From Burkholderiales bacterium (GTDB taxonomy: Bacteria > Pseudomonadota > Gammaproteobacteria > Burkholderiales > SG8-39), in assembly GCA_041617635.1 (NCBI GenBank), contig JBFJOO010000005.1, positions 23,033 to 87,032 of the forward strand: a stretch of 64,000 nucleotides of DNA, in the 5' to 3' direction. Below, piece after piece: positions 1-64,000 of this stretch. The notes beneath the pieces are model-generated. The model searched no databases, was not told where the DNA came from, and was given only the letters and a program-made list of their open reading frames with translations. Both the position numbers and the translations under genes were made by a program. Each line of letters starts with the position of its first letter. Positions within the stretch are counted from its first letter, which is position 1.

Positions 1-708
1 GCGCAATCCGAATCCGATCAGTCCGGCAGCAAGGAGGCCGAGGGTGCCTGGCTCGGGGATCTGAGCGCGTAGCGTGGTGTCACGGGCCAAGCTCCCGCCA
101 CGATTCAGGTTGTCGCTATAGGCGAAGTCATCGATCCCCGCAAACGATCCGGCTGAATGAATCACGCTGACGATGGAATCGCCCGTCACGGTCCAACCGT
201 AGAAGGTTTCGGCGCTGCCAAGGCCCATGCCGCCGGCCAGGACGTTTTGCTCATCGAGCACGCCCGACGACCCGACGAGCGTCAACGTCGTACTGCCCCG
301 CTGAAGGATATTGCCGAAGAAGGCGCCAACGGCAACGATCGACCCGAGGCTGGAAACGTCCGCCGTGATCGGTGCGCCATTATTGGAGAAGAGGAGCGCC
401 GAGCCGTATGGCGCGCCCGCCACGGGTCCACGGCTTCCGGAGATCCCTATGGTCCCGAGCGATACCGAGAACGGCAATCCGTCAACGGCAATCGTGTCGC
501 CATTGAAGACGAACGGGCCGCGCTCCGGGGTTCCCCACTCGCCATCGGCGACGATGCCTTCGAAATCGAGGCGCGTCGGGGAAGCGACGGCCAATTCCCA
601 GGCAGCGCGCTCGGTGTAGAACGTCACGACCGCATTCGCGGACTGCGCGACAGCGACCAACACCACCAGCAAGAGCCCGGCGTAGATCCGGGTGCGGTCA
701 ACAGGCAT
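1..708 (-). CDS. PEP-CTERM sorting domain protein (3' end runs off window)
   Basis: Manual translation from ATG 708 (SD GAGGGA): signal peptide MPVDRTRIYAGLLLVVLVAVAQSANA, open frame to window edge ending IPEPGTLGLLAAGLIGFGLR (PEP + TM helix). Not in ORF track. Confidence 0.85.
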   Translation of the reverse strand, partial: MPVDRTRIYAGLLLVVLVAVAQSANAVVTFYTERAAWELAVASPTRLDFEGIVADGEWGTPERGPFVFNGDTIAVDGLPFSVSLGTIGISGSRGPVAGAPYGSALLFSNNGAPITADVSSLGSIVAVGAFFGNILQRGSTTLTLVGSSGVLDEQNVLAGGMGLGSAETFYGWTVTGDSIVSVIHSAGSFAGIDDFAYSDNLNRGGSLARDTTLRAQIPEPGTLGLLAAGLIGFGLR

Positions 709-762
709 CGTCCCTCTGATCCTCACACTCCACTCCCGACGACCCAAGGTCGGCGCACGAAG

Positions 763-790
763 AAAAAACGGCGGGACAGCGTCCCGCCGT
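763..790 (-). terminator. Intrinsic terminator 55 nt upstream of PEP-CTERM start
   Basis: Minus strand ACGGCGGGAC-GCT-GTCCCGCCGT followed by T-tract. Confidence 0.8.
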
Positions 791-1000
791 GTGTAAAGAG
801 GGGCTTTGCGCCCACTCTCCCCGCTTACGCTTCCCCCGATCGATGCCGTTGGCATGCGATCAGGCTAGGCGCGGCGAGTGTATGTCACCCACTCCGCGAG
901 AGATACCGAGCAACTGTTAAATTCTGTGACAAGCCCGGTCGAGTGTGAATTTCCACCGGATCGGCGGAGCGAACGCGATCGCGCGTCGCGATTGACGGAC

Positions 1001-1031
1001 AAAAAAAAGCCCGCGTGGGAGGGAAGCGGGC
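1001..1031 (-). terminator. Intrinsic terminator with C-rich loop
   Basis: Minus strand GCCCGC-TTCCCTCCCAC-GCGGGC-TTTTTTTT. Confidence 0.85.
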
Positions 1032-1122
1032 CTAAGCGGAGAGCTCGAAACTTACGTTCGCTCGGAGGAGCTCTCCTGGGTGCTTTAGAACGGTCGCGGC
1101 GACGGCGCGCGCGACACCGTTC
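1001..1122 (-). ncRNA. Candidate 3'UTR-derived sRNA with anti-SD motifs
   Basis: Three consecutive hairpins (1088-1122, 1038-1076, 1009-1031) carrying CUCCUCC and UUCCCUCCC motifs. Confidence 0.45.
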
Positions 1123-1126
1123 CACG

Positions 1127-1579
1127 CTATTCGCGCGCTACGACCGACCCGTCGATGATGCGCACCTTCTCGCCGGCGGCATATCCGGGTTCGATCGGCT
1201 GCGAGATCGTTCGATACGAGCCGTCGTCCATCCGGATGGTCACCCGGTAGACGGTCTGGGTGCCCACGACCCCGCGGACCGCGCCGCTCGCGACCTCGCC
1301 GGCTCTCGGCGTCCCACTCTTGATCTCCAGCATGCGCACCGATTCGACGGTGCCGCAGGTCCCGCAGAGCTGCGTCGCGGCCGCTCGCTCGGACCGCGGC
1401 ACCGAGCGCGCCGCCTCGACCTGAATTTCGGCGCTCGGCTGCGCCTCCTGGGAGTTCTGCGAGCGAACGAGCGGTGTGCGTCCCGCGAGGGCGCCGATGG
1501 CCACCAGACTCACGATCACCACCACTGCCGCGGCGCCGGCGACGAACGGATTGATCCGTTTCGTTTCGGTCTCGTCCAT
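1127..1579 (-). CDS. Membrane-anchored protein related to betaproteobacterial glycine-zipper 2TM proteins
   Basis: Start moved to ATG 1579 (SD GAGGAG, downstream of sigma-54 promoter). N-terminal NPFVAGAAAVVVIVSLVAIGAL, CxxCG motif, C-terminal YRVTIRMDDGSYRT. Confidence 0.7.
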   Translation of the reverse strand: MDETETKRINPFVAGAAAVVVIVSLVAIGALAGRTPLVRSQNSQEAQPSAEIQVEAARSVPRSERAAATQLCGTCGTVESVRMLEIKSGTPRAGEVASGAVRGVVGTQTVYRVTIRMDDGSYRTISQPIEPGYAAGEKVRIIDGSVVARE

Positions 1580-1631
1580 GACTGCGGACTCCTCAGCAAG
1601 CGCGCATCGGGCGCGCCACGTCAGCGCTAGC

Positions 1632-1646
1632 GCAACGTGCGTGCCA
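1632..1646 (-). promoter_or_regulatory. Sigma-54 (-24/-12) promoter
   Basis: Minus strand TGGCAC-GCACG-TTGC, matching the consensus. Confidence 0.85.
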
Positions 1647-1653
1647 GAAGCAT

Positions 1654-1678
1654 GTTTTCTTTTTTGCTCAAAGGCTTG
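1654..1678. promoter_or_regulatory. IHF-like site
   Basis: T-rich tract then TCAA-AGGC-TTG (consensus WATCAA-N4-TTR), between the enhancer boxes and the sigma-54 promoter. Confidence 0.5.
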
Positions 1679-1711
1679 CGAGAAGTCCGCGCGCGCGGCC
1701 GCCCACCGCGC

Positions 1712-1796
1712 TGTCGCCATGTCCCGACGCGCCGCAGGCGCTCCCTACCCAGGAGCCCGGTCATTCAGCAAGTTGCGCTGTCGCTGGCGGACGACA
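1712..1796. promoter_or_regulatory. GlrR-type enhancer boxes
   Basis: TGTC-N10-GACA perfect at 1779-1796, and TGTC-N10-GACG at 1712-1729. Confidence 0.65.
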
Positions 1797-1871
1797 GACC
1801 GCGCATCACGTGCCTCGCAACGCGCGCGCGGCGCCGCGCGTCGCGTCAGGCAAGCAGCCGGTACGTGTGCA

Positions 1872-2189
1872 CTAATTCGCTTTTTGCGGGCTGCAATAGT
1901 CGAAGCCGTCTTGCCAGCCCACGCTGTACTGCCCGCTGACCTTGGATCGTGCGTCGGCTTGCCCCGCGCGCGCCGCAGCGCACCCATCGGTGAAGCCGCG
2001 CCGGAACTCGGGCGGAAAGCCGGACAGATTGATGGCGCGCGTCACGGTATCGGGGTCCTCGGCCCCGGGCCGGACCGGTCCGGTCGCCCCGCAGGCGGCG
2101 AGCGCAAGTGCCGCGGCCACCAGAACGCCGGCGCGCGCGCGACGCGAACGGCGGGCAATCCGACCGCGGAACATGTCGTGCGAACGCAT
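1872..2189 (-). CDS. Small lipoprotein, hypothetical
   Basis: Lipobox LALAAC, starts 2 nt after glrR stop, repeated GF/WxDG motifs (GFTDGC, GWQDGF). Confidence 0.7.
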   Translation of the reverse strand: MRSHDMFRGRIARRSRRARAGVLVAAALALAACGATGPVRPGAEDPDTVTRAINLSGFPPEFRRGFTDGCAAARAGQADARSKVSGQYSVGWQDGFDYCSPQKAN

Positions 2190-2191
2190 GC

Positions 2192-3567
<1,376 letters not shown>

Positions 3568-3571
<4 letters not shown>

Positions 3572-4080
3572 TGCTTGGCCGGCGGCGCCGGCTGTCCTCG
3601 CTCTATGATTGTCCGTTCGACTGCGCGCAGCGCATCGAGTTGCTCCCTGAGCTGCTCCGCGCGCGCGCGCGCCTTCGCGCGCTCCTCGATCTGCCCGTGC
3701 AGCATCGCGCCCAGCTGGCGCAGCCGGTCGGCCGACGGCCCGGACCGGGATAAGGGCTCCAGCAGGCTCGTCGCGCGCACGTCGTCCTGAAAAGGCGTGC
3801 CGGGCATGCACGCCAGCAGCGCGACGCGGATGCGATTGTAGGGAGTGGGGTCGCGCGAAAACGTCTGGCCCGCGCTCGCATACTCGCGCCGCTGGTCTTC
3901 GGGCTGCATGGCGGCGACCCGGCTGTAGTAGCCGAGGAGGTCGGAGACCTGCTTCGCGTCGTCGGAAATGGTGATCTCGCGCACGACCGGCGGCGCGGTC
4001 GGCGGCGCAGTGCACGCCGCAGGAACGAGCGCCACGACGCACCAGAGGAGCACGCGGCACGCACGCCGACCAGGATTCAC
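3568..4080 (-). CDS. QseG/YfhG-like lipoprotein
   Basis: GTG overlaps glrK stop, signal ending VPAAC, C-terminal coiled coil EQLDALRAVER, lies between glrK and glrR. Confidence 0.75.
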
Positions 4081-5528
4081 GCAACGCCCTCGCCGATCGG
4101 CAGCTTGACCCGGAAATGGGCGCCGGCGGAAGCGTCGACAAGCTCGATCGTGCCTTCGTGCGCGCGCACCAGCTCCTGCGTGATGGCGAGCCCGAGGCCG
4201 CTGCCCTGAACCCGCTCGCCCGGCGCCCGTTCGCCGCGAAAGAACCAGTCGAACACCTTCTCGCGGTTCTCGCGCGCGACGCCCGGGCCGCGATCGATCA
4301 CGTCGACGCACGCGGCGCCATCCGATTGCGAGACCTCGATCGTGATCGTGCCGCCCTCGGGCGAGTGCTTGACCGCGTTCGACACGAGATTGTCAAGCAA
4401 CGTGCGCAACTTGGCGCGATCGGCGAACACCGGCGTCGGGTACGCCGCCACTTCCAGCTTGATCGAGCGTGCGGCGGCCGCGAGCTTGTGGGCGTCGGCC
4501 ACCGCCCGCGCGACGTCTGCGACGTCCAGCTGCTTGCGGTCGAGCTGACCGATCGCGGCCACCGTCCGCTGATAATCCAGGAGATCCTCGATCAGGCGCT
4601 GCAGCTGCGCGCCGTTCGCCTGGAGTATCGAGACGATCTCCCGCTGCTGCGCGGAAAGCGCTCCGGCAGTTCCGTCCGCGAGCAGTTCCGCGCCCTCGCG
4701 CAGCGCCGTGAGCGGCGTTTTGAGCTCGTGGGACACGTGGCGCAGGAATCGCAACTTCTGCTCCTCTAGGGCGATCAACCGACGGCGCAGCCATTCGAGC
4801 TGAGCGCCGAGATACTCGAGATCCCGCGGCCCGTGGACCCGGATCGGGGCGGTGAACTCCGCCGCACCGAGCTGGCGGATCGCACGATCCACCTGTCCGA
4901 TCGGCCGGGCGATGAGAAACGCGAACAGCGCTGCGATCAGGAGGCCGAGCAGCAGGGCGGCGTAGAGCTGCAGATACAGCAGGCGCTGCGTATCCGCGGC
5001 CGAATCGCGCACGCGGTTGACCTCCCGGTCGATCAACAGGGTCGACTCGTTCAGCACCGCCTTCGCCATTTCCGAAAGGTCGACGTAGCCGCGCACGAGT
5101 TGCGCGCGCTCGGCGGGCGGGCCGAGCAGTTTGCCGAGCCGCTCGAAGAGCGCCTGCTCCCAGTCGATCGTGCGATTCAGCGCTGCCAGCTGCGTCTCGT
5201 CGAGCGGCAGCAGCGACAGCTCGCTGGTGGTGAGCTTGAAATTAGCGCGAATCTTCATGTAGTCCACGAGCACGCCCGAGTCGTCGAGAATCACGTACTG
5301 GCGCACGATACGCTCCATGGACAGCGCCTGCTCCATCAGGAGCCGGGAGCCGCGCGCCGCCTGCGCGGCCTGGTCGATCGTGCTCTCGCTTTGGCGCGCC
5401 AGGTCCTGGACCGACAACGCCGCGTTGACGAGCGCCAGCACCAACGGAGCCGCCACCACGGCGAAGCCGATCGCGAGCAGCCGCAGCAACGATCGCGGGT
5501 AATATCGATGCGAGTGTCCGAGCCGCAT
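4077..5528 (-). CDS. glrK: Sensor histidine kinase GlrK/QseE
   Basis: Two TM helices, HAMP, FLRHVSHELKTPL H-box, NAVKHS, DRGPG, GSGLGL. Confidence 0.88.
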   Translation of the reverse strand: MRLGHSHRYYPRSLLRLLAIGFAVVAAPLVLALVNAALSVQDLARQSESTIDQAAQAARGSRLLMEQALSMERIVRQYVILDDSGVLVDYMKIRANFKLTTSELSLLPLDETQLAALNRTIDWEQALFERLGKLLGPPAERAQLVRGYVDLSEMAKAVLNESTLLIDREVNRVRDSAADTQRLLYLQLYAALLLGLLIAALFAFLIARPIGQVDRAIRQLGAAEFTAPIRVHGPRDLEYLGAQLEWLRRRLIALEEQKLRFLRHVSHELKTPLTALREGAELLADGTAGALSAQQREIVSILQANGAQLQRLIEDLLDYQRTVAAIGQLDRKQLDVADVARAVADAHKLAAAARSIKLEVAAYPTPVFADRAKLRTLLDNLVSNAVKHSPEGGTITIEVSQSDGAACVDVIDRGPGVARENREKVFDWFFRGERAPGERVQGSGLGLAITQELVRAHEGTIELVDASAGAHFRVKLPIGEGVA

Positions 5529-5641
5529 TGCCGCTCTGTCGGGACGTCTGCGGTCCCGCCCTATAATGCCGGCGTCATGATACAGGGGACTCCGCGCAAG
5601 CGTCCGGATGGCGCCCGGCCGCCCCGAGCGAGATTCGGCTA

Positions 5642-6148
5642 GTGCCCCGCATCACTCTTGTCGCGGCGCTCGCCCGCAACCGCGTGATCGGACAGCGGAA
5701 CGAGCTTCCCTGGCGCCTGCCTGAGGATCTGCGCCGGTTCAAGGCCCTGACCTTGCGTCATCCCGTGATCATGGGCCGCAGGACCCATGAGTCGATTCTC
5801 GGCACACTCGGACGTCCGCTCCCGGAACGGCTCAACATCGTCGTCACCCGGACAGCGGACTACGCGGCACCGGGATGCATCGTTGCCGCGTCGCTCGATG
5901 CCGCGTTCGCCGCCGCCGCGTCGGCAGTTGAGGTCTTCGTGATTGGCGGCGCGGAGGTCTACCGTGCAGCGCTTCCCCGCGCGCACCGGCTCCACCTCAC
6001 CGAGATCGACGCCGACTTCGATGGCGACGCATTGTTCCCGGATCTGCCGCCGGGTGCCTGGCGGGAGGTTTCGCGCGAGGCGCGTCCGCCCGGCGCCGAA
6101 TTCGCGCACGCGTATGCGTTTGTCGTCTATGAGCGGGTCTCCGGCTAA
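5642..6148 (+). CDS. folA: Dihydrofolate reductase
   Basis: VIG..NELPWRLPEDL, IMGRRT, RPLPER, VIGGAEVY. Confidence 0.95.
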   Translation: MPRITLVAALARNRVIGQRNELPWRLPEDLRRFKALTLRHPVIMGRRTHESILGTLGRPLPERLNIVVTRTADYAAPGCIVAASLDAAFAAAASAVEVFVIGGAEVYRAALPRAHRLHLTEIDADFDGDALFPDLPPGAWREVSREARPPGAEFAHAYAFVVYERVSG

Positions 6149-6610
6149 CTAGCCCGACCGAGGCGCATCCGGTCGATCGTGCAGGCACATCAGCGTCTGC
6201 AGGCCGTACGCGCAGGACTTCGCGGCGCCGCTTTTCACGGCCAGCACTTCCAGCTCGCAGATCGTGAGCGAGCGCCCGGACTTCTTGACCCGCCCGATTG
6301 CGACGAGCGTGTCCCCTTCGGCCGGCGCGACCAGGTTCATCTTGTACTCGACCGTGAGCACTGAACTGCCCGCCGGAAACAGCGTGTATCCCGCATAGCC
6401 TCCGGCGGAGTCCGCTATCGTGCTCGTGACGCCGGCATGGAAGAAGCCATGCTGCTGCGTCAGGTCGGCGCGGTACGGCAGCTCGATCTCGACGCGCCCG
6501 GGCTCGACTCGGGTCATCCGCGCGCCGATGAGGCGCATGATTCCCTGCCGTTCGAAGCTCGCGCGGACACGCGTCGCGTATTCCGGATCGGGGGCGGTAA
6601 ACAGGGTCAT
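6149..6610 (-). CDS. PaaI-family thioesterase
   Basis: LTQQHGFFHAG...ADSAGG hot-dog motif. Confidence 0.9.
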   Translation of the reverse strand: MTLFTAPDPEYATRVRASFERQGIMRLIGARMTRVEPGRVEIELPYRADLTQQHGFFHAGVTSTIADSAGGYAGYTLFPAGSSVLTVEYKMNLVAPAEGDTLVAIGRVKKSGRSLTICELEVLAVKSGAAKSCAYGLQTLMCLHDRPDAPRSG

Positions 6611-6813
6611 CCAGCTGTCCTCGGGGCCGCCGTGCGCAAGGATTCCACAGTATCACCGGGCGCCTGCGTTCGTGAAGTAGGCGGTCCCGGCAGCGGCCAA
6701 GCACAGCCCGGTCCTCAGAGACGGCCAAGAAGATTTCCGCGCAAGAACCGGAGTGCGGCGCGCAGAACGCTCGCGTATGCTCGCCGCTGCCGCGTTTTCC
6801 GGAACCGCATTCG

Positions 6814-7674
6814 ATGTCCCTGCGCGACACCTTGCTGCTCGTCGGGCTGGCCGCCGTCTGGGGCGCATCGTTCATCTTCCTGCGCATTGCCGCGCCGAGC
6901 TTCGGCGCGCTCGCGCTCGCCGAGTTGCGCGTGCTGCTCGCCGGGATCGCGCTGCTCGCCTACGCAGTCGCCTTCGGGCGTAGCCTGCCGCGACTCGCGG
7001 ACTGGCGAGCGCATCTGATGATCGGCGCGTTCAACTCCGGCATCCCTTTCGCGCTGTTTGCGTTCGCCGCGCTCCACATCGGCGCCTCGTACATGGCGGT
7101 GCTCAACGCCACGAGCCCGCTGTTCGGGGCGCTCTTCGGCGTGGCGCTCGGCCGCGAGCAGATCGGCGCGGGCAAGATCGTCGGGATGCTGCTCGGCATT
7201 GCCGGCGTCGCGCTGCTCGTCGGGCTCGGCCCGATCGCCGTGACGGGCTGGACGCTGGCGGCCGCAGCCGCGTCGCTCGCCGCCTCGGCCTGCTACGGAT
7301 TCGCCGGCCATCAGGCCAAGATTCAGGGAGCGGCCATGTCGCCGCTCGCCCTGGCGCTCGGCAGCCAGCTGGGCGCCGCGGCGGTGCTCGCCCCGCCCAC
7401 GCTCTTCGCGCTGCCGAGCGCGCTACCGCCATCGAATGCCCTGGCGAGCGTTGCCGTGCTCGCCCTCGTCTGCACGGCCGCGGCCTACCTCGCATACTTT
7501 CGCCTGATCGTGCGCATCGGACCGGTGCGCGCGCTCACCGTGACGTTTCTGATTCCGGTGTTCGGCCTGCTGTGGGGAGCGGTGTTTCTCGGCGAGCAGA
7601 TCACTGCGAGCATGATCGCGGGCTGCGCAACCGTGCTCGTCGCAACGCGGCTGGTGCTCCGCGCGGAGCGCTGA
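6814..7674 (+). CDS. EamA/DMT transporter
   Basis: VWGASF, about 10 TM helices, LNATSPLF, VTFLIPVFG. Confidence 0.9.
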   Translation: MSLRDTLLLVGLAAVWGASFIFLRIAAPSFGALALAELRVLLAGIALLAYAVAFGRSLPRLADWRAHLMIGAFNSGIPFALFAFAALHIGASYMAVLNATSPLFGALFGVALGREQIGAGKIVGMLLGIAGVALLVGLGPIAVTGWTLAAAAASLAASACYGFAGHQAKIQGAAMSPLALALGSQLGAAAVLAPPTLFALPSALPPSNALASVAVLALVCTAAAYLAYFRLIVRIGPVRALTVTFLIPVFGLLWGAVFLGEQITASMIAGCATVLVATRLVLRAER

Positions 7675-7685
7675 GCGCGAGAAAT

Positions 7686-7832
7686 TCAGGCTATTCGCGG
7701 GAGGGTCACCCCTTGCTGACCTTGATGGGATCGACCGCGGGCCTCGCAAGCACCCGATTGGCCCGCAGACACACCATCCATCTCGGATGCGCTAAGCCAT
7801 TCGCGGGAGGGTCACCCCCTGCTGACCCTGAT
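7686..7832 (-). repeat. Direct duplication of the dcd 3' end (7686-7726 vs 7792-7832)
   Basis: 32/34 identity between 7693-7726 and 7799-7832. Copies encode [12 protein letters not shown] and [12 protein letters not shown]. Confidence 0.9.
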
Positions 7833-8361
7833 ATTTACCCCCGCGGTCCTTGTACGACGTCTCGCAGACCTCGTCGGACTCGAAGAAGATCACCTGGGCC
7901 ACACCCTCGTTCGCGTAGATCTTCGCCGGCAGCGGCGTGGTGTTGGAGAACTCGAGCGTGACGTAGCCCTCCCACTCGGGCTCGAACGGGGTCACGTTGA
8001 CGATGATGCCGCAGCGCGCGTAAGTCGATTTTCCGAGGCAGATCGTCAGCACGTTGCGCGGAATTCTGAAGTACTCGACCGTGCGCGCGAGCGCGAACGA
8101 GTTGGGCGGGATGATGCAGACATCGCCCCGGAAATCGACGAACGACTTCGCGTCGAAGTCCTTCGGGTCCACGATCGTGGAGTTGATGTTCGTAAAGATC
8201 TTGAAGTCCGGCGAGCAGCGAATGTCGTAGCCGTAGCTCGAGGTGCCGTACGACACGACCTTGCGACCTTCCACCGACTTGACCTGCCCGGGCTCGAAGG
8301 GCTCGATCATGCGGTGCTCCTCCGCCATCCGGCGGATCCACTTGTCGGACTTGATGCTCAC
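7792..8361 (-). CDS. dcd: dCTP deaminase
   Basis: [41 protein letters not shown]. Confidence 0.97.
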
Positions 8362-8602
8362 GCGATCCTCCCCCGAAACGACGACGGCGCCTGCTGCGGC
8401 GCCGTCGCATCTTCGGAATGTGTCCGTCGTCCAGATATCACAAGCGCGATTGTACGGGTTTCAGTGACCGCGGCGACCCATGGCGAAGCTCATCCAGGAT
8501 TCCGTCCGACGCCGGGCAATCCTCGGCACTTCCCGCCCAACTGTTGAGCGGCGCCGCGCCAGCGGCGTCCGCTCCAACAAGCGGCGCTGCCACGCCCCGC
8601 TC

Positions 8603-9691
8603 TCAGGTGTTCTGAATGACTATATTCGGAAACTTTCCGCTCATGTCTTTCTGCAGCTCCCCGATCTTCACCGCCACCCGCCGCGCGATCCGTCGATAGA
8701 TCTCCGCCACGCGACCGTCCGGATCGGAGACGACGGTCGGCTTGCCCGAGTCGGCCTGCTCGCGGATGCTCATGTCGAGGGGCAGCGCGCCGAGAAACTC
8801 GGCCCCGTAGTCCTTGCACATCCGCTCGGCTCCGCCGGAGCCGAAGATCGACTCCTCGTGGCCGCAGTTCGAGCAGATGTGGATGGACATGTTCTCTACG
8901 ATGCCGAGGATCGGGATGCCCACTTTCTCGAACATCTTGAGCCCCTTGCGCGCGTCGATGAGCGCGATGTCCTGCGGCGTGGTGACGATCACCGCGCCGG
9001 TCACCGGCACCTTCTGCGCGAGCGTGAGCTGGATGTCTCCCGTGCCCGGCGGCAGGTCGACGACGAGATAGTCGAGCGCGCGCCACCGGGTGTCCTTCAG
9101 AAGCTGCTCGAGCGCCTGGGTCACCATCGGTCCGCGCCACACCATGGGCGTGTCGACGTCGATCAGGAATCCGATCGAGCTCGCCTGGATGCCGTGGCCG
9201 GTCATCGGCTCGAGGCTCTTGCCGTCGCGCGACTCCGGTCGCCCGGTGATGCCGAGCATCGTCGGCTGGGAGGGCCCGTAGATGTCGGCATCGAGCATGC
9301 CGACCGACGCGCCCTCCGCGGCAAGCCCGAGCGCGAGATTCACGGCGGTGGTGGATTTCCCGACGCCGCCCTTTCCCGACGCGATCGCGATGATGTTCTT
9401 GACCTCCGGCACCAGCTTGACGCCGCGCTGGACGGCGTGCGAAACGATCTTCGAGCGGACCGTCACGTTCGCCGCCCGGACGCCGGGTACGGCACGCAGC
9501 CGGTCGCCGACCAGCTTGCGGATCAGGTCGAGCTGGCTCTTGCCGGGATAGCCGAGCTCGATCTCGAGCGACACATCCGCGTCGGTCACCTTGAGGTTCT
9601 TGATCGAGCGTGTGGTGACGAAGTCCTTGTCGGTGTTCGGGTCGACGACTTCCTTCAATGCGGCTTGAACGTCCTGTTCGGTGATTCCCAT
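8603..9691 (-). CDS. apbC: Fe-S cluster carrier ApbC/Mrp
   Basis: ASGKGGVGKST, DLPPGTGD, CSNC. Divergent from metG. Confidence 0.95.
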   Translation of the reverse strand: MGITEQDVQAALKEVVDPNTDKDFVTTRSIKNLKVTDADVSLEIELGYPGKSQLDLIRKLVGDRLRAVPGVRAANVTVRSKIVSHAVQRGVKLVPEVKNIIAIASGKGGVGKSTTAVNLALGLAAEGASVGMLDADIYGPSQPTMLGITGRPESRDGKSLEPMTGHGIQASSIGFLIDVDTPMVWRGPMVTQALEQLLKDTRWRALDYLVVDLPPGTGDIQLTLAQKVPVTGAVIVTTPQDIALIDARKGLKMFEKVGIPILGIVENMSIHICSNCGHEESIFGSGGAERMCKDYGAEFLGALPLDMSIREQADSGKPTVVSDPDGRVAEIYRRIARRVAVKIGELQKDMSGKFPNIVIQNT

Positions 9692-9841
9692 GATGTTCTC
9701 TGGAGAGGACTGCAAGGCGACACGCCCATTCGTCCGTTGACCGATGTGCGATCGCAAACGGAAAGCGTATTAGTGTAGCAAAGGCGCCCCTGCCGCTAAA
9801 CCACGCTAAAATCACGGGTTTAGAGCATCTGATCGCTTCGA

Positions 9842-11941
9842 ATGCCGCGCCGCATCCTCGTCACGTCCGCCCTGCCCTACGCCAACGGCGCGATCCATCT
9901 CGGCCACCTGGTCGAGTACATCCAGACCGACATCTGGGTGCGCTTCCAGAAGCTGCGCGGGCACGAGGTGCACTACGTGTGCGCCGACGACACCCACGGC
10001 ACGCCGATCATGCTGCGCGCGGAGCAGGACGGAATCGCCCCCGAGCAGCTGATCGCGCGCGTGTTCGAGGAGCACACGCGCGACTTTGCCGGCTTCCTGG
10101 TCGATTTCGACAACTACTACAGCACGAACTCGCCCGAGAACCGCGCATTCTGCGAGGACATCTACGGCGCGCTCGAGAAGAACGGGCTCATCGCACGCCG
10201 CTCGGTCGAGCAGTTCTACGACCCGGTCAAGGCGATGTTCCTGCCCGACCGGTATATCCGCGGCCAGTGCCCGAAATGCGGCGCGAAGGACCAGTACGGT
10301 GATTCGTGCGAGGTCTGCGGGACCACCTATTCACCGACCGATCTGATCGAGCCGTATTCGGTGGTGTCGGGCGCCAAGCCGGTGCGCAAGGCCTCCGAGC
10401 ACTACTTCTTCAAACTGTCGGACCCGCGCTGCCAACAGTTCCTGAAGCGGTGGACCCGGTCGGGAACCCTGCAGCCCGAGGCGGCGAACAAGATGGACGA
10501 GTGGTTCGGCGCCGGACTGCAGGACTGGGACATTTCGCGCGACCCGCCCTACTTCGGGTTCCCGATCCCCGGCACCGACGGCCGGAAGTTCTTCTACGTC
10601 TGGCTCGACGCTCCGGTGGGCTATTTCGCGAGCTTTCGCAACTACTGCGACAAGCGCGTGGCAGCCGGTCGGCCGATCGATTGCGATGCGTTCCTGCGTC
10701 CGGGCGGCGCGACCGAGATGGTTCACTTCATCGGCAAGGACATCCTCTACTTTCACGCGCTCTTCTGGCCCGCGATGCTGGAGCACTCCGGCTATCGCAC
10801 GCCATCGAGCGTCTTCGCGCACGGATTCCTCACCGTGAACGGCGAGAAGATGTCGAAGTCGCGCGGCACGTTCATCACCGCAGAGAGCTACCTCGCGCTC
10901 GGGTTGAATCCGGAATGGCTGCGCTATTACTACGCGGCCAAGCTCAATAGCACGATGGAGGACATCGACCTCAATCTCGATGACTTCGTCGCGCGGGTCA
11001 ATTCCGATCTCGTCGGGAAGTACGTCAACATCGCGAGCCGCGCCGCCGGTTTCATCCACAAGCACTTCGGCGGCAAGCTCGCGCCGGAGATCGACGCGAC
11101 CGCATTCGCAACCGAATTTCCCGGGCTGCTCGCCGGCGTCGACGTGGCGGCGGAAGCCTACGAGCGTCGTGAGTACGGCAAGTGCCTGCGCATGATCATG
11201 CAGGGCGCCGAGAACGTTAACCAGTACTTCGACCGGCGGCAGCCGTGGTCGCTCGCGAAGGATCCTGCGCAGCATGCGACGCTGCAGCAGGTCTGCTCGA
11301 CCGCGCTGAACGCCTTTCGGCTGCTCACGCTCTTCCTGAAGCCCGTGCTGCCGCGGCTCGCGGCAGATGTCGAGGCGTTCCTGGCGATTCCGCCGCTCAC
11401 CTGGGCAGACGCCGGGAAACTGCTCCCGGGCGGGCACGCGATCCGCCCCTACCGGCACCTGATGGGCAGACTCGAGCCCCAGCAGATCGACGCGCTGGTC
11501 GCGGCCAACCGGGAATCCAGAGCCGCGCCGGCGCCCGCCGTCACCCCGCATTCGCAGCAGCGGCACGCGGAGCACCAGGCGCATGCGAGTCAGGAGACGC
11601 CACCGCCGACGTTGGGCACCATCGCGATCGACGACTTCGCGAAGGTGGATCTGCGCGTCGCCCGGATCGTCAGGGCCGAGCACGTCGACGGCGCGGAGAA
11701 GCTCCTCAAGCTGACGCTCGACATCGGCGCCGGGACCCGCACCGTGTTCGCCGGCATCAAGAGCGCGTACGACCCGGCAAGCCTCGAAGGCCGCTACACC
11801 GTGATGGTGGCGAACCTCGCGCCACGCAAGATGCGCTTCGGGACCTCCGAGGGCATGGTGCTCGCCGCGTCGGGCGACGGCCCGGGAATTTTCCTGATCG
11901 GCCCGGACTCGGGCGCCAGCCCGGGAATGAAGGTCAAGTAG
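9842..11941 (+). CDS. metG: Methionine--tRNA ligase
   Basis: [11 protein letters not shown], Zn knuckle, KMSKS, C-terminal tRNA-binding domain. Confidence 0.98.
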
Positions 11942-12005
11942 CGGCCCCCGGGGGACCGCCTCGCCGGTCCCCAACCTCCGCCGCGGCGGGGATTCGGTGC
12001 GCCGA

Positions 12006-12221
12006 CTAGGCGCTCTTGCGCCGTTTGCCGGGTGCGGGCGCGCCCGTGCGCGGCACGTTGGTCTGCGTCTTCCAAGTCACGCCATGCGCCGTGAGGTATT
12101 CGCGGATCAGCTGCCGCACGACCTGGGAGGGCGTCAGGTCCTGGGCGGCGCAGAGTCTCTCGAGCGCACGTTTCTTGGCCGGGTCGACGAGGATCGTCAG
12201 GCGCGCGGTCTTGGTTTCCAT
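12006..12221 (-). CDS. Ribbon-helix-helix (CopG-like) regulator
   Basis: METKTARLTILVDPAKKRALERLCAAQDLTPSQVVRQLIREYL, divergent from the Ehr operon. Confidence 0.85.
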   Translation of the reverse strand: METKTARLTILVDPAKKRALERLCAAQDLTPSQVVRQLIREYLTAHGVTWKTQTNVPRTGAPAPGKRRKSA

Positions 12222-12250
12222 GGACGACAGCTCCGAAGGGCTGCGAGGGT

Positions 12251-12284
12251 TATGCACATGAGATGTTAACTTCATTATAATCAT
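12251..12284. promoter_or_regulatory. AT-rich divergent promoter/operator
   Basis: Palindromic ATTATAAT (12274-12281) gives TATAAT on both strands, with adjacent GTTAAC palindrome. Confidence 0.55.
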
Positions 12285-12379
12285 GCCGCCCATTTCCCGC
12301 CAACCCGGACCTGCATGTACCGCGCACCCGCCAGGACGCACTCGAGTCGGCAGACCACGGCCCGGCGGTGCCCCTGTTC

Positions 12380-14428
12380 ATGCCGCCCGCCGGGGCGTCA
12401 CCCGTGATCCCCACGCCGCTTTCCGGCGCCTTGGCCTGCGTGGTCGTGTGGCTCGTGCTGGGCGGTCTGTCGCTGGTCCCGACCGCCGCCGCAACGTTCG
12501 CCCGCCACGCGGCCTTCCCGCTCGGCGCGCTCACCGGCCTCGCACTGGCGATCTTCGGCCTATATGCCGTCTGGGAGCCGGCCGCGAGCGCGACCCTGGT
12601 GCTCGGCCTGCCGGACCTGCCGTTTCACGTCCGGATCGACCCGCTCGCCGGTTTCTTCCTGTTCCTGCTCGGCGTGGTCTCGGCCGGCATCTCGATCTAT
12701 GCCGCGGGCCATTTTCGCGGCGAGGCGCCCGACCGGCTCGCGCTGATCGGGATGCAGTACTTCGTCTTCCTCGCGAGCATGGCGCTGGTCGTCCTTGCCG
12801 ACGACGCCTACCTCTTCATGGTCGCATGGGAGACGATGGCGCTGGCGTCGTACTTTCTCGTCACGACCGACCACCACCAGAGCACGATCCGCAGCGCGGG
12901 ATTCCTGTACCTGCTCATCGCGCACCTTGGCGCGATCGCGATCCTGCTTTGCTTCGGCATCCTGCACGCGGGCAAGGGCGATTACTCCTTCGCCGCGTTG
13001 CGCGCGACCGAGCTGACGCCCTGGTGGGCAACCATGGCCTTTCTGCTCGCCTTCTTCGGCTTCGGCGCGAAGGCGGGGATGATCCCCTTGCATGCGTGGC
13101 TCCCGGAAGCGCATCCGGCGGCGCCATCACCGGTTTCCGCGCTGATGAGCGGCGTCATGATCAAGACCGCCATCTACGGGATGGTGCGCGTGATCTTCGA
13201 TCTCATCGGCGCCGTGCGCTGGGAATGGGGGGTGGTCGTCCTCGTGGTCGCGGCGGGCACGACGCTATTCGGCGTCCTCTACGCCCTCATGCAGCATGAC
13301 CTCAAGCGGCTGCTCGCCTATCACTCGGTCGAGAACATCGGCATCATCCTCCTCGGATTGGGCATGTCGATGGTGTTCATCGGGTTCGGGCACCCGGTGG
13401 CGGGCGCGCTCGGGCTGGTCGCGGCCCTGTACCACACGCTCAATCACGCGGTGTTCAAGGGGCTGCTCTTTCTCGGCGCCGGATCGATCCTGCACGCGCG
13501 CGGGCTGCGCGATCTGAACGACATGGGCGGCCTCGCCCGCGCGATGCCGAGAACCGCGCTTTGCTTCCTCATCGGCGCGCTCGCCATCTCGGCGCTTCCG
13601 CCGTTGAACGGCTTCGTGTCCGAGTGGCTGACCTTCCAGACCGCGCTCCAGGCTCCGATACTCGGACACAGCGTCGTGCGGAGCATCCTGCCGCTTTTCG
13701 CGGCGACGCTCGCGCTCGCAGGCGCGCTCACCGCAATGTGCTTCGTGAAGGTGTACGGCATCGCGTTCCTCGGGCAGCCGCGCGAGCCGCGCCACCCGCT
13801 GCGTGATCCCGGAGCGCATCACCGTGGCGACGGCGGCCTCATGGAGCAAGTCGGGATGGCATGGCTTGCCACTGGCTGCATCGTTCTGGGCGTGTTTCCG
13901 GTCGCGATGCTGGCCGTGCTCAACCGCGTCACCACGTCGCTCATTGGAACGGGGCTCGCGGAGGATGCGCTCGCGGCCGGCTGGTTGTGGCTGGTGCCGA
14001 CCACGACCGCGCAAGCGAGCTACAGCCCGGCGATCTTCCTGGTCGTCATCGTGGGCGTGGTCATGCTGACCGCGCTGCTCGTTCACCGCCTCTACCACGG
14101 CCGGGTGCGACGCGCGCCGCCCTGGGATTGCGGCTTTCCCGAGCAGACGCCCCGCATGCAGGACACGGCCGACGCCTTCGGCCAGCCGATCCGCCACGTC
14201 TTCGGGCCGGTCTACCAGATGACGCGCAGCCTTCCCGGTCCCGACGATGCGTCGCCCCGCTATGTCCTGAAGATCGAGGATCGGCACTGGTACTGGATCT
14301 ATCTCCCGGTGGCGCGCCTTGCGGACTTCGTTTCGGCCAAGGTATCGCTTCTGCAGCAGGGGCGCGTCAGCTTCTATCTGCTCTACAGCTTCCTCACCCT
14401 GATAGCGCTGCTGGTGTTCGTCGCATGA
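12380..14428 (+). CDS. HyfB-like antiporter subunit (Ehr complex)
   Basis: PLHAWLPEAHPAAPSPVSALMSG, LKRLLAYHSVENIG, PPLNGFVSEW. Start uncertain. Confidence 0.9.
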   Translation: MPPAGASPVIPTPLSGALACVVVWLVLGGLSLVPTAAATFARHAAFPLGALTGLALAIFGLYAVWEPAASATLVLGLPDLPFHVRIDPLAGFFLFLLGVVSAGISIYAAGHFRGEAPDRLALIGMQYFVFLASMALVVLADDAYLFMVAWETMALASYFLVTTDHHQSTIRSAGFLYLLIAHLGAIAILLCFGILHAGKGDYSFAALRATELTPWWATMAFLLAFFGFGAKAGMIPLHAWLPEAHPAAPSPVSALMSGVMIKTAIYGMVRVIFDLIGAVRWEWGVVVLVVAAGTTLFGVLYALMQHDLKRLLAYHSVENIGIILLGLGMSMVFIGFGHPVAGALGLVAALYHTLNHAVFKGLLFLGAGSILHARGLRDLNDMGGLARAMPRTALCFLIGALAISALPPLNGFVSEWLTFQTALQAPILGHSVVRSILPLFAATLALAGALTAMCFVKVYGIAFLGQPREPRHPLRDPGAHHRGDGGLMEQVGMAWLATGCIVLGVFPVAMLAVLNRVTTSLIGTGLAEDALAAGWLWLVPTTTAQASYSPAIFLVVIVGVVMLTALLVHRLYHGRVRRAPPWDCGFPEQTPRMQDTADAFGQPIRHVFGPVYQMTRSLPGPDDASPRYVLKIEDRHWYWIYLPVARLADFVSAKVSLLQQGRVSFYLLYSFLTLIALLVFVA

Positions 14429-15375
14429 GCCAGGCCCCCGCAATCGCTTTCCAGATCGTTCAGTCGATCCTCGTGGTGCTCGCCGCGCCGCTGCTCACGG
14501 GATGGGTCAATCAGTGCCGGGCCTGGCTCCAGAACCGCTCCGCGCCTTCGATCCTGCTCCCCTACTACACGCTCGCAAAGCTCTTCCACAAGGACGCGGT
14601 GATCGCCGAGCACGCATCCCCGCTCTTTCGCCTGACGCCGTACATCCTCTTCGGCTGCATGTGGCTCGCCGCGGGCATCGTCCCGGTGCTCGCGACCGCG
14701 CTGCCGTTCGCGCCGGCGGCGGACATCATCGCGCTCGTCGCGGTCTTCGCGCTCGCGCGCGTGTTCGCCGCCCTCGCCGCGATGGACATCGGGACCTCGT
14801 TCGGCGGTCTCGGCGCGCGCCGCGAGATGCTGATCGGCTTCCTCGCCGAGCCGGCGATGCTGATGACGCTGTTCACCGCCGCATTCATCAGCGGCTCCAC
14901 TCAGCTCACCACCATCGTCGATGCGCTCGCGCACCGGGAACTCCTGATCCAGCCGAGCCTCGCCTTCGCGGCAGTTGCCTTCCTGATGGTTCTGCTTGCG
15001 GAGAACGCCCGTATTCCGGTGGACAACCCGACCACCCATCTCGAGCTGACCATGGTGCACGAAGCGATGATCCTCGAGTACTCCGCACGCCACCTGGCCC
15101 TCATCGAGTGGGGCGCAGCGATCAAGCTCTTTGCGTACATGACCATCGGTTTTGCGCTGTTCGCGCCCTGGGGAATCGCCTCCGCCGGCGACTGGGCCGG
15201 TCTGCCGCTCGCCATGGCTGCGCTGGTGGCGAAGCTTGCCATTGCCGGCGCGGGGCTCGCGCTGATCGAAGCCGTCTCGGCGAAGTTCCGGCTGTTCCGC
15301 GCACCCGAGTTCCTGTCCACCGCGTTCCTGCTCGCTGTGCTCGGAATGCTCACCCATTTCCTCCTGCAGGGCTGA
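14425..15375 (+). CDS. HyfC/HycD (NuoH-like) membrane subunit
   Basis: ATGA overlap, ENARIPVDNPTTHLELTMVHEAMILEYS. Confidence 0.9.
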   Translation: MSQAPAIAFQIVQSILVVLAAPLLTGWVNQCRAWLQNRSAPSILLPYYTLAKLFHKDAVIAEHASPLFRLTPYILFGCMWLAAGIVPVLATALPFAPAADIIALVAVFALARVFAALAAMDIGTSFGGLGARREMLIGFLAEPAMLMTLFTAAFISGSTQLTTIVDALAHRELLIQPSLAFAAVAFLMVLLAENARIPVDNPTTHLELTMVHEAMILEYSARHLALIEWGAAIKLFAYMTIGFALFAPWGIASAGDWAGLPLAMAALVAKLAIAGAGLALIEAVSAKFRLFRAPEFLSTAFLLAVLGMLTHFLLQG

Positions 15376-15376
15376 G

Positions 15377-16039
15377 ATGGACGCGTCGCTCTCCGGCCAG
15401 ATCGTCAACCTGCTCGCGGCGTTTCTGCTGCTCATCGCGTTCGCCATGCTCTCGCAGCGGCGCGTTCTCAGCCTGGTGCGGCTGTTCGCCTGGCAAGGCG
15501 CCGCGCTCGCCCTCGCGACGCTGCTGGTCGCCCATAGCACTGACCAGACACACCTCTACTTCTCCGCCGCGCTCACAGTCGCGCTCAAGGTGATTCTGAT
15601 TCCCTGGGTCCTGCATCGCCTGATCACACGACTGGATGTCCGCTGGGACGTCGAGACGCTCCTCAACATTCCGACCACGATGCTGGCCGGGATCGCGCTC
15701 GTGATCTTCGCGTTCGCGCTCGCCACGCCGATCTCGGAGATGGCGAACACCCTCACGCGCACCACGCTCGGGATCGCGCTCGCGAGCGTGCTGCTCTCCT
15801 TCCTGATGATGATCGTGCGCCGCAAGGCGATCCCGCAGGTGATCGGCTTCCTCGCGCTCGAGAACGGCCTTTTCTTCGCCGCCACCAGCGCAACGTACGG
15901 GATGCCGCTCATCGTCGAGCTGGGTGTCGCCCTGGACGTGCTGGTCGGCACGTTCATCTTCGGCATCTTCTTCTTCCACATCCGCGAGCAGTTCGACAGC
16001 CTCGACATCCGTCACATGGAAAAGCTCAAGGAAGACTGA
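15377..16039 (+). CDS. HyfE-like membrane subunit
   Basis: QVIGFLALENG, GMPLIVELGVALD, position in operon. Confidence 0.88.
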   Translation: MDASLSGQIVNLLAAFLLLIAFAMLSQRRVLSLVRLFAWQGAALALATLLVAHSTDQTHLYFSAALTVALKVILIPWVLHRLITRLDVRWDVETLLNIPTTMLAGIALVIFAFALATPISEMANTLTRTTLGIALASVLLSFLMMIVRRKAIPQVIGFLALENGLFFAATSATYGMPLIVELGVALDVLVGTFIFGIFFFHIREQFDSLDIRHMEKLKED

Positions 16040-17488
16040 GTGGAGATCCTCGCCGTCCTCGCGATTCCGCTCCTCGGGGGCATCGCGCTCGGTGCCTTCG
16101 GACACCGGCGCTGGGCGCCCGAACTGAACGCGCTCATGAGCTTCGCGACGTTCCTCGCGGCCGCGGCGCTGACGGCGCGCGTGATCGCGGACGGTCCGAT
16201 GACGGCCCTCGAGGAGCAGTTCTTCGTCGATCCGTTCAACGTGTTCCTGGTCGCGCTCACCGCGTTCGTCGGGTTCACGACCGCGCTTTTCTCGCGGCCG
16301 TACATGCGCACCGAGGAGCACGCCGGCCGGCTGAGCGCCGGGCGCCTGCGCCTCTATCACGGCATGTACCAGCTCTTCAGCTTCACCATGCTGCTCACCC
16401 TCCTCACCAACAACGTCGGCATCCTGTGGGTCGCGATGGAGGGCGCGACGCTATCGACGGTCCTGCTGGTGAGCCTCTACCGCACGCCGCAGAGCCTCGA
16501 GGCGGCCTGGAAATACTTCATCCTGTGCGGCGTCGGGCTCGCGCAGGCCCTGTTCGGCACGATCCTCCTCTACTTCGCGGCCGAGAAGGTGCTCGGGCCC
16601 GGCGGTACTGCATTGCTGTGGACGCACCTGCACGAGGTCCGTGGTGAGCTGGAACCGACGGTGGTGTCGCTCGCGTTCGTGTTTCTGCTCGTCGGCTACG
16701 GTACCAAGGTGGGCCTCGTGCCACTGCACAACTGGCTGCCCGACGCGCATGCCGAGGGCCCGACCCCGGTCTCCGCCGTCCTCTCGGGGCTTCTCTTGAA
16801 CGTCGCGCTCTACGCCGTCGTGCGCACGAAGGTGCTGGTCGACGGCGCGCTGGGGACGGGGTTCTCCGGCAACCTGATGATGGGTTTCGGACTGCTTTCG
16901 GTGGTCGTCGCGGCGTTCTTCCTGTCGCGCCAGCGGGACATCAAGCGCATGTTCGCGTACTCGTCGATCGAGCACATGGGCATCATGACGTTCGCTTTCG
17001 GAATGGGCGGACCGGTCGCCGCATTCGCGGGACTGCTGCACATGACGGTGCATTCCCTCACCAAGTCGGCGATCTTCTTCACGGTGGGCCACGCCGCGCA
17101 CGCCACCGGCACGCAGAGCATGGATGCCATCCGCGGATTGATCCGGCAGAGCCCGACGATCGGGTGGGGGCTGGCCATCGGCAGCCTCGCCATTCTGGGA
17201 ATGCCGCCCTTCGGCGTGTTCACGAGCGAGTTCATGGTGCTCACGACAGCGATGCACGAGCACACCTGGGCGACTCCGTTCCTGCTCGTCGCGCTCGGCG
17301 TCGCGTTCGCCGCCGTGTTCGGCAAGGTGCAGCCGATGGTCTTCGGCGAGACGACCGCCCGGCCGCTGCCGCATCCGCCGGCGCTCGTGCCCGTGTTCGT
17401 GCATCTGGCAATCGTGCTGATGCTGGGCCTGTACATCCCGCCCTATCTCGCGGACTGGTATCGGCAGGCCGCCGCCCTTATCGGCTGA
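16040..17488 (+). CDS. HyfF-like antiporter subunit
   Basis: SLEAAWKYFILCGVG, GYGTKVGLVPLHNWLPDAHAEGPTPVSA. Confidence 0.9.
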   Translation: MEILAVLAIPLLGGIALGAFGHRRWAPELNALMSFATFLAAAALTARVIADGPMTALEEQFFVDPFNVFLVALTAFVGFTTALFSRPYMRTEEHAGRLSAGRLRLYHGMYQLFSFTMLLTLLTNNVGILWVAMEGATLSTVLLVSLYRTPQSLEAAWKYFILCGVGLAQALFGTILLYFAAEKVLGPGGTALLWTHLHEVRGELEPTVVSLAFVFLLVGYGTKVGLVPLHNWLPDAHAEGPTPVSAVLSGLLLNVALYAVVRTKVLVDGALGTGFSGNLMMGFGLLSVVVAAFFLSRQRDIKRMFAYSSIEHMGIMTFAFGMGGPVAAFAGLLHMTVHSLTKSAIFFTVGHAAHATGTQSMDAIRGLIRQSPTIGWGLAIGSLAILGMPPFGVFTSEFMVLTTAMHEHTWATPFLLVALGVAFAAVFGKVQPMVFGETTARPLPHPPALVPVFVHLAIVLMLGLYIPPYLADWYRQAAALIG

Positions 17489-17498
17489 GAGGATTCAT

Positions 17499-19046
17499 AT
17501 GGTCGACCCAGGGCTACTCGCCGCCGCCAACCGCATACCGGGTGCTATCCCGGCGTACCGCGCGCGCATCGATCCAGCCGCGCTGCGTGCGGCTTGCGAC
17601 ACGGCGCGTGCGGACGGTGCGCGGCTGGTGGCATTGTGGGGAAGCGACGAGACGACGCGCGCTGCCGGCTTCGCGTTGCACGTCGCCCTCGCGCTCCCTG
17701 CCGGGCTCTTGTGGATCACGGTGCCGCTCGCGGCCGAACACCCGCGCTATCCGGGCATCGCCGATCTCTTTCCATCCGCCAGCCGCATGCAGCGCGCCGC
17801 CTATGATCTCCTCGGCATTCACGCCGACGAAAGCTCGGACCACCGCAAGTGGCTCCGCCACGGAGCCTGGCCGGGCGGGACGTTTCCGCTGCGCAAGAGC
17901 TTCGACGCCGCAAGCCGGTTCCCGTTGACGGAGGACCGCTATCCGTTCGTCAAGGTCGAGGGCGAGGGCGTGCACGAGATTCCGGTCGGACCGGTGCATG
18001 CGGGAACGATCGAGCCGGGACACTTCCGTTTCTCGATCGTGGGGGAGAAGATCCTCCGGCTCGAGGAGCGGCTCGGCTATAAGCACAAGGGCATCGAGAA
18101 GCGCTTCGAGGCTATGACCCTCGTCGAAGGGGCCCGCCTCGCGGGACGGGTCAGCGGCGATTCGACGGTCGCGTTCGCCTGGGCATACGCGATGGCCGTC
18201 GAAGGTGCGTGCGGCACGAGCGTGCCGCCGCGCGCCGCCGCGCTGCGCGGCTGCCTCCTCGAGCTGGAGCGGATCGCCAATCATCTCGGCGATCTCGGCT
18301 ACCTCGGCAACGACGTGTCGCTCTCCTTCGGGTTCTTCCAGTTCTGGCGGCTCAAGGAGGATCTGCTGCGCGTGAACGCGCAAGTGTTCGGCCATCGTTA
18401 CCTGATGGATCGGGTCGTTCCGGGCGGCGTCGCGTGCGATCTCGCGGCCGGAGACCCGGCGCGCATCGTGGCGATCCTCGGCCGCATCGAGTCCGAGGTG
18501 CGCGCGCTCCGCGCGATCTATGACGAGCACGCCGGCGTGCAGGACCGTTTCATGACGACCGGAGAGATCTCCGGTGATCTGGCGGTACAAATGGGCCTCA
18601 CCGGCCTGTCCGCCCGCGCCAGCGGCATCCGCCGCGACTTGCGAGTGGACCACCCGATCGCCCCTTACGACACGACGCCGGTTCGCATCGCCACCCGGGA
18701 GGCCGGTGACGTCGCCGCGCGCGTCGCCGTGCGGTTCGACGAGCTGTTCGAGTCGGCGCGCGTTTTGCGCATGTTGCTCGACCGGCTGCCGGATGGGCCG
18801 ATCCGGGTGGATGTTGCGCACCCCGCCCCCGGCAGAACCGGTGTCGGCTGGGTGGAGGGCTGGCGCGGCGAGGTGCTGGTCGCGCTCGATGCGGCGGAGG
18901 GTGGGCGCATCCATCGATTGCACCCGCACGATCCCTCCTGGCAGAACTGGCCGCTCCTCGAGCGCGCAGTGCTCGGCAACATCGTCCCGGACTTCCCTCT
19001 GATCAACAAGTCCTTCAATCTGTCCTATTCGGGTCCGGACCTCTGA
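17499..19046 (+). CDS. Ehr large subunit (NuoC/D-like, HyfG homologue lacking Ni ligands)
   Basis: PVGPVHAGTIEPGHFRF, LERIANH, EGWRGE. L1 motif reads RVSGDS and L2 reads FNLSYSG, with no Cys. Confidence 0.9.
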   Translation: MVDPGLLAAANRIPGAIPAYRARIDPAALRAACDTARADGARLVALWGSDETTRAAGFALHVALALPAGLLWITVPLAAEHPRYPGIADLFPSASRMQRAAYDLLGIHADESSDHRKWLRHGAWPGGTFPLRKSFDAASRFPLTEDRYPFVKVEGEGVHEIPVGPVHAGTIEPGHFRFSIVGEKILRLEERLGYKHKGIEKRFEAMTLVEGARLAGRVSGDSTVAFAWAYAMAVEGACGTSVPPRAAALRGCLLELERIANHLGDLGYLGNDVSLSFGFFQFWRLKEDLLRVNAQVFGHRYLMDRVVPGGVACDLAAGDPARIVAILGRIESEVRALRAIYDEHAGVQDRFMTTGEISGDLAVQMGLTGLSARASGIRRDLRVDHPIAPYDTTPVRIATREAGDVAARVAVRFDELFESARVLRMLLDRLPDGPIRVDVAHPAPGRTGVGWVEGWRGEVLVALDAAEGGRIHRLHPHDPSWQNWPLLERAVLGNIVPDFPLINKSFNLSYSGPDL

Positions 19047-19048
19047 CC

Positions 19049-19564
19049 ATGTACCAGCTATTGAAACAGATCGCGAAGACCGGCATCAAGACCGAGGCAC
19101 CGCCGGCCGCGGACGAGCGACTGCGCGTCCTCGCGCGCGAGCTCGATGGAGTCGCGCTCAAGCACTTCGGCCGCGCGCTCGCCATCCGGCACGTCGACGC
19201 GGGATCGTGCAACGGCTGCGAGCTGGAGATCCACGCGACGAACAGCCCCTACTACAACCTGGAGCGCCTCGGTATCAGGTTCGTGGCCAGCCCGCGCCAC
19301 GCCGACTTGCTGCTGGTGACGGGCCCGGTGTCGCGCAACATGGAAGAGGCGCTGCGGCGCACCTTCGATGCGACCCCCGATCCGAAGCTGGTCGTCGCGA
19401 TCGGCGACTGCGGCTGCGACGGCGGAATCTTCGGCGAGAGCTACGCGAGCTGCGGGCGGGTCGCCAACGTCATCCCGGTGGATGTCGCCGTCCCCGGCTG
19501 CCCGCCATCGCCGCTCGCCATCATGCAGGGCATCCTCACCGCCGTCGCATCGCGCCCGAAGTGA
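19049..19564 (+). CDS. Ehr small subunit (NuoB/HyfI-like Fe-S protein)
   Basis: GSCNGCELE, SPRHAD, IGDC, PGCPP. Confidence 0.92.
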   Translation: MYQLLKQIAKTGIKTEAPPAADERLRVLARELDGVALKHFGRALAIRHVDAGSCNGCELEIHATNSPYYNLERLGIRFVASPRHADLLLVTGPVSRNMEEALRRTFDATPDPKLVVAIGDCGCDGGIFGESYASCGRVANVIPVDVAVPGCPPSPLAIMQGILTAVASRPK

Positions 19565-19579
19565 CGCGGCGCGCGCCGG

Positions 19580-20014
19580 TCATGGCTTGATGTAGGCGTA
19601 CCCTTCGGCCTGCTGCAGGCGCCCGATTTCCGCAACGCCCGACCGGACGAAACCCGCCTGCTCGACGAACTGGTCGCGCCTGAGGTTTCGCTCGCGCAGC
19701 GTGATCTCGCAAACGACGAACTTCACGTCCTGGAGCTCGAGCTCCTCGATCGCGCTCCGGTATGCGTTGCCGCGCGGCGTCTGCGCGCCCTTCATCAGGA
19801 AATCGATTCCGGCTGCGTGGGTGACGACGACGATCTTCACCTGCGGGTCGGCCTCGAGATGGTTGCGGATGAACTGCAGCCCGCGGGCCGGCTGCTCGCC
19901 GGCCTCGCCGAAATGGTAGACGACTCGATTGGGGCGCTCGGCGCCCGGCGTGCTCGCGCCCAAGGCGAGCAACCCTGCGATCAAGGCGAATGCGATCGAT
20001 GCCATGCGAGTCAT
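19580..20014 (-). CDS. Exported DsrE-family protein
   Basis: Signal peptide, VVYH, IRNHL, VVCEITL, SGVAEIGRLQQAEGYAYIKP. Confidence 0.85.
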   Translation of the reverse strand: MTRMASIAFALIAGLLALGASTPGAERPNRVVYHFGEAGEQPARGLQFIRNHLEADPQVKIVVVTHAAGIDFLMKGAQTPRGNAYRSAIEELELQDVKFVVCEITLRERNLRRDQFVEQAGFVRSGVAEIGRLQQAEGYAYIKP

Positions 20015-20106
20015 AGCGGATTCTCCGTGGCGGACAGCAGATCGGACATTCCGTGACCGCTGCGCGCGCGTAAAATCGTGCTGCGCTCGCCCGGGGTCCG
20101 GAATCG

Positions 20107-20376
20107 ATGCCAAAGCATCTCAAGATCAGCGGTCTGGTTCAAGGGGTCGGGTATCGCGACGCGATGTGTCGCGAGGCCGACCGGCATGGCGTCACCGGAT
20201 GGGTGCGCAATTGCCGTGACGGGACCGTCGAGGCGGTGGTCGACGGCGCGCCGGGCGCCGTCGAGACGATCATAGGGTGGGCGCGTCGCGGGCCGCCCGC
20301 CGCGCGCGTGGCGGAGGTGGTCGTCGGCGAAGCGTCGGGGCGCTTCACCGATTTCCAATGGCGACGGACCGAATGA
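20107..20376 (+). CDS. acyP: Acylphosphatase
   Basis: [27 protein letters not shown]. Confidence 0.92.
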
Positions 20377-21390
20377 TCAGGGGATGGGCCTGAGCTTCAG
20401 CTCCTCGGGCTGCGCTTTGACGAAGCCGTATTCCGCGTACGCATCCTGGGCCGCGGGGGTCGCGAGAAATGCCAGGTAGCGCTCGGCGGCGGCCTTTTTC
20501 GGGCTGCCGGTGAGCGCGCCGATCGCGTACGAAACCTCGTCGCGCAAGCTGTCCTCCGGGGGGAGTTTGACGCTGTCCACCTTGGCGCCGTCGCGCTTGG
20601 CCTCCTGCGTCTCGGTCACCCAGACGATCCCCGTGTCCGATTGGCCCGCGAGGATGCGCTCGGGCGTCTCGCGGTGATGCACGGCGGTGAACCAGTTGTT
20701 GGGGGTCGTCTGGCAGGAACTGCACTCCTTGCCGCCGGAGACGAGATCCCAGAGCCCGTGACGCTCCAGGACCTTCTTGCCGTAGAAGCGCATGATCCCT
20801 TCGCTGATCGGGTTCGGCATCGAGGTACGGATGTCCGGCCGCGCGATGTCCTTGATCCCCTTGATGCCCTTGGGATTGCCCGCGGCGACCATGAGCTCCA
20901 TCTCGTTGTGGAGATAGATCGCATACGTGTCCATCATGCCCTTGGCCTTGAGCCGCTTGAGATGGCCTAGGTTCACCGATGCATAGACGTCCGGCTGTCC
21001 GGGGTAGTCCTGGCCACCGTACGACATACCCCCCTTCTCGATCCCGCTCAGGAGCAACCCCGGCGGCAACGTGATCAGCCCCACAACCGTCCCCGGAGAG
21101 GTCTTCTGAAACGCCTTCACCACGTCGTCCATCGCGAAGAACTGGTTGCCGGCGAGCCACAGGATCAGCCCGGCTTCCTTTTGCATGCGGCCGAGCGCGT
21201 CCGCGCCCTTCACGATCCGCCCGTCCGCCGAGTAGAGCTTGATGTCGTTGTCCTTGTTGGGCGGGATCTGCGCGTACTTCCCGTCTGCGGCTTTCCCGGC
21301 GCCGCCGCCCTGCTGGGCGTGAACCGCGCCACCGGCCACGACCGACGCCGCGAGCGCGGCGCAAGTGAGCCAATGTCCGATGTGTCTCAT
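20377..21390 (-). CDS. ModA-like periplasmic substrate-binding protein
   Basis: Signal peptide from ATG 21390 (SD GGAGG), AGNQFF, GNPKGIKGIKD, AAQDAYAEYGF. Confidence 0.75.
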   Translation of the reverse strand: MRHIGHWLTCAALAASVVAGGAVHAQQGGGAGKAADGKYAQIPPNKDNDIKLYSADGRIVKGADALGRMQKEAGLILWLAGNQFFAMDDVVKAFQKTSPGTVVGLITLPPGLLLSGIEKGGMSYGGQDYPGQPDVYASVNLGHLKRLKAKGMMDTYAIYLHNEMELMVAAGNPKGIKGIKDIARPDIRTSMPNPISEGIMRFYGKKVLERHGLWDLVSGGKECSSCQTTPNNWFTAVHHRETPERILAGQSDTGIVWVTETQEAKRDGAKVDSVKLPPEDSLRDEVSYAIGALTGSPKKAAAERYLAFLATPAAQDAYAEYGFVKAQPEELKLRPIP

Positions 21391-21482
21391 GGTGTCCTCC
21401 TCCATAGCGTGAACCTGTCGGTCCGTATCGTTCTTACTGCGCGCCGGGGCTTGGCGCCCCGGCTCCGGCTGCGCAAGGAGCG

Positions 21483-21932
21483 TTATGGACGCACCACCGA
21501 CCAGCCGGCTTTCTGCTTCTCCACGACCTCGATGACTCCAGCGGGCACATACGAAATCTTCGGGTTCATGTCGTCCTTGTGGAGCTTGCGTCCGCGCATG
21601 GTGTTCTCGCATGCGTAGACATGGGCGCCGGAGGCGACCGTATCCTCGATGCGGTTCGCGAGGGTCGAGTCGGCTTTCAGAATCCCGATGCCATGGCCGA
21701 ACGCGACGAGTTCGACCACGACCTTGTCCTTGCCGTACGCCTGCTGAATGTTGCGAATTACGTTCAGCGCCTGGTTCCAGGTCTTCGGATCGTCGTCGCT
21801 CACCTGGATGACGATGCCTTCCTTGCCTGCCGGGGGCGCGACCCTTCCGGTCTCGGCCAGTACACCTGAAGTCGTTCCGAAGATCGCCAGAACTGCGATC
21901 AGCATGGTTTGAATCAGAGTCCTGCGCTGCAT
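21483..21932 (-). CDS. Exported DsrE-family protein
   Basis: SD AAGGAG, signal peptide, IQVSDDDPKTWNQALN, ACENTM, VPAGVIEVVEKQKAGW. Confidence 0.88.
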   Translation of the reverse strand: MQRRTLIQTMLIAVLAIFGTTSGVLAETGRVAPPAGKEGIVIQVSDDDPKTWNQALNVIRNIQQAYGKDKVVVELVAFGHGIGILKADSTLANRIEDTVASGAHVYACENTMRGRKLHKDDMNPKISYVPAGVIEVVEKQKAGWSVVRP

Positions 21933-22204
21933 GCTCGCTTCTCCTTCGCTCGTGGCAAGAACGACAATGCACCGTTCACCCAGCCGGCGACCGCGTTCGG
22001 ATGCCTTTACGTGACGGGCCCGGCAATTTACTCCTGACCCGCGATATTGGGCAGAAAAAGGGGCGAATGTGGGCATAAGCCAATTCAGGGCCGGCATCGT
22101 TTGAAAGCGAAGACGTAAGGGCACTTCGAGCGCTTCAAGGTTGCGCACTAGGATTTGCTGCGATGCGATAATGGTTCCTTCGGCTCCCCCAAGGATCGAC
22201 CGGC

Positions 22205-22846
22205 ATGGGCGACGCGACACAGGCTTTCACTTGGATCGCAGCGGGTTTCGCCTTCGTCGGCGTGCTGCTGCTCTTCGCGGCTTTCGGCGCCATGCGCCGT
22301 CGGCGCCCGTTAGGGTTCACCGTGCGCGGGCTCGCCGCGCTCGCGCTGCTTGCGTGCGCGGCGCTCGCCGCGACGCTGGGCATCTCGACGCTCGGCTACG
22401 AAGCGCTCACCCGCGAGACGGTCGCCGTTCGCCTGGCCGTGCAGCCCGTGGGTCCGCAGGAGTTCTCGGCGCGATTCAGGTTTCCCGACGGGCGCGCGGC
22501 CGACTACACCTTGCGGGGGGATCAGATCTACGTCGACGCGCACGTGCTCAAGTGGAAGCCGATCGCGAACCTCATCGGGCTGCACACCGCCTACGAGCTC
22601 GACCGGGTCGCAGGCCGCTACGCGGCGATCGACAAGGAGCGCGACGGGCCGCGCACGGTGCATTCGCTCGGCACGGAGAAACCGCTCGATTTGTTCGACC
22701 TGCGCAACCGGTACAGCCTGCTCCGGCCGCTGCTCGACGTCGAGTACGGGTCGGCGACGTTCGCGCCGGCAGATCAGCCCATGGAGTACGAAGTGCGCGT
22801 CTCCACCACTGGCCTCCTCATCCGCCCGCTCGCGCCGGGCGGATAG
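22205..22846 (+). CDS. Hypothetical membrane protein (two N-terminal TM helices)
   Basis: GC3-type codon bias, hydrophobic N-terminus, no recognised family. Confidence 0.7.
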   Translation: MGDATQAFTWIAAGFAFVGVLLLFAAFGAMRRRRPLGFTVRGLAALALLACAALAATLGISTLGYEALTRETVAVRLAVQPVGPQEFSARFRFPDGRAADYTLRGDQIYVDAHVLKWKPIANLIGLHTAYELDRVAGRYAAIDKERDGPRTVHSLGTEKPLDLFDLRNRYSLLRPLLDVEYGSATFAPADQPMEYEVRVSTTGLLIRPLAPGG

Positions 22847-22878
22847 CAACGTACCGGAATCTCCCGGCACGCGCAGTT

Positions 22879-22945
22879 GGGGATATACAAGGAGCTTGCC
22901 CCTTGTTCGTTCCGGGGGGATATACAAGGGGCTTCCCCCTTGTTC
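22879..22945. repeat. Two tandem REP-like palindromes
   Basis: 30-bp units at 22879-22908 and 22916-22945 (28/30 identical), each an ACAAGG...CCTTGT hairpin. Confidence 0.8.
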
Positions 22946-23015
22946 ATGCAACCGGGGTTTACCTAGCCCGCTGAATTCTCGCCTCGAAGGCTCCGCGGCA
23001 CCTCAGTCAGAGTGC

Positions 23016-23546
23016 TCAGCAGGAAGGATAGCGCGGGGCGCCGGCATCGGTGAGCGCCGCGCCGTGCACGATGCGCTGCGCGTTGGCCCAGTAGAGCGCC
23101 GCCTCGCACATCGCACAGGGCCGCGACGTCGCGAAGATCACGCACCCTGACAGGTCGCGCGTTCCCAGCCGGCGGGCCGCGTCGCGCACCGCCTGCATCT
23201 CGGCGTGCGCGGTCGGGTCGCGATCGACGACGACCCGGCTCGGCCCCCAGCCGACGATGCGGCCGTCCTTGACCATCACGGCCCCATATGGCTGGTCGCC
23301 GGCGCGCACCGCTTCTTCGCGCGCCGCGAAAGCGTGGCGCATGAAGGCCTCCGGACCCGGGCGCTCCGGCTGCACGATCTCGGCGGGAGTTGCCGCAGCC
23401 GCCAGGCGCGGCGCAAACAGCAGGGACAGCGCGCCCGCGAGGGCCACGCGACGATCTCGAAATTCGACTGACGACGGGCCCCGTGCGAGGCGCTCCGCCG
23501 CGGCGGGCGTTACAGCAGACCGGATAGACCGGGTGTCACCCACCAC
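23016..23546 (-). CDS. Nucleoside deaminase (cytidine/guanine deaminase fold)
   Basis: PYGAV, DPTAHAE, RPCAMC Zn motifs. Start uncertain (GTG 23546 or 23543, or ATG 23342). Confidence 0.8.
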   Translation of the reverse strand: MVGDTRSIRSAVTPAAAERLARGPSSVEFRDRRVALAGALSLLFAPRLAAAATPAEIVQPERPGPEAFMRHAFAAREEAVRAGDQPYGAVMVKDGRIVGWGPSRVVVDRDPTAHAEMQAVRDAARRLGTRDLSGCVIFATSRPCAMCEAALYWANAQRIVHGAALTDAGAPRYPSC

Positions 23547-23971
23547 GACTGCCGCACGAAGAACTTGAGCGGCTGCGAGCCGATGATCTCGTTGCCATCG
23601 GTATCGACGACGCTCGCCTGGATCGTGTGCGCGCCGTTCTCGATGCCCGCGAGCGAGAACTCCAGCCCGGTCTCGGTGATCGGCAGGCGCTGCCCGTTCA
23701 ACGCGAAAGTGAGCGCATGGCCATTGGCGAGCGCGGCCGGCGCAAGCTTGACCTGGAACCACACCACGCCCCGATCCGCCTCGACCGATTCGCCGCCGGG
23801 GATCGTGGCGATTCCTATGCCCCGATAGGCTAGCGCAGGGATCTCCGCCGCCGAGTCGGGTGTCGAGCAGGACGCGAATTGCTCGAGCGCCTTGTCATAG
23901 GCGTCGTCCGCCAGCACCGCGCTGGCGAAGGCGAATACGAGGCCCGCAAGGGCAAAGCGTAAGGCGTGCAT
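23510..23971 (-). CDS. Secreted hypothetical protein, probable Ig-like beta domain
   Basis: Signal peptide MHALRFALAGLVFAFASAVLA, GAHTIQASVVDTDG. Confidence 0.65.
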   Translation of the reverse strand: MHALRFALAGLVFAFASAVLADDAYDKALEQFASCSTPDSAAEIPALAYRGIGIATIPGGESVEADRGVVWFQVKLAPAALANGHALTFALNGQRLPITETGLEFSLAGIENGAHTIQASVVDTDGNEIIGSQPLKFFVRQSWWVTPGLSGLL

Positions 23972-24137
23972 GAGTTGGGTTGCGACCGAAGGGACGGGAA
24001 CCGTATCACGTGAGTTCGCGCCGCGGCAACGCAACAAATGTGACGCATGTCCAGGCGGCTGCCGAAATTTTTTCGGCCGCGGTCCGATTTCTCAGAGAAT
24101 CAGAGCTTTGCCGCGCAAACTTAAAGCGTGTACTGCG

Positions 24138-27100
24138 TCACGCGTAGACGAACTCGACGTTCTCGGGCTTCAGCCAGTCCGACAGGGATTCGACCAGGCC
24201 ATCATCGGGCGTGACGCACCAGTCCTCTCCGAGCCGGACCTCGCAAGTGGCGGTGCCGTTGACGTAGCGCACCGCGACCGGGCACGTCCCGTTGCGATAC
24301 GGCTCGAGCATCTGCCGCAACCGCGCAGCGCTCGCTTCGCCGTTCATCGACAGGCGCAGCTGGCGCGCGAACCGCTCGCGCGCCGCACGCATGTCCATGA
24401 GCTTGTCGGCCACCACGCGCAGGCCGCCGGTGAACTCGTCCTTCGCGACCTTGCCCTGGATCACGAGCGGCCGGTCCTCCTTCAGGATGTCCCGGTGCGC
24501 CTCGAAGAGCTCGTTGTAGACGCTGACCTCGATCTGCGCAGCGCCATCGTCCAGCATCACGATCGCCATCTTGCCCCGCCGGGTCATCTGGGTGCGGGTG
24601 CTGGCCACCATGCCCGCCAGCAAGACGGGATCGTTGCGCGGCTGGAGCGCGTCGAGCGTGGTGCCGATGAAATGCCCGAGTTCCGCGCGAAACCGGCGGA
24701 ACGGGTGCCCCGAAAGGTAGAAGCCGAGCGCCGCCTTCTCCTCGATCAGGCGCTGGCGTTCGTCCCATGGCTGGGCCGGCACGAGATCCGGACGGAGGAG
24801 CGCGGCCGCGTCGGCGTCACCGAACAGGCTGACCTGCGATGCGGCCCGCTCACGCTGGTCGGCGGCCTCGAGCGCGATGCCGACCGATGCGAGCAGGCGC
24901 GCCCGGTCGGTGTCGATCGAATCGAACGCACCGGCGCGGACCAGCGCCTCGACGACGCGGCGATTGACGACCCGCTTATCGATCCGTTCGCAGAACTCAA
25001 AGAGATCGCGGAACGGACCGCCCGCATGACCCTCGGTTCCGTCGCGCACCGCGACAATGGCGCCGATCGCCGACGCGCCCGTGCCCTTGACGGCGCCGAG
25101 CCCGTAGCGAATCGTTCGCCCGTCGACCGGAACGAATCGATAGTCAGAGGTGTTGATATCCGGCGGCAGGACCGTGAGCCCGTTGGCGACCGCGTCCTGG
25201 TAGAACTGCTGCACCTTGTCGGTGTCGTCCATCACGGCGGAAAGGTTCGCCGCCATGAAGGCGGCCGGGTGGCGGGCTTTCATGTACGCCGTCTGGTACG
25301 CGACCAGCGCGTAGGCGGCGGCGTGCGACTTGTTGAAGCCGTATCCGGCAAACTTTTCCATCAGGTCAAAGAGCAAGGTCGCCCGGGCCGGCGTGATGCC
25401 GTTCTGTTTCGCCCCCTCGATGAACGTCGAACGATGGGTCGCCATCTCCTCGGGGAGCTTCTTGCCCATCGCCCGGCGCAAGAGGTCGGCGCTGCCGAGC
25501 GAGTAGCCGCCGATGACCTGCGCGATCTGCATCACCTGCTCCTGGTAGACCATGACGCCGTACGTGGGGCCGAGGATCGGTTCGAGCCGCGGATCCAGAT
25601 ACTCGACCCGCTGCCGGCCGTGCTTGCGCTCGATGAAATCGGGAATGAGGTCCATCGGACCCGGGCGATAGAGCGCGACGAGCGCGATCAGATCCTCGAA
25701 CCGGTCGGGCCGCGCCCGCTTGACGAGGTCGCGCATCCCGCGCGATTCAAACTGGAAGATTGCGGTCGTGTTCGCGGTCGTGAAGATCCGGTACGCCTCC
25801 GGATCGTTGATCGGCAGCGCCTCGAGCGTGAGCGTCGCATCCGGGTCGAGCCGCTTCACGTAGCGCAGCGTCCAATCGAGGATGGTGAGCGTCGTGAGCC
25901 CGAGAAAATCGAACTTCACCAGGCCGACCGCCTCGACGCCCTTCATGTCGAGCTGCGAGACCACCGATTCGGACCCTTGCGCGGCGTAGAGTGGGCAGAA
26001 GTCGGTGAGCTTGCCCGGCGCGATGAGCACGCCGCCGGCGTGCATGCCGACGTTGCGAGTGAGCCCTTCCAGCTGCCCGGCCAGCGCGAGCAGCTCGCGC
26101 GTGTCCTCCTCCTGTTCCTCGCGATCGGCGAGGCGCGGCTCCATCTCGCGGGCCATCGCCAGGGTGATGAGCTTGCCTGGCTGGAACGGGATGAGCTTGG
26201 CGAGCTCGTCCGTGCGGCCGTAGCTCCACTCCATCACGCGCCCGACGTCGCGCACCACCGCCTTCGCCGCCATCGTGCCGAACGTAGCGATCTGCGACAC
26301 GCAGTCGGCGCCGTATTTCTTGCGCACGTAGTCGATCACGCGATCCCGGCCGTCCTGGCAGAAGTCGATGTCGAAGTCCGGCATCGATACGCGCTCCGGA
26401 TTGAGAAAGCGCTCGAACAGCAGGTCGTATTTGAGCGGGTCGAGGTCGGTGATGCCGAGCGAGTACGCGACGAGCGATCCGGCGCCGGAGCCGCGCCCGG
26501 GCCCCACCGGCACGCCGCTCCCCTTCGCCCAGTTGATGAAATCGGCGACGATGAGAAAGTAGCCGGCGAATCCCATCTGGATGATCGTCTTCGCCTCGAA
26601 GTCGAGGCGCTCGGCATAGCGCGGGCGCTGCTGCTCGCGATCCGACGCATCCGGATACAGCCTTTCCAGGCGCTGCGCCAGTCCGGCGCGCGCGGACTCC
26701 ACGAGGTAGTCCTCGAGGCTGACGCCTTCCGGCGTCGGAAAGCGCGGCAACCGGTTCGTGCCGAGCTCCAGCTCGAGGCTGCAACGCTGCGCGATCTCGA
26801 CCGCGTTCTCGAGCGCCTCCGGAAGGTCCGCGAAAAGCGCGCGCATTTCCGCCTGAGTCTTGAAGTAGCTCTCCTCGGTGAACTGCCTCGGCCGACGCCG
26901 ATCCGCCAGCACATAGCCCTCTGCGATGCACACGCGCGCCTCGTGCGCCTTGAACTCGTCGCGCCGGACGAATTGCACCGGATGCGTCGCCACGGCCGGC
27001 AGGCCGAGCTTGGCGGCGAGCCGAACCGCCCGCTCGATGTAGGCCTCGGTCTCCCTGTGGCCGGCCCGCTGCAGCTCGAGGTAGTAGGCCCCCGGGAAGA

Positions 27101-27584
27101 TCTTCGCCCACTCGCGCGCGACTTTCTCGGCCTGGGCCAGGTTGCCCTGCACCAGCAGGCCGCCGACGTCACCAGCCAGCGCGCCGGACAGCGCCACGAG
27201 ACCGCGTGCGCCGCCGTCAGCCAGCCAGGCGCGCTTGATCTCCGCCCGGCCCCGGTACTGGTTGGCGAGCCATGCGCGCGTGAGCAGGCGGCAGAGCGAG
27301 CCGTAGCCTTCGCGCGAGCGCGCGAGCAGCAGCAGGCGCACGGGCTTTTCCCGGTCGGAATCGTTCTCGATCCAGGCGTCGCAGCCGATGATCGGCTTCA
27401 CTCCCGCCGCGCGCGCCGCCTTGTAGAACCTCACCATCCCGAACAGATTGGCGAGATCGGTGATGGCGAGCGCGCCCATGCCGTCCGCCGCAGCCCGGGC
27501 CACGGCATCCTCGATTCGCACGATGCCGTCCGCGATCGAGAACTCGGTGTGAACGCGCAGGTGAACGAAGGCGGGAGTGGACAT
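24138..27584 (-). CDS. dnaE: DNA polymerase III alpha subunit
   Basis: FVHLRVHTEFS PHP domain, GPGRGSGAGS, SMPDFDIDF, YGFNKSH. Confidence 0.98.
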   Translation of the reverse strand: MSTPAFVHLRVHTEFSIADGIVRIEDAVARAAADGMGALAITDLANLFGMVRFYKAARAAGVKPIIGCDAWIENDSDREKPVRLLLLARSREGYGSLCRLLTRAWLANQYRGRAEIKRAWLADGGARGLVALSGALAGDVGGLLVQGNLAQAEKVAREWAKIFPGAYYLELQRAGHRETEAYIERAVRLAAKLGLPAVATHPVQFVRRDEFKAHEARVCIAEGYVLADRRRPRQFTEESYFKTQAEMRALFADLPEALENAVEIAQRCSLELELGTNRLPRFPTPEGVSLEDYLVESARAGLAQRLERLYPDASDREQQRPRYAERLDFEAKTIIQMGFAGYFLIVADFINWAKGSGVPVGPGRGSGAGSLVAYSLGITDLDPLKYDLLFERFLNPERVSMPDFDIDFCQDGRDRVIDYVRKKYGADCVSQIATFGTMAAKAVVRDVGRVMEWSYGRTDELAKLIPFQPGKLITLAMAREMEPRLADREEQEEDTRELLALAGQLEGLTRNVGMHAGGVLIAPGKLTDFCPLYAAQGSESVVSQLDMKGVEAVGLVKFDFLGLTTLTILDWTLRYVKRLDPDATLTLEALPINDPEAYRIFTTANTTAIFQFESRGMRDLVKRARPDRFEDLIALVALYRPGPMDLIPDFIERKHGRQRVEYLDPRLEPILGPTYGVMVYQEQVMQIAQVIGGYSLGSADLLRRAMGKKLPEEMATHRSTFIEGAKQNGITPARATLLFDLMEKFAGYGFNKSHAAAYALVAYQTAYMKARHPAAFMAANLSAVMDDTDKVQQFYQDAVANGLTVLPPDINTSDYRFVPVDGRTIRYGLGAVKGTGASAIGAIVAVRDGTEGHAGGPFRDLFEFCERIDKRVVNRRVVEALVRAGAFDSIDTDRARLLASVGIALEAADQRERAASQVSLFGDADAAALLRPDLVPAQPWDERQRLIEEKAALGFYLSGHPFRRFRAELGHFIGTTLDALQPRNDPVLLAGMVASTRTQMTRRGKMAIVMLDDGAAQIEVSVYNELFEAHRDILKEDRPLVIQGKVAKDEFTGGLRVVADKLMDMRAARERFARQLRLSMNGEASAARLRQMLEPYRNGTCPVAVRYVNGTATCEVRLGEDWCVTPDDGLVESLSDWLKPENVEFVYA

Positions 27585-27843
27585 CGGGCGGGGCGTCGGA
27601 ACGGCGAAAGTTTACCACTGCGACGCCGCCCTTCCGCGCTCCGCTGCGCGTCGCAGCGGCCTTGCGGATCAACGCGTTACGCCGCGCGCTCGATCCCGCG
27701 CGGTTCCGCGGTCGCCGCAGCCAGGATAGAATGTCGTCATATCGGCCATCCGGGGCGGACAAAGCGCTAGAAGGGCTGGATCGGATCGCAACACGGATCG
27801 GTGGAATTGCCGGTGCACGCGGGGCGGGGCTCGCGCGTTGTTC

Positions 27844-27899
27844 GGGCAGCGTTGTTTAGGCAGCCTTGTGGGGGCAGCCTTGTGTGGGCAGCCTTGTGT
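27844..27899. repeat. 14-bp tandem repeat x4
   Basis: GGGCAGCGTTGTTT / AGGCAGCCTTGTGG / GGGCAGCCTTGTGT / GGGCAGCCTTGTGT. Confidence 0.9.
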
Positions 27900-27920
27900 G
27901 CGCAGAGGAGTGACAAGCTC

Positions 27921-28340
27921 ATGAGCGAGCGGACGATCTCGATGATGCTGTCGAAGCGGATGTTGTCGAATTGCGCGAGAGCGGTCCCCCTCGCCCTATC
28001 CGCCCTTCTGGTCGGGCTGGCGCTCTGCGCCACGGGCGCGCGCGCGGAAGGCGCCCGGCCTTTCCTGGTCGCGCAGTCGGCGATCAAACCGGAGCGCGCC
28101 AAGGAAATCGCGGCAGCCGACACGGAGATCCGCGTCGCGCGCGGTGAGCTCGACGAGGCGCGGCGGCGCTTCGAGGCCGGCCGCAAGCCGAGCACCACGG
28201 ACCGCGTGAACCAGCTGGAGGGCGGCGGCGCGAACACGGACGCCTACTACCTGCGCGTCGAGCAGCTGAAAGCCAATGTCACGAAGGCCCAGGAGCGCCT
28301 GGATCGCGCGATCAACGCCCGCAAGGCGATCGGCGAATGA
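27921..28340 (+). CDS. Secreted helical protein, partial paralogue of next gene
   Basis: SD GAGGAG, signal peptide, C-terminal half similar to 28374-28838. Confidence 0.7.
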   Translation: MSERTISMMLSKRMLSNCARAVPLALSALLVGLALCATGARAEGARPFLVAQSAIKPERAKEIAAADTEIRVARGELDEARRRFEAGRKPSTTDRVNQLEGGGANTDAYYLRVEQLKANVTKAQERLDRAINARKAIGE

Positions 28341-28373
28341 CGATTCGCGGGTGAGAAGCAGGAGTCTCGGGAC

Positions 28374-28838
28374 ATGATCCGCAAGTACGCCACCGCGCTC
28401 ATCCTGGTCGCATTCGGAGTGCTGGCCGGTCAGGCGTTCGCGCAGAAGATGCAGAAATACGTGACTCCGGATGGCAAGACGGTCTACTCCGACCGCCCGA
28501 TTCCCGGCGCGCGGCTCGTCGACGAGATCGCGCCCCCGCCTCCGGTCGATCCGGCAGCCGCCGCCGCTGCGCAGGCGCGCGCGCGCGCGAACGCCGAGAA
28601 AGCGAACGCCGCCGGAGCCAGGCGGGCGGAAAGCAGCCAGGGGGCCCAGCAGGGCGACGATGCGGCTGCCGCGCTCGCTCGAGCGAAGGAGCAGCTCGAG
28701 AAGGGCAAGGAGCCGCTGCCCGGCGAGCGAACCGGCACAGCAAGCGGCGGCTCGCGCCTGAACGATGCCTACTGGGAGCGCCAGCGTGCCAACGAGCAGG
28801 CCGTCAAGAATGCCGAGGCGCGGCTGAAAACGCAGTAG
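28374..28838 (+). CDS. DUF4124-domain secreted protein
   Basis: Signal peptide then KYVTPDGKTVYSDRP. Confidence 0.8.
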   Translation: MIRKYATALILVAFGVLAGQAFAQKMQKYVTPDGKTVYSDRPIPGARLVDEIAPPPPVDPAAAAAAQARARANAEKANAAGARRAESSQGAQQGDDAAAALARAKEQLEKGKEPLPGERTGTASGGSRLNDAYWERQRANEQAVKNAEARLKTQ

Positions 28839-28888
28839 CGCTCGCGCAGCACCGCAAACGCGCGGCGCGCAACAGCAAACCCCCGGGC

Positions 28889-29929
28889 TCAGGTGACCAG
28901 CGTCGCGGGAGTGCCCGCCCCGTGCGCTTCGATCCGCCCGATGCGATACGCCGTTTCGCCGGCCGCTTCGAGCGCGGCAATCGCACGCTCGACGTCCGCT
29001 TGCCCGACGACGACGACCATCCCGATCCCGCAGTTGAACACGCGGTGCATCTCGCCCTCGGCCACGCCACCCTCCTCCTGGAGCCAGTCGAAGAGCGGGG
29101 GTCGCGGCCAGGCGCCTTTCTCGATTATCGCGCGCACGCCCGCGGGCAGGACCCGCGGAACATTCTCGACGATCCCCCCGCCCGTGATGTGCGCGCAGCC
29201 TTTCACCGGCACCGCGCGCATCAGCGCAAGCAAGGGCTTCACGTAGATGCGCGTCGGCTCGAGCAAGACGTCGGCGAAGGGCCGGCCGTGGAAATCCGCG
29301 GCGAAGTCCGGCGCCGATCGCGCGAGGATCTTGCGCACCAGGGAGTACCCGTTGGAATGTGCGCCGCTCGACGCCAGCCCGAGCACCGCGTCGCCCGCCG
29401 CGATCGAGCGTCCGTCGATCAAGCGGGATTTTTCCGCGACGCCTACGGCGAATCCAGCGAGGTCGTACTCGCCGTCCGGGTACATGCCTGGCATCTCGGC
29501 GGTTTCCCCGCCGATCAGCGCGCAGCCGGCGAGCTCGCACCCACGGGCGATGCCCTTGATGACTTCGGTCGCCACCGCGACGTCGAGCTTCCCGCACGCG
29601 AAGTAGTCGAGGAAGAACAGCGGCTCGGCGCCCTGGACGAGAATGTCGTTGACGCTCATCGCGACCAGATCGATGCCGACGGTGTCGTTCCGGCCGAGCG
29701 CAAACGCGAGCTTGAGCTTGGTGCCGACGCCGTCGGTGCCCGAAACCAGGACCGGCTCACGGTATCGGCTCGAGAGCTCGAACAGCGCGCCGAATCCGCC
29801 GATGCCCGCGAGCACTTCCGGGCGCATCGTGCGCCGGGCAAAGGGCTTGATCGCCTCGACCAGCGCGTCGCCCGCGTCGATGTCGACACCGGCGTCGCGG
29901 TACGAGATGGGGTCGCGCGGGGCTGTCAA
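28889..29929 (-). CDS. purM: Phosphoribosylformylglycinamidine cyclo-ligase
   Basis: [35 protein letters not shown]. Confidence 0.97.
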
Positions 29930-30113
29930 GGTGATGCGCGGAATGTGGAAGCCGGCGGCAGCGGATGAAATGCGGAATCGATGCGGATTCGGCGCGGAGC
30001 GGTTGTAGCGGGGCGGCGCTTGCCGCTACAGTTACACGTTTGCGTCGGATTCTACCGGAAATGCTCTCGCAGCCCCGCAACCGGCCCGTCGGCACGCACG
30101 GCGCGAAGCCGGC

Positions 30114-30809
30114 ATGAAGCAGCTCGCCCTCGCACTGGAGGCGTGGCACGCCCCCACGCTCGGAAATTTCGTGACCGGCCGCAATGCGGCCGCGCTCGCG
30201 GCAATCCGGATGCTGGTTGGCGCTCCGACGGGGGTCATCTACCTGTGGGGCCAGCCGGGCAGCGGTCGCACGCACCTCTTGCGCGCCGCCGTTGGCGCCG
30301 CCGCGGGACAGGGCGCGGAAGCGGCGCTGCTCGCCGGGACTGATCCCGACTGGGCATCGGCCGAGCGCATGCGACTCGTGGCGCTCGACGACGTCGACCG
30401 CCTCGGTGAAGCCGATCAGGTCCGTGCGTTCGACCTCTGCAACGAATTGCGCGCGGCCGGCGCGGGATTGCTCGTTGCGGGGATGGTCGCGCCCGCGATG
30501 CTTGCCCTGCGCGAGGATCTCCGCACGCGGCTCGCGTCGGGGCTTGCCTTCCAGCTGCATCCACTGACCGACGCGGAGAAGACGCTGGCGCTGCGCGACT
30601 ACGCGCGGCATCGCGGACTGCGGATGGCGGAGGATGTGGTGCCCTACCTTCTCGCGCACCTGCAGCGGGACATGGCTACCCAGATCGCCGTGGTGGACGC
30701 GCTCGACCGCTATTCGCTCGAGCAAAAGCGGCCCGTCACCCTGCCGCTGGTGCGCGCGGCGCTCGCCGAGATCCTGGGCGATGCGCGATTCGTGGGGGCC
30801 GAAGAATGA
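30114..30809 (+). CDS. hda: DnaA regulatory inactivator Hda
   Basis: N-terminal clamp-binding QLAL, REDLRTRL, KRPVTLPL. Divergent from purM. Confidence 0.9.
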   Translation: MKQLALALEAWHAPTLGNFVTGRNAAALAAIRMLVGAPTGVIYLWGQPGSGRTHLLRAAVGAAAGQGAEAALLAGTDPDWASAERMRLVALDDVDRLGEADQVRAFDLCNELRAAGAGLLVAGMVAPAMLALREDLRTRLASGLAFQLHPLTDAEKTLALRDYARHRGLRMAEDVVPYLLAHLQRDMATQIAVVDALDRYSLEQKRPVTLPLVRAALAEILGDARFVGAEE

Positions 30810-31474
30810 GTGGCGAGCTCGCGTTGTTCGACTTGGACAACACGCTGCTCGCGGGCGACAGCGATTACGCGTGGGCGCAGTTCCTGATCGAGCAGGGGGT
30901 GCTGGAGCGCACGCAGTACGAGGCGCGCAACGACGAATTCTTCCGGCAGTACAAGGCCGGCACGCTGAACATACACGAGTTCCTGGCATTCCAGCTGGCA
31001 CCGCTCGCGGCGCACTCACGCGCGCAGCTCGACCTCTGGCACGGCCAGTTCATGGAGCAGCGAATCCGGCCGATGATCGGCGCCGCGGCGCGCGGCCTCG
31101 TGGAGCGCCATCGGGTCGCAGGCAATCTCTGCGCAATCGTCACCGCGACGAACTCGTTCGTCACCGGTCCGATCGCGCGCGAGTTCGGCGTCCCGCACCT
31201 GATCGCAACCGAGCCCGAGGAAGAGGGCGGCCGGTTCACGGGCGGCATAGCAGGAGTGCCCTGTTTCCAGGGCGGCAAGGTCACCCGCGTCGAAGCCTGG
31301 CTCGCGCACGCCGGCCACCGCTTCGAGTCGTTCGCGGCGACCTGGTTCTACAGCGACTCGGCGAACGACCTGCCGCTGCTCGAGCGCGTCAGCAACCCGG
31401 TGGCGGTCGACCCGGACGATCGGCTGCGTCAGGTGGCGAGCGCGCGGGGCTGGTCGATCCTGGAGATCCATTGA
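30806..31474 (+). CDS. HAD-IB family hydrolase
   Basis: LALFDLDNTLL, FYSDSANDLPLL. Confidence 0.92.
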   Translation: MSGELALFDLDNTLLAGDSDYAWAQFLIEQGVLERTQYEARNDEFFRQYKAGTLNIHEFLAFQLAPLAAHSRAQLDLWHGQFMEQRIRPMIGAAARGLVERHRVAGNLCAIVTATNSFVTGPIAREFGVPHLIATEPEEEGGRFTGGIAGVPCFQGGKVTRVEAWLAHAGHRFESFAATWFYSDSANDLPLLERVSNPVAVDPDDRLRQVASARGWSILEIH

Positions 31475-32448
31475 GAAACGCGCCCGCACGGGTCCCCGTC
31501 ATCGCGGCGCTCGCCGTTGCCGGCCCGCTGTCGATCGGCGTAGCGCTTGCGTTCGGCAGCGTCAACCTGCCATTCACTGAATGGCTCCATGCGCTCAGCG
31601 GGCAGGGCGGCGACACCGCGCGCGAGATCGTGTGGGGCCTGCGCGCGCCGCGCGCGTTCGCGGGATTCGCCGTCGGCGCGCTGCTCGCGCTCGCGGGAGC
31701 GCTCCTGCAGGTCCTGCTGCGCAATCCGCTCGCCGACCCCTACATCCTCGGCGTGTCCGGCGGCGCGGCGGTCGGCGCCCTGGCGGCGATGCTCGCGGGG
31801 CTTGCCGGAGCGATCGTGCACGCGTCAGCCTTCGCGGGGGCGTGTGCCGCGGCGCTGGCACTCTTCGCGTTCTCGATGCGCTTCACCGGCTGGAACATTC
31901 ACCGCGTCCTGCTCGCCGGAGTCGGTATCGCAGCCGGCGCCGGCGCCGCCGTCAGCCTGATCCTCACGCTCGCCCCCGCGGGTCAGGTTCACGGCATGCT
32001 TTTCTGGTTGATGGGCGACCTCTCCGGCGCAGAGCGCCCGTTGAACGGCTGGATCGCGCTGGCCGCGGCGCTCGCGCTGGCGCTCGGCTTGGCCCGTCAG
32101 CTCGACGGGCTCGCGCTCGGACCGCTCAAGGCGCAATCCCTGGGCATCGCGGTAGGCCGCACGCAGGCGCTCGCATTCCTCGCCGCGACGGGCGCGACCG
32201 TCGCCGCAGTCATGCTCGCCGGCAGCGTCGGTTTCGTCGGACTCGTGGTTCCCCACCTGCTGCGCCTCGCGGGGTTCACCGGACACCGTGTGCTGTTGCC
32301 GCTTGCGGCGCTCGCGGGCGGAACCCTGGTGGTCGTCGCCGACACGCTGGCCCGCGCGATCGCGGCGCCGCTCGAGTTCCCGGTCGGCGCGCTGACGGCG
32401 CTGATCGGCGTGCCCGTCCTGCTCGTCTTGATCGCGCGATCGCGATGA
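31471..32448 (+). CDS. FecCD/BtuC-family ABC permease
   Basis: LRNPLADPYILGVSGGA, GFVGLVVPH, PVGALTALIG. TTG start overlaps HAD stop. Confidence 0.88.
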   Translation: MRNAPARVPVIAALAVAGPLSIGVALAFGSVNLPFTEWLHALSGQGGDTAREIVWGLRAPRAFAGFAVGALLALAGALLQVLLRNPLADPYILGVSGGAAVGALAAMLAGLAGAIVHASAFAGACAAALALFAFSMRFTGWNIHRVLLAGVGIAAGAGAAVSLILTLAPAGQVHGMLFWLMGDLSGAERPLNGWIALAAALALALGLARQLDGLALGPLKAQSLGIAVGRTQALAFLAATGATVAAVMLAGSVGFVGLVVPHLLRLAGFTGHRVLLPLAALAGGTLVVVADTLARAIAAPLEFPVGALTALIGVPVLLVLIARSR

Positions 32449-33212
32449 CGCTCGCCGCGCAAGGGCTCGCGCTCACCGTGCCGGGACGGACGCTGGTGAA
32501 AGCGCTCGATCTTTCGCTCGCGCCCGGTCAATGCTGGGCGCTGCTCGGCCGTAACGGCGCGGGAAAATCGAGCCTGTTGCTCGCGCTCGCCGGCCTCAGC
32601 CGGCCGGCGTCCGGCGCGGTGCTGCTCGACGACACGCCGCTCCACGACCATCCGCGTCGCGACGTTGCGCGCCGGCTCGGCATCCTGCTGCAGCACGATG
32701 CCGAGGACTTCTGGGGCTCGGTTCTGGATTTCATCCTGCTCGGGCGGCTGCCGCACGGCACGGGACTGCTCGGCGCGGATCCCGCGGGCGTCGCGCAGGC
32801 GCGCGCGGCCATCGACGCGGTCGACCTGCTCGAGCACGTCGATCAGCCCTATCGCACCCTGTCGGGCGGCGAACGCCAGCGCGCGCGGATCGCGCAGCTC
32901 CTCGTGCAGTCCCCCGACTACCTCCTGCTCGACGAGCCGCTCTCGCATCTCGACCTCAAGCATCAGCTCGAACTGATGCAGCTGCTGGCGGGTCTCGCGC
33001 GCGCAGGCCGCGCCGTCATCATGGCCCTGCACGAACCGCTCTGGGCGGCGCGTTTCTGCGATACCGCGCTCCTGATGTATGATTCTGGCGCCTTTCGCCA
33101 TGGCGCCGTTCACGACGTGCTGAATCAGGACAATCTCGAAGCGCTCTACCGCTGCCGTCTGGAGGCCATCGCCGGATCCGGCGCCTCGCTCTACTTGCCT
33201 GTCTCGAGTTGA
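32445..33212 (+). CDS. BtuD/FepC-like ABC ATPase
   Basis: GRNGAGKS, LSGGERQR, LLDEPLSHLD. Confidence 0.9.
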   Translation: MTLAAQGLALTVPGRTLVKALDLSLAPGQCWALLGRNGAGKSSLLLALAGLSRPASGAVLLDDTPLHDHPRRDVARRLGILLQHDAEDFWGSVLDFILLGRLPHGTGLLGADPAGVAQARAAIDAVDLLEHVDQPYRTLSGGERQRARIAQLLVQSPDYLLLDEPLSHLDLKHQLELMQLLAGLARAGRAVIMALHEPLWAARFCDTALLMYDSGAFRHGAVHDVLNQDNLEALYRCRLEAIAGSGASLYLPVSS

Positions 33213-34582
33213 TCAAGCGATTCATCCGGCGCGTACTGCGCCTCGGAAAGGGCGCCGCGCCCACCATCGTGCCGCTGAAGGAACACGGCATCTCGCAGGA
33301 GACGATCTCGTACGGCGCGCGCAAGGTTTGCGAGGTGCTGGCCAGCCGGAAATTCGAGGCGTACGTGGTCGGCGGCGCGGTGCGCGACCTGATGCTCGGC
33401 ATCCAGCCGAAGGATTTCGACGTCGCGACCGACGCGACGCCCGAGGAGGTCCATCGGCACATCCGTCGCTCGCGGCTCATCGGTCGGCGTTTCAAGCTCG
33501 TGCACGCGGTATTCAACGACGAGATCGTGGAGGTGTCCACCTTTCGCGCAGTGAACGTGCAAGCGAACGACGCCGCGGGCGCCGCCGTGCCCGTGGATCA
33601 GGCGGTGGACGCCCACGGCCGCCTGACGCGCGACAACGTGTACGGCAACCGCGAGCAGGACGCGGCGCGGCGCGATTTCACCATCAACGCGCTGTACTAC
33701 GACCCCGCGACCCAGACCGTGCTCGATTACCACCAGGGCGTGCGCGATCTGAAGAAGCGCACGCTGCGCGTGATCGGCGACCCCCGGGTGCGCTTCCGCG
33801 AGGATCCGGTGCGCATGCTGCGCGCCGTCCGGCTCGGCGCGAAGCTCGATTTCAAGATCGACCCGAAGACGCGCGCGCCGATTCGCGAGATGGCCGACCT
33901 GATGGCGAACGTTCCGCCGGCGCGCCTGTTCGACGAGATGCTGAAGCTGCTCCTGTCCGGCCATGCATCGGCTTGCCTCCAGCGGTTGCGCGCAGAAGGT
34001 TTGCATCACGGGCTGCTGCCGCTGCTCGACGTGATCTTCGAGCAGCCGCTCGGTGAGAAGTTCGTGAACCTTGCGCTCGAGCAGACCGACCGGCGGATCC
34101 GCGAGGACAAGCCCGTTTCACCCGCCTTCCTCTTCGCCGCGCTGCTGTGGCACGAAGTGCTTGCGGCATGGAAGGTCCGCGAGGCCAAACGTACGAGCCG
34201 TATTCCGGCGCTCTACGCCGCGATGGACGAGGTGCTCGACATCCAGACCGACAAGCTCGCAATCCCGCGCCGCCTGACCACGACGATGAAGGAGATCTGG
34301 TCGTTGCAGCCGCGCTTCGAGAACCGGTCGGGCAGGCGACCGTTCGCGTTGCTCGAGCACCCGCGCCTGAGGGCCAGCTACGACTTTCTCGCATTGCGCG
34401 CAGACAGCGGCGAGGCGCCGCGCGAGCTCGTCGAGTGGTGGCGCCGTTTCATGGAAGGCACCCCCGAGGAGCGCGCCGATCTGCTCCTTCCCGCGCCCTC
34501 TGGCGAGCGCAAGAGCCGGCGCCGGCGGCGTGGCAAGAAAAAGACCGCGAGTGCGGGCCCGCCTCCGACGCTTGCCGACTGA
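33209..34582 (+). CDS. pcnB: Poly(A) polymerase I
   Basis: VGGAVRDL, KDFDVAT, LIGRRF signature, RRDFTINAL, EDPVRMLR. Confidence 0.95.
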   Translation: MIKRFIRRVLRLGKGAAPTIVPLKEHGISQETISYGARKVCEVLASRKFEAYVVGGAVRDLMLGIQPKDFDVATDATPEEVHRHIRRSRLIGRRFKLVHAVFNDEIVEVSTFRAVNVQANDAAGAAVPVDQAVDAHGRLTRDNVYGNREQDAARRDFTINALYYDPATQTVLDYHQGVRDLKKRTLRVIGDPRVRFREDPVRMLRAVRLGAKLDFKIDPKTRAPIREMADLMANVPPARLFDEMLKLLLSGHASACLQRLRAEGLHHGLLPLLDVIFEQPLGEKFVNLALEQTDRRIREDKPVSPAFLFAALLWHEVLAAWKVREAKRTSRIPALYAAMDEVLDIQTDKLAIPRRLTTTMKEIWSLQPRFENRSGRRPFALLEHPRLRASYDFLALRADSGEAPRELVEWWRRFMEGTPEERADLLLPAPSGERKSRRRRRGKKKTASAGPPPTLAD

Positions 34583-34594
34583 GCGCACGCGACC

Positions 34595-35080
34595 ATGGCG
34601 CGGGCATTTGTCGGTCTCGGCGCCAATCTCGGCGATCCCGTCGCCCAGGTCACGCGTGCGCTGGCCGCGCTGGCGGAGCTCGACGCCACGCGTGTCGTGC
34701 GAGCGTCGTCGCTCTACCGGACCGCGCCGATCGGTGACGCGGACCAGCATGACTACGTCAATGCCGTGGCGCTGCTCGACACCGGTCTCGCGCCGCGCGC
34801 GCTGCTGGACGCTATGCTGGGCATCGAGCACACCGCCGGGCGCGCGCGGTCTTTCCGGAACGCGCCGCGGTTGCTCGATCTCGATCTGCTGCTCTATGGT
34901 GACCAGGTCATCGACGCACCCGGCCTTCTCGTTCCGCATCCGCGCATGCACGAGCGCGCCTTCGTCCTCGTGCCCCTGGTCGAGATTGCACCGGACGCGG
35001 TGGTTCCTGGGCACGGCCGGGCCACAGATCTGCTGCGCGGCACGGCGCATCAAGCGGTGCGCAAGCTGGATCCGGACTGA
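34595..35080 (+). CDS. folK: HPPK (dihydropteridine pyrophosphokinase)
   Basis: GLGANLG, PRLLDLDLL, PHPRMHERAFVL. Confidence 0.95.
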   Translation: MARAFVGLGANLGDPVAQVTRALAALAELDATRVVRASSLYRTAPIGDADQHDYVNAVALLDTGLAPRALLDAMLGIEHTAGRARSFRNAPRLLDLDLLLYGDQVIDAPGLLVPHPRMHERAFVLVPLVEIAPDAVVPGHGRATDLLRGTAHQAVRKLDPD

Positions 35081-35124
35081 CCCCCGCACGCTTGTGTATC
35101 ATCCGGCTCGACTCGCGACTCGAC

Positions 35125-35766
35125 ATGCCGCTCAGCAAATACCGCTACATCGCAGTCGACGGGCCGATCGGTGCCGGCAAGACCAGCCTCGCTCGGCGGC
35201 TCGCCGAGCGCGTCGGCGGCGAACCGTTTCTCGAGCGCCCAGGCGAGAATCCTTTCCTGCCGCGCTTCTACGAGAACATGGGGCGATACGCACTGCCCAC
35301 GCAGCTCTTCTTCCTGTTCCAGCGCATCGGGCAGCTCCGCGAGCTCGCGCAGCCCGGGCTGTTCTCGGGCGCGACCGTCGCCGACTTCCTGCTCGAGAAG
35401 GACTCGCTCTTCGCGCAGCTCACGCTGGCAGGCGATGAGCTGGCGCTCTACGAGCGGATCTACGAGTCGCTCAGCCCGCAAGCGCCGCGGCCCGACCTGG
35501 TCATCTATCTACACGCGGACGTCGACACGCTGCACGATCGGGTGCGCAAGCGCGCGCTCGACTACGAGGCGCCGATATCGCGCGAGTACCTCGCCGCGCT
35601 GGCGGACGCGTATTCCCGGTTCTTTTACCATTACACGGCTGCGCCGCTCCTGGTGGTGAACTCCGAGCGGCTGAACTTCGTCGACAGCAATCGCGACCTC
35701 GAGCTCCTCGTGGAGCACCTCGCCGCGTTGCGCGGCGGACGCGGGTATTTCAACGTCGGGGAATGA
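35125..35766 (+). CDS. Deoxynucleoside kinase family protein
   Basis: DGPIGAGKTSL, NPFLPRFY, TQLFFLFQR, PDLVIYL. Confidence 0.9.
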   Translation: MPLSKYRYIAVDGPIGAGKTSLARRLAERVGGEPFLERPGENPFLPRFYENMGRYALPTQLFFLFQRIGQLRELAQPGLFSGATVADFLLEKDSLFAQLTLAGDELALYERIYESLSPQAPRPDLVIYLHADVDTLHDRVRKRALDYEAPISREYLAALADAYSRFFYHYTAAPLLVVNSERLNFVDSNRDLELLVEHLAALRGGRGYFNVGE

Positions 35767-35793
35767 TCGACTACGCCGAAGCCACGAGTCTGA

Positions 35794-36651
<858 letters not shown>

Positions 36652-36690
36652 GGGCGTCCCCGATCGCGGCACCGTCACCGGAGCGGCCCC

Positions 36691-37071
36691 ATGCAGCGCA
36701 CGATGCTGAAGTCCAAGATCCACCGCGCCACCGTCACCCACGCCGAGCTCGAATACGAAGGCTCCTGCGCGATCGACGAGGACCTTCTGGAGGCGGCGGA
36801 CATCCGCGAGTACCAGCAGATCGACATCTACAACGTCACGAACGGCGAGCGCTTCAGCACCTACGCAATTCGCGCCGAGCGCGGATCGGGCGTCATCTCG
36901 GTGAACGGCGCCGCCGCCCGCCGCGCGCAAGTGGGCGACATCCTCATCATCGCGTCATACGCCACCTACAACGAGCTCGAGGTCCACCGTCACCAGCCGG
37001 ATCTCGTGTACGTCGACGGCCGCAACCACATCAAGCGCCAGGGCCACCAGATTCCGTTGCAGATCGCCTAG
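36691..37071 (+). CDS. panD: Aspartate 1-decarboxylase
   Basis: [23 protein letters not shown]. Confidence 0.97.
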
Positions 37072-37120
37072 GCCGTCAGCTGCGACACTAGTCCAGCGGC
37101 TGGAACACTTACTGTAGCGA

Positions 37121-37409
37121 GGCAGCGGCCGTACCCTAGCGTCGGCCGAAAAAGACCGACGTCCTTATCAGCCTCAGAATCAGGCACGGAGTCTCGCCTT
37201 CGGACACGCCGTGCCGCGTTCCATGCCTGAAAAGAGCGTCGGTTTTCTTGGGCCGATGCACCGCACCAGCGTCTCTCGCGGCAGCGGCCGATGCTTGGCC
37301 GGCGCCTTTGGCCGCGCCCTCCGTCATGGGTGGTTTGTGCGCGGCTAGTCGTGGGTTGACTGCCCGCCGCAAACCGGGACCCATAGGCGGGCGTCTGCGG
37401 CCGTAGGCG
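37121..37409. other. Highly self-complementary intergenic element
   Basis: 23-nt inverted repeat 37139-37161/37237-37259 enclosing an internal stem, plus further hairpins. Confidence 0.45.
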
Positions 37410-37467
37410 CCGGACGGGCATGGCCGCTGACCCGCCCGAAAAGCAGAGCAAATGCAGCGATCGCTTG

Positions 37468-38913
37468 CTACGCGGTGCCGCCGACAGTGAGCCCGTCGAT
37501 GCGCAGCGTGGGCTGACCGACGCCGACCGGAACGCTCTGACCTTCCTTGCCGCACGTGCCGACGCCCGTGTCGAGCTGGAGGTCGTTGCCGATCATCGAC
37601 ACACGCGTCAGCGCGTCCGGGCCGTTGCCGATCAACGTCGCGCCTTTCACCGGCGCGGTGACGCGACCGTTCTCGATGAGGTAGGCCTCGGTGCACGAGA
37701 ACACGAACTTGCCGTTCGTGATGTCGACCTGCCCGCCGCCGAAGTTGACGGCATAGAGGCCGTTGTCGACCGACGCGATGATCTCGCCCGGATCCTTGTC
37801 GCCGGCGAGCATGTAGGTGTTCGTCATCCGCGGCATCACGGTGTGCGCGTAGCTTTCCCGTCGGCCGTTTCCCGTGAGCGGCATCTTCATCAGCCGCGCG
37901 TTCAGGCTGTCCTGGAGATAGCCGCGCAGCACGCCGTTCTCGATCAGCGTGGTGCACTGGGTGGGATTGCCCTCGTCGTCGACGTTCAGCGATCCGCGCC
38001 GCGACGGGAGCGTTCCGTCGTCCACCACCGTGACCCCGGGTGCGGCAACACGCTCGCCGAGTCGCCCGGAGAACGCGGAGGACTCCTTGCGATTGAAATC
38101 GCCCTCGAGCCCGTGCCCGATCGCCTCGTGCAACAGCACGCCGGGCCAGCCGGGTCCGAGCACGACGGTCATCGTGCCTGCGGGCGCGGCGCGTGACTCG
38201 AGATTGATCAGCGCCTGGTCGACGGCTTTCGCGGCGTACTCCGCCAGGCGCGCATCGGTGAAATAGCTGTAGTCGACTCGTCCGCCACCGCCCGAAGTCC
38301 CCTGCTCGCGCCGGCCGCCCGATTCGGCGATCACCTGCAGCGAAAGCCGCACCAGCGGCCGGACGTCCGCGGACATGACGCCGTCGGAGCGCGCCACCAG
38401 CACGACTTCGTAGATGCCACCGAGGCTGGCCATCACCTGCACGACCCGCGGATCGCGCGCGCGGCAAATCCGCTCGATCCGCTCGAGCAGCCGCACCTTT
38501 TCGGTGTCGGCGAGCGAACCGAGCGGATCCATCGGCCGATAGAGGTCGCGGCCAGCGGCGTGGCGGACCGCAGGAACGCGACCACTCTTTCCGGCGCGCG
38601 CGATCGCCCGCGTTGCCCCAGCCGCATCGTGCAGCGCCTCGAGACTGATCTCGTCGGAATAGGCGAACGCGGTCTTGTCGCCCGCGACGGCGCGCACGCC
38701 GACGCCCTGGTCGATGTTGAAGCTGCCGGACTTCACGATGCCCTCCTCCAGGCTCCAGCCTTCGCTGCGCGAGTACTGGAAGTAGAGGTCCGCGTAGTCC
38801 ACCCTGTGCGTGAGAATCCCGCCGAGCACCGAATCGATGGCCGGCGCGCGCAGGTCGTAGGGCGCGAGCAACGTGGCCTGCGCGGTGGATAGCAACGGTT
38901 GTTCGGTCTGCAT
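37468..38913 (-). CDS. tldD: Metalloprotease TldD
   Basis: [40 protein letters not shown]. Confidence 0.97.
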
Positions 38914-38939
38914 GGGCTTTCCCGGTGTGAATCGGATGT

Positions 38940-39758
38940 CTAATCGAAGGCGCGATGCTCGAGGGCCGGCAGCGCGGCGCGCAGCTTTGTCTGGTAGCTG
39001 GGGTCAATCTCGGCGATTACAACGCCCGGCCCCTCAGGGAGGCATGCGCGCACCTTTCCCCAGGGATCGACGATCATGCTGTGGCCATGTGTCACGCGGC
39101 CGCTCTCGTGGCGACCGCCTTGCGCTGGCGCGATCACCCACGCGAGATTCTCGATGGCGCGCGCGCGCAGCAGCGTCTCCCAGTGCGCCTGGCCGGTGGG
39201 CACGGTGAACGCGGAGGGAACGCTGATCAGGTCGACGTCGCCGAGCCCGCGATAGAGCTCCGGAAACCGGACGTCATAGCAGACCGACAGCCCGATTCGA
39301 CCGAAAGGAGTATCGATCGCTGCCGCTGCCGTGCCGGGCTCGATGGTGTTCGTCTCGCGGAAGCGCTCCTCGCCCAGCTCGAATCCGAACAGGTGCATCT
39401 TGTCGTAGCGTGCGACGCGCCTTCCGGAGTCGTCGAAGACGAGGCAGCTGTTGCGCACGCGCTCGTCGGACGCTGTCGCAATCGGCAGGGTGCCACCGAT
39501 CACCCAGACATGGAACCGGGCCGCGATCCGCGCCAGAAACGACTGGATCGGCCCGTCTCCGTCCTGCTCGCGGATGGCGAGCTTGTCGCGCTCGCCGGGA
39601 CCGATGAAGCAGAACCATTCGGGCAGCGCGACGAGCCGAGCACCCTGGTCCGCGGCATCACCGATCAGCTCCTCGGCGACCGCGAGATTCCGCTCGACCG
39701 AAGCGCTCGCGACCGTCTGGATTGCCGCGATGCGAAAGGGTTGGGTTGGTCTGTCCAT
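38940..39758 (-). CDS. Carbon-nitrogen hydrolase (Nit1-like deaminated glutathione amidase)
   Basis: [27 protein letters not shown]. Confidence 0.92.
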
Positions 39759-39985
39759 CGGTTCGGGTTGGGCGCCGGCCGCCCGGCCTCGCCCTGATGG
39801 GAGTCCGGAGCCGTCCGGCAGTTCCGGCAGCGAGCCTCAGGATTCTATGCCAGGACCTCGAGGGGCATCGTCATCTGGGCCCTCGCTACCCAGAACGCGC
39901 CGGTCGTCAGCCAGGCGCGCCGACTGATTCTTTTTGATAACAGCGAGTTAGCGTAGCGGCGCCGGACGTGAAGCGCTTTCGGCCC

Positions 39986-42900
39986 TCAGTTCGAGCTGGT
40001 CGGCGGATCAGTGGCAACCGCTGCGGCGCGCTGCTCGACCTTCGGGTCCCGCCAGGTGCCGCTGACGTCGTACTCGACCGCAATCATCTGACCGATCGGG
40101 TTCTTCAGCAGCTGCTGGGCAAGCAGGGTGCCGGCGCCAACGATCGGGTTCAGCAGCGCGATGCCGGCCGCGGCGGCCACGCCGCCCCCCACTTCGGGGA
40201 TCACTCGGAGCTCGAGACGCTGGGTTTCGCGCGCGATGTCCGCGGTTCCCTTCAAGGTGACCGCGGCCGCCGGCCCGACCATGACGAAATCCTGCGTGGA
40301 CAATACGCCGCGCGAGACCCCGGCTGTCGCAGAGATGGAATCGAACGCGAACCCCTTGTCCAGCACGTCGCCAAAGTCCCCCACGCTGCGCCGGGGCAGC
40401 GACTGCAGCGAGAGCAGGCCGAGCAGCTTGCCGATGCCGGGTTCGACTTTCAGGAACTGGCCCTTGCCGGCACCGAGTCGAATCGATCCGCCCAGCGTCG
40501 CGTAATCGATCGCGTGCGGGGGACCATTCCAGACGAGCTCGCCATCGAGCGCCGCCTCCCCGCGCGATACCGCATCAATGTGGCCGAACCGTGCCAAGTA
40601 CTTTCCGGCGTCCGCGGTCTCGATTTTGAACGTGACGGCGGTGCGCTCCGGCAAAGCGGCACGCGGCCGCCACGTTCCGCGCGCCACGATGGCGCCTTCG
40701 GGCGCGCGCACTTCGCAGTGCTGGATGCGCCAGTCGCCACTTTCGTTCACGGCCACGAGCACGAGGCGCCCGAGATCGCGGCCCGAGAGGAAGACGCTAT
40801 CGGCCACCACGTCGAGCGCCGGCAGTTCGTTCAGGGTGCTGTCTGCAGCTTGGCCGACTTGCTGCGGATCGGCCAGCTCGAGGCGCTTCAGACGCGCGAC
40901 GAGTGAGCCGCGGCCCTCGGGCCGCCACGCCAGATCACCGGCGAGTTCGCGCGAGGTTGCCTGGGCCTGCCAGCCGCCGCCGAATTGCCGGGCGCGGACC
41001 GTCACCTCGTGAAAGCGCCTGCCAAGGGCAACGAGCGTATCGGCCCGTACGCTGAGCGCCGTCACGAGCTGTGCGCCGGCGTTGCCGGCGTCGCGCGGCA
41101 CGAGGTTGACCAGCTTGTCGAGGTCGAGCTCCGGCAGGTTGACCGCAACGAACACCCCACGTTCGCGCGGCAGCGCGGCCACCGGGCTGCCGATCCCGAT
41201 CGCCGCGCGCTGGAGCACGCTCGCGCCGTCGACGATGCGCGTCTGGGCCTGGGCGTTGAGAATCTTGCCCAGCGCGACGCTGACCGTGTCCTGCCGGACC
41301 GATTGCCCCCCGCTGGGTTCCGGCGCGCGGCCGATGGCACGCTCCACCTTCGTGGGCCATGGGTCCGTGGCGATCTTGCCGAACGGCGCCGGGAGGTCGA
41401 GCGCGACACCCACGAGCTCCGACTCGACCGCGAAGTCGGCGTGCCGACCGCGAAACGTCATGGCGAGACGGTAATCGGCGCTCCCCCGCACCCGTCCGGC
41501 GAGCGGGTAGCCGCTGACGCGGGCCAATCGCCCCGCGTCGAGCTTGCCCGCGCCGGTGAGCGCGACTGTGCCATCTCCGCGCGTGGCGAACGCAAAGGAG
41601 ATCGGACCGCCGTGGATCTGCGCGTCGATTTTCTTGGCGCTGACGTCCGCTTCGGTAAATGCCGCGATCCCGTTGACGGCCGAGAGCTCCGGCATCTCCG
41701 GGCCGGGCGTCATGCGATTGTCGATGATCCGGTAGCTGCCGGCCACCTTGGTCTCGTGCACCCTGGCAAACGGAAGATCGAACTTCAAGACAAGCTCGCC
41801 TTCACCCTCCGCGCTCCAGCCTTCGGTGAAGCCGCCGATCATTTCGTTGACCGGGCTCTGCGCGATGATCTTGAGGAACGCGGCGGTAGCGCCTTCCGCC
41901 TCGCCGGCGATGCTCGCCCGCTCGTCTTTGGCAAAAAGGTCGGGCACGCTTGCATGAATGAAACGGGCGCGTGCGCCCAGCATGTCTCCGCTGGTGGCTC
42001 GAACGTGGAGGACCTGCGAATCGATCTCGATGTCGCCGCTCATGCCGACCAACTCTGGCCAGCGCTCTCCGATGCGCATTGCCGCGCCGGACGCGGTCGC
42101 CGTGATGCGAAAGATCCCGCCCTTGCCGTCACGGAATGGGAAGTCGCCGAGGTCGCCCTGGAGGCGCACTCGGCCGTCGGCGGCGGTTCCCGCGAGGATC
42201 GCCTCCTTCAGCCAGGTCCGCAGCCTGACGCCGATCGCCGGGATGTACCGATAGACCTTCGGGCCTGCCGCGCGCACGATGTTCGCGGTGAAGTCCACAT
42301 TGCCCGGCGTGTCGGTCGTCGAGCGGTATGTGCCGGCCACCGTGGCGGCCAGATCGTCGTTCAACAAGACGAGATCGTCGATCCGGACCTCGATGCCCGC
42401 CGCCTGCCGGATCCAGCCAAGGCGCGCCGTCAAGATATCGAATCGCAGCGGCGGCTCCGGAAATAGATTCGGTGCGGCAATCGACGCGCCGGCCGCGTCG
42501 ATCGACACGCGCCCGCCCTGCTCCGTCGCTTCCAATCTCCCGGAGAAACCCGCGAAGCCCGGCACTTGCCGCCAGGGCTGCATCCCGAGTCCTGCGAGCC
42601 GGCTTTCCACCCGGAAGGAGTCCGGGGCATCCAGATTCCCGACCCAGCTGAATCGCAGGTCGTCCAGGCGGCCCCGCGGGTCGATCTCGGCCAGCGCCTG
42701 GCGCAGCTTGTCGGGCAGCGGCACGTGACCGCCAACGTGGGCAAGCGCGGCGAGGCCGAGGGTTCGCAGCGTGACTTCGCCGCGCGGCGCGCGCGCGCCG
42801 TCGCCAGGCTGCCAGATTGCCCGGAAATCGGTCGGCCCCAGCACGACGCCGGAGCGCGTCTCCAGGGCGAGCTGCTCGCCATAGACTTCGAACTGCTCGC

Positions 42901-43900
42901 CGGCGCCGTGCCGCAGCGCGGGCAGCTCGTAGCGCGGGCGCCGCTCCCGAGTGCCGATCCGCCCTTGAATCGACGCGAGCTCGAAGACTTTGAGGTCGCG
43001 CGCCAAGCGTGTCGAGACGTCGGCGAGCGCAACGTCCGCCGACAGCTCCGTCAGGCGTCGACCACGAAACGACAGCCACGCGGTGAGCGCACCGCGGCCG
43101 CCGTTGACTTCGAACGGGTAGTCGCTCCACTGATGCCAAGCGGCAAGATCGACGAAGTCCGATGCGACGTAAATCCGGCCCTGCCAGGCGTCGATCGGAG
43201 CGGCGGTCGCGCCGTAGATGTCGCCGCGCACGTCGAGCGGTCCCGCGTGCTCGGCGGGCGGTTCCGCGCGCAGGGCGAAGCGGTGACGCGCGCCGAGGTT
43301 CTCGAGCACGAAGCTCACCTTCTCGAGGCGCAGCGGCGGCGCGCCGCGAAGCTCGTCCTGCCACTCGATGCGCCCCTCCCGGATGACGATCTCGCCCTGA
43401 TCCAGCACCCAGTCGGCGACGCCGCCGTCGTCGTGGGGCTCGGCGGGGCGCAGCGCCAGTCCGGCGATGAACAGACGGCCGGACGGCTCGCGCCGCATCC
43501 TGAGCTCCGGCCGGTCGAGGACGAGCGAGCGGAACCTGGGCTCCATGACAAGCAGCGAGCGCCACGCGAGCGTCGCGCTCACATAGGGCAGCTCGAGCGC
43601 CACGTCGCCGCGGCGGTCGAATACGCGCACGCGGCTCAGCTGCAGGCGCGGATGCAACGCGAACCAGTCGGCCTCGACCGCCTCGATCTCGACGTGCTCG
43701 CCGACCGCCTCCGAGACCAGGCGCGCGATGGCGTCGCGATGATCGGCGATGCCCGGCAGCACGAAGAACCGCAGGCTCAGCACGCCGATCGCGACGACGA
43801 AATAGAGCCCGACGAGCGTCCAGCCCGCCGCGCGCACGATCTTGTACAAACGCCGCTCGCGCGATTCGAGCTGCGGCTCTTCGGGAAGAATCTCAGTCAT
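39986..43900 (-). CDS. yhdP: YhdP (AsmA-like) lipid transport protein
   Basis: 1304 aa, N-terminal TM, LLSLQSLPRR, YDVSGTWRDP, yhdP-nit-tldD synteny. Confidence 0.9.
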   Translation of the reverse strand: MTEILPEEPQLESRERRLYKIVRAAGWTLVGLYFVVAIGVLSLRFFVLPGIADHRDAIARLVSEAVGEHVEIEAVEADWFALHPRLQLSRVRVFDRRGDVALELPYVSATLAWRSLLVMEPRFRSLVLDRPELRMRREPSGRLFIAGLALRPAEPHDDGGVADWVLDQGEIVIREGRIEWQDELRGAPPLRLEKVSFVLENLGARHRFALRAEPPAEHAGPLDVRGDIYGATAAPIDAWQGRIYVASDFVDLAAWHQWSDYPFEVNGGRGALTAWLSFRGRRLTELSADVALADVSTRLARDLKVFELASIQGRIGTRERRPRYELPALRHGAGEQFEVYGEQLALETRSGVVLGPTDFRAIWQPGDGARAPRGEVTLRTLGLAALAHVGGHVPLPDKLRQALAEIDPRGRLDDLRFSWVGNLDAPDSFRVESRLAGLGMQPWRQVPGFAGFSGRLEATEQGGRVSIDAAGASIAAPNLFPEPPLRFDILTARLGWIRQAAGIEVRIDDLVLLNDDLAATVAGTYRSTTDTPGNVDFTANIVRAAGPKVYRYIPAIGVRLRTWLKEAILAGTAADGRVRLQGDLGDFPFRDGKGGIFRITATASGAAMRIGERWPELVGMSGDIEIDSQVLHVRATSGDMLGARARFIHASVPDLFAKDERASIAGEAEGATAAFLKIIAQSPVNEMIGGFTEGWSAEGEGELVLKFDLPFARVHETKVAGSYRIIDNRMTPGPEMPELSAVNGIAAFTEADVSAKKIDAQIHGGPISFAFATRGDGTVALTGAGKLDAGRLARVSGYPLAGRVRGSADYRLAMTFRGRHADFAVESELVGVALDLPAPFGKIATDPWPTKVERAIGRAPEPSGGQSVRQDTVSVALGKILNAQAQTRIVDGASVLQRAAIGIGSPVAALPRERGVFVAVNLPELDLDKLVNLVPRDAGNAGAQLVTALSVRADTLVALGRRFHEVTVRARQFGGGWQAQATSRELAGDLAWRPEGRGSLVARLKRLELADPQQVGQAADSTLNELPALDVVADSVFLSGRDLGRLVLVAVNESGDWRIQHCEVRAPEGAIVARGTWRPRAALPERTAVTFKIETADAGKYLARFGHIDAVSRGEAALDGELVWNGPPHAIDYATLGGSIRLGAGKGQFLKVEPGIGKLLGLLSLQSLPRRSVGDFGDVLDKGFAFDSISATAGVSRGVLSTQDFVMVGPAAAVTLKGTADIARETQRLELRVIPEVGGGVAAAAGIALLNPIVGAGTLLAQQLLKNPIGQMIAVEYDVSGTWRDPKVEQRAAAVATDPPTSSN

Positions 43901-44094
43901 CTAAGCGGGCCGCTCGATTTCTCCAAGGTGCTGGCCGCGACACTCACGCGCCCCTAGAATAGGGCCGGTCCAATCGCGCCTGGCCGGACTACGCACCCGC
44001 GTAATCCATGAATGGGCTCGAGCGTGGACCGATTCTAACCCAGTCACCGCCCGCCACCCGCCCGATGCACCCGCGATTGCCCGCAGCGAACGCC

Positions 44095-46788
44095 ATGCCC
44101 GAAACGATCTCTCCCGCCGACGCGATGCGCTACTCGCGATTCGTCCAGCGGCTGTGCGCCGCGCAGCCGGATCTGGGCGAAGAGCTCGAGAAAGCCGTCG
44201 GTGCCGGCTGGACGGCCGCGGACATGCGCGCGTTTCTCGTGGCCGCGCCCTGCGACGACGCGGCCGCCTTCGAGGCGGCGCTGCGCCGGCTGCGCCAGCG
44301 CGTGATGCTGCGGCTCGCCGCCCGCGACCTCGCCAACCTCGCGTCGCTTGACGAAGTGATGGCGACGACGAGCGATCTCGCGGAAATCGCGATCGCGGCT
44401 GCGCAGGACTTCCATACAACAGCCCTCGAAGCGACGCTCGGCGTGCCCAGCACCGATGGGAAGCGCCAGGAACTGATCGTGATCGGCATGGGCAAGCTCG
44501 GTGGTCGCGAGCTGAACGTTTCATCGGACGTGGATCTCGTGTTTGCATATCCTCACGAGGGCGACGTGGAAGGGCCGCGCGCCCTTTCCAACCACGAGTT
44601 CTTCACGCGGCTCGGCAGGAAGATCATCGGATCGCTCAACGAGATCACGCCGGACGGCCGGGTGTTTCGCGTGGACATGCGCCTGCGGCCCTGGGGCGAG
44701 CCCGGGCCGCTCGTCTGCAGCTTCGATGCGCTCGAGCAATATTTCGTCACGCAGGGCCGCGCGTGGGAGCGCTACGCCTGGATCAAGGCGCGCGCGCTGA
44801 CCGGCGGCGAGGCGAAGTCGCTCGCCGATGTGGTGCGGCCGTTCGTGTTTCGCAAGTACCTGGATTTCGCTTCCATCGGAGAGGTGCGGTCCTTGCACGC
44901 GCAGATCCGCCGCGAGGTGGCGCGGCGTGACCTCGCTAGCGACGTGAAGCTCGGGCCGGGCGGCATCCGCGAGATCGAGTTCATCGCCCAGGCGCCGCAG
45001 CTGATCCGCGGCGGACGCGACGTGGCGCTGCAGGTGCGGCCCACCCTCGCGGTGCTGGAGGCGCTCGGCGCCCGCGATCTTCTCCCGCCGGTGGCAGTCC
45101 AGGAGCTTTCCGCCGCGTACGGGTTCCTGCGCCGGGTCGAGCATCGACTGCAATGGCTCGACGACGCGCAGACTCACGCGCTGCCCACCACCGCTGACGA
45201 TCGCCAGCTCCTGGCGGAAAGCATGGGATGCGAGGACTGGTCGCAGTTCCAGGTCCTGCTGGACGAGCAGCGCGCCGCCGTCACGCGTCATTTCGAGAGC
45301 ATCTTCGCGGAGCACGCCGAGGATTCGACGTCCGTTCCGCTCTGGCAAGGGTCGCTCGATCCCGAGGCTGCCGCGACGGAGCTCGCGACCCGCGGATTCA
45401 GCGCGCCTGACGACGCCATGCGCCGGCTTGCGGCGTTCCGCGGCAGCACGCGCTACCAGCAGCTACCGGAGACCAGCAAGCAACGGCTGGAAACGCTCGT
45501 GCCGCGCGTCATCGACGAGGCCGCCAAGACTTCCGACCCAGGCACGACGCTTGCACGCTGCCTCGACTTCGTCGAGAGCGTGAGCCGGCGCGCAGCGTAC
45601 CTCGCCCTCCTCCAGGAGCATCCGCAGGCCCTCGAGCGCGTTGCGGCCATGCTCGCCTCCTCGAGCTGGGCCGCGGCTTATCTCACGCGCCACCCCATCG
45701 TCCTGGACGAGCTCCTCGACGCCCGCGTCCTCTTCGCCGAGCCCGATCTCGCCGCCTTCTCGCGCAGCATGCGCGATGCGATGACCGCGCACGAGGAGGA
45801 TCCGGAAACGCAGATGAATGCGATGCGCGAGATCCATCACGGCGAGATCTTCCGCCTGCTCGCACAGGATCTTGCCGGAGAGCTCACCGTGGAGCGGCTC
45901 GCGGATCATCTCTCGCTCGCCGCGGACATCGTCCTGGCCACGACGATCGACGTGGCCTGGAAGCGCGTGAACAACCGGCATCGCGACACGCCCTGGTTCG
46001 CGATCGTGGGCTATGGAAAGCTCGGCGGCAAGGAGCTCGGTTACGCCTCCGACCTGGACCTGGTGTTTCTGTACGACGATTCGCACGCCGCGGCAACCGA
46101 GACCTACACGCGCCTCGGCCAGCGGATCAACACGTGGCTCACCACGACGACCCCGGCGGGCACGCTGTTCGAGACCGACTTGCGGCTGCGGCCGAACGGG
46201 GACGCGGGGCTGCTGGTGTCGTCGCTGGAAGCGTTCCGTCGCTATCAACGCGAATCGGCCTGGGTGTGGGAGCACCAGGCGCTCACGCGCGCGCGGTTCT
46301 GCGCCGGGGACGCCGAGATCGGCGCGCTCTTCGAGGCGGAGCGCAAGAGCATCCTGACCCTCCAACGCGAGCCCGCCAAGCTCGCCGAGGAGGTCCTCGC
46401 GATGCGCCGGCGCATGCACGAAGGTCATCCGAACCACAGCGAGCTCTTCGACGTCAAGCACGACCGCGGCGGAATGATCGACATCGAGTTCGTGGTGCAA
46501 TTCCTGGTGCTCGCCTACTCCCACCGCCACGCCGAGCTCGTGGCCAACCTGGGCAACATCGCGCTGCTGTCCATCATGGCGGGCCTCGGTCTGGTGCCCG
46601 TGGCGCTCGCCGAGCAGGTCCGCACGGCTTATCGGGACTACCGCCGCGTGCAGCACCGCCTGCGCCTGACCGGGGCGCCGTACGCCCGGGTTCCGCACGG
46701 AGACGTCGCCCAGCACGCCACGGCGACGCGCGCACTCTGGAATGCGGTGTTCGGGCCGTACGAGGGCGCGGCGGGGGGGACGGACTGA
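44095..46788 (+). CDS. glnE: Glutamine synthetase adenylyltransferase
   Basis: Two NT domains: GMGKLGGRELNVSSDVDL and GYGKLGGKELGYASDLDL. Confidence 0.96.
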   Translation: MPETISPADAMRYSRFVQRLCAAQPDLGEELEKAVGAGWTAADMRAFLVAAPCDDAAAFEAALRRLRQRVMLRLAARDLANLASLDEVMATTSDLAEIAIAAAQDFHTTALEATLGVPSTDGKRQELIVIGMGKLGGRELNVSSDVDLVFAYPHEGDVEGPRALSNHEFFTRLGRKIIGSLNEITPDGRVFRVDMRLRPWGEPGPLVCSFDALEQYFVTQGRAWERYAWIKARALTGGEAKSLADVVRPFVFRKYLDFASIGEVRSLHAQIRREVARRDLASDVKLGPGGIREIEFIAQAPQLIRGGRDVALQVRPTLAVLEALGARDLLPPVAVQELSAAYGFLRRVEHRLQWLDDAQTHALPTTADDRQLLAESMGCEDWSQFQVLLDEQRAAVTRHFESIFAEHAEDSTSVPLWQGSLDPEAAATELATRGFSAPDDAMRRLAAFRGSTRYQQLPETSKQRLETLVPRVIDEAAKTSDPGTTLARCLDFVESVSRRAAYLALLQEHPQALERVAAMLASSSWAAAYLTRHPIVLDELLDARVLFAEPDLAAFSRSMRDAMTAHEEDPETQMNAMREIHHGEIFRLLAQDLAGELTVERLADHLSLAADIVLATTIDVAWKRVNNRHRDTPWFAIVGYGKLGGKELGYASDLDLVFLYDDSHAAATETYTRLGQRINTWLTTTTPAGTLFETDLRLRPNGDAGLLVSSLEAFRRYQRESAWVWEHQALTRARFCAGDAEIGALFEAERKSILTLQREPAKLAEEVLAMRRRMHEGHPNHSELFDVKHDRGGMIDIEFVVQFLVLAYSHRHAELVANLGNIALLSIMAGLGLVPVALAEQVRTAYRDYRRVQHRLRLTGAPYARVPHGDVAQHATATRALWNAVFGPYEGAAGGTD

Positions 46789-46967
46789 GGCGCCGGCATT
46801 CGCGCCGGAGATAAGTCTTATCGGCGCGCCCGGACATCATCCGGGTCAAGAGGGAATTCCAGTAGAATTTCCACCCGCTTTCCACCTACCTTCCACGCGA
46901 CTCCACGCAACTTAGGCACCGAGCCACTCAACCCACACAATGCAGCGCTGACAGGGAGCGAACAAAA

Positions 46968-47945
46968 ATGTCGATGGCGGACCGCGACGGGACCATCTGG
47001 TATGACGGCAAGCTCGTGCCGTGGCGCCAGGCGACCACCCATGTGCTCACACACTCGCTGCACTACGGGCTCGCCGTCTTCGAGGGCCTGCGCGCATACA
47101 AGACGACCGACGGGACGGCGATCTTCCGGCTGAAGGAGCACACCGATCGGCTGTACAACTCGGCGCACATCTACATGATGAAGATCCCGTACACGCGCGC
47201 GGTCCTCATGGAGGCGCAGAAAGCCGTCGTGCGCGAGAACAAGCTCGAGTCGTGCTACGTCCGGCCGATCGCGTTCTACGGCTCGGAGAAGATGGGGGTG
47301 TCGCCGAAAGGCGCGACCGTGCACGTCGCGGTGGCCGCATGGCCGTGGGGCGCGTATCTCGGCGCCGAGGGACTCGAGCGAGGCATCCGGGTCAAGACCT
47401 CCTCCTATGCGCGCCATCATGTGAACGTCTCCATGTGCCGCGCGAAGTACTCCGGCACCTACGCCAACTCGATCCTCGCGAACGCCGAAGCGGTCGACCA
47501 CGGATACGACGAAGGGCTGCTGCTCGACGTGGACGGGTTTGTGGCCGAGGGTGCAGGCGAGAATCTTTTCGTGATCAAGGACGGCCAGATCTATGAGCCC
47601 GAGATCGCCTCGGCCCTGGTGGGCATCACGCGGTCGACGATCCACCAGCTCGCGAAAGACCTCGGACTCTCGATTGTGACCAAGCGCCTGACGCGCGACG
47701 ACATCTACATCGCCGACGAGGCGTTCTTCACCGGCACGGCGGCCGAGGTGACGCCGATCCGCGAACTTGACGGGCGCGTGATCGGCGCCGGCAAGCGGGG
47801 CCCGGTCACCGCCAAGATCCAGAAGGCCTTCTTCGACGTGGTGGGCGGCCGCAACAAGAAGTACCAGAGTTGGCTCGCCTCGGTCTATCCGGCCGGAAAG
47901 AAGGCGACGAAGGCCGCCAAGACATCGAAAGGGAGCAAGCGGTGA
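46968..47945 (+). CDS. ilvE: Branched-chain amino acid aminotransferase
   Basis: HSLHYGLAVFEG, EGAGEN, FTGTAAEVTPI. Confidence 0.96.
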   Translation: MSMADRDGTIWYDGKLVPWRQATTHVLTHSLHYGLAVFEGLRAYKTTDGTAIFRLKEHTDRLYNSAHIYMMKIPYTRAVLMEAQKAVVRENKLESCYVRPIAFYGSEKMGVSPKGATVHVAVAAWPWGAYLGAEGLERGIRVKTSSYARHHVNVSMCRAKYSGTYANSILANAEAVDHGYDEGLLLDVDGFVAEGAGENLFVIKDGQIYEPEIASALVGITRSTIHQLAKDLGLSIVTKRLTRDDIYIADEAFFTGTAAEVTPIRELDGRVIGAGKRGPVTAKIQKAFFDVVGGRNKKYQSWLASVYPAGKKATKAAKTSKGSKR

Positions 47946-48142
47946 TGCCCGACACGGTGCAGAAGGAGCAGGTGATCGAGGTGGCCGAGCGGGATCTTCC
48001 GCTCCACTGCCCGACGCCGCGCACACCGGTCTGGTGCTATCACCCGCGCGTGTTCCTCGACGTCGCGCACGCCGGCGAAGCGCGCTGCCCGTACTGCGGC
48101 ACGCTGTATGTCTACAAGGGACCGCCGTCCAGCGGACACTAA
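47945..48142 (+). CDS. Zinc-finger (zf-CHCC) protein
   Basis: LPLHCP, HPRVFL, CPYCG. TGATG overlap with ilvE. Confidence 0.88.
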   Translation: MPDTVQKEQVIEVAERDLPLHCPTPRTPVWCYHPRVFLDVAHAGEARCPYCGTLYVYKGPPSSGH

Positions 48143-48207
48143 GAGTATGGATCGCCTCGACGGATGAATCGGCCCCGCGCGGTCTTGCAAGACAGCCTGT
48201 AACTGCC

Positions 48208-49251
48208 ATGCCGCGCATCGTCGTCGTCGCGCCCAACTGGATAGGCGACACGCTGCTCGCGCAGCCGCTGTTTGCCAGGCTTCACCAGAAGCTTCCCGGC
48301 CTCAAGCTGGACGCGCTTGCGCCCGCGTGGACTGCCCCGGTGCTTGCGCGCATGCCGCAGATCGACGAGGTGATCGAGTCGCCTTTCGCTCACGGCGAGC
48401 TCAAGCTGCTCGAGCGCTGGCGCCTCGGCCGGCAGATCCGGACGGTAGGCTACGATCAGGCGATCATCCTCCCGAACAGCTTCAAGTCGGCATTGGTGCC
48501 GTGGTTCGCCGACATCCCGTTGCGGGTCGGATTCGTCGGCGAATCGCGCTATGGCGTGCTCAATATCCGGCACAAGCTCGACGCGCCAGCGCTGCCCCTC
48601 ATGGCCGAGCGCTATGCGAAGCTTGCCGAACCGCCCGATGCGCCGCCGGTCCGGCCCTTGCGCGCCGCGCGCCTCGAGATCAACGAGGCAAACCTGGTGA
48701 TCACCTTGAGCCGGCTCGGGCTCTCTCGGTCGCGCCAGATCGCCGTCCTTTGCCCTGGCGCGGAGTACGGTCCCGCGAAGCGCTGGCCCGCGGGCCATTT
48801 TGCCGCGCTCGCCAAGGCCCTGGCCGCTCGCGGACTGGCCGTGTGGCTGATCGGCTCGGCCAAGGACAAGCCGGTCGCCGATGAGATCGCGGCAGGCTGC
48901 GACGATGCGGTGCTCAACCTGTGCGGGCGCACGGATCTCGGCGGGGCGATCGACTTGATGTCGCTCGCAAGCGTGGTGATCAGCAACGACTCGGGACTCA
49001 TGCACGTCGCATCGGCGCTCGGCCGTCCGCTCGTGGCGATCTACGGGTCCTCGAGCCCCGACCACACCCCGCCGCTCAGCCCCGGCGCGCGCATCGTCAA
49101 GCTCGACATCGAATGCAGCCCGTGCTTCGCGCGGGTCTGCCCCCTCGGTCACTTCCGGTGCATGAACGATCTCAAGCCGGAGCTGGTGCTCGCGGCCATC
49201 GATGCGCTCACCCGCAGCCCACGCCCGTTCAGTTCCGAGAACCGCCCGTGA
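48208..49251 (+). CDS. waaF: LPS heptosyltransferase II
   Basis: PNWIGD, PNSFKSA, CPGAEYGPAKRW, SNDSGLMH. Confidence 0.95.
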   Translation: MPRIVVVAPNWIGDTLLAQPLFARLHQKLPGLKLDALAPAWTAPVLARMPQIDEVIESPFAHGELKLLERWRLGRQIRTVGYDQAIILPNSFKSALVPWFADIPLRVGFVGESRYGVLNIRHKLDAPALPLMAERYAKLAEPPDAPPVRPLRAARLEINEANLVITLSRLGLSRSRQIAVLCPGAEYGPAKRWPAGHFAALAKALAARGLAVWLIGSAKDKPVADEIAAGCDDAVLNLCGRTDLGGAIDLMSLASVVISNDSGLMHVASALGRPLVAIYGSSSPDHTPPLSPGARIVKLDIECSPCFARVCPLGHFRCMNDLKPELVLAAIDALTRSPRPFSSENRP

Positions 49252-49403
49252 CCACGCGCCCGCTGCGTGCACCCGAAGCGTGCGAATGTGCGGCATCGCG
49301 CACCATGAGCGAACGCGCATTGGGGCCCTACCACCACGCCCCCGTCCCGTTCGCCGACTGGCACGGGCGTTGCTAAACTCCGGTTGTCGAACTTGGGGCG
49401 TAC

Positions 49404-50387
49404 ATGACCTTCGCACACCTCATCAAGGAAATCGGGCGCGGGGAACGCGGCGCAAACGATCTCGACGAATCGGACGCGCGCCAGTTGTTCGGCGCCATGC
49501 TCGATGGCGGCGTTCCGGAGCTCGAGCTTGGCGCGATCCTGATCGCACTGCGCATGAAAGGCGAGTCGATCGGCGAGCTGGTCGGGTTCCGGCAGGCCGC
49601 CCAGGAGCGTCTGATCCGGTTGAGTCCACCGCCCGGCAACGTGCGCCCCGCGATAATCCCGAGCTACAACGGCGCGAAGCGTCAACCCAATCTCACCCCG
49701 CTGGTTGCAATGCTGCTCGCCAGGATGGGCGTGCCCGTGCTCGTGCACGGGACACTCGAGGGACAGGACCGGGTCGCGAGCGCGTACGTACTCCGCGAGC
49801 TTGGAATTCTCCCCTGCACGAGCGTCGCCCAGGTGCAGGCGCAGCTCGAAACCGAGCGCCTCGCGTTCGTTCCGACCGGCGCGATCTCCCCCGGGCTCGC
49901 CAGTCTGCTGACGATACGCGGCCGGCTAGGTCTGAGGAATTGCGCTCACACCGTGGTCAAGCTGATCGACCCGTTCGGTGGGGGGAGCGTTTGCGTGGTC
50001 GGCGTGACCCACCCGCATTATCTTGATGCGGGTCGCGGCGTGCTGCTCGCGGCCCGCGAACGCGGGTTGATCTTTCGCGGGACGGACGGCGAGTCGTTCG
50101 CCAACCCGCGCAAGCGACCGCGCATCGAGTATCTCTACGACGGCCAGAGCGACGTGCTGTTCGAGGCGGAGCACGTTTCCCCGGATGCGCGCGCCGACTC
50201 GCCCCAGGACATCGAGGCGCGCGCCACCGCAGCGTACATCCGCAATGTGCTCGAGGGGCGTGCACCCTTGCCGATGCCGATCGCGAACCAGCTCGCCTGC
50301 TGCCTCTACGCCACCGGATTCGCCGCCGACTTCAACCAGGCCAAAGCGCTCGCCGCCGTGCAGGCGCATACGCGGGCGATGGCATGA
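49404..50387 (+). CDS. ybiB: YbiB (TrpD-like DNA-binding protein)
   Basis: IKEIGRG, LRMKGES, IPSYNGA..QPNLTPL. Confidence 0.92.
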   Translation: MTFAHLIKEIGRGERGANDLDESDARQLFGAMLDGGVPELELGAILIALRMKGESIGELVGFRQAAQERLIRLSPPPGNVRPAIIPSYNGAKRQPNLTPLVAMLLARMGVPVLVHGTLEGQDRVASAYVLRELGILPCTSVAQVQAQLETERLAFVPTGAISPGLASLLTIRGRLGLRNCAHTVVKLIDPFGGGSVCVVGVTHPHYLDAGRGVLLAARERGLIFRGTDGESFANPRKRPRIEYLYDGQSDVLFEAEHVSPDARADSPQDIEARATAAYIRNVLEGRAPLPMPIANQLACCLYATGFAADFNQAKALAAVQAHTRAMA

Positions 50388-50439
50388 GGGCGCGCAGCGG
50401 CCCCGCGCGTCAGGTCAGAGCTGAGACGACGCCCTTCGC

Positions 50440-51879
50440 CTACCCCACGGTGGCGTCGGACGTCGCATCGATGCGGCCGTGGCCCACCGCCTCGGCCAGC
50501 AGCGTTTCCTGCAAGGACAGCCACTCGACGGGACCACCGGCCGAGCGCTGTCTGAGCAGCGCGGTGCTGACGCGGGTGCGGCCGGCTTCGCCCCCGTGTG
50601 ACTCCACGTAGGTGGCGAGGCAGAGACCACCCTCGTAGCGCCGTAGCGACACGTCGCGAATCTCCAGGCGGTAGCGCTTTGGCTTTTCACCAAACGCGCT
50701 GGCGAAGCTCCGCAACACGCCCGCCTTCCCATCGCGCCTGCCGTTTGGGTGGACGACCACGAAGTCCTCCGCGAGCGCCGCAGCCAGCCGCGCGAAGGCG
50801 ATATCGCGGTTCGGCACGTCGCCTTTGAGCCAGCGCTCAAGACCGCGGTGGAAATCGAGCACCTCCGCGAAAAAGGAATCGTCGGTCGCTCCGGCACGTT
50901 CCTCGCGGCCGACGCCGTGCGCGCTACCCGACCCGATGATCCTGTAATCGTCGGCGGGGCCAACCGGGACGATGGTCGGATCGATTTCCCCGATCGCGTC
51001 GTAGTAATGGCGCTTGACGTGGTCGAGCTTGACGGTCTCGGCGACGCCCGGAACGTCGTGAACTCTCCGCGCATACGCGGTGAGCGCCGGATAGTCGACC
51101 AGGCGACGCAGGTTGCATCGGAGCGCGCCATGATAAACGGCGTCAAAGCGACAGAGCGTCGCGAACAGGTGCCAGTCGCTCTCGGTCAGCTGGTCGCCCA
51201 GCAGATAGGGCTGCCGCGACAGCCGGCGCTCGAGTTCGTCGAGCGCCGCGAAGAGCGCGACCACCGCGCGCTCATACGCATGCTGGGTCGCGGCGAATCC
51301 CGCCCGGTAGACGCCCGCGCAGACGGTTGGGATGAGCCAGGCGTTCAGCGCGTCGATGTCGGCGCGCAGGGCCGGTGGATAGAAGTCCGCCGCGGCGTCG
51401 CCCCACTCGTCGAACGCCGAGTTGAGCATCCGGATGATTTCGCCCGACTCGTTGCTCACGATGGTTTCGGTCGCCCGATCCCACAATACCGGAACGCTGA
51501 CTCGCCCGGTGTAGTCGGGCTTCGCGGCGCGGTAGACCTCGTGCAGAAACCGCCGTCCGGCGACGTGATCGACGGTGCTCATGGCGCCGTCGTCGAAGCG
51601 CCACCCCTCCGGGGTCGCCCATCTCGGGTGCAGCACCGACATGGTGACGACGTTTTCGAGGCGCTTGAGTTGCCGATAGATGATGGTGCGGTGCGCCCAG
51701 GGGCAGGCATAGCTTACGTACAGGTGATAGCGACCGGGCTCGGCTCTGAATCCGGAACGCCCGTCCGCCGTCACCTGGCCGCGAAAGCCGCGCGCCCCGG
51801 CGAGTGCGCTGCGCACCGCCGCTGTCTCGTCCAGACGTCCATGCCAGACGCCGCCGATGAGTGCCCTGATCTCCCGCAT
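50440..51879 (-). CDS. Glutathionyl-hydroquinone reductase (YqjG-like) fused to DUF4440/NTF2-like domain
   Basis: RYHLYVSYACPWAHR, SVPVLWD, NESGEIIR, HVKRHYY, then about 140 aa ending WLSLQET. Confidence 0.85.
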   Translation of the reverse strand: MREIRALIGGVWHGRLDETAAVRSALAGARGFRGQVTADGRSGFRAEPGRYHLYVSYACPWAHRTIIYRQLKRLENVVTMSVLHPRWATPEGWRFDDGAMSTVDHVAGRRFLHEVYRAAKPDYTGRVSVPVLWDRATETIVSNESGEIIRMLNSAFDEWGDAAADFYPPALRADIDALNAWLIPTVCAGVYRAGFAATQHAYERAVVALFAALDELERRLSRQPYLLGDQLTESDWHLFATLCRFDAVYHGALRCNLRRLVDYPALTAYARRVHDVPGVAETVKLDHVKRHYYDAIGEIDPTIVPVGPADDYRIIGSGSAHGVGREERAGATDDSFFAEVLDFHRGLERWLKGDVPNRDIAFARLAAALAEDFVVVHPNGRRDGKAGVLRSFASAFGEKPKRYRLEIRDVSLRRYEGGLCLATYVESHGGEAGRTRVSTALLRQRSAGGPVEWLSLQETLLAEAVGHGRIDATSDATVG

Positions 51880-52004
51880 GCCGTTCAGCCCGTCAGCCCT
51901 TTGGCCCGCATGGCGTCGCGGCCGCTCGGTCGCGCCGCGATCCGGTACAGCTTCGTGCCCATCGTCGAATCCTCCTGGTCGGGTGACATGGCGCAACGCT
52001 ATAC

Positions 52005-52021
52005 TGTTCACGGCTGCAACA
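52005..52021. promoter_or_regulatory. Putative LysR binding site
   Basis: Inverted repeat TGTT-N9-AACA (contains T-N11-A) between divergent genes. Confidence 0.45.
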
Positions 52022-52051
52022 CCATTCGACAAAGGCGTAATCGGACTTTGC

Positions 52052-52954
52052 ATGGATGAACAGCAATCGAGCTGGGACGACCTGCGTACGGTGCTCGCCA
52101 TTGGCCGGACCGGCTCCCTCTCGGGCGCGGCGCGGACCCTGCGCGTCAGCCACCCGACGGTCTTCCGGCGCATCAACCAGATCGAGCGGCGCCTAGGGGT
52201 GCGCCTGTTCGAGCGGAAGCGCGCGGGCTACACGCTCACCGTTGCGGGCGAGGAATTGGTCGCCGTTGCCGAGCGTGTGGAAGAGGACTTGAGCGGCGTC
52301 GAGCGACGGCTCGCCGGGCAGGATCTGCGGCCGTCGGGAACGGTGCGGGTGACGACCACCGACACCTTGGTGGCTTTGCTGATCCCGATCTTCGCCGAGT
52401 TCCGCGCGGCCCACACGGGGATCGAGCTCGACCTCATCGTCTCGAGCGAGTTGCTCAATATCAGCCGGCGGGATGCCGACGTCGCGATCCGGCCCTCACG
52501 GCAGGTCCCGGAGAACCTGATCGGGCGGAAGGTGAGCGAGATCGGAATGGCCGTGTACGGCCATGAGCGCCTGTTCGCGAACCGCCGTCGCGACGCCGCC
52601 TTCGAGGACTACCCGTGGGTCGGGCCCGACGAGAGTCTGTCCTATCTACCGCTCGCCCGCTGGCTACGCGAGCGGAGGCTCCACGAGCGGCTCGTCTATC
52701 GCGCCAACACGCTGCTCGGCTGCCACGAAGCGGCGCGCGGCGGGATCGGGCTCGCGGTGCTGCCGTGCATGCTCGGCGATCCCGCGCCCGAGCTCGTGCG
52801 CGTCGGACCGTTGCTCGACGACCTGCAGGGCGAACTCTGGCTGCTCACGCATCGCGACCTGCGGGACGTCGCACGGATCCGCGTCTTCCTCGACTTCGTC
52901 ACGGAAGCGCTGAGAGCGCGCCGCGCGCTCTTCGCGGGACGGCGAAAAGCGTGA
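52052..52954 (+). CDS. LysR-family transcriptional regulator
   Basis: WDDLR, GSLSGAAR..VSHPTVFRRI..E..LG..LF.R, DADVAIR. Confidence 0.93.
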   Translation: MDEQQSSWDDLRTVLAIGRTGSLSGAARTLRVSHPTVFRRINQIERRLGVRLFERKRAGYTLTVAGEELVAVAERVEEDLSGVERRLAGQDLRPSGTVRVTTTDTLVALLIPIFAEFRAAHTGIELDLIVSSELLNISRRDADVAIRPSRQVPENLIGRKVSEIGMAVYGHERLFANRRRDAAFEDYPWVGPDESLSYLPLARWLRERRLHERLVYRANTLLGCHEAARGGIGLAVLPCMLGDPAPELVRVGPLLDDLQGELWLLTHRDLRDVARIRVFLDFVTEALRARRALFAGRRKA

Positions 52955-53173
52955 TCACCCTCGGCTGCGGCTTGCGTGCGTGGCGAGCGAATTCGGGCGT
53001 GCGTCCGATCGGGCCTGCAGAGCTTAGAATCCTGTTCGCCAACGCCGGGCATGCCGGGAACGACGGGTGCTCCGGCATGCCGTGCCGCATGTTCCCGCAC
53101 CCAATCCGGTCGACGGTACGATATCGGGGAGCGCTTCTGTCTTGACGAACTCCGCGGAAATCCGGTCTCGTTC

Positions 53174-54439
53174 GTGACCCGAAGCGACGTCGTCGTTCTC
53201 GGGGCGGGCATCGTCGGCATCTGCGTCGCGCTCCATCTCCAGAAGCGTGCGCGCTCGGTGACACTCGTGGACCGCCGTGGCGCGGCCGAGGAGACGTCCT
53301 TCGGCAATGCCGGACTGATCCAGCGCGAAGGCGTCTTTCCGTACGGATTCCCGCACGACTTCGGCGCGTTGCTCCGATACGGCCTGAATCGCACGATCGA
53401 TGCGCACTACCATGCTTCCGCGCTGCCGCGACTCGCGCCGTTCCTATGGCAGTACTGGCATCACTCACGGCCTGCAAGGCATGCCGAAGTGGCGCGCCGC
53501 TACGCAAAGCTGATCGAGCACTGCGTGTCCGAGCACGACGCGCTCGCGCGCGAAGCGGGCGCGCTGGATCTCATCAGACGCGTGGGCTGGATCAAGGTTT
53601 TTCGCACCGCGCGCGAGCGCGACCGGCGTTTCGCCGAGGCGGAGCGCTGGCATCGCGACTTCGGGCTCAACTACCGGACGTTCGACGCTCCGGCGCTGCA
53701 GGAACTCGAGCCGCACCTCGCGCCCGTGCTCGTGGGCGCGCTGCACTGGACCGATCCGACCAGCGTCGATGATCCGCAGGGGCTGGCGCATGCCTACCTG
53801 CGGCACTTCGAGCGCCTCGGCGGAAAGTTCGTCCAAGGCAATGCGGCGAACCTCGAGGCGCAGGGCGGCAACTGGCGGCTGCGCACGGCGCACGGCGTGC
53901 TCGAGTCCGGCGCGGCGGTCATCGCGCTCGGCCCGTGGGCCGATGGGCTGACGCGGGCGCTCGGCTACGATCTGCCGCTCGCTGTCAAGCGCGGCTACCA
54001 CATGCACTATCGGGTCGCCGGCGCGGCCCGACTCAATCACCCCACGCTGGATGCTGAACGCGGTTACTTCCTTGCTCCCATGCGTCGCGGAATCCGGCTT
54101 ACCACCGGGGCGGAATTCGCCCTGCGGGATGCCATTCGCACGCCGGTGCAGCTCGGCCGCGCGGAGCCGATCGCGCGCGACCTGTTCCCGCTTGCCGGGC
54201 GGCTCGACACCGAGGCGTGGATGGGCGCGCGTCCCTGCACGCCGGACATGCTGCCGGTGATCGGCAGGGCACCGCGCCATGCGAACCTCTGGTTTGCCTT
54301 CGGCCACGCACACCACGGGCTGACGCTCGGTCCGGTGACCGGGCGGCTGATCGCCGATATCGTCACGGGCGAAACGCCGTTCCTCGATCCCGCACCGTAT
54401 TCGGCGGAACGCTTCAGTGCCGGAACGCGCGCGCGCTGA
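53174..54439 (+). CDS. FAD-dependent oxidoreductase (D-amino acid dehydrogenase family)
   Basis: GAGIVG, ETSFGNAG, KRGYH, WMGARPCTPD, GHAHHGLTLG. GTG start inferred. Confidence 0.9.
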   Translation: MTRSDVVVLGAGIVGICVALHLQKRARSVTLVDRRGAAEETSFGNAGLIQREGVFPYGFPHDFGALLRYGLNRTIDAHYHASALPRLAPFLWQYWHHSRPARHAEVARRYAKLIEHCVSEHDALAREAGALDLIRRVGWIKVFRTARERDRRFAEAERWHRDFGLNYRTFDAPALQELEPHLAPVLVGALHWTDPTSVDDPQGLAHAYLRHFERLGGKFVQGNAANLEAQGGNWRLRTAHGVLESGAAVIALGPWADGLTRALGYDLPLAVKRGYHMHYRVAGAARLNHPTLDAERGYFLAPMRRGIRLTTGAEFALRDAIRTPVQLGRAEPIARDLFPLAGRLDTEAWMGARPCTPDMLPVIGRAPRHANLWFAFGHAHHGLTLGPVTGRLIADIVTGETPFLDPAPYSAERFSAGTRAR

Positions 54440-54457
54440 TGCCGATCAGCCGAGCGA

Positions 54458-55702
54458 TCAGGACTGCCGTGCGGCTCCAGACTTTCTGGCCGGCCATTCC
54501 TTCCAGCGCCGGTGCACCCACCACCACTGCTCGGGGTGGCGCAGGATCATCCGCTCGAGGCTCGCATTGTAGAGCCGGGTGTTCGCCCGGATCTCCTCAC
54601 CCACGTCCTCGCGCGCGACCGGTTCGAGCGGCTCTTCAAAGCGCAGCACGTGCCGGCCATCCGCACCGCGCCAGCTCGACGCGGGCAGCACCGGAGCGCC
54701 GCTCGCCTGCGCGATGAGCGCGACGCTGCGGAACGTGCCCGCCGAATGGCCGAAGAATTCCACGCGCACGCCATCCTTCGGCCCGGCATGCTGGTCGAAC
54801 GGAAACACGACGATATCGCCCGCCGCGAGGCGCTCGAGAATGGCGTCAAGGGAGCCGCTCTTCGGCAACACGCCGAATCCCGCCTGGCGGAAGCGGCGGA
54901 TGATCACGGCGTCGAGCCAGCGCGGCTTGAACGGACGCCGCACGAAGTAGAACTTGCCCTTCGCCTGCGGAAAGCTCGCGATGCCGGCGGCGGTCGAGAC
55001 TTCCCAGTTGCCGAAATGGCCCGTCACGACGATCACGCCCTTGCCGCGCGCGTGCGCGGCGATGACGGTCTCGGGATTCTCGACCCACGCGCGCGCTGCG
55101 CGTTGCGCGGCGGTCAACCAGGGAAACACCAGGAACTCGCCCACGAGTCGCCAGAGATGAGCGTAGTGCGCCTGCGCCATGCGCCGGATCTCGTCCTCCG
55201 CGACGGTCGCGCCGAACACGCGGCGCAGATTGTCCAGCACGACCCGCCGGCGCAACGGGAAGCAGTGAAAGATGAGCTTGCCCGACAGCGGCACGGTGAT
55301 GTGCTCGGGCTCGGCGAGTGCGACCGCCGAGGCGCTGGTGCGATCGTGAGTGAGCGACAATGCGATCGACTTGATGCGATGTCTGCCCAGCACGGCTTCG
55401 GCGGCGGGGCTGCATATGGCCCGGGGCGCGCCATAGGCATCGCGGGCGACCGAGAAATCCGCCGCAGTGACTAGGTTCAGGGCGGTTTCGCGCGGAAAGA
55501 GCTTGAGACACGCTTCCTTTGCCGCGAATCGCGCGGCGAGGCTCGCCGCGCGGCCGGCGCCGTCGCCGCTCTCGCGCAGCTCGTCAGCCGAGTAAAGCTT
55601 GGCGAGATCGTCCGGCGGCGATTCGCGCAGCAGGCGCTCGATGCGCGCGATCTCGACCGTGTCGATGCCGCAGCGTGCGGACGACGCGGGGGCTTCGGGC
55701 AT
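54458..55702 (-). CDS. Fusion: holo-ACP synthase (AcpS) + LpxL/HtrB-family lipid A acyltransferase
   Basis: N-terminal GIDTVEIARI, ARFAAKEA, SLTH. C-terminal GHFGNWE, FDQH, HPEQWWWVHRRWK. One uninterrupted frame. Confidence 0.85.
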   Translation of the reverse strand: MPEAPASSARCGIDTVEIARIERLLRESPPDDLAKLYSADELRESGDGAGRAASLAARFAAKEACLKLFPRETALNLVTAADFSVARDAYGAPRAICSPAAEAVLGRHRIKSIALSLTHDRTSASAVALAEPEHITVPLSGKLIFHCFPLRRRVVLDNLRRVFGATVAEDEIRRMAQAHYAHLWRLVGEFLVFPWLTAAQRAARAWVENPETVIAAHARGKGVIVVTGHFGNWEVSTAAGIASFPQAKGKFYFVRRPFKPRWLDAVIIRRFRQAGFGVLPKSGSLDAILERLAAGDIVVFPFDQHAGPKDGVRVEFFGHSAGTFRSVALIAQASGAPVLPASSWRGADGRHVLRFEEPLEPVAREDVGEEIRANTRLYNASLERMILRHPEQWWWVHRRWKEWPARKSGAARQS

Positions 55703-55707
55703 CGGTG

Positions 55708-56994
55708 CTACGCAGCGCGAGCGGCACGGAACACGAGCGCCGCGTTGGTTCCGCCGAAGCCGCGCGACACGATGAGCGCGACGTCGCTTCGCGGCGTCTG
55801 CGCACGCGCGGACACCGGCATGCGCGCAAGCGCGGGATCGGGCTCGCGCAGCGTCGCGATGCCCGGCACGGATCGCGCGCGCAGCGCCTCGAGCGCGAGC
55901 ACGCAATCCAGCATGCCGGATGCGGCGATCAGGTGGCCGAACGCCCACTTGAATCCGGTGACCGGCGGCGGGTCGTCGCCGAAGACGCGGCGAATGGCCG
56001 CCGCCTCGGATGCATCCGAGTTGCGCGTGCCGTTCGCGTGCGCGACGATCATGCCGACGTCGGCCGCACGCAGTCCCGCATCGTCGAGCGCCGCCTGCAT
56101 CGCCGCGGCGGGACCTTCACCGTCGTCGCGTATCGGCAGCAGACCTTCGCCCTCGATCGTCGAGCCGCCGCCGAGATACTCGCCGAGCACGGGAACGCCG
56201 CGCGCCGCCGCGGAGGCCTCGGTCTCGAGCACGAGCCCGCCGGCACCCTCGCCGAAAAGGCTGCCGTCCCGTCCGGCATCGAACGGTCGCAGCACCTCCT
56301 TGGCGACCACGCCGATGGCGTCGTAATAGACGAGCGTCTGCGGCTCGATCGGCGCGTCGTGCGCGACCGTGACGGCGCGATCGGCCTCGGCCGCGCGCAG
56401 ACCGATTGCGGCCTCCATGATGGCGAGCATGCCGCTCACGCTGTGGTTCGTGATGCAGGCGTTCGCCCCCTTCAGGTTGTACTTGATACCGATGTGGCAC
56501 AGCACGTTGTTGGGCAGTGCCCGCAGCAGCCACATCGGATTCACGACCTCGGGGAGCTGGCGGCCGAATTCGACGAGGTCGCCTGCTGCGCTCGTCATGA
56601 GCGGAAAATAATCGTACTGGCCATCGTACGTTCCGCCGCCGGAGCCGACGTAGACGCCGGTCCGGTCGCTGTATTCCGCGGCAGCGGCCTCCTCCAGCCC
56701 ATCGCGCCACGCCGCAATGCCCGCTGCATCGATCGCGCGGCTTGCCGCGTACAGGCCGAACACATCGGAACGCCGGATGAACTTGAGGATCTTGCGGTCG
56801 CCCAGCAGCTTGGCCGGCTCGAGGCTCCGAACCTCGCCCGCGCGCTGCCGCGGCCAACCCGTCACGTCCCACAGCGCGATGGGGCCGATCGCGGATCGGC
56901 CGGACTGCAGAGTCTCCCAGATTTCCGCCGGACTCCTGCCCGCCGCGCAGATCGCGCCGCTGCCCGTGATGAGGATTCTCGGGTCCCCGGCCAT
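55708..56994 (-). CDS. Ketosynthase-like protein lacking catalytic Cys (chain-length-factor-like)
   Basis: FabF-fold motifs (RPFD, GEGAG, RGFGGTN), but TNHSVSG replaces TACASG. Confidence 0.85.
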   Translation of the reverse strand: MAGDPRILITGSGAICAAGRSPAEIWETLQSGRSAIGPIALWDVTGWPRQRAGEVRSLEPAKLLGDRKILKFIRRSDVFGLYAASRAIDAAGIAAWRDGLEEAAAAEYSDRTGVYVGSGGGTYDGQYDYFPLMTSAAGDLVEFGRQLPEVVNPMWLLRALPNNVLCHIGIKYNLKGANACITNHSVSGMLAIMEAAIGLRAAEADRAVTVAHDAPIEPQTLVYYDAIGVVAKEVLRPFDAGRDGSLFGEGAGGLVLETEASAAARGVPVLGEYLGGGSTIEGEGLLPIRDDGEGPAAAMQAALDDAGLRAADVGMIVAHANGTRNSDASEAAAIRRVFGDDPPPVTGFKWAFGHLIAASGMLDCVLALEALRARSVPGIATLREPDPALARMPVSARAQTPRSDVALIVSRGFGGTNAALVFRAARAA

Positions 56995-58292
56995 CACCCG
57001 AGCTCCGCGGGATTGCGCAGCGCGACGCAGCTGTTGGAACCGCCGAAACCGAGCGAGTTCGACAGCGCGATCCGGACGCGACGCTCGCGCGGGCGGTCGC
57101 GCACGATGTCCAGATGCTCGCAGTCCGCATCGGTCTCGCGCAGATTCGCGTTCACGGGCAGCACGCCGTGATGGATGGCGAGCGCGCACACCGCGGCCTC
57201 GACTGCGCCCGCCGCCGCGATGAGATGGCCCATCACGCTCTTCGTCGAGCTGACGGCCACACTGCCGACGTGCGCACCGAACACCACCTTCGCCGCCGCG
57301 CTCTCGCTGCGGTCGTTCATGGGCGTCGAGGTGCCGTGCGCGTTGAGATAGTCCACGTCGGTGGGCTCGGCCCCGGCATCGCCGAGCGCCTGGCGCATGG
57401 CCTGGATCGGGCCGTCGCCCGATGGGTGCGAATCGGTTATGCGATAGCTGGAAAGCGAGTTGCCGTCGCCGGCGAGCTCCGCATAAATGCGCGCGCCGCG
57501 TCGGCGCGCCGCCTCCCATTCCTCGAGGACCAGGAACCCCGCCCCTTCACCCAGCACGAATCCATTGCGGGTGGCGTCGAAGGGGCGGCTCGCGCGCTCG
57601 GGCGTTTCGTTGTCCGGGGAAACTGCGCCGAGCAGGCAAAAGCCGGCGAGGCCGATTGGCGAGACCATCGAGTCGAATCCGCCCGCGAGCACGCGATCGA
57701 CCGTGCCGCGGCGGATCAGCTTCATCGCGGTGCCGACCGCCTGCCCCCCCGATGCGCAGGCGGTGTGGACGGACGTCGCATAGCCGCGAATGCCGAAGCG
57801 CCGGGCGAGGAGCGAAACCCCGGCGGTGGACTGGCTCCGGCAGAACGCCATCGGGTCGTGCGCCGCTTCGTCGGTCAGCAGGCGCGCGACATCGATCTCG
57901 CCGCCCGCCGCGGAATGGGCATGCACCGCAGCGAGGGTCGCATAATCGACGCCCATCATGCCGGTGCCCACGGCCACGCCCCAGCGCGTGGCGGTCTCGG
58001 GCGCGGGGCGGATACCGGAATCGCGAATCGCCTCATCGGCCGCCGCCACCGCGAAGGCGTGCGAGCGATTCGCGAACTTCAGAAGCTTGCGATCGTCGAT
58101 CACCGCGCGCGGATCGAATCCCTTCACCTCCGCGGCGATGCGCGTCGAGAAACCGCTCGCATCGAAGAGCGTCACGGGCGCGACGCCGCTGCGACCCGCG
58201 AGCAACGCGTCCCACGTCGTCGCGACGTCGTTGCCGGCCGGCGTGACGAGCCCCAGGCCGGTCACCGCGACCCTGCGCCGCGGCACGCTCAT
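56994..58292 (-). CDS. Beta-ketoacyl-ACP synthase (FabF-like, active)
   Basis: HTACASG, NAHGTST, KSVMGH, GFGGSN. Confidence 0.92.
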   Translation of the reverse strand: MSVPRRRVAVTGLGLVTPAGNDVATTWDALLAGRSGVAPVTLFDASGFSTRIAAEVKGFDPRAVIDDRKLLKFANRSHAFAVAAADEAIRDSGIRPAPETATRWGVAVGTGMMGVDYATLAAVHAHSAAGGEIDVARLLTDEAAHDPMAFCRSQSTAGVSLLARRFGIRGYATSVHTACASGGQAVGTAMKLIRRGTVDRVLAGGFDSMVSPIGLAGFCLLGAVSPDNETPERASRPFDATRNGFVLGEGAGFLVLEEWEAARRRGARIYAELAGDGNSLSSYRITDSHPSGDGPIQAMRQALGDAGAEPTDVDYLNAHGTSTPMNDRSESAAAKVVFGAHVGSVAVSSTKSVMGHLIAAAGAVEAAVCALAIHHGVLPVNANLRETDADCEHLDIVRDRPRERRVRIALSNSLGFGGSNSCVALRNPAELG

Positions 58293-59131
58293 GCGTTTCT
58301 CCGCGCCACGATCTCCACCCGCGCGGTCGCGACGGGCTTGCCGTTCGCACGCGCCGAGAGCTTCGCCGCAAAAGCGTAGGCCTCCGCCGGCACGCGCTCC
58401 GCCCCGATCTCCAGCTCCTGCCCGGGGGAGATGAACGCGCGGATCTTCACGTCCAGGATCCGCGCGGCGGAGAGCTCGGTGCCGGCGGGAGGTGCCAAAG
58501 CCTCGCGCGCCAAGCCGATCGCGAGGCGGATCTGGCTGTCGAGCAGCAGCGTCGCTGGAAAGACCGGACGCCGCGGGAAGTGGTCCTGGAAGAAAGCGGC
58601 CGATGCGGGCACGCGCAGCAGCGCCTTGGCGCGCTCGCCGGGGGAGGACTCGACGGGCACGAGCTCGAATGCCGGCACGCCCGCGAACCGGTCGCTCGCC
58701 GCGCCCGCGCCACAGAGCAATTCATAGTCGCTGCGCAACGCGTCGGGCGCATCGAATTCTTCCGCAGGCAGCATCGGACCGAGACACTGATCGAGCACGA
58801 TCACGGGTTCTCCGCCCACGACCGCCCGTCCAGCGTAGGCCACGTCATCGTCGGTGCACGTCTCGAGATCGGCCTCGAGCGCGAGCGAATCGCCCGGCTT
58901 GACCGTGCGCAGAAATCGCGTTTCGCGCGCCAGCCCCGCCACCGGCCGCCGTCGGAACCCGAGATGCGCCATGCTCGCCCATGCGGCAAGCTGGCCCACC
59001 GACTCCGCAACGAGCGATGCGGGAAACTCGCGCACCCGGGTCGGAACGTGAAACGTTCCGCGCACGCGCACGCCGGGCACGACGTCGGTGATGCGATCGA
59101 CAAAGGAGAAAGCGCGGAAGCGCTCGCCCAT
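58289..59131 (-). CDS. Double hot-dog FabZ-like dehydratase
   Basis: FSFVDRI, ESVGQL, FFQDHFPRRPVFPATL. Confidence 0.82.
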   Translation of the reverse strand: MGERFRAFSFVDRITDVVPGVRVRGTFHVPTRVREFPASLVAESVGQLAAWASMAHLGFRRRPVAGLARETRFLRTVKPGDSLALEADLETCTDDDVAYAGRAVVGGEPVIVLDQCLGPMLPAEEFDAPDALRSDYELLCGAGAASDRFAGVPAFELVPVESSPGERAKALLRVPASAAFFQDHFPRRPVFPATLLLDSQIRLAIGLAREALAPPAGTELSAARILDVKIRAFISPGQELEIGAERVPAEAYAFAAKLSARANGKPVATARVEIVARRNA

Positions 59132-59161
59132 CGGTATTCCGAGCCCCGCGTGCGCGCCGGC

Positions 59162-59587
59162 TCAGCCGGCGTCCTTCTGCGCACGGACCACCAGCTTGCA
59201 GAACGTCTCGGCGGTGAACAGGCGCGGCACATCGGCCACCTTGAGTGGCGACTTGATGCGGTCGGCGGGCACCTCGGAAAGGAACGTGCGTACGCGCGCG
59301 ATGCCGGCGTCGGTCACCATGCCCTTCTGCTCGAACTCCGCCTCGGGCAGATCCCCGCGCGCATCCTCCACGATCTTGCCCCGGGGGATCTTCACTTTGA
59401 AGGCGCGCTCCAGGCGGAACACGAGGTCGAGAAAATCGATCGACTCCGCGTCGAGGCCATCGATCAGCGACACGTCCAGCTTGACGTCCTCGGCGTCGCA
59501 CCCCAGCGCATCGGCGATCGTCGCCGCGACGGTGGGGTAAACCGCCATGATCTCTTCCTTAGTGATTTCCGCCTGCGCCATTTCCAT
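59162..59587 (-). CDS. Extended acyl carrier protein
   Basis: LDAESIDFLDLVFRLERAFKVKIP, about 140 aa with a long insertion before the final helix. Confidence 0.85.
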   Translation of the reverse strand: MEMAQAEITKEEIMAVYPTVAATIADALGCDAEDVKLDVSLIDGLDAESIDFLDLVFRLERAFKVKIPRGKIVEDARGDLPEAEFEQKGMVTDAGIARVRTFLSEVPADRIKSPLKVADVPRLFTAETFCKLVVRAQKDAG

Positions 59588-60339
59588 CACTCCATCTTGA
59601 ATCCGCCGTCCACGTGCAGCACCTGGCCGGTAATGTACTCGGCAAAGCCGGACGCGAGGAACCACACTGCGTGGGCGATCTCCTCCGGTCTGCCGAACCG
59701 CCGGAGCAGGATGCGCGACTTCACCTCGTCGCCCGCCAGATCGCGGACGGCTTGCGACATTTCGGTCTCGATGACACCCGGCGCGACCGCGTTCACCGTG
59801 ATGCGGCGCGATGCGAGCTCCACGGCGAGCGCCCGCGTGAGCGCGTTGATCGCGCCCTTGCTCGCCGCGTAGTTCGTCTGGCCGCGGCCGCCCTTCTCGC
59901 CCGAGACCGAGCTCACGTTGATGATCTTGCCGGCGCGCCGGGAGATCATGTGCGGCACGACCGCGCGCGTCACGTTGAAGACGCCTCCCACGTTCGTGTC
60001 GAGCACCGCCTGCACATCCTCGGGCCCGAGCAAGGCGAGCAGATTATCACGGATCATTCCCGCATTGTTCACCAGGATATCGATGCGCTCGCACCGATCC
60101 GCCACACGCTCCACAGCCGCCGCGCACGTCTCCGCGTCGGTCACGTCGACCTGCTCCGCTGCCACGCGCCGACCGGCGGCGCGCGCAGCGGACACGACCT
60201 CTTCGGCCGCCGCCGCGTTGCCCTTGTAGAAAAACGTCACGTCCGCGCCGTCGGCCGCGAGCCGCTCGACGATCGCGCGGCCGATACCGCGGCTGCCGCC
60301 CGTGACGATCACCGTCTTGCCGGCTAGCCCCGAATCCAT
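59587..60339 (-). CDS. 3-oxoacyl-ACP reductase (FabG-like)
   Basis: TGGSRGIG, NNAG, GQTNYAASK, ITGQVLHVDGG. Confidence 0.92.
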   Translation of the reverse strand: MDSGLAGKTVIVTGGSRGIGRAIVERLAADGADVTFFYKGNAAAAEEVVSAARAAGRRVAAEQVDVTDAETCAAAVERVADRCERIDILVNNAGMIRDNLLALLGPEDVQAVLDTNVGGVFNVTRAVVPHMISRRAGKIINVSSVSGEKGGRGQTNYAASKGAINALTRALAVELASRRITVNAVAPGVIETEMSQAVRDLAGDEVKSRILLRRFGRPEEIAHAVWFLASGFAEYITGQVLHVDGGFKME

Positions 60340-60346
60340 CCGTCCC

Positions 60347-61102
60347 TCATCCCGAGATCGCAAAGCCGCCGTCGACGACAAGCGTGTGTCCGTTGATCAT
60401 GGCCGCCTCCGGGAGACACAAGAGATACACGGCGCCCGCAACGTCCTCGGGCGTAAGCGTGGGCCCGGCGGGCGTGCGCTGCGCGAACGATTCGAGCAGC
60501 TGCTCGCGATTCGGGAAGTAACCGAGCGCATCGGTGTCGACCACCCCTGCGCTGACCGTGTTCACGCGGATGCCGCGCGGACCCAGCTCCTGCGCCAGCG
60601 TGCGGACCATGGCTTCGAGCGCCGCTTTGGATGCCCCGACGAATCCGTACGCGGGCATCGCGCGCACGGCACCGAGGCTCGACATTGCGATGATGCGGCC
60701 GCCGGCGGGCATCATCGGGACCACGTGCTGCGCAAGCAGCGTGAGCGCCAGCGCGTTCGTCTCCATGCACCAGCGCCAGTGCTTGAGCGACATCTCCATG
60801 GCCGGCCGCAGCACGCCGCTCGCGGCGTTGCTCACCAGGATATCGACGCGCTCGAAGTGCTTGCGCAGTTCCGCGAAGAGCTCGTCGACGCTGTCCGGCA
60901 TGCCCACGCTCGCCTTGAGCGCGCACGCGCGCCGGCCCATCGCGCGCAGCTCCCTGCACAGCGCTTCCGCCTCGTCGTGGCTGTTGTAATAGTTCACCGC
61001 CACGTCGCATCCCGCGGTGGCGAGCTTGCGCGCGATCGCGCGGCCGATGCCGCGTGCCGCCCCCGTCACGAGCGCGACCTTGCCGTCCAAAGCGCCTGCC
61101 AT
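60347..61102 (-). CDS. FabL-like enoyl-ACP reductase (SDR)
   Basis: SNAASGVLRP and Y-x6-K (YGFVGASK), as in FabL. Confidence 0.82.
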   Translation of the reverse strand: MAGALDGKVALVTGAARGIGRAIARKLATAGCDVAVNYYNSHDEAEALCRELRAMGRRACALKASVGMPDSVDELFAELRKHFERVDILVSNAASGVLRPAMEMSLKHWRWCMETNALALTLLAQHVVPMMPAGGRIIAMSSLGAVRAMPAYGFVGASKAALEAMVRTLAQELGPRGIRVNTVSAGVVDTDALGYFPNREQLLESFAQRTPAGPTLTPEDVAGAVYLLCLPEAAMINGHTLVVDGGFAISG

Positions 61103-61160
61103 AGTCTCCTGCTCGCTGACCGGTCGTTCTGCCGGGCTCTCGCGAGCCCGGCGCGTTCAA

Positions 61161-61550
61161 AGGTGAAGCTGGCCGATAAGCCGGGTTCTGTCCGGCGCCT
61201 CGCGGCGCTCCGGCAGTCATTCATCTAGGCCCTGGGTCGCCCCGGGGCTCGAGCAACCAACCCGCAGGCATCGGGCGAGCAGCCCTCGAACGCCTGCCTA
61301 TTCGGTCTTGCTCCGGGTGGGGTTTACCAGCCAGCCCTGTTACCAGGACCGCGGTGCGCTCTTACCGCACCATTTCACCCTTGCCTGATCTCCCCCGCTG
61401 ACGAATCAGCGGGCGAGCCATCGGCGGTGTGTTTTCTGTTGCACTTTCCGTCGCCTCGCGACGCCCGGCCGTTAGCCGGCACCCTGCTCTGTGGAGCCCG
61501 GACTTTCCTCTGAAAAGCAAACGCTTCCCAGCGACTGCCTAGCCAGCTTC
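61161..61550 (-). ncRNA. rnpB: RNase P RNA, class A
   Basis: Minus strand GAGGAAAGTCCGGGCTCC, GGGTGAAATGGTGCGGTAAGAGCGCACC, GACAGAACCCGGCTTATC. P1 is GAAGCTGGC/GCCAGCTTC. -10 TATCAT at 61558-61563. Confidence 0.97.
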
Positions 61551-61661
61551 GGTCGCAATGATAGCAAGTACCCGCCGCACCGCGCGCTGCGGCGCCATTC
61601 CAGGCCTCATTCCGGGCAACTCGACCTTGATTTCCCGCGCCGCCGCGACTATGAATGACTT

Positions 61662-61821
61662 ATAGGGCCGCACCCGAAATTTCGCTTGGACCATTCCGGT
61701 CAAGAGGAAGCGGACTCGGAGGCGATTCCTATCGCACGGAGCGTTCCACTCCGTGGTTATGCGTCGTCACGGCGCAGGGGCGCTTGAAGCGCGCCCGAAG
61801 CCCCGCTCCGGCGGGGCTTTT
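61662..61821 (+). ncRNA. Candidate multi-hairpin sRNA divergent from rnpB
   Basis: TTGATT-17-TATGAA promoter-like sequence (61627-61655), five hairpins (three with UUCC in or at the loop), terminator. Confidence 0.5.
61798..61821 (+). terminator. Intrinsic terminator
   Basis: AAGCCCCGC-TCCG-GCGGGGCTTTT. Confidence 0.75.
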
Positions 61822-62066
61822 GCGTTCGCGCTTCCGCCTAGTTTTCAACGATCGTGACAGCGGGGCAGCGACCATGCCCGCCGCCCCGATGAGCGTCGGT
61901 CGCCTGCGAGCGCTGAAAAGAACGGGAGATGATTCGAGCCCACGCACAGCCCGATGTCACCCCCCGCACATGCGTCCTCAATCGCTCTAGACACCATGAT
62001 CCTGCCCCGGGCCGCCGGCTCGCCCGGCGCGATGAATCAGGCCCAAGCTCGCCGCGCGCCCCACTC

Positions 62067-62894
62067 TTATTTCTCCCGGCGGCGTCCCGGTCGGAACTGT
62101 CCCACGTCGTCGTAGTAGGCGGGATTCTCGTTTTCCGGCGTCCAGCCCGGAATGCCGAGGATCGGCAACGGCGCGAGGCTCCGCGTCGAGGCGAGCGCAT
62201 CCGGCGCGGCGAAGTATCCGGCGGCGCGCGCGTCGAGCGTGGAATTGAGTGCGTCGGCCGGCTGCGCGATCGCGTCTTCGCCCACGTCCAGGAGCAGCGC
62301 TTTCGCTGTGACGCCGCGGAACGGCGCGAGCGCGTGCTCGAGGATGGCATGGCCGAAGACGTGAAAGCGCATCCGCGCCTGGACGTCCGCGCGGCGGAGC
62401 CAGAAGAGCTCCTTCCACCGAAAATCGCGCAAGAGCGCCGCCAGCGAAGGCTCCGCGCAGGCCACCAGCATGCCGCCCTCGTCGAACAGGGTGAGCACGT
62501 CGCGCGCGGTGCCGCGCAGTGGTTCGCCGTGCCGCTTGCGGAGCTCCTCGTAGTGGCGCCGGTTCAGCGTGGCTTTCGTGTGTGGATACGCGAGCCATGC
62601 GAGCGCATTGAAGAGATCGTGCCAGTTCGACGCGCGCGTCGGCACTTCGCCGGTCTCGAATACGCGCTCTTCGTACGGGCGCTCGACCGTGCTCGCCGGC
62701 GCCCCGACAGCGACGAATCGCAGGGCTTGCCCGCCACCCGTGCTGATGTGACGCTCGATCGCAATGGCGTTCAACGCGTCCAGTGCGGGGAACCCGGACT
62801 CCGGCAGGCGCTCGATTAGCGACCGCACGGCCGCAAACAGGGGCGATACGCGCAGCGCCTCGCGGTCCCAGCGGAGCGCGTCGATTGCCATCAT
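62067..62894 (-). CDS. DUF3025-family protein
   Basis: YEERVFETGEVPTR..NWHDLFNAL.W, TLFDEGG, PLPILGIPGW, downstream of pyrC. Confidence 0.85.
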   Translation of the reverse strand: MMAIDALRWDREALRVSPLFAAVRSLIERLPESGFPALDALNAIAIERHISTGGGQALRFVAVGAPASTVERPYEERVFETGEVPTRASNWHDLFNALAWLAYPHTKATLNRRHYEELRKRHGEPLRGTARDVLTLFDEGGMLVACAEPSLAALLRDFRWKELFWLRRADVQARMRFHVFGHAILEHALAPFRGVTAKALLLDVGEDAIAQPADALNSTLDARAAGYFAAPDALASTRSLAPLPILGIPGWTPENENPAYYDDVGQFRPGRRREK

Positions 62895-62903
62895 CGAATC
62901 ACG

Positions 62904-63938
62904 TCAGAGGAGACGCCAGGCGACCCGCTCGCCGGCGCGCAGCGGCACGAGCGTGTCGCCGCCGTACGCTATGGACGGCGGTACGTCGAAGGGCCGCTTT
63001 TCCAGCGTCACGCGCTCGGTGTTGCGCGGCAGCCGGTAGAAATCCGGACCGTGAAAGCTCGCGAACGCCTCGAGCCGCCCGAGCGCGCCGGCTGCCTCGA
63101 ACGCCTCGGCGTAGAGCTCGATGGCGGCGTGGGCCGTGAAGCAGCCCGCGCAGCCGCATGCGCTTTCCTTCTCGGCGCGGGGATGGGGCGCGCTGTCGGT
63201 GCCGAGAAAGAACTTGCCGCTTCCGCCGGTGGCGGCGCGCAGGAGCGCCATGCGATGCTCCTCGCGCTTCAGCACCGGCAGGCAATACCAGTGCGGCCGC
63301 AGCCCGCCCTGGAAGATCGCGTTCCGGTTGTAGAGGAGGTGGTGCGCCGTAATGGTGGCCGCAATGTTCGGCCCGGCCGATTCCACGAACGCGACCGCAT
63401 CGCGCGTGGTGACGTGCTCGAGAACGATGCGCAACGCCGGGAAGCGCCGCACGATCTCCGCGAGCACCGTGTCGATGAATGCGCGCTCGCGATCGAAGAC
63501 GTCCACTTCGGGCGTCGTCACCTCGCCGTGCAGCAGCAGCGGCAGGCCTGCCCGCTGCATCTGCTCGAGCGCCGGGTAGGCATGCGCGATCCGGGTGACG
63601 CCGGATTCGGAGTTGGTCGTCGCGCCGGCCGGATAGTACTTCACGGCCTGCACGAACCCGCTCGTCCGTGCGCGCTCGATCTCGTCGGGTGTCGTGCTGT
63701 CCGTAAGGTAGAGCGTCATCAGCGGCTCGAATCGAGCGCCCGGCGGCAGCGCCCGGAGAATGCGATCGCGATAAGCGCCCGCCAGCGCCACGGTGGTGAC
63801 GGGCGGCTTGAGGTTCGGCATCACGATCGCCCGCGCGAACTGTCGCGCCGAGTACGGCAGCACGCTCGCCATCGCTGCTCCGTCGCGCAGATGCAGATGC
63901 CAATCGTCAGGGCGAGTCAGGGTGATGCGGTCGGTCAT
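62904..63938 (-). CDS. pyrC: Dihydroorotase
   Basis: [34 protein letters not shown]. Confidence 0.97.
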
Positions 63939-64000
63939 GGCCCTTTGACGCTCGCAAGCATTGGGTTCATCGTCCGCGGTCCTTTCCGAGCTCGAGCGCA

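Follow-up and report, generated by a model that had tools for sequence, protein, structure and literature searches.

An AcpS-acyltransferase fusion is confirmed here as a real and widely conserved gene. In the window analysed, a 64,000-nucleotide stretch from a Burkholderiales bacterium, it is the final gene of a seven-gene operon on the minus strand (Table 1). The fusion protein is probably bifunctional, catalysing the first and the last step of a dedicated lipid-building pathway, with lipid A or a lipopolysaccharide (LPS) precursor as its most likely acceptor.

Table 1. Genes of the operon, in operon order, and parts of the fusion protein encoded by its last gene (positions in the window).
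Feature	Position	Strand	Basis
FabL-type enoyl-ACP reductase, 251 aa, first operon gene	60347..61102	-	NCBIfam FabL equivalog NF005975, 353.9 bits, above cut-off of 328
FabG-like 3-oxoacyl-ACP reductase, 250 aa	59587..60339	-	NF009466, 246.6, above cut-off of 222; TIGR01830, 273.4, below cut-off of 297.75
Expanded acyl carrier protein (ACP), 141 aa	59162..59587	-	PP-binding domain aa 19-72; Ser49 in DAESIDFLDL; ~60 extra conserved residues after it
Double-hotdog dehydratase, 280 aa	58289..59131	-	Pfam FabA aa 168-270; NCBIfam FabZ in two stretches; C-terminal half FabZ/FabA-like with HFP motif
FabF-like ketosynthase KS1, 432 aa, Cys-His-His	56994..58292	-	Pfam; NF005589, 423.5 bits, above cut-off of 387; Cys kept in 73/75
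Ketosynthase-like partner KS2, 428 aa, chain-length-factor-like, Ser for active-site Cys	55708..56994	-	Pfam; NCBIfam FabF-like, 226.9 bits, below cut-off
Fusion gene, 414 aa, AcpS-type phosphopantetheinyl transferase and LpxL/PatA-type acyltransferase	54458..55702	-	Translation, Pfam, NCBIfam, AlphaFold2, fold matches
AcpS-type domain, aa 10-132	55307..55675	-	Pfam, NCBIfam, Foldseek; D14, E63, K67, S116 and H119 conserved
Junction/linker, aa 133-139 (PEHITVP)	55286..55306	-	Between model strand 123-132 and helix 139-147; bridged without indels
LpxL/PatA-type acyltransferase domain, aa 140-405	54488..55285	-	Pfam PF03279, Foldseek; H229-x4-E234, D303-Q304, no membrane helix

The minus-strand frame of the fusion translates into 414 residues and a stop, from an ATG at 55702, which lies 5 nt past the stop codon (TAG) of the preceding ketosynthase gene, to position 54458. 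A 496-aa frame starting from a GTG at 55948 was discarded, since its additional codons run into the upstream gene and the start sites of homologues fall close to the ATG, at most a few residues away. The sequence-only reading of this DNA had proposed that one frame joins AcpS to an LpxL/HtrB-type acyltransferase, and this is borne out by the translation, by Pfam and NCBIfam matches and by the related loci. One continuous fused frame was present in 78 of 79 such loci from different species, 76 of them encoding proteins of 396-445 aa and two extended to 618 and 733 aa, and both Pfam domains were identified in all 120 best database hits, at 397-432 aa. The junction (~55286-55306), singled out earlier for a check against reads, is bridged by contigs of four out of four runs (two studies) with no inserted or missing letters; the sole difference in the vicinity is a third-position change (55472 T>C, CTA>CTG), read as synonymous. 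The AlphaFold2 model of the fusion presents a pLDDT of 89.1 and a pTM of 0.87. The chance that the fusion is an artefact, whether by frameshift, by misassembly or by the merging of two neighbouring genes, is hence negligible: database hits, related loci and junction contigs already refute it, and no evidence in its favour was detected, the one exception among the 79 loci (L077) being broken inside the AcpS part.

The N-terminal half of the fusion matches the ACPS domain (PF01648; aa 11-96, E 2.2e-8, 34.5 bits against a cut-off of 25), NCBIfam holo-ACP synthase models span aa 11-131, and the TIGR00556 domain model is passed (47.7 against 45.35). The acpS equivalog cut-offs of NCBIfam are failed (TIGR00516, 40.3 against 59.8; NF000832, 55.2 against 107). 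Foldseek matched this half to the AcpS structure 3qmn over 125 columns (E 2.2e-8, target TM-score 0.86); the PDB titles among the AcpS fold matches name D9A, H110A and D111A mutants. AcpS enzymes are homotrimers with active sites at the subunit interfaces, and the residues that bind metal and CoA encompass an N-terminal Asp, the Glu and Lys of a KEA-x-x-K motif and a C-terminal His. In the fusion, the AcpS motifs map to positions 12-14 (GID), 59-64 (FAAKEA) and 116-119 (SLTH), and among 79 fused sequences D14, E63, K67 and H119 are kept in all and S116 in 77. The AcpS part is as conserved as the acyltransferase part, with mean pairwise identities of 0.63 and 0.625, respectively. The earlier proposal of an intact AcpS half thus agrees with the retention of its putative catalytic residues.

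The C-terminal half matches the Lip_A_acyltrans domain (PF03279) over aa 141-401 with an E-value of 4.5e-38 (131.5 bits against a cut-off of 22.3). The remaining motifs listed in the sequence-only reading were also all located, at positions 229-234 (HFGNWE), 303-304 (DQ) and 390-401 (PEQWWWVHRRWK). H229 and D303 are kept in 79 of 79 fused sequences and E234 in 78, and 76 of the 79 retain the catalytic motifs of both halves in full, so that, judging by these residues, both halves look catalytically intact. The best fold matches reported by Foldseek include PatA (5f2t, target TM-score 0.86) and LpxM (5kn7, 0.69). The usual N-terminal transmembrane helix is missing, as had been claimed: the PF03279 match begins at profile position 42 of 295 and the highest 19-residue Kyte-Doolittle window reaches 1.16, compared to 1.92 at the N-terminus of LpxL_a from the same genome. 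Unfused sister acyltransferases likewise lack this helix; its absence is therefore common to the whole subfamily, fused or not, and was not caused by the fusion.

The host genome also encodes a separate AcpS, 36% identical to the fusion, and two LpxL-type paralogues with 29-32% identity to it. The presence of these separate genes implies that the fusion is an extra, pathway-linked copy.

The seven genes of the operon are separated by gaps or overlaps of at most 30 nt, and all seven were found to be colinear in 64 of the 66 loci whose upstream sequence extends for 5.7 kb or more. As anticipated from the sequence, the fusion is accompanied by an atypical ACP. The attachment Ser of this protein is kept in 68 of 68 sequences and the Glu preceding it in 67, and its AlphaFold2 model has a pLDDT of 87.5. 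The full model returned no Foldseek match at E <= 0.001; the first ~65 residues alone match solved ACPs, weakly, and the ~60 extra residues have no structural analogue there. A protein-atlas look-up yielded just clusters named 'putative acyl carrier protein'. KS2 presents NHSVSG against TACASG at the active site in pairwise alignment, and the corresponding column is variable across loci (S in 49, C in 13, T in 7, G in 3 and V in 2; n=74). The core cassette contains no FabH, FabD or thioesterase, implying that the cassette relies on the host for priming and for malonyl loading. A scan for promoters and terminators at the operon ends returned nothing convincing. In this genome an RNase P RNA adjoins the cassette; Rfam searches detected none beside the cassette in four related loci, and this adjacency is hence particular to the genome.

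Type II polyketide synthase (PKS)-like systems typically pair a ketosynthase with a partner lacking the active-site Cys, and the cassette could accordingly be read as a type II polyketide-like secondary-metabolite cluster; as in aryl-polyene-type clusters, its acyltransferase would then attach or release a specialised product. Matches below cut-off of the FabG-like protein to the flexirubin FlxB model (248.7 bits) and of the ketosynthases to the cispentacin AmcF model point in the same direction. Nevertheless, the chains are predicted to be fully reduced, since the FabL passes its cut-off and is accompanied by a ketoreductase and a dehydratase, and the core cassette lacks a cyclase, an adenylation enzyme, a methyltransferase, a thioesterase and an exporter. 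We therefore regard a polyketide-like product as improbable and favour a fatty-acyl pathway.

Additional information on the role of the AcpS half comes from unfused relatives. The exact locus of P0133, an unfused acyltransferase with 48% identity, was absent from the metagenome contigs scanned, and the scan instead recovered unfused sister cassettes. These comprise genes for an ACP, a dehydratase, two ketosynthases and an acyltransferase, and lack both reductases and the AcpS domain, with no AcpS gene within 9 kb. Their ACP shares the AESIDFLDL motif with the atypical ACP of the fused cassette, their KS2-equivalent has Ala at the active-site position, and their acyltransferases branch as the sister group of the fused enzymes, in a joint clade with an SH-aLRT of 100. 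Given that the sister cassette serves the same ACP type without AcpS, the atypical ACP is not intrinsically in need of a dedicated activator, and the fused cassette can be interpreted as a derived, self-sufficient version.

The sister cassettes are also compatible with the AcpS-like domain being mainly a docking or scaffold module, which would recruit the cluster ACP or oligomerise the enzyme while the host AcpS primes the ACP. Two distant representatives (P0127 and P0128, 43% identical) retain the domain and have lost D14, E63 or K67 but kept the acyltransferase catalytic residues, suggesting that the domain may also have a non-catalytic role. Furthermore, the domain scores under the acpS equivalog cut-offs, and the pTM of the model would suggest tight packing of the domain on the acyltransferase. 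A mainly structural role is nonetheless unlikely in view of the invariance of D14, E63, K67 and H119 in all 79 sequences, which come from at least two phyla, the equal conservation of both halves, the passing of the PF01648 and TIGR00556 domain cut-offs and the fold match to AcpS. The data are hence better explained by an AcpS half that would be catalytically active.

The acceptor of the acyltransferase is less clearly defined. The sequence-only reading had inferred that the fusion unloads the atypical ACP, and had described LpxL-family enzymes as those that unload acyl-ACP onto lipid A. The family-level part of this reading stands, in the form of the PF03279 domain and the H-x4-E motif. In contrast, every curated LpxL/LpxM/LpxP equivalog cut-off was failed, with NF006270 the closest (130.6 against 248) and TIGR02207 and TIGR02208 well below (80.1 against 297.8 and 40 against 336), and the closest solved relative by both sequence and fold is PatA, an enzyme that uses acyl-CoA and acylates a mannolipid rather than lipid A. 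The PatA equivalog itself is also failed (NF005919, 77.5 against 209). Curated cut-offs and the tree thus rule out membership of the fusion acyltransferase in the AcpXL/LpxXL, LpxL/LpxM/LpxP or PatA families.

Lipid A as the acceptor is suggested only by context, to which the PF03279 domain and the precedent of the rhizobial acpXL-lpxXL cluster (PMC11901934) belong. Genes encoding heptosyltransferase, GT4, AsnB-like and O-antigen-ligase proteins lie directly upstream of the cassette in three of the five genomes examined and not in the other two, although the three are close kin and amount to little more than one observation. In the window, a GT9 heptosyltransferase gene is located 5 kb from the cassette, and in 12 of 73 loci a gene for an LpxO/OlsC-like hydroxylase (PF05118, E 8e-47) follows directly downstream on the same strand. 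In addition, the phyla of all the identified hosts are outer-membrane, LPS-bearing phyla.

A less likely, though serious, alternative is that the same enzymology serves an acceptor other than lipid A, such as a glycolipid or polysaccharide lipid anchor, an ornithine or amino lipid, or a lysophospholipid. Together with the proximity to PatA and the failed LpxL-type cut-offs, the lack of a membrane anchor, unlike the LpxL paralogues of the same genome, and the separate clade of the cassette acyltransferases, apart from LpxL-like and AcpXL-cluster enzymes, are in line with this possibility. LpxO-type hydroxylases act on ornithine lipids too, and a PapA5/condensation-like acyltransferase in 41 of 61 loci and a lipoprotein with a GHSQGG motif in 38 of 61, both encoded upstream, hint at a more elaborate lipid. 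PatA and VexE, the latter an LpxL-family enzyme that acylates the Vi-antigen anchor, provide precedents for activity on glycolipid or polysaccharide lipid anchors. PMC9597891 describes an acyltransferase dedicated to the glycolipid anchor of the Vi-antigen capsule. Set against these observations are the LPS-core and O-antigen-ligase genes adjoining the cassette in some genomes, the heptosyltransferase in the window, the LPS-bearing host phyla and the finding that genes for making another acceptor are not conserved alongside the core cassette. The preferred acceptor hence remains lipid A or an LPS precursor.

The domain-architecture search recovered the proposed pairing of ACPS and Lip_A_acyltrans in at least 574 species-level genomes. 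The architecture is thus not rare in databases, although it is unstudied. Its database entries are currently named '4'-phosphopantetheinyl transferase superfamily protein' or 'KDO2-lipid IV(A) lauroyltransferase', and neither name describes the fusion proteins. In agreement with the earlier suggestion that the fusion is undescribed, no account of the architecture was found in the literature, in a search with most subscription journals outside its reach, and a literature search on a Legionella-type cluster also found nothing. The loci derive from the Burkholderiales, the Verrucomicrobiota and a few other phyla, and one carrier, Jezberella montanilacus, is in culture. Among sampled genomes, the fusion was present in 11 of 401 Burkholderiales, in none of 10 other members of the family to which the window belongs, and in none of 400 other Pseudomonadota or 300 other Verrucomicrobiota. 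The genes flanking the cassette differ between loci; for the PapA5-like, lipoprotein and LpxO-like genes, no tblastn match at E <= 1e-3 was obtained in the genome of the window, which is 91% complete.

We infer that the fusion would phosphopantetheinylate the cluster ACP and might insulate the pathway from housekeeping fatty acid synthesis (FAS). The AcpS-type domain would transfer 4'-phosphopantetheine from CoA to Ser49 of the 141-aa ACP. The ketosynthase pair, the FabG-like reductase, the dehydratase and FabL would then run full reducing cycles on this ACP and generate a saturated acyl chain, whose length would be set by the ketosynthase pair and would probably exceed that of housekeeping chains. 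Lastly, the anchor-less acyltransferase, with its PatA/LpxM fold and putative H-x4-E dyad, would esterify the finished chain from acyl-ACP onto a membrane glycolipid; from genomic context, this is most likely lipid A or an LPS precursor, receiving a secondary acyl chain. The fusion of activator and off-loader may make the seven-gene cassette independent of host AcpS and reductases, and such independence fits its patchy, transfer-like distribution.

If this is correct, an unrecognised envelope acyl modification is built by several hundred bacterial species or more, most of them represented only by metagenome bins, with a module whose product is unstudied so far. The cassette is compact enough to be transferred to a laboratory host in one piece, making this outer-membrane lipid chemistry directly testable. 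Moreover, since a single polypeptide holds both activator and off-loader, and the sister cassette, which has no activator, allows comparison, the fusion constitutes a natural experiment in carrier-protein specificity. Only tentatively, and with appreciable doubt, we extend this reading to an envelope-lipid module that is portable and primes itself, with an evolutionary origin independent of AcpXL/LpxXL. In it, the AcpS half would activate the expanded ACP in cis and might also dock it to the acyltransferase, and a chain of defined, probably very long length would end up on lipid A or a different outer-membrane glycolipid of uncultured members of the Burkholderiales and Verrucomicrobiota. Further elaboration of the product would come from a PapA5-like acyltransferase and a lipoprotein hydrolase, present in two thirds of loci, and in some cases from an LpxO-like hydroxylase. 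We know of no such lipid in these organisms.

Several known systems resemble parts of the cassette. At the level of domains, the AcpS half shares with AcpS a ~120-aa length, fold and motifs. Fungal type I FAS alpha subunits also carry an AcpS-like domain in cis with the synthase that it primes, but the partner in the fusion is an acyltransferase that off-loads the chains of a type II system and not a megasynthase. With LpxL, LpxM and LpxP the acyltransferase half shares PF03279, the H-x4-E motif, a C-terminal motif of the PEQWxWxHxRWK type and the LpxM fold, and it differs in the missing membrane helix and in scores far under TIGR02207, TIGR02208 and other equivalog cut-offs. PatA, the best solved match (sequence E 4e-10, fold target TM-score 0.83-0.86), is likewise peripheral and without an anchor, but it falls under an equivalog that the fusion does not reach, and it is not known to be linked to a dedicated ACP or synthase. 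The order of a canonical ketosynthase and a Cys-less paralogue recalls the ketosynthase/chain-length-factor pairs of type II PKS-like systems. Classical chain-length factors have Gln at the active-site position, whereas the KS2 residue varies among Ser, Cys, Thr, Gly and Val, and the cassette, unlike those pairs, includes an enoyl reductase.

At the level of the whole pathway, the comparison is with the AcpXL-LpxXL system. Comparison clusters of this type were retrieved with NF005079, which we take to be the model for AcpXL; it matches 24 of 301 sampled Pseudomonadota genomes and not G000. The rhizobial cluster consists of acpXL, fabZXL, fabF2XL, fabF1XL, adhA2XL and lpxXL (PMC11901934). On the basis of that description and of clusters L180-L184, it resembles the cassette in logic and gene order: co-oriented genes encode an ACP specific to the pathway, then a dehydratase, a ketosynthase pair with one divergent member and an LpxL-family acyltransferase. 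However, the acyltransferases of the two systems are only 25-27% identical and not orthologous, forming separate clades with an SH-aLRT of 100 each. The cassette ACP scores below the NF005079 cut-off (35.8 bits against 83) and measures 141 aa, compared to 92 aa for the rhizobial AcpXL type. Furthermore, the cassette dehydratase is a double hotdog, unlike that of the AcpXL system, the canonical and the divergent ketosynthase stand in the opposite order, and the cassette adds its own FabG, FabL and AcpS-fused acyltransferase. The cassette hence works like AcpXL/LpxXL without belonging to that system.

The sequence-only reading described a single 414-aa frame joining an AcpS to an LpxL/HtrB-type acyltransferase without the usual N-terminal transmembrane helix. 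Translation of the minus-strand gene yielded 414 residues and a stop codon, each of the motifs that had been quoted was found in the product, and Pfam and NCBIfam searches bore out both domains, with NCBIfam holo-ACP synthase models matching aa 11-131. The ATG lies 5 nt past the TAG of the preceding ketosynthase-like gene. An alternative 496-aa frame with a GTG start at 55948 was rejected, as it overlaps that gene and homologues lend it no support. Hydropathy peaks at 1.16 in any 19-residue window and the Lip_A_acyltrans match starts at profile position 42 of 295, indicating that the LpxL anchor helix is indeed missing. An AlphaFold2 model built with 56 homologues as input was confident (pLDDT 89.1, pTM 0.87). 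Its C-terminal part resembles PatA (5f2t; E 2e-16, target TM-score 0.86) and LpxM (5kn7; target TM-score 0.69), and its N-terminal part resembles AcpS (3qmn; target TM-score 0.86) and the AcpS-like domain of fungal fatty acid synthase; none of the structure matches was a solved chain spanning both halves.

Several lines of evidence show that the fused frame is genuine. Contigs from four public runs of two studies, which may include the source sample of the bin, cross the junction without indels, and their sole difference near it is a synonymous third-position change. Both Pfam domains were present in all of the 120 best database matches (397-432 aa), and those from other species provide independent support for the fusion. 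A scan of species-representative genomes identified at least 574 relatives; among 79 of the best 80 loci the frame is continuous in 78, with 76 measuring 396-445 aa, and is split within the AcpS part in one (L077). In two loci the frame runs on to 618 aa (L021:7986-9842) and 733 aa (L074:7995-10196), perhaps through loss of the stop codon or another fusion. The fusion is hence confirmed.

Both halves also appear intact. In an alignment of the window protein with 78 loci (79 sequences), D14, E63, K67 and H119, which we take to be the catalytic residues of AcpS, are invariant and S116 is kept in 77; in the acyltransferase part H229, D303 and Q304 are invariant and E234 is kept in 78. All nine residues are jointly kept in 76 of the 79 sequences, which agree pairwise at a mean identity of 0.63 over the AcpS part and 0.625 over the acyltransferase part. 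The titles of PDB entries for AcpS mutants (D9A, H110A, D111A) and for LpxM E127A ('catalytic residue substitution') are consistent with these assignments. Two distant relatives, P0127 and P0128 (43% identical, same length class), have lost the AcpS catalytic residues and retain the acyltransferase motifs.

The fusion is the last gene of a tightly packed minus-strand operon of seven genes, with a convergent FAD oxidoreductase gene downstream. No FabH, FabD, thioesterase or acyl-CoA ligase is encoded in the operon. The active-site Cys of KS1 is kept in 73 of 75 sequences, whereas the corresponding column in KS2 is variable (S 49, C 13, T 7, G 3, V 2; n=74), which suggests that KS2 is a non-catalytic partner resembling a chain-length factor. 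The ACP has Ser49 in 68/68 sequences, preceded in 67 by Glu rather than the usual Asp, and carries some 60 additional, well-conserved residues; its model is confident (pLDDT 87.5), with a weak likeness to solved ACPs limited to the first ~65 residues. An RNase P RNA gene on the operon's strand precedes the FabL gene by 58 nt, an arrangement absent in four close relatives (L002, L003, L005, L016). Housekeeping envelope and nitrogen genes are found close by. A separate long frame combines both GST domains, N- and C-terminal, with a SnoaL/DUF4440-like one; since its upstream part overlaps an opposite-strand LysR-type regulator gene, its true start is probably further inside.

Features of the window and of related loci
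Feature	Position	Strand	Evidence or remark
RNase P RNA, bacterial	61161-61550	-	RF00010, 315.6 bits
FabL enoyl-ACP reductase	61102-60347	-	353.9 bits, above equivalog cut-off of 328
FabG-like ketoreductase	60339-59587	-	NF009466, 246.6 bits, above cut-off of 222
ACP, 141 aa	59587-59162	-	PP-binding, aa 19-72
Double-hotdog dehydratase, 280 aa	59131-58289	-	C-terminal half FabA/FabZ-like
FabF-like ketosynthase KS1	58292-56994	-	active-site Cys present
Second ketosynthase KS2	56994-55708	-	Ser at active-site Cys position
Fusion	55702-54458	-	Pfam ACPS + Lip_A_acyltrans
ACPS domain of fusion	aa 11-96		Pfam, E 2.2e-8, above gathering score
Lip_A_acyltrans domain of fusion	aa 141-401		Pfam, E 4.5e-38, above gathering score
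LysR-type regulator	51857-52954	+
GST-SnoaL/DUF4440-like frame	50440-52176	-
TrpD-like protein	49404-50387	+
GT9 heptosyltransferase	48034-49251	+
Class IV aminotransferase	46968-47945	+
GlnE	44008-46788	+
YhdP	39986-43900	-
Low-G+C (41-43%) sister cassettes	L097:4718-9819; L100:5150-9870
Upstream accessory genes before FabL gene (example)	L023:42-1343; L023:1340-2401
LpxO/OlsC-type Asp/Asn beta-hydroxylase homologue	L032:9369-10301	+	terminal hydrophobic segments
LPS-type genes directly upstream of extended cassette	L087:3779-12223		genome G403; similar in G401 and G402

Of the 66 loci whose sequence extends 5.7 kb or more upstream of the fusion, 64 carry the complete seven-gene set in colinear order at 40% identity or above; the other two are L035, with a fragmented dehydratase, and L080, where the ACP and reductases were not found; in 14 truncated loci the genes that fit are present in unchanged order. 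No conserved flanking genes were found among the loci. According to the submitters' labels for the relatives listed, hosts are mostly Verrucomicrobiota and Burkholderiales, the latter from Casimicrobiaceae and Alcaligenaceae (among these the cultured Jezberella montanilacus); one bin each is labelled NC10, Binatia and Margulisiibacteriota. A tree of 77 fusions, omitting the two run-on frames, separates a Verrucomicrobiota clade from a betaproteobacterial clade in which these three bins are nested. Six loci (L051, L053, L058, L061, L065, L066) bear labels including Akkermansia muciniphila, Bifidobacterium, Bordetella parapertussis and Cyanobium; their cassettes group with environmental Verrucomicrobiota or Burkholderiales, and their labels or binning look doubtful. 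The distribution is patchy: the cassette was detected in 11 of 401 sampled Burkholderiales genomes, in few families only, and in none of 10 other genomes of the window's own family, 400 of other Pseudomonadota and 300 of other Verrucomicrobiota.

Six metagenome contigs (L093, L094, L096, L097, L098, L100) harbor a sister cassette comprising an ACP, dehydratase, KS1, KS2 (with Ala in place of Cys) and a free-standing acyltransferase (286-290 aa), whose start corresponds to the fusion linker and which likewise lacks the membrane helix. No AcpS domain, FabG or FabL was found within these contigs. A tree of 32 acyltransferases places the fused (11 rows; SH-aLRT 98) and unfused (6 rows; 100) groups as sisters in a joint clade (100), apart from the genome's two LpxL paralogues and from acyltransferases of AcpXL clusters. 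The composition of the sister cassettes and their position in the tree argue that the fusion and the two reductases are a derived state, through which the cassette would have become self-sufficient. The window's own genome (4.58 Mb, 91% complete) encodes a separate AcpS on contig 29, 36% identical to the fusion's, and two tandem LpxL-type proteins on contig 30 (29-32%), so that the fusion is an extra, pathway-linked copy rather than a replacement. The earlier proposal of dedicated activation and unloading of an atypical ACP is partly supported, as regards such an extra fusion beside that ACP; against its remainder, an ACP with the same AESIDFLDL motif (131 aa) exists without AcpS in the sister cassette.

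Accessory genes are frequent in relatives. Upstream sequence of 2.2 kb or more was available for 61 loci: 41 of them encode there a co-oriented ~430-aa protein with weak Condensation/PapA_C matches (PapA5-like) and an HxxxD-like motif, and 38 encode a ~355-aa lipoprotein that contains a GHSQGG motif but matches no Pfam family, with both present in 37 and neither in 19. Where downstream sequence reached 1 kb or more (73 loci), 12 loci have an LpxO/OlsC-type hydroxylase gene (PF05118, E 8e-47) co-oriented with the fusion and directly behind it. Of five genomes for which the upstream region was retrieved, three, which are close kin, have the cluster extended upstream by heptosyltransferase, two GT4, two AsnB-like and O-antigen-ligase genes. 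The window's genome lacks the PapA5-like, lipoprotein and LpxO-like genes, and thus has a minimal form of the cassette.

Taken together, the AcpS half would prime the cluster ACP, on which the KS pair, ketoreductase, dehydratase and enoyl reductase would build a saturated chain, and the acyltransferase half would move this chain onto a membrane lipid; we regard this general scheme as probable. The protein family, the LpxO-like neighbor, the LPS-gene neighborhoods and the rhizobial precedent tentatively favor lipid A or an LPS precursor as the leading candidate acceptor. The architecture is common in bins yet unstudied, and the cassette, small enough for direct heterologous test, may uncover an unknown envelope lipid of uncultured Burkholderiales and Verrucomicrobiota.

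Curated NCBIfam models did not assign the fusion to the LpxL/LpxM/LpxP, PatA or AcpS equivalogs, and membership in these was rejected. For comparison, five clusters were fetched around ACPs passing NF005079, presumably the model for AcpXL. The acyltransferases of these clusters share 25-27% identity with that of the fusion and fall in a clade of their own, and the window's ACP scores 35.8 bits against NF005079, below the cut-off of 83. These differences place the cassette, although it would work like the rhizobial AcpXL/LpxXL system, outside that system. In fungal fatty acid synthase an AcpS-like domain is fused to the synthase that it primes, whereas here the partner is an off-loading LpxL-family acyltransferase. 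We know of no description of the latter arrangement, and a full-text literature search, with coverage largely without subscription journals, found none for an AcpS-acyltransferase fusion. The cassette hence belongs to a known kind, a dedicated-ACP synthase with an LpxL-family acyltransferase, and is new in its cis-fused activator, its own reductases and its expanded ACP.

What the first reader, a model, noticed from the sequence alone, without database searches (positions are those of the whole stretch)
54458..61102. Self-contained type II FAS operon predicted to put a very-long-chain or unusual acyl group on lipid A
Seen: seven tightly coupled genes (FabL-like ER, FabG, long ACP, double hot-dog DH, active KS, Cys-less KS, AcpS-acyltransferase) giving a full elongation cycle plus a transferase. 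Known: rhizobial acpXL-fabZXL-fabF2XL-fabF1XL-adhA2XL-lpxXL makes VLCFA lipid A, and from memory Legionella has a comparable cluster. Betaproteobacterial lipid A is generally short-chain. Inference: a distinct variant using FabL/FabG rather than AdhA2XL. The product and the acceptor are unproven.
Basis: partly seen in the sequence, partly recalled or inferred. Interest (0 to 1): 0.78.

Follow-up and report, generated by a model that had tools for sequence, protein, structure and literature searches.

The report
Legionella-type private fatty-acid operon
This is a real seven-gene operon that builds its own fatty acid on a private carrier protein and hands it to a lipid A-type acyltransferase; it matches a gene cluster found throughout Legionella, so it probably puts a very long acyl chain on the outer-membrane lipid A of an uncultured soil or water bacterium.

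Summary
Seven tightly packed minus-strand genes (54458-61102) encode a FabL enoyl reductase, a FabG-type ketoreductase, a 141-aa ACP, a double hot-dog dehydratase, an active ketosynthase, a ketosynthase-like protein without the catalytic Cys, and an AcpS/LpxL-family acyltransferase fusion.

The same order is kept in 64 of 66 sufficiently long related loci from Burkholderiales, Verrucomicrobiota, NC10 and Binatia.

- **Not what it groups with:** the KS pair does not group with housekeeping FabF/FabB, aryl-polyene KSs or rhizobial FabF1XL/FabF2XL. All four rhizobial equivalog models are missed.
- **What it groups with:** both KSs form well-supported clades with a KS pair that lies in 80 of 80 kept Legionellaceae loci, spot-checked in ten as part of a FabL-ACP-DH-KS-KSx-acyltransferase cluster.
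- **Legionella link:** in two Legionella genomes that acyltransferase is the only LpxL-family gene. Legionella lipid A is known for C27-C30 acids.

Best reading (about 0.55): a dedicated very-long-chain fatty acid synthase feeding a lipid A late acyltransferase. It is a non-orthologous variant of the rhizobial AcpXL/LpxXL system. Chain length and acceptor remain inferred; no experiment or paper on this cluster was found.

The parts
60347..61102 (-). g1, FabL-type enoyl-ACP reductase (251 aa)
   Evidence: NF005975 FabL equivalog, 353.9 bits against cut-off 328; PF13561. 66-88% identical in related loci and 59-64% in Legionellaceae loci.
59587..60339 (-). g2, FabG-type 3-oxoacyl-ACP reductase (250 aa)
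   Evidence: NF009466 FabG subfamily, 246.6 against 222; TIGR01830 273.4, below its 297.75 cut-off. The start at ATG 60339 was chosen. Distinct from housekeeping FabG on C29 (47% identity).
59162..59587 (-). g3, private acyl carrier protein with an insert of about 50 aa (141 aa)
   Evidence: PF00550 covers residues 19-72 only. The Ser motif is kept in 69 of 69 homologues. The whole length is conserved, with 74% mean column identity over 18 sequences. AlphaFold pLDDT 85, with extra helices at 72-123; Foldseek matches only the ACP core.
58289..59131 (-). g4, double hot-dog 3-hydroxyacyl-ACP dehydratase (280 aa)
   Evidence: PF07977 and FabZ models hit residues 161-274 only. The model has pLDDT 93.1 and a double hot-dog fold. 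His184 is invariant (61/61 module, 73/73 Legionellaceae). Glu43 of the N-terminal repeat is kept in 60/61 and 73/73. The FabZ-Glu position of the C-terminal repeat varies.
56994..58292 (-). g5, active beta-ketoacyl-ACP synthase (432 aa)
   Evidence: NF005589, 423.5 against 387. Cys-His-Lys-His kept in 73 of 73 homologues. Forms its own clade, joined with the Legionellaceae KS at SH-aLRT 99.
55708..56994 (-). g6, ketosynthase-like partner (KSx) lacking the catalytic Cys (428 aa)
   Evidence: Ser at the FabF Cys position. Across 76 sequences (the window's g6 plus 75 homologues) that position is S50/C13/T8/G3/V2, while His, Lys and His are kept in 76/76. In Legionellaceae it is Ala in 80/80, with His/Lys/His in 80/80. 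Joint clade at SH-aLRT 100.
54458..55702 (-). g7, fusion of holo-ACP synthase (residues about 10-131) with an LpxL-family acyltransferase (about 141-405)
   Evidence: PF01648 34.5 against 25; PF03279 131.5 against 22.3. Asp14 is kept in 78 of the 78 sequences that cover it. Glu63 and Lys67 are kept in 80/80, His229 in 80/80 and Glu234 in 79/80. All 120 best database relatives have the same two-domain architecture.
61161..61550 (-). rnpB (RNase P RNA), directly upstream on the same strand; a neighbour, not a conserved part
   Evidence: RF00010, 315.6 bits. It lies 58 nt before g1 with no terminator-like site between them. Absent next to the module in 8 of 8 relatives scanned.

Best explanation
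The operon is a dedicated type II fatty-acid synthase coupled to its own late acyltransferase. It is a seven-gene version of a cluster that lies in every Legionellaceae locus recovered here.

Proposed mechanism (steps 1-7 are inferred from domain families and conserved residues; none has been tested experimentally):
1. The AcpS domain of g7 phosphopantetheinylates the private ACP g3.
2. Housekeeping FabD loads malonate onto g3.
3. g6, which has lost the acyl-accepting Cys but keeps the His-His-Lys decarboxylation residues, pairs with g5 like a chain-length or initiation factor. It primes synthesis by decarboxylating malonyl-ACP, which replaces FabH.
4. g5 elongates the chain.
5. g2, g4 and g1 reduce, dehydrate and reduce each cycle, giving a saturated chain.
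6. The KS/KSx pair, the enlarged ACP and the single-site double hot-dog dehydratase carry the chain beyond the C16-C18 made by the housekeeping synthase. By analogy with Legionella this probably reaches C26-C30, possibly with an (omega-1) oxo or hydroxy group left over from an incompletely processed first cycle.
7. The LpxL-family domain of g7 transfers the chain from g3 to lipid A as a secondary acyl group.

Shown here: gene content, conserved catalytic residues, orthology to the Legionellaceae cluster, and non-orthology to the rhizobial, aryl-polyene and housekeeping genes.
For: 1. Complete KS/KR/DH/ER set plus ACP, PPTase and PF03279 transferase in one operon. Catalytic residues are conserved in 73/73, 76/76 and 78-80/80 homologues.
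2. A full housekeeping fabH-fabD-fabG-acpP-fabF set and a stand-alone AcpS lie elsewhere, on C29. The operon is therefore an extra system.
3. g5 and g6 are each monophyletic with the Legionellaceae KS and KSx (SH-aLRT 99 and 100). FabF/FabB, ApeO/ApeR and FabF1XL/FabF2XL are excluded.
4. The KSx gene was recovered in 80 of 80 kept Legionellaceae loci, about 40 of them carrying species or strain names. Ten loci, six of them named isolates, were printed: all ten have ACP, DH, KS, KSx and acyltransferase, and nine have the FabL gene. One locus was confirmed with NCBIfam models.
5. [quoted passage not shown]
6. L. longbeachae and Legionella sp. D16C41 have no FabF2XL equivalog (best 88.6 bits against 320).
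7. In those two genomes the module's acyltransferase is the only PF03279 match above cut-off, and no DUF374/LpxJ passes.
8. A gene scoring 452 bits on the LpxO model (cut-off 500), against 116 on OlsC, follows g7 directly in 22 of 72 loci with enough downstream sequence.
9. The g7 acyltransferase domain, the Legionellaceae enzyme and 13 unannotated representatives form one clade at SH-aLRT 99.
Against: - There is no experimental link for this operon. I found no paper linking the Legionella cluster to its long acids either, so the chain of inference has two untested steps.
- The window's genome already has two canonical LpxL genes beside metK on C30. g7 is therefore not needed for ordinary lipid A.
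- g7 aligns to PF03279 only from profile position 42. The AcpS domain sits where LpxL enzymes have their N-terminal segment.
- With wider sampling the acyltransferase is not sister to LpxXL. LpxXL groups with LpxL/M/P instead.
- The LpxO-like neighbour is missing from the window and was not found by tblastn in its genome, which is 91% complete. It occurs in only 22 of 72 loci. LpxO relatives also hydroxylate ornithine lipids (recalled, not checked).
- In 39 and 40 of 56 loci the module is preceded by a condensation-type acyltransferase and by lipoprotein alpha/beta-hydrolases. These have no role in known lipid A pathways.
- Chain length cannot be read from the sequences.
- Published MIDI fatty-acid tables for Zwartia list nothing above C18 (PMC10535154, passages and Table 4 text). 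I did not check whether those strains carry the module; that MIDI FAME profiles do not cover very long chains is recalled, not checked.
Confidence: 0.55

Rival explanations
1. Same private synthase, different acceptor. The LpxL-family domain acylates a lysophospholipid, an ornithine or other aminolipid, or a glycolipid. Where they are present, the upstream condensation-type acyltransferase and lipoprotein hydrolases then finish an unknown envelope lipid.
For: - PF03279 also holds non-lipid-A enzymes. g7's best solved relative by sequence is the mycobacterial PIM acyltransferase PatA (E 4e-10), ahead of LpxM (E 5e-8).
- g7 lacks the N-terminal part of the family profile.
- The genome already has two LpxL genes.
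- The accessory condensation-type acyltransferase occurs in 39/56 loci and the hydrolases in 40/56, in both Pseudomonadota and Verrucomicrobiota.
Against: - In two Legionella genomes the orthologous-clade enzyme is the only LpxL-family gene, yet Legionella lipid A has ester-linked secondary chains (PMC7867332 passages).
- The LpxO-like neighbour scores 452 bits on LpxO against 116 on OlsC.
- Every phylum label that is not an evident MAG mislabel is a diderm group.
- The accessory genes are absent from the window and were not found by tblastn in its genome, so they are not needed for the core function.
Confidence: 0.2
2. The acceptor is lipid A, but the product is not very long. The cassette would supply an ordinary or medium-length saturated chain, or some other unusual one, for example under conditions where the housekeeping synthase makes mostly unsaturated or cyclopropane acids.
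For: - Nothing in the sequences fixes chain length.
- LpxO in characterised bacteria acts on C12-C14 secondary chains (recalled).
- g5 still scores as a FabF-subfamily enzyme.
Against: - A whole private synthase is costly merely to duplicate chains that the C29 system already makes.
- Orthology to the Legionellaceae cluster, combined with the C27-C30 acids reported across that genus (PMC7867332).
- The enlarged ACP and single-site double hot-dog dehydratase are the kind of change seen in long-chain systems such as mycobacterial AcpM and HadAB (recalled analogy).
Confidence: 0.15
3. It is an aryl-polyene, flexirubin-type or other polyene-lipid pigment cluster.
For: - It shares a KS plus a Cys-less partner, an ACP, a hot-dog dehydratase, a FabG-type reductase and an LpxL-family transferase.
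- g2 scores 248.7 bits on the flexirubin FlxB model, below the 340 cut-off.
Against: - A FabL enoyl reductase is present, and polyenes need none.
- g5 and g6 do not group with ApeO, ApeR or ApeC of E. coli CFT073. ApeD is the most distant acyltransferase in both trees.
- No LolA, MMPL, adenylase, lyase or methyltransferase was seen among the ten ORFs scanned beside the operon.
- The genome has a separate ApeO-like KS beside a LolA-like gene on C22.
Confidence: 0.03
4. It is a redundant or horizontally acquired copy of the housekeeping fatty-acid synthase with no special product.
For: g5, g2 and g1 all carry generic Fab-family signatures.
Against: - g6 lacks the nucleophile.
- The ACP has a conserved insert.
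- The transferase and PPTase are fused into the operon.
- Order is kept in 64/66 loci across phyla.
- Distribution is patchy: 10 of 400 other genomes of the order and 0 of 10 of the window's own family.
Confidence: 0.02

Closest known systems
Rhizobial/Brucella acpXL-fabZXL-fabF2XL-fabF1XL-adhA2XL-lpxXL cluster (C26-C34 hydroxy acids on lipid A; PMC11901934 and PMC5613085, passages read)
   Same: Same logic: a private ACP, an active KS plus a catalytically impaired KS-like partner, a hot-dog dehydratase, a reductase and an LpxL-family transferase in one locus, additional to the housekeeping synthase.
   Different: - Not orthologous. The window's scores against cut-offs are AcpXL model 35.8/83, FabF2XL 41.9/320, FabF1XL 323/629 and LpxXL 99.7/273. 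A real rhizobial-type locus passes all four.
- The clades are separate in all trees.
- FabF2XL has Glu at the Cys position and has lost His and Lys, whereas g6 keeps His-Lys-His.
- Here the reductases are SDR FabL plus FabG rather than an MDR dehydrogenase, the dehydratase is a fused double hot-dog, the ACP carries an insert, and AcpS is fused to the transferase.
Legionellaceae cluster SDR-FabL-ACP-DH-KS-KSx-acyltransferase. I found no paper on it: searches gave nothing, and my recollection of an older paper on paralogous lipid A genes was not checked.
   Same: - Orthologous genes in the same order: FabL 59-64%, ACP with the same long form 50-59%, DH 25-34%, KS 53-58%, KSx 41-45%, acyltransferase domain 36-46% identical.
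- Joint clades for KS, KSx and acyltransferase.
- Same His184/Glu43 pattern in the dehydratase.
   Different: - In the Legionellaceae loci examined the transferase has no AcpS domain (match to g7 residues 128-141 onwards only).
- The FabG gene between FabL and the ACP is missing. In the one locus scanned (L237), another SDR precedes FabL.
- KSx has Ala (80/80) rather than Ser at the Cys position.
- There the transferase is the only LpxL-family gene. The window's genome has two more.
Aryl-polyene (ape) cluster of E. coli CFT073
   Same: A type II system with a KS, a chain-length-factor-like partner, ACPs, a FabG2-type reductase, hot-dog dehydratases and an LPLAT/LpxL-family transferase.
   Different: The ape cluster has no enoyl reductase, a truncated 240-aa CLF, and LolA/MMPL/adenylase/methyltransferase genes. 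Its KSs and transferase fall outside the module clades.
Type II polyketide KS/CLF pairs and mycobacterial FAS-II (AcpM, KasA/B, HadAB/BC); compared from memory only
   Same: A KS paired with a non-condensing partner. In mycobacteria, an ACP with an extension and a hot-dog dehydratase with one catalytic and one chain-accommodating half serve very long chains. AcpM appears among weak ACP hits.
   Different: CLFs carry Gln at the Cys position, whereas here it is Ser and variable. No specific sequence relationship to KasA or HadAB was found (NF005916 scores 217.7 against 560).

Membership tests
Rhizobial AcpXL/LpxXL VLCFA cluster | AcpXL equivalog (NF005079, cut-off 83 bits) | tested here: not met
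   g3 scores 35.8. The control locus L096 scores 176.7.
Rhizobial AcpXL/LpxXL VLCFA cluster | FabF1XL (NF005076, cut-off 629) and FabF2XL (NF005084, cut-off 320) equivalogs | tested here: not met
   g5 scores 323.2 and g6 41.9. L096 scores 757.6 and 606.2. The clades are separate.
Rhizobial AcpXL/LpxXL VLCFA cluster | LpxXL equivalog (NF005120, cut-off 273) | tested here: not met
   g7 scores 99.7 and L096 scores 477.2. In the wider tree LpxXL groups with LpxL/M/P, not with g7.
Rhizobial AcpXL/LpxXL VLCFA cluster | A C26-C34 (omega-1)-hydroxy acid on lipid A that depends on the cluster | not testable with these tools
   Needs lipid A mass spectrometry of a carrier and of a mutant.
Legionellaceae-type module (unnamed) | Active KS and Cys-less KSx with His/Lys/His kept, each orthologous | tested here: met
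   Joint clades at SH-aLRT 99 and 100. The KSx pattern is kept in 76/76 sequences (window included) and 80/80 Legionellaceae.
Legionellaceae-type module (unnamed) | FabL equivalog, long ACP, double hot-dog DH and LpxL-family transferase in the same order | tested here: met
   FabL passes its cut-off in both (353.9 in the window, 373.7 in L237). The transferase clade has SH-aLRT 99.
Legionellaceae-type module (unnamed) | Stand-alone transferase, and no FabG between FabL and the ACP | tested here: not met
   The window has an AcpS fusion and a FabG gene. The Legionellaceae loci examined have neither. The window's operon is therefore a variant architecture.
LpxL/LpxM/LpxP late acyltransferases (PF03279) | Pfam model above cut-off and the H-x4-E/D catalytic motif | tested here: met
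   131.5 bits against 22.3. His229 is kept in 80/80 and Glu234 in 79/80.
LpxL/LpxM/LpxP late acyltransferases (PF03279) | Kdo2-lipid IVA or lipid A as acceptor | not testable with these tools
   Indirect evidence only: it is the sole PF03279 gene in two Legionella genomes, and an LpxO-like neighbour occurs in 22/72 loci.
AcpS-type phosphopantetheinyl transferase (PF01648) | Model above cut-off and conserved Asp/Glu/Lys | tested here: met
   34.5 bits against 25; TIGR00556 47.7 against 45.35. Asp14 78/78, Glu63 80/80, Lys67 80/80. The roles of these residues are recalled from AcpS structures.
Aryl-polyene (ape) clusters | No enoyl reductase; ApeO/ApeC-type KS/CLF; LolA/MMPL export genes | tested here: not met
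   FabL is present. The KSs fall outside the Ape rows. No such neighbours were seen among the ten flanking ORFs scanned.
Type II PKS KS/CLF | Gln at the Cys position of the CLF (recalled definition) | tested here: not met
   Ser in the window; S/C/T/G/V among the 76 sequences, never Gln.

The most novel reading that the evidence does not exclude
This module, not the rhizobial acpXL type, is the so-far unassigned genetic basis of the signature long acids of Legionella lipid A. Its seven-gene form shows that very-long-chain lipid A is widespread in uncultured soil and freshwater Burkholderiales, Verrucomicrobiota, NC10 and Binatia.

The Cys-less but His-His-Lys-intact KSx primes synthesis on the private ACP. 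The odd chemistry then follows from the first cycle (my inference from carbon counts only):
- An unreduced acetoacetyl starter gives (omega-1)-oxo even chains, C4 + 12 or 13 C2 = C28 or C30.
- A reduced but undehydrated starter gives (omega-1)-hydroxy chains.
- A non-decarboxylated malonyl starter gives the odd alpha,omega-dioic acids, C3 + 12 or 13 C2 = C27 or C29.
Probability: 0.35. Interest if true: 0.8.

Novelty: new variant of a known kind. Interest (0 to 1): 0.62.

Why it matters
Very long acyl chains that span the outer membrane are known from rhizobia, Brucella and Legionella. They shape membrane stability and recognition by innate immunity.

Only the rhizobial genes have been described in the papers I could search. 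If this reading holds, three things follow:
- A second, independently evolved gene set does the same job.
- It explains chemistry in Legionella that was reported from 1992 onwards (reference list of PMC7867332).
- It predicts the trait in abundant uncultured soil and water bacteria, where at least 2777 clusters of the fused protein at 90% identity were found.

It also offers a compact cassette, with its own PPTase, for studying how a KS/KSx pair, an enlarged ACP and a single-site double hot-dog dehydratase set chain length.

Tried and rejected
- **Our earlier findings**: nothing by place or by sequence. (by words): only analogues in other genomes.
- **Literature searches** for the fusion, the cluster or Legionella VLCFA genes: no paper on this cluster. 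Supplements were closed, and subscription journals are not covered.
- **First acyltransferase tree** suggested a sister relation to LpxXL. I rejected this after wider sampling.
- **Flank synteny by tblastx** gave only GC-rich noise and was dropped.
- **Flanks of seven relatives without accessory genes**: unrelated housekeeping genes (Dus, aldolases, luciferase-like, sulfatase, hexapeptide transferase, aldehyde dehydrogenase, TctC, NMT1-like, SpoU). There is no conserved neighbourhood.
- **rnpB adjacency** is not conserved.
- **ACP fold search**: no match for the insert (0 hits at E <= 0.001).
- **Motif regexes** were too strict and were replaced by alignment columns.
- **Chemotaxonomy of Zwartia** (PMC10535154): uninformative for chains above C20.
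- **Not run:** Complex prediction for g5/g6, because a textbook-type pair would pass by likeness and would not change my odds. RNA or read evidence was not sought.
- **Rows dropped:**
  - ApeC (240 aa, very long branch) was left out of the second KS tree.
  - Only 15 of 80 module loci and 8 of 80 Legionellaceae loci entered the trees.
  - Only 60 of the 150 representatives were scanned, and only 27 of 150 were used.

Full report
**Observation**

ORF listing and start-codon inspection give seven minus-strand genes between 54458 and 61102. They are separated by 7, -1, 30, -4, -1 and 5 nt.

Pfam and NCBIfam identify them as follows:
- **g1:** a FabL enoyl-ACP reductase (equivalog NF005975, 353.9 bits against 328).
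- **g2:** a FabG-subfamily reductase (NF009466, 246.6 against 222).
- **g3:** a 141-aa ACP whose PP-binding match covers residues 19-72 only.
- **g4:** a 280-aa protein whose C-terminal half matches FabZ/FabA.
- **g5:** a FabF-subfamily ketosynthase (NF005589, 423.5 against 387).
- **g6:** a second ketosynthase-fold protein.
- **g7:** a fusion of an AcpS domain (PF01648) with a lipid A acyltransferase domain (PF03279, profile positions 42-294).

The genome holds a complete housekeeping fabH-fabD-fabG-acpP-fabF cluster and a separate AcpS on contig C29. The operon is therefore an extra system. It lacks FabD and FabH.

An RNase P RNA gene lies 58 nt upstream on the same strand.

**Anatomy**

- **g5 and g6.** Aligned to E. 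coli FabF, g5 keeps Cys-His-Lys-His and g6 has Ser at the Cys position. Among related loci g5 keeps all four residues in 73 of 73. For g6, counting the window's own sequence with 75 homologues, the Cys position is S50/C13/T8/G3/V2, while His, Lys and His are kept in 76 of 76. A nucleophile that drifts beside an invariant decarboxylation set argues for a non-condensing partner that still binds and decarboxylates malonyl-ACP. That function is inferred.
- **g4.** It folds with high confidence (pLDDT 93.1, pTM 0.91) into two hot-dog repeats, and its best Foldseek hits are double hot-dog proteins. His184 of the second repeat and Glu43 of the first are conserved (61/61 and 60/61). The FabZ-Glu position of the second repeat varies. 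This suggests one composite active site.
- **g3.** It folds (pLDDT 85) as an ACP core with extra helices between residues 72 and 123. The whole length is conserved (74% mean column identity over 18 sequences). Foldseek recognises only the core.
- **g7.** Both domains keep their catalytic residues: Asp14 in 78/78, Glu63 and Lys67 in 80/80, His229 in 80/80 and Glu234 in 79/80.

**Conservation and spread**

A scan of species genomes with g7 found at least 574 relatives. The best 80 are MAGs or isolates labelled Burkholderiales (Casimicrobiaceae, Alcaligenaceae including Jezberella and Zwartia), Verrucomicrobiota, NC10 and Binatia.

All seven genes are in the same order and strand in 64 of the 66 loci with enough upstream sequence. 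The exceptions are L035, with a weak g4, and L080, where g1-g3 were not found.

Flanks differ. rnpB is not adjacent in 8 of 8 relatives, and the neighbours of seven loci are unrelated genes.

In a sample of the window's order the fusion occurs in 10 of 400 other genomes and in 0 of 10 of its own family.

The protein database holds at least 2777 clusters at E <= 1e-40. The best 120 all have the two-domain architecture and carry only automatic names.

The picture is of a portable, patchily distributed cassette.

**Comparison with known systems**

- **Rhizobial cluster.** A rhizobial-type locus fetched through the FabF1XL model passes the AcpXL, FabF2XL, FabF1XL and LpxXL equivalogs, and it carries an MDR-type dehydrogenase. 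The window's proteins miss all four cut-offs. FabF2XL has Glu at the Cys position and has lost His and Lys, unlike g6.
- **KS trees.** In the trees (quick IQ-TREE, SH-aLRT), g5 and g6 each form their own clade. Both lie apart from E. coli FabF/FabB, the genome's own FabF, ApeO/ApeR/ApeC of E. coli CFT073 and FabF1XL/FabF2XL.
- **Acyltransferase trees.** A first tree placed g7 next to LpxXL (SH-aLRT 95). After adding Legionellaceae enzymes and 27 representatives, LpxXL grouped with LpxL/M/P instead, and g7 fell in a separate clade (SH-aLRT 99).

**The Legionella link**

A library-wide search with the acyltransferase domain found unfused relatives (257 at E <= 1e-30). The relatives of one of them led to Legionellaceae loci that carry homologues of g1 and g3-g7 in the same order.

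Searching with the KSx of one such locus returned 80 Legionellaceae loci, about 40 of them carrying species or strain names.

Ten loci were printed. All ten have ACP, DH, KS, KSx and acyltransferase, and nine have the FabL gene. Identities to the window are 61-64% for FabL, 50-59% for the long ACP, 28-34% for the DH, 56-58% for KS, 41-45% for KSx and 36-42% for the unfused acyltransferase. One locus was confirmed with NCBIfam; an extra SDR precedes FabL there.

The window's KS and KSx are monophyletic with the Legionellaceae ones (SH-aLRT 99 and 100). Legionellaceae KSx has Ala at the Cys position in 80/80 and keeps His/Lys/His in 80/80.

According to a review (PMC7867332, passages read):
- 27-oxo-octacosanoic acid occurs in all Legionella species studied.

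Two Legionella genomes lack a FabF2XL equivalog. In both, the module's acyltransferase is the only PF03279 match above cut-off, and no DUF374 match passes. For that clade, a lipid A late acyltransferase fed by a private synthase is the simplest reading.

**Other context**

In 22 of 72 loci a gene very close to the LpxO model follows g7 directly (452 bits against a cut-off of 500; OlsC model 116).

In 39 and 40 of 56 loci a condensation-type acyltransferase and lipoprotein alpha/beta-hydrolases precede the module, in two phyla.

None of these was found in the window or, by tblastn, in its genome. They are optional. The second set is unexplained and is the main reason to keep another acceptor or a further product in play.

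**Mechanism and confidence**

I read the operon as a dedicated synthase that makes a saturated, probably very long chain on g3 and transfers it to lipid A through g7. g6 serves as a priming and length-setting partner, and FabD is borrowed. My confidence is about 0.55.

- **Shown:** the parts, their conserved residues and their orthology.
- **Inferred:** every catalytic step, the chain length and the acceptor.
- **Points against:** the two canonical LpxL genes on C30, the missing N-terminal part of the family profile in g7, and the absence of any experiment.

**Literature**

Searches for the fusion, the cluster and Legionella VLCFA genes found no description. From PMC11901934, PMC5613085, PMC7867332 and PMC10535154 I saw search listings and passages only. 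Supplements were closed, and subscription journals are not covered, so an older description cannot be excluded.

**Verdict**

A real, conserved, functionally unnamed cassette. It is a new variant of the known idea of a private very-long-chain synthase for lipid A, and it is directly testable in a cultured non-pathogen.

Noticed in passing
window 61161-61550 (-): The RNase P RNA gene (RF00010, 315.6 bits) ends 58 nt before the first gene of the operon, on the same strand, with no terminator-like site between them. Read-through from rnpB is possible. The adjacency is not seen in 8 of 8 relatives scanned.
   Followed up: partly
loci L001, L004, L006, L019, L020, L024, L069 and others, about 3.5 kb upstream of the module: In 39 and 40 of 56 loci the module is preceded on the same strand by a condensation/PapA-like acyltransferase of about 450 aa (HxxxDG-type motif). 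It is flanked by one or two paralogous lipoproteins of about 350 aa with a lipobox and a GHSQGG nucleophile elbow. No Pfam or NCBIfam hit was found for these lipoproteins. The set occurs in both Pseudomonadota and Verrucomicrobiota, is absent from the window, and was not found by tblastn in its genome.
   Followed up: partly
loci L006, L007, L009, L013, L015, L020, L022 and others, directly after g7: An LpxO-like dioxygenase (NF033391, 452 bits against cut-off 500) follows the fusion gene in 22 of 72 loci, all labelled Pseudomonadota. It is often followed by a TctC-family receptor gene.
   Followed up: partly
own genome, contig C22 about 26011-31216 (outside the window; locus L102): A second KS groups with ApeO of E. 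coli CFT073 (SH-aLRT 99). It lies beside a 773-aa protein with no Pfam hit and a LolA_3 gene, so the genome probably also has an aryl-polyene-type cluster.
   Followed up: partly
own genome, contig C30 3795-8425 (outside the window; locus L101): A stand-alone FabF-like KS sits between the S-adenosylhomocysteine hydrolase and metK genes, next to two tandem canonical LpxL genes.
   Followed up: no
L007 12541-17181: Two group II intron copies (RF02012 twice, RF00029 twice) lie just downstream of the module in one betaproteobacterial MAG.
   Followed up: no
loci L026, L051, L053, L058, L061, L065, L066: Record titles such as Akkermansia muciniphila, Bordetella parapertussis, Bifidobacterium, Cyanobium and Margulisiibacteriota sit on contigs whose module genes cluster with Verrucomicrobiota or Burkholderiales MAGs. 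These are likely mislabelled or mis-binned MAGs.
   Followed up: no
window 48034-49251 (+), 51857-52954 (+), 52976-54439 (+), 62904-63938 (-): Neighbours of the operon in the window: an LPS heptosyltransferase (PF01075) about 5 kb away, a LysR regulator, a convergent FAD-dependent DAO-type oxidoreductase ending 18 nt from g7, and an amidohydrolase beyond rnpB.
   Followed up: no
representatives P0022, P0027, P0042, P0052, P0096, P0110: Relatives of the acyltransferase domain, about 600 aa long, have two matched stretches. They are either tandem acyltransferase domains or other fusions.
   Followed up: no
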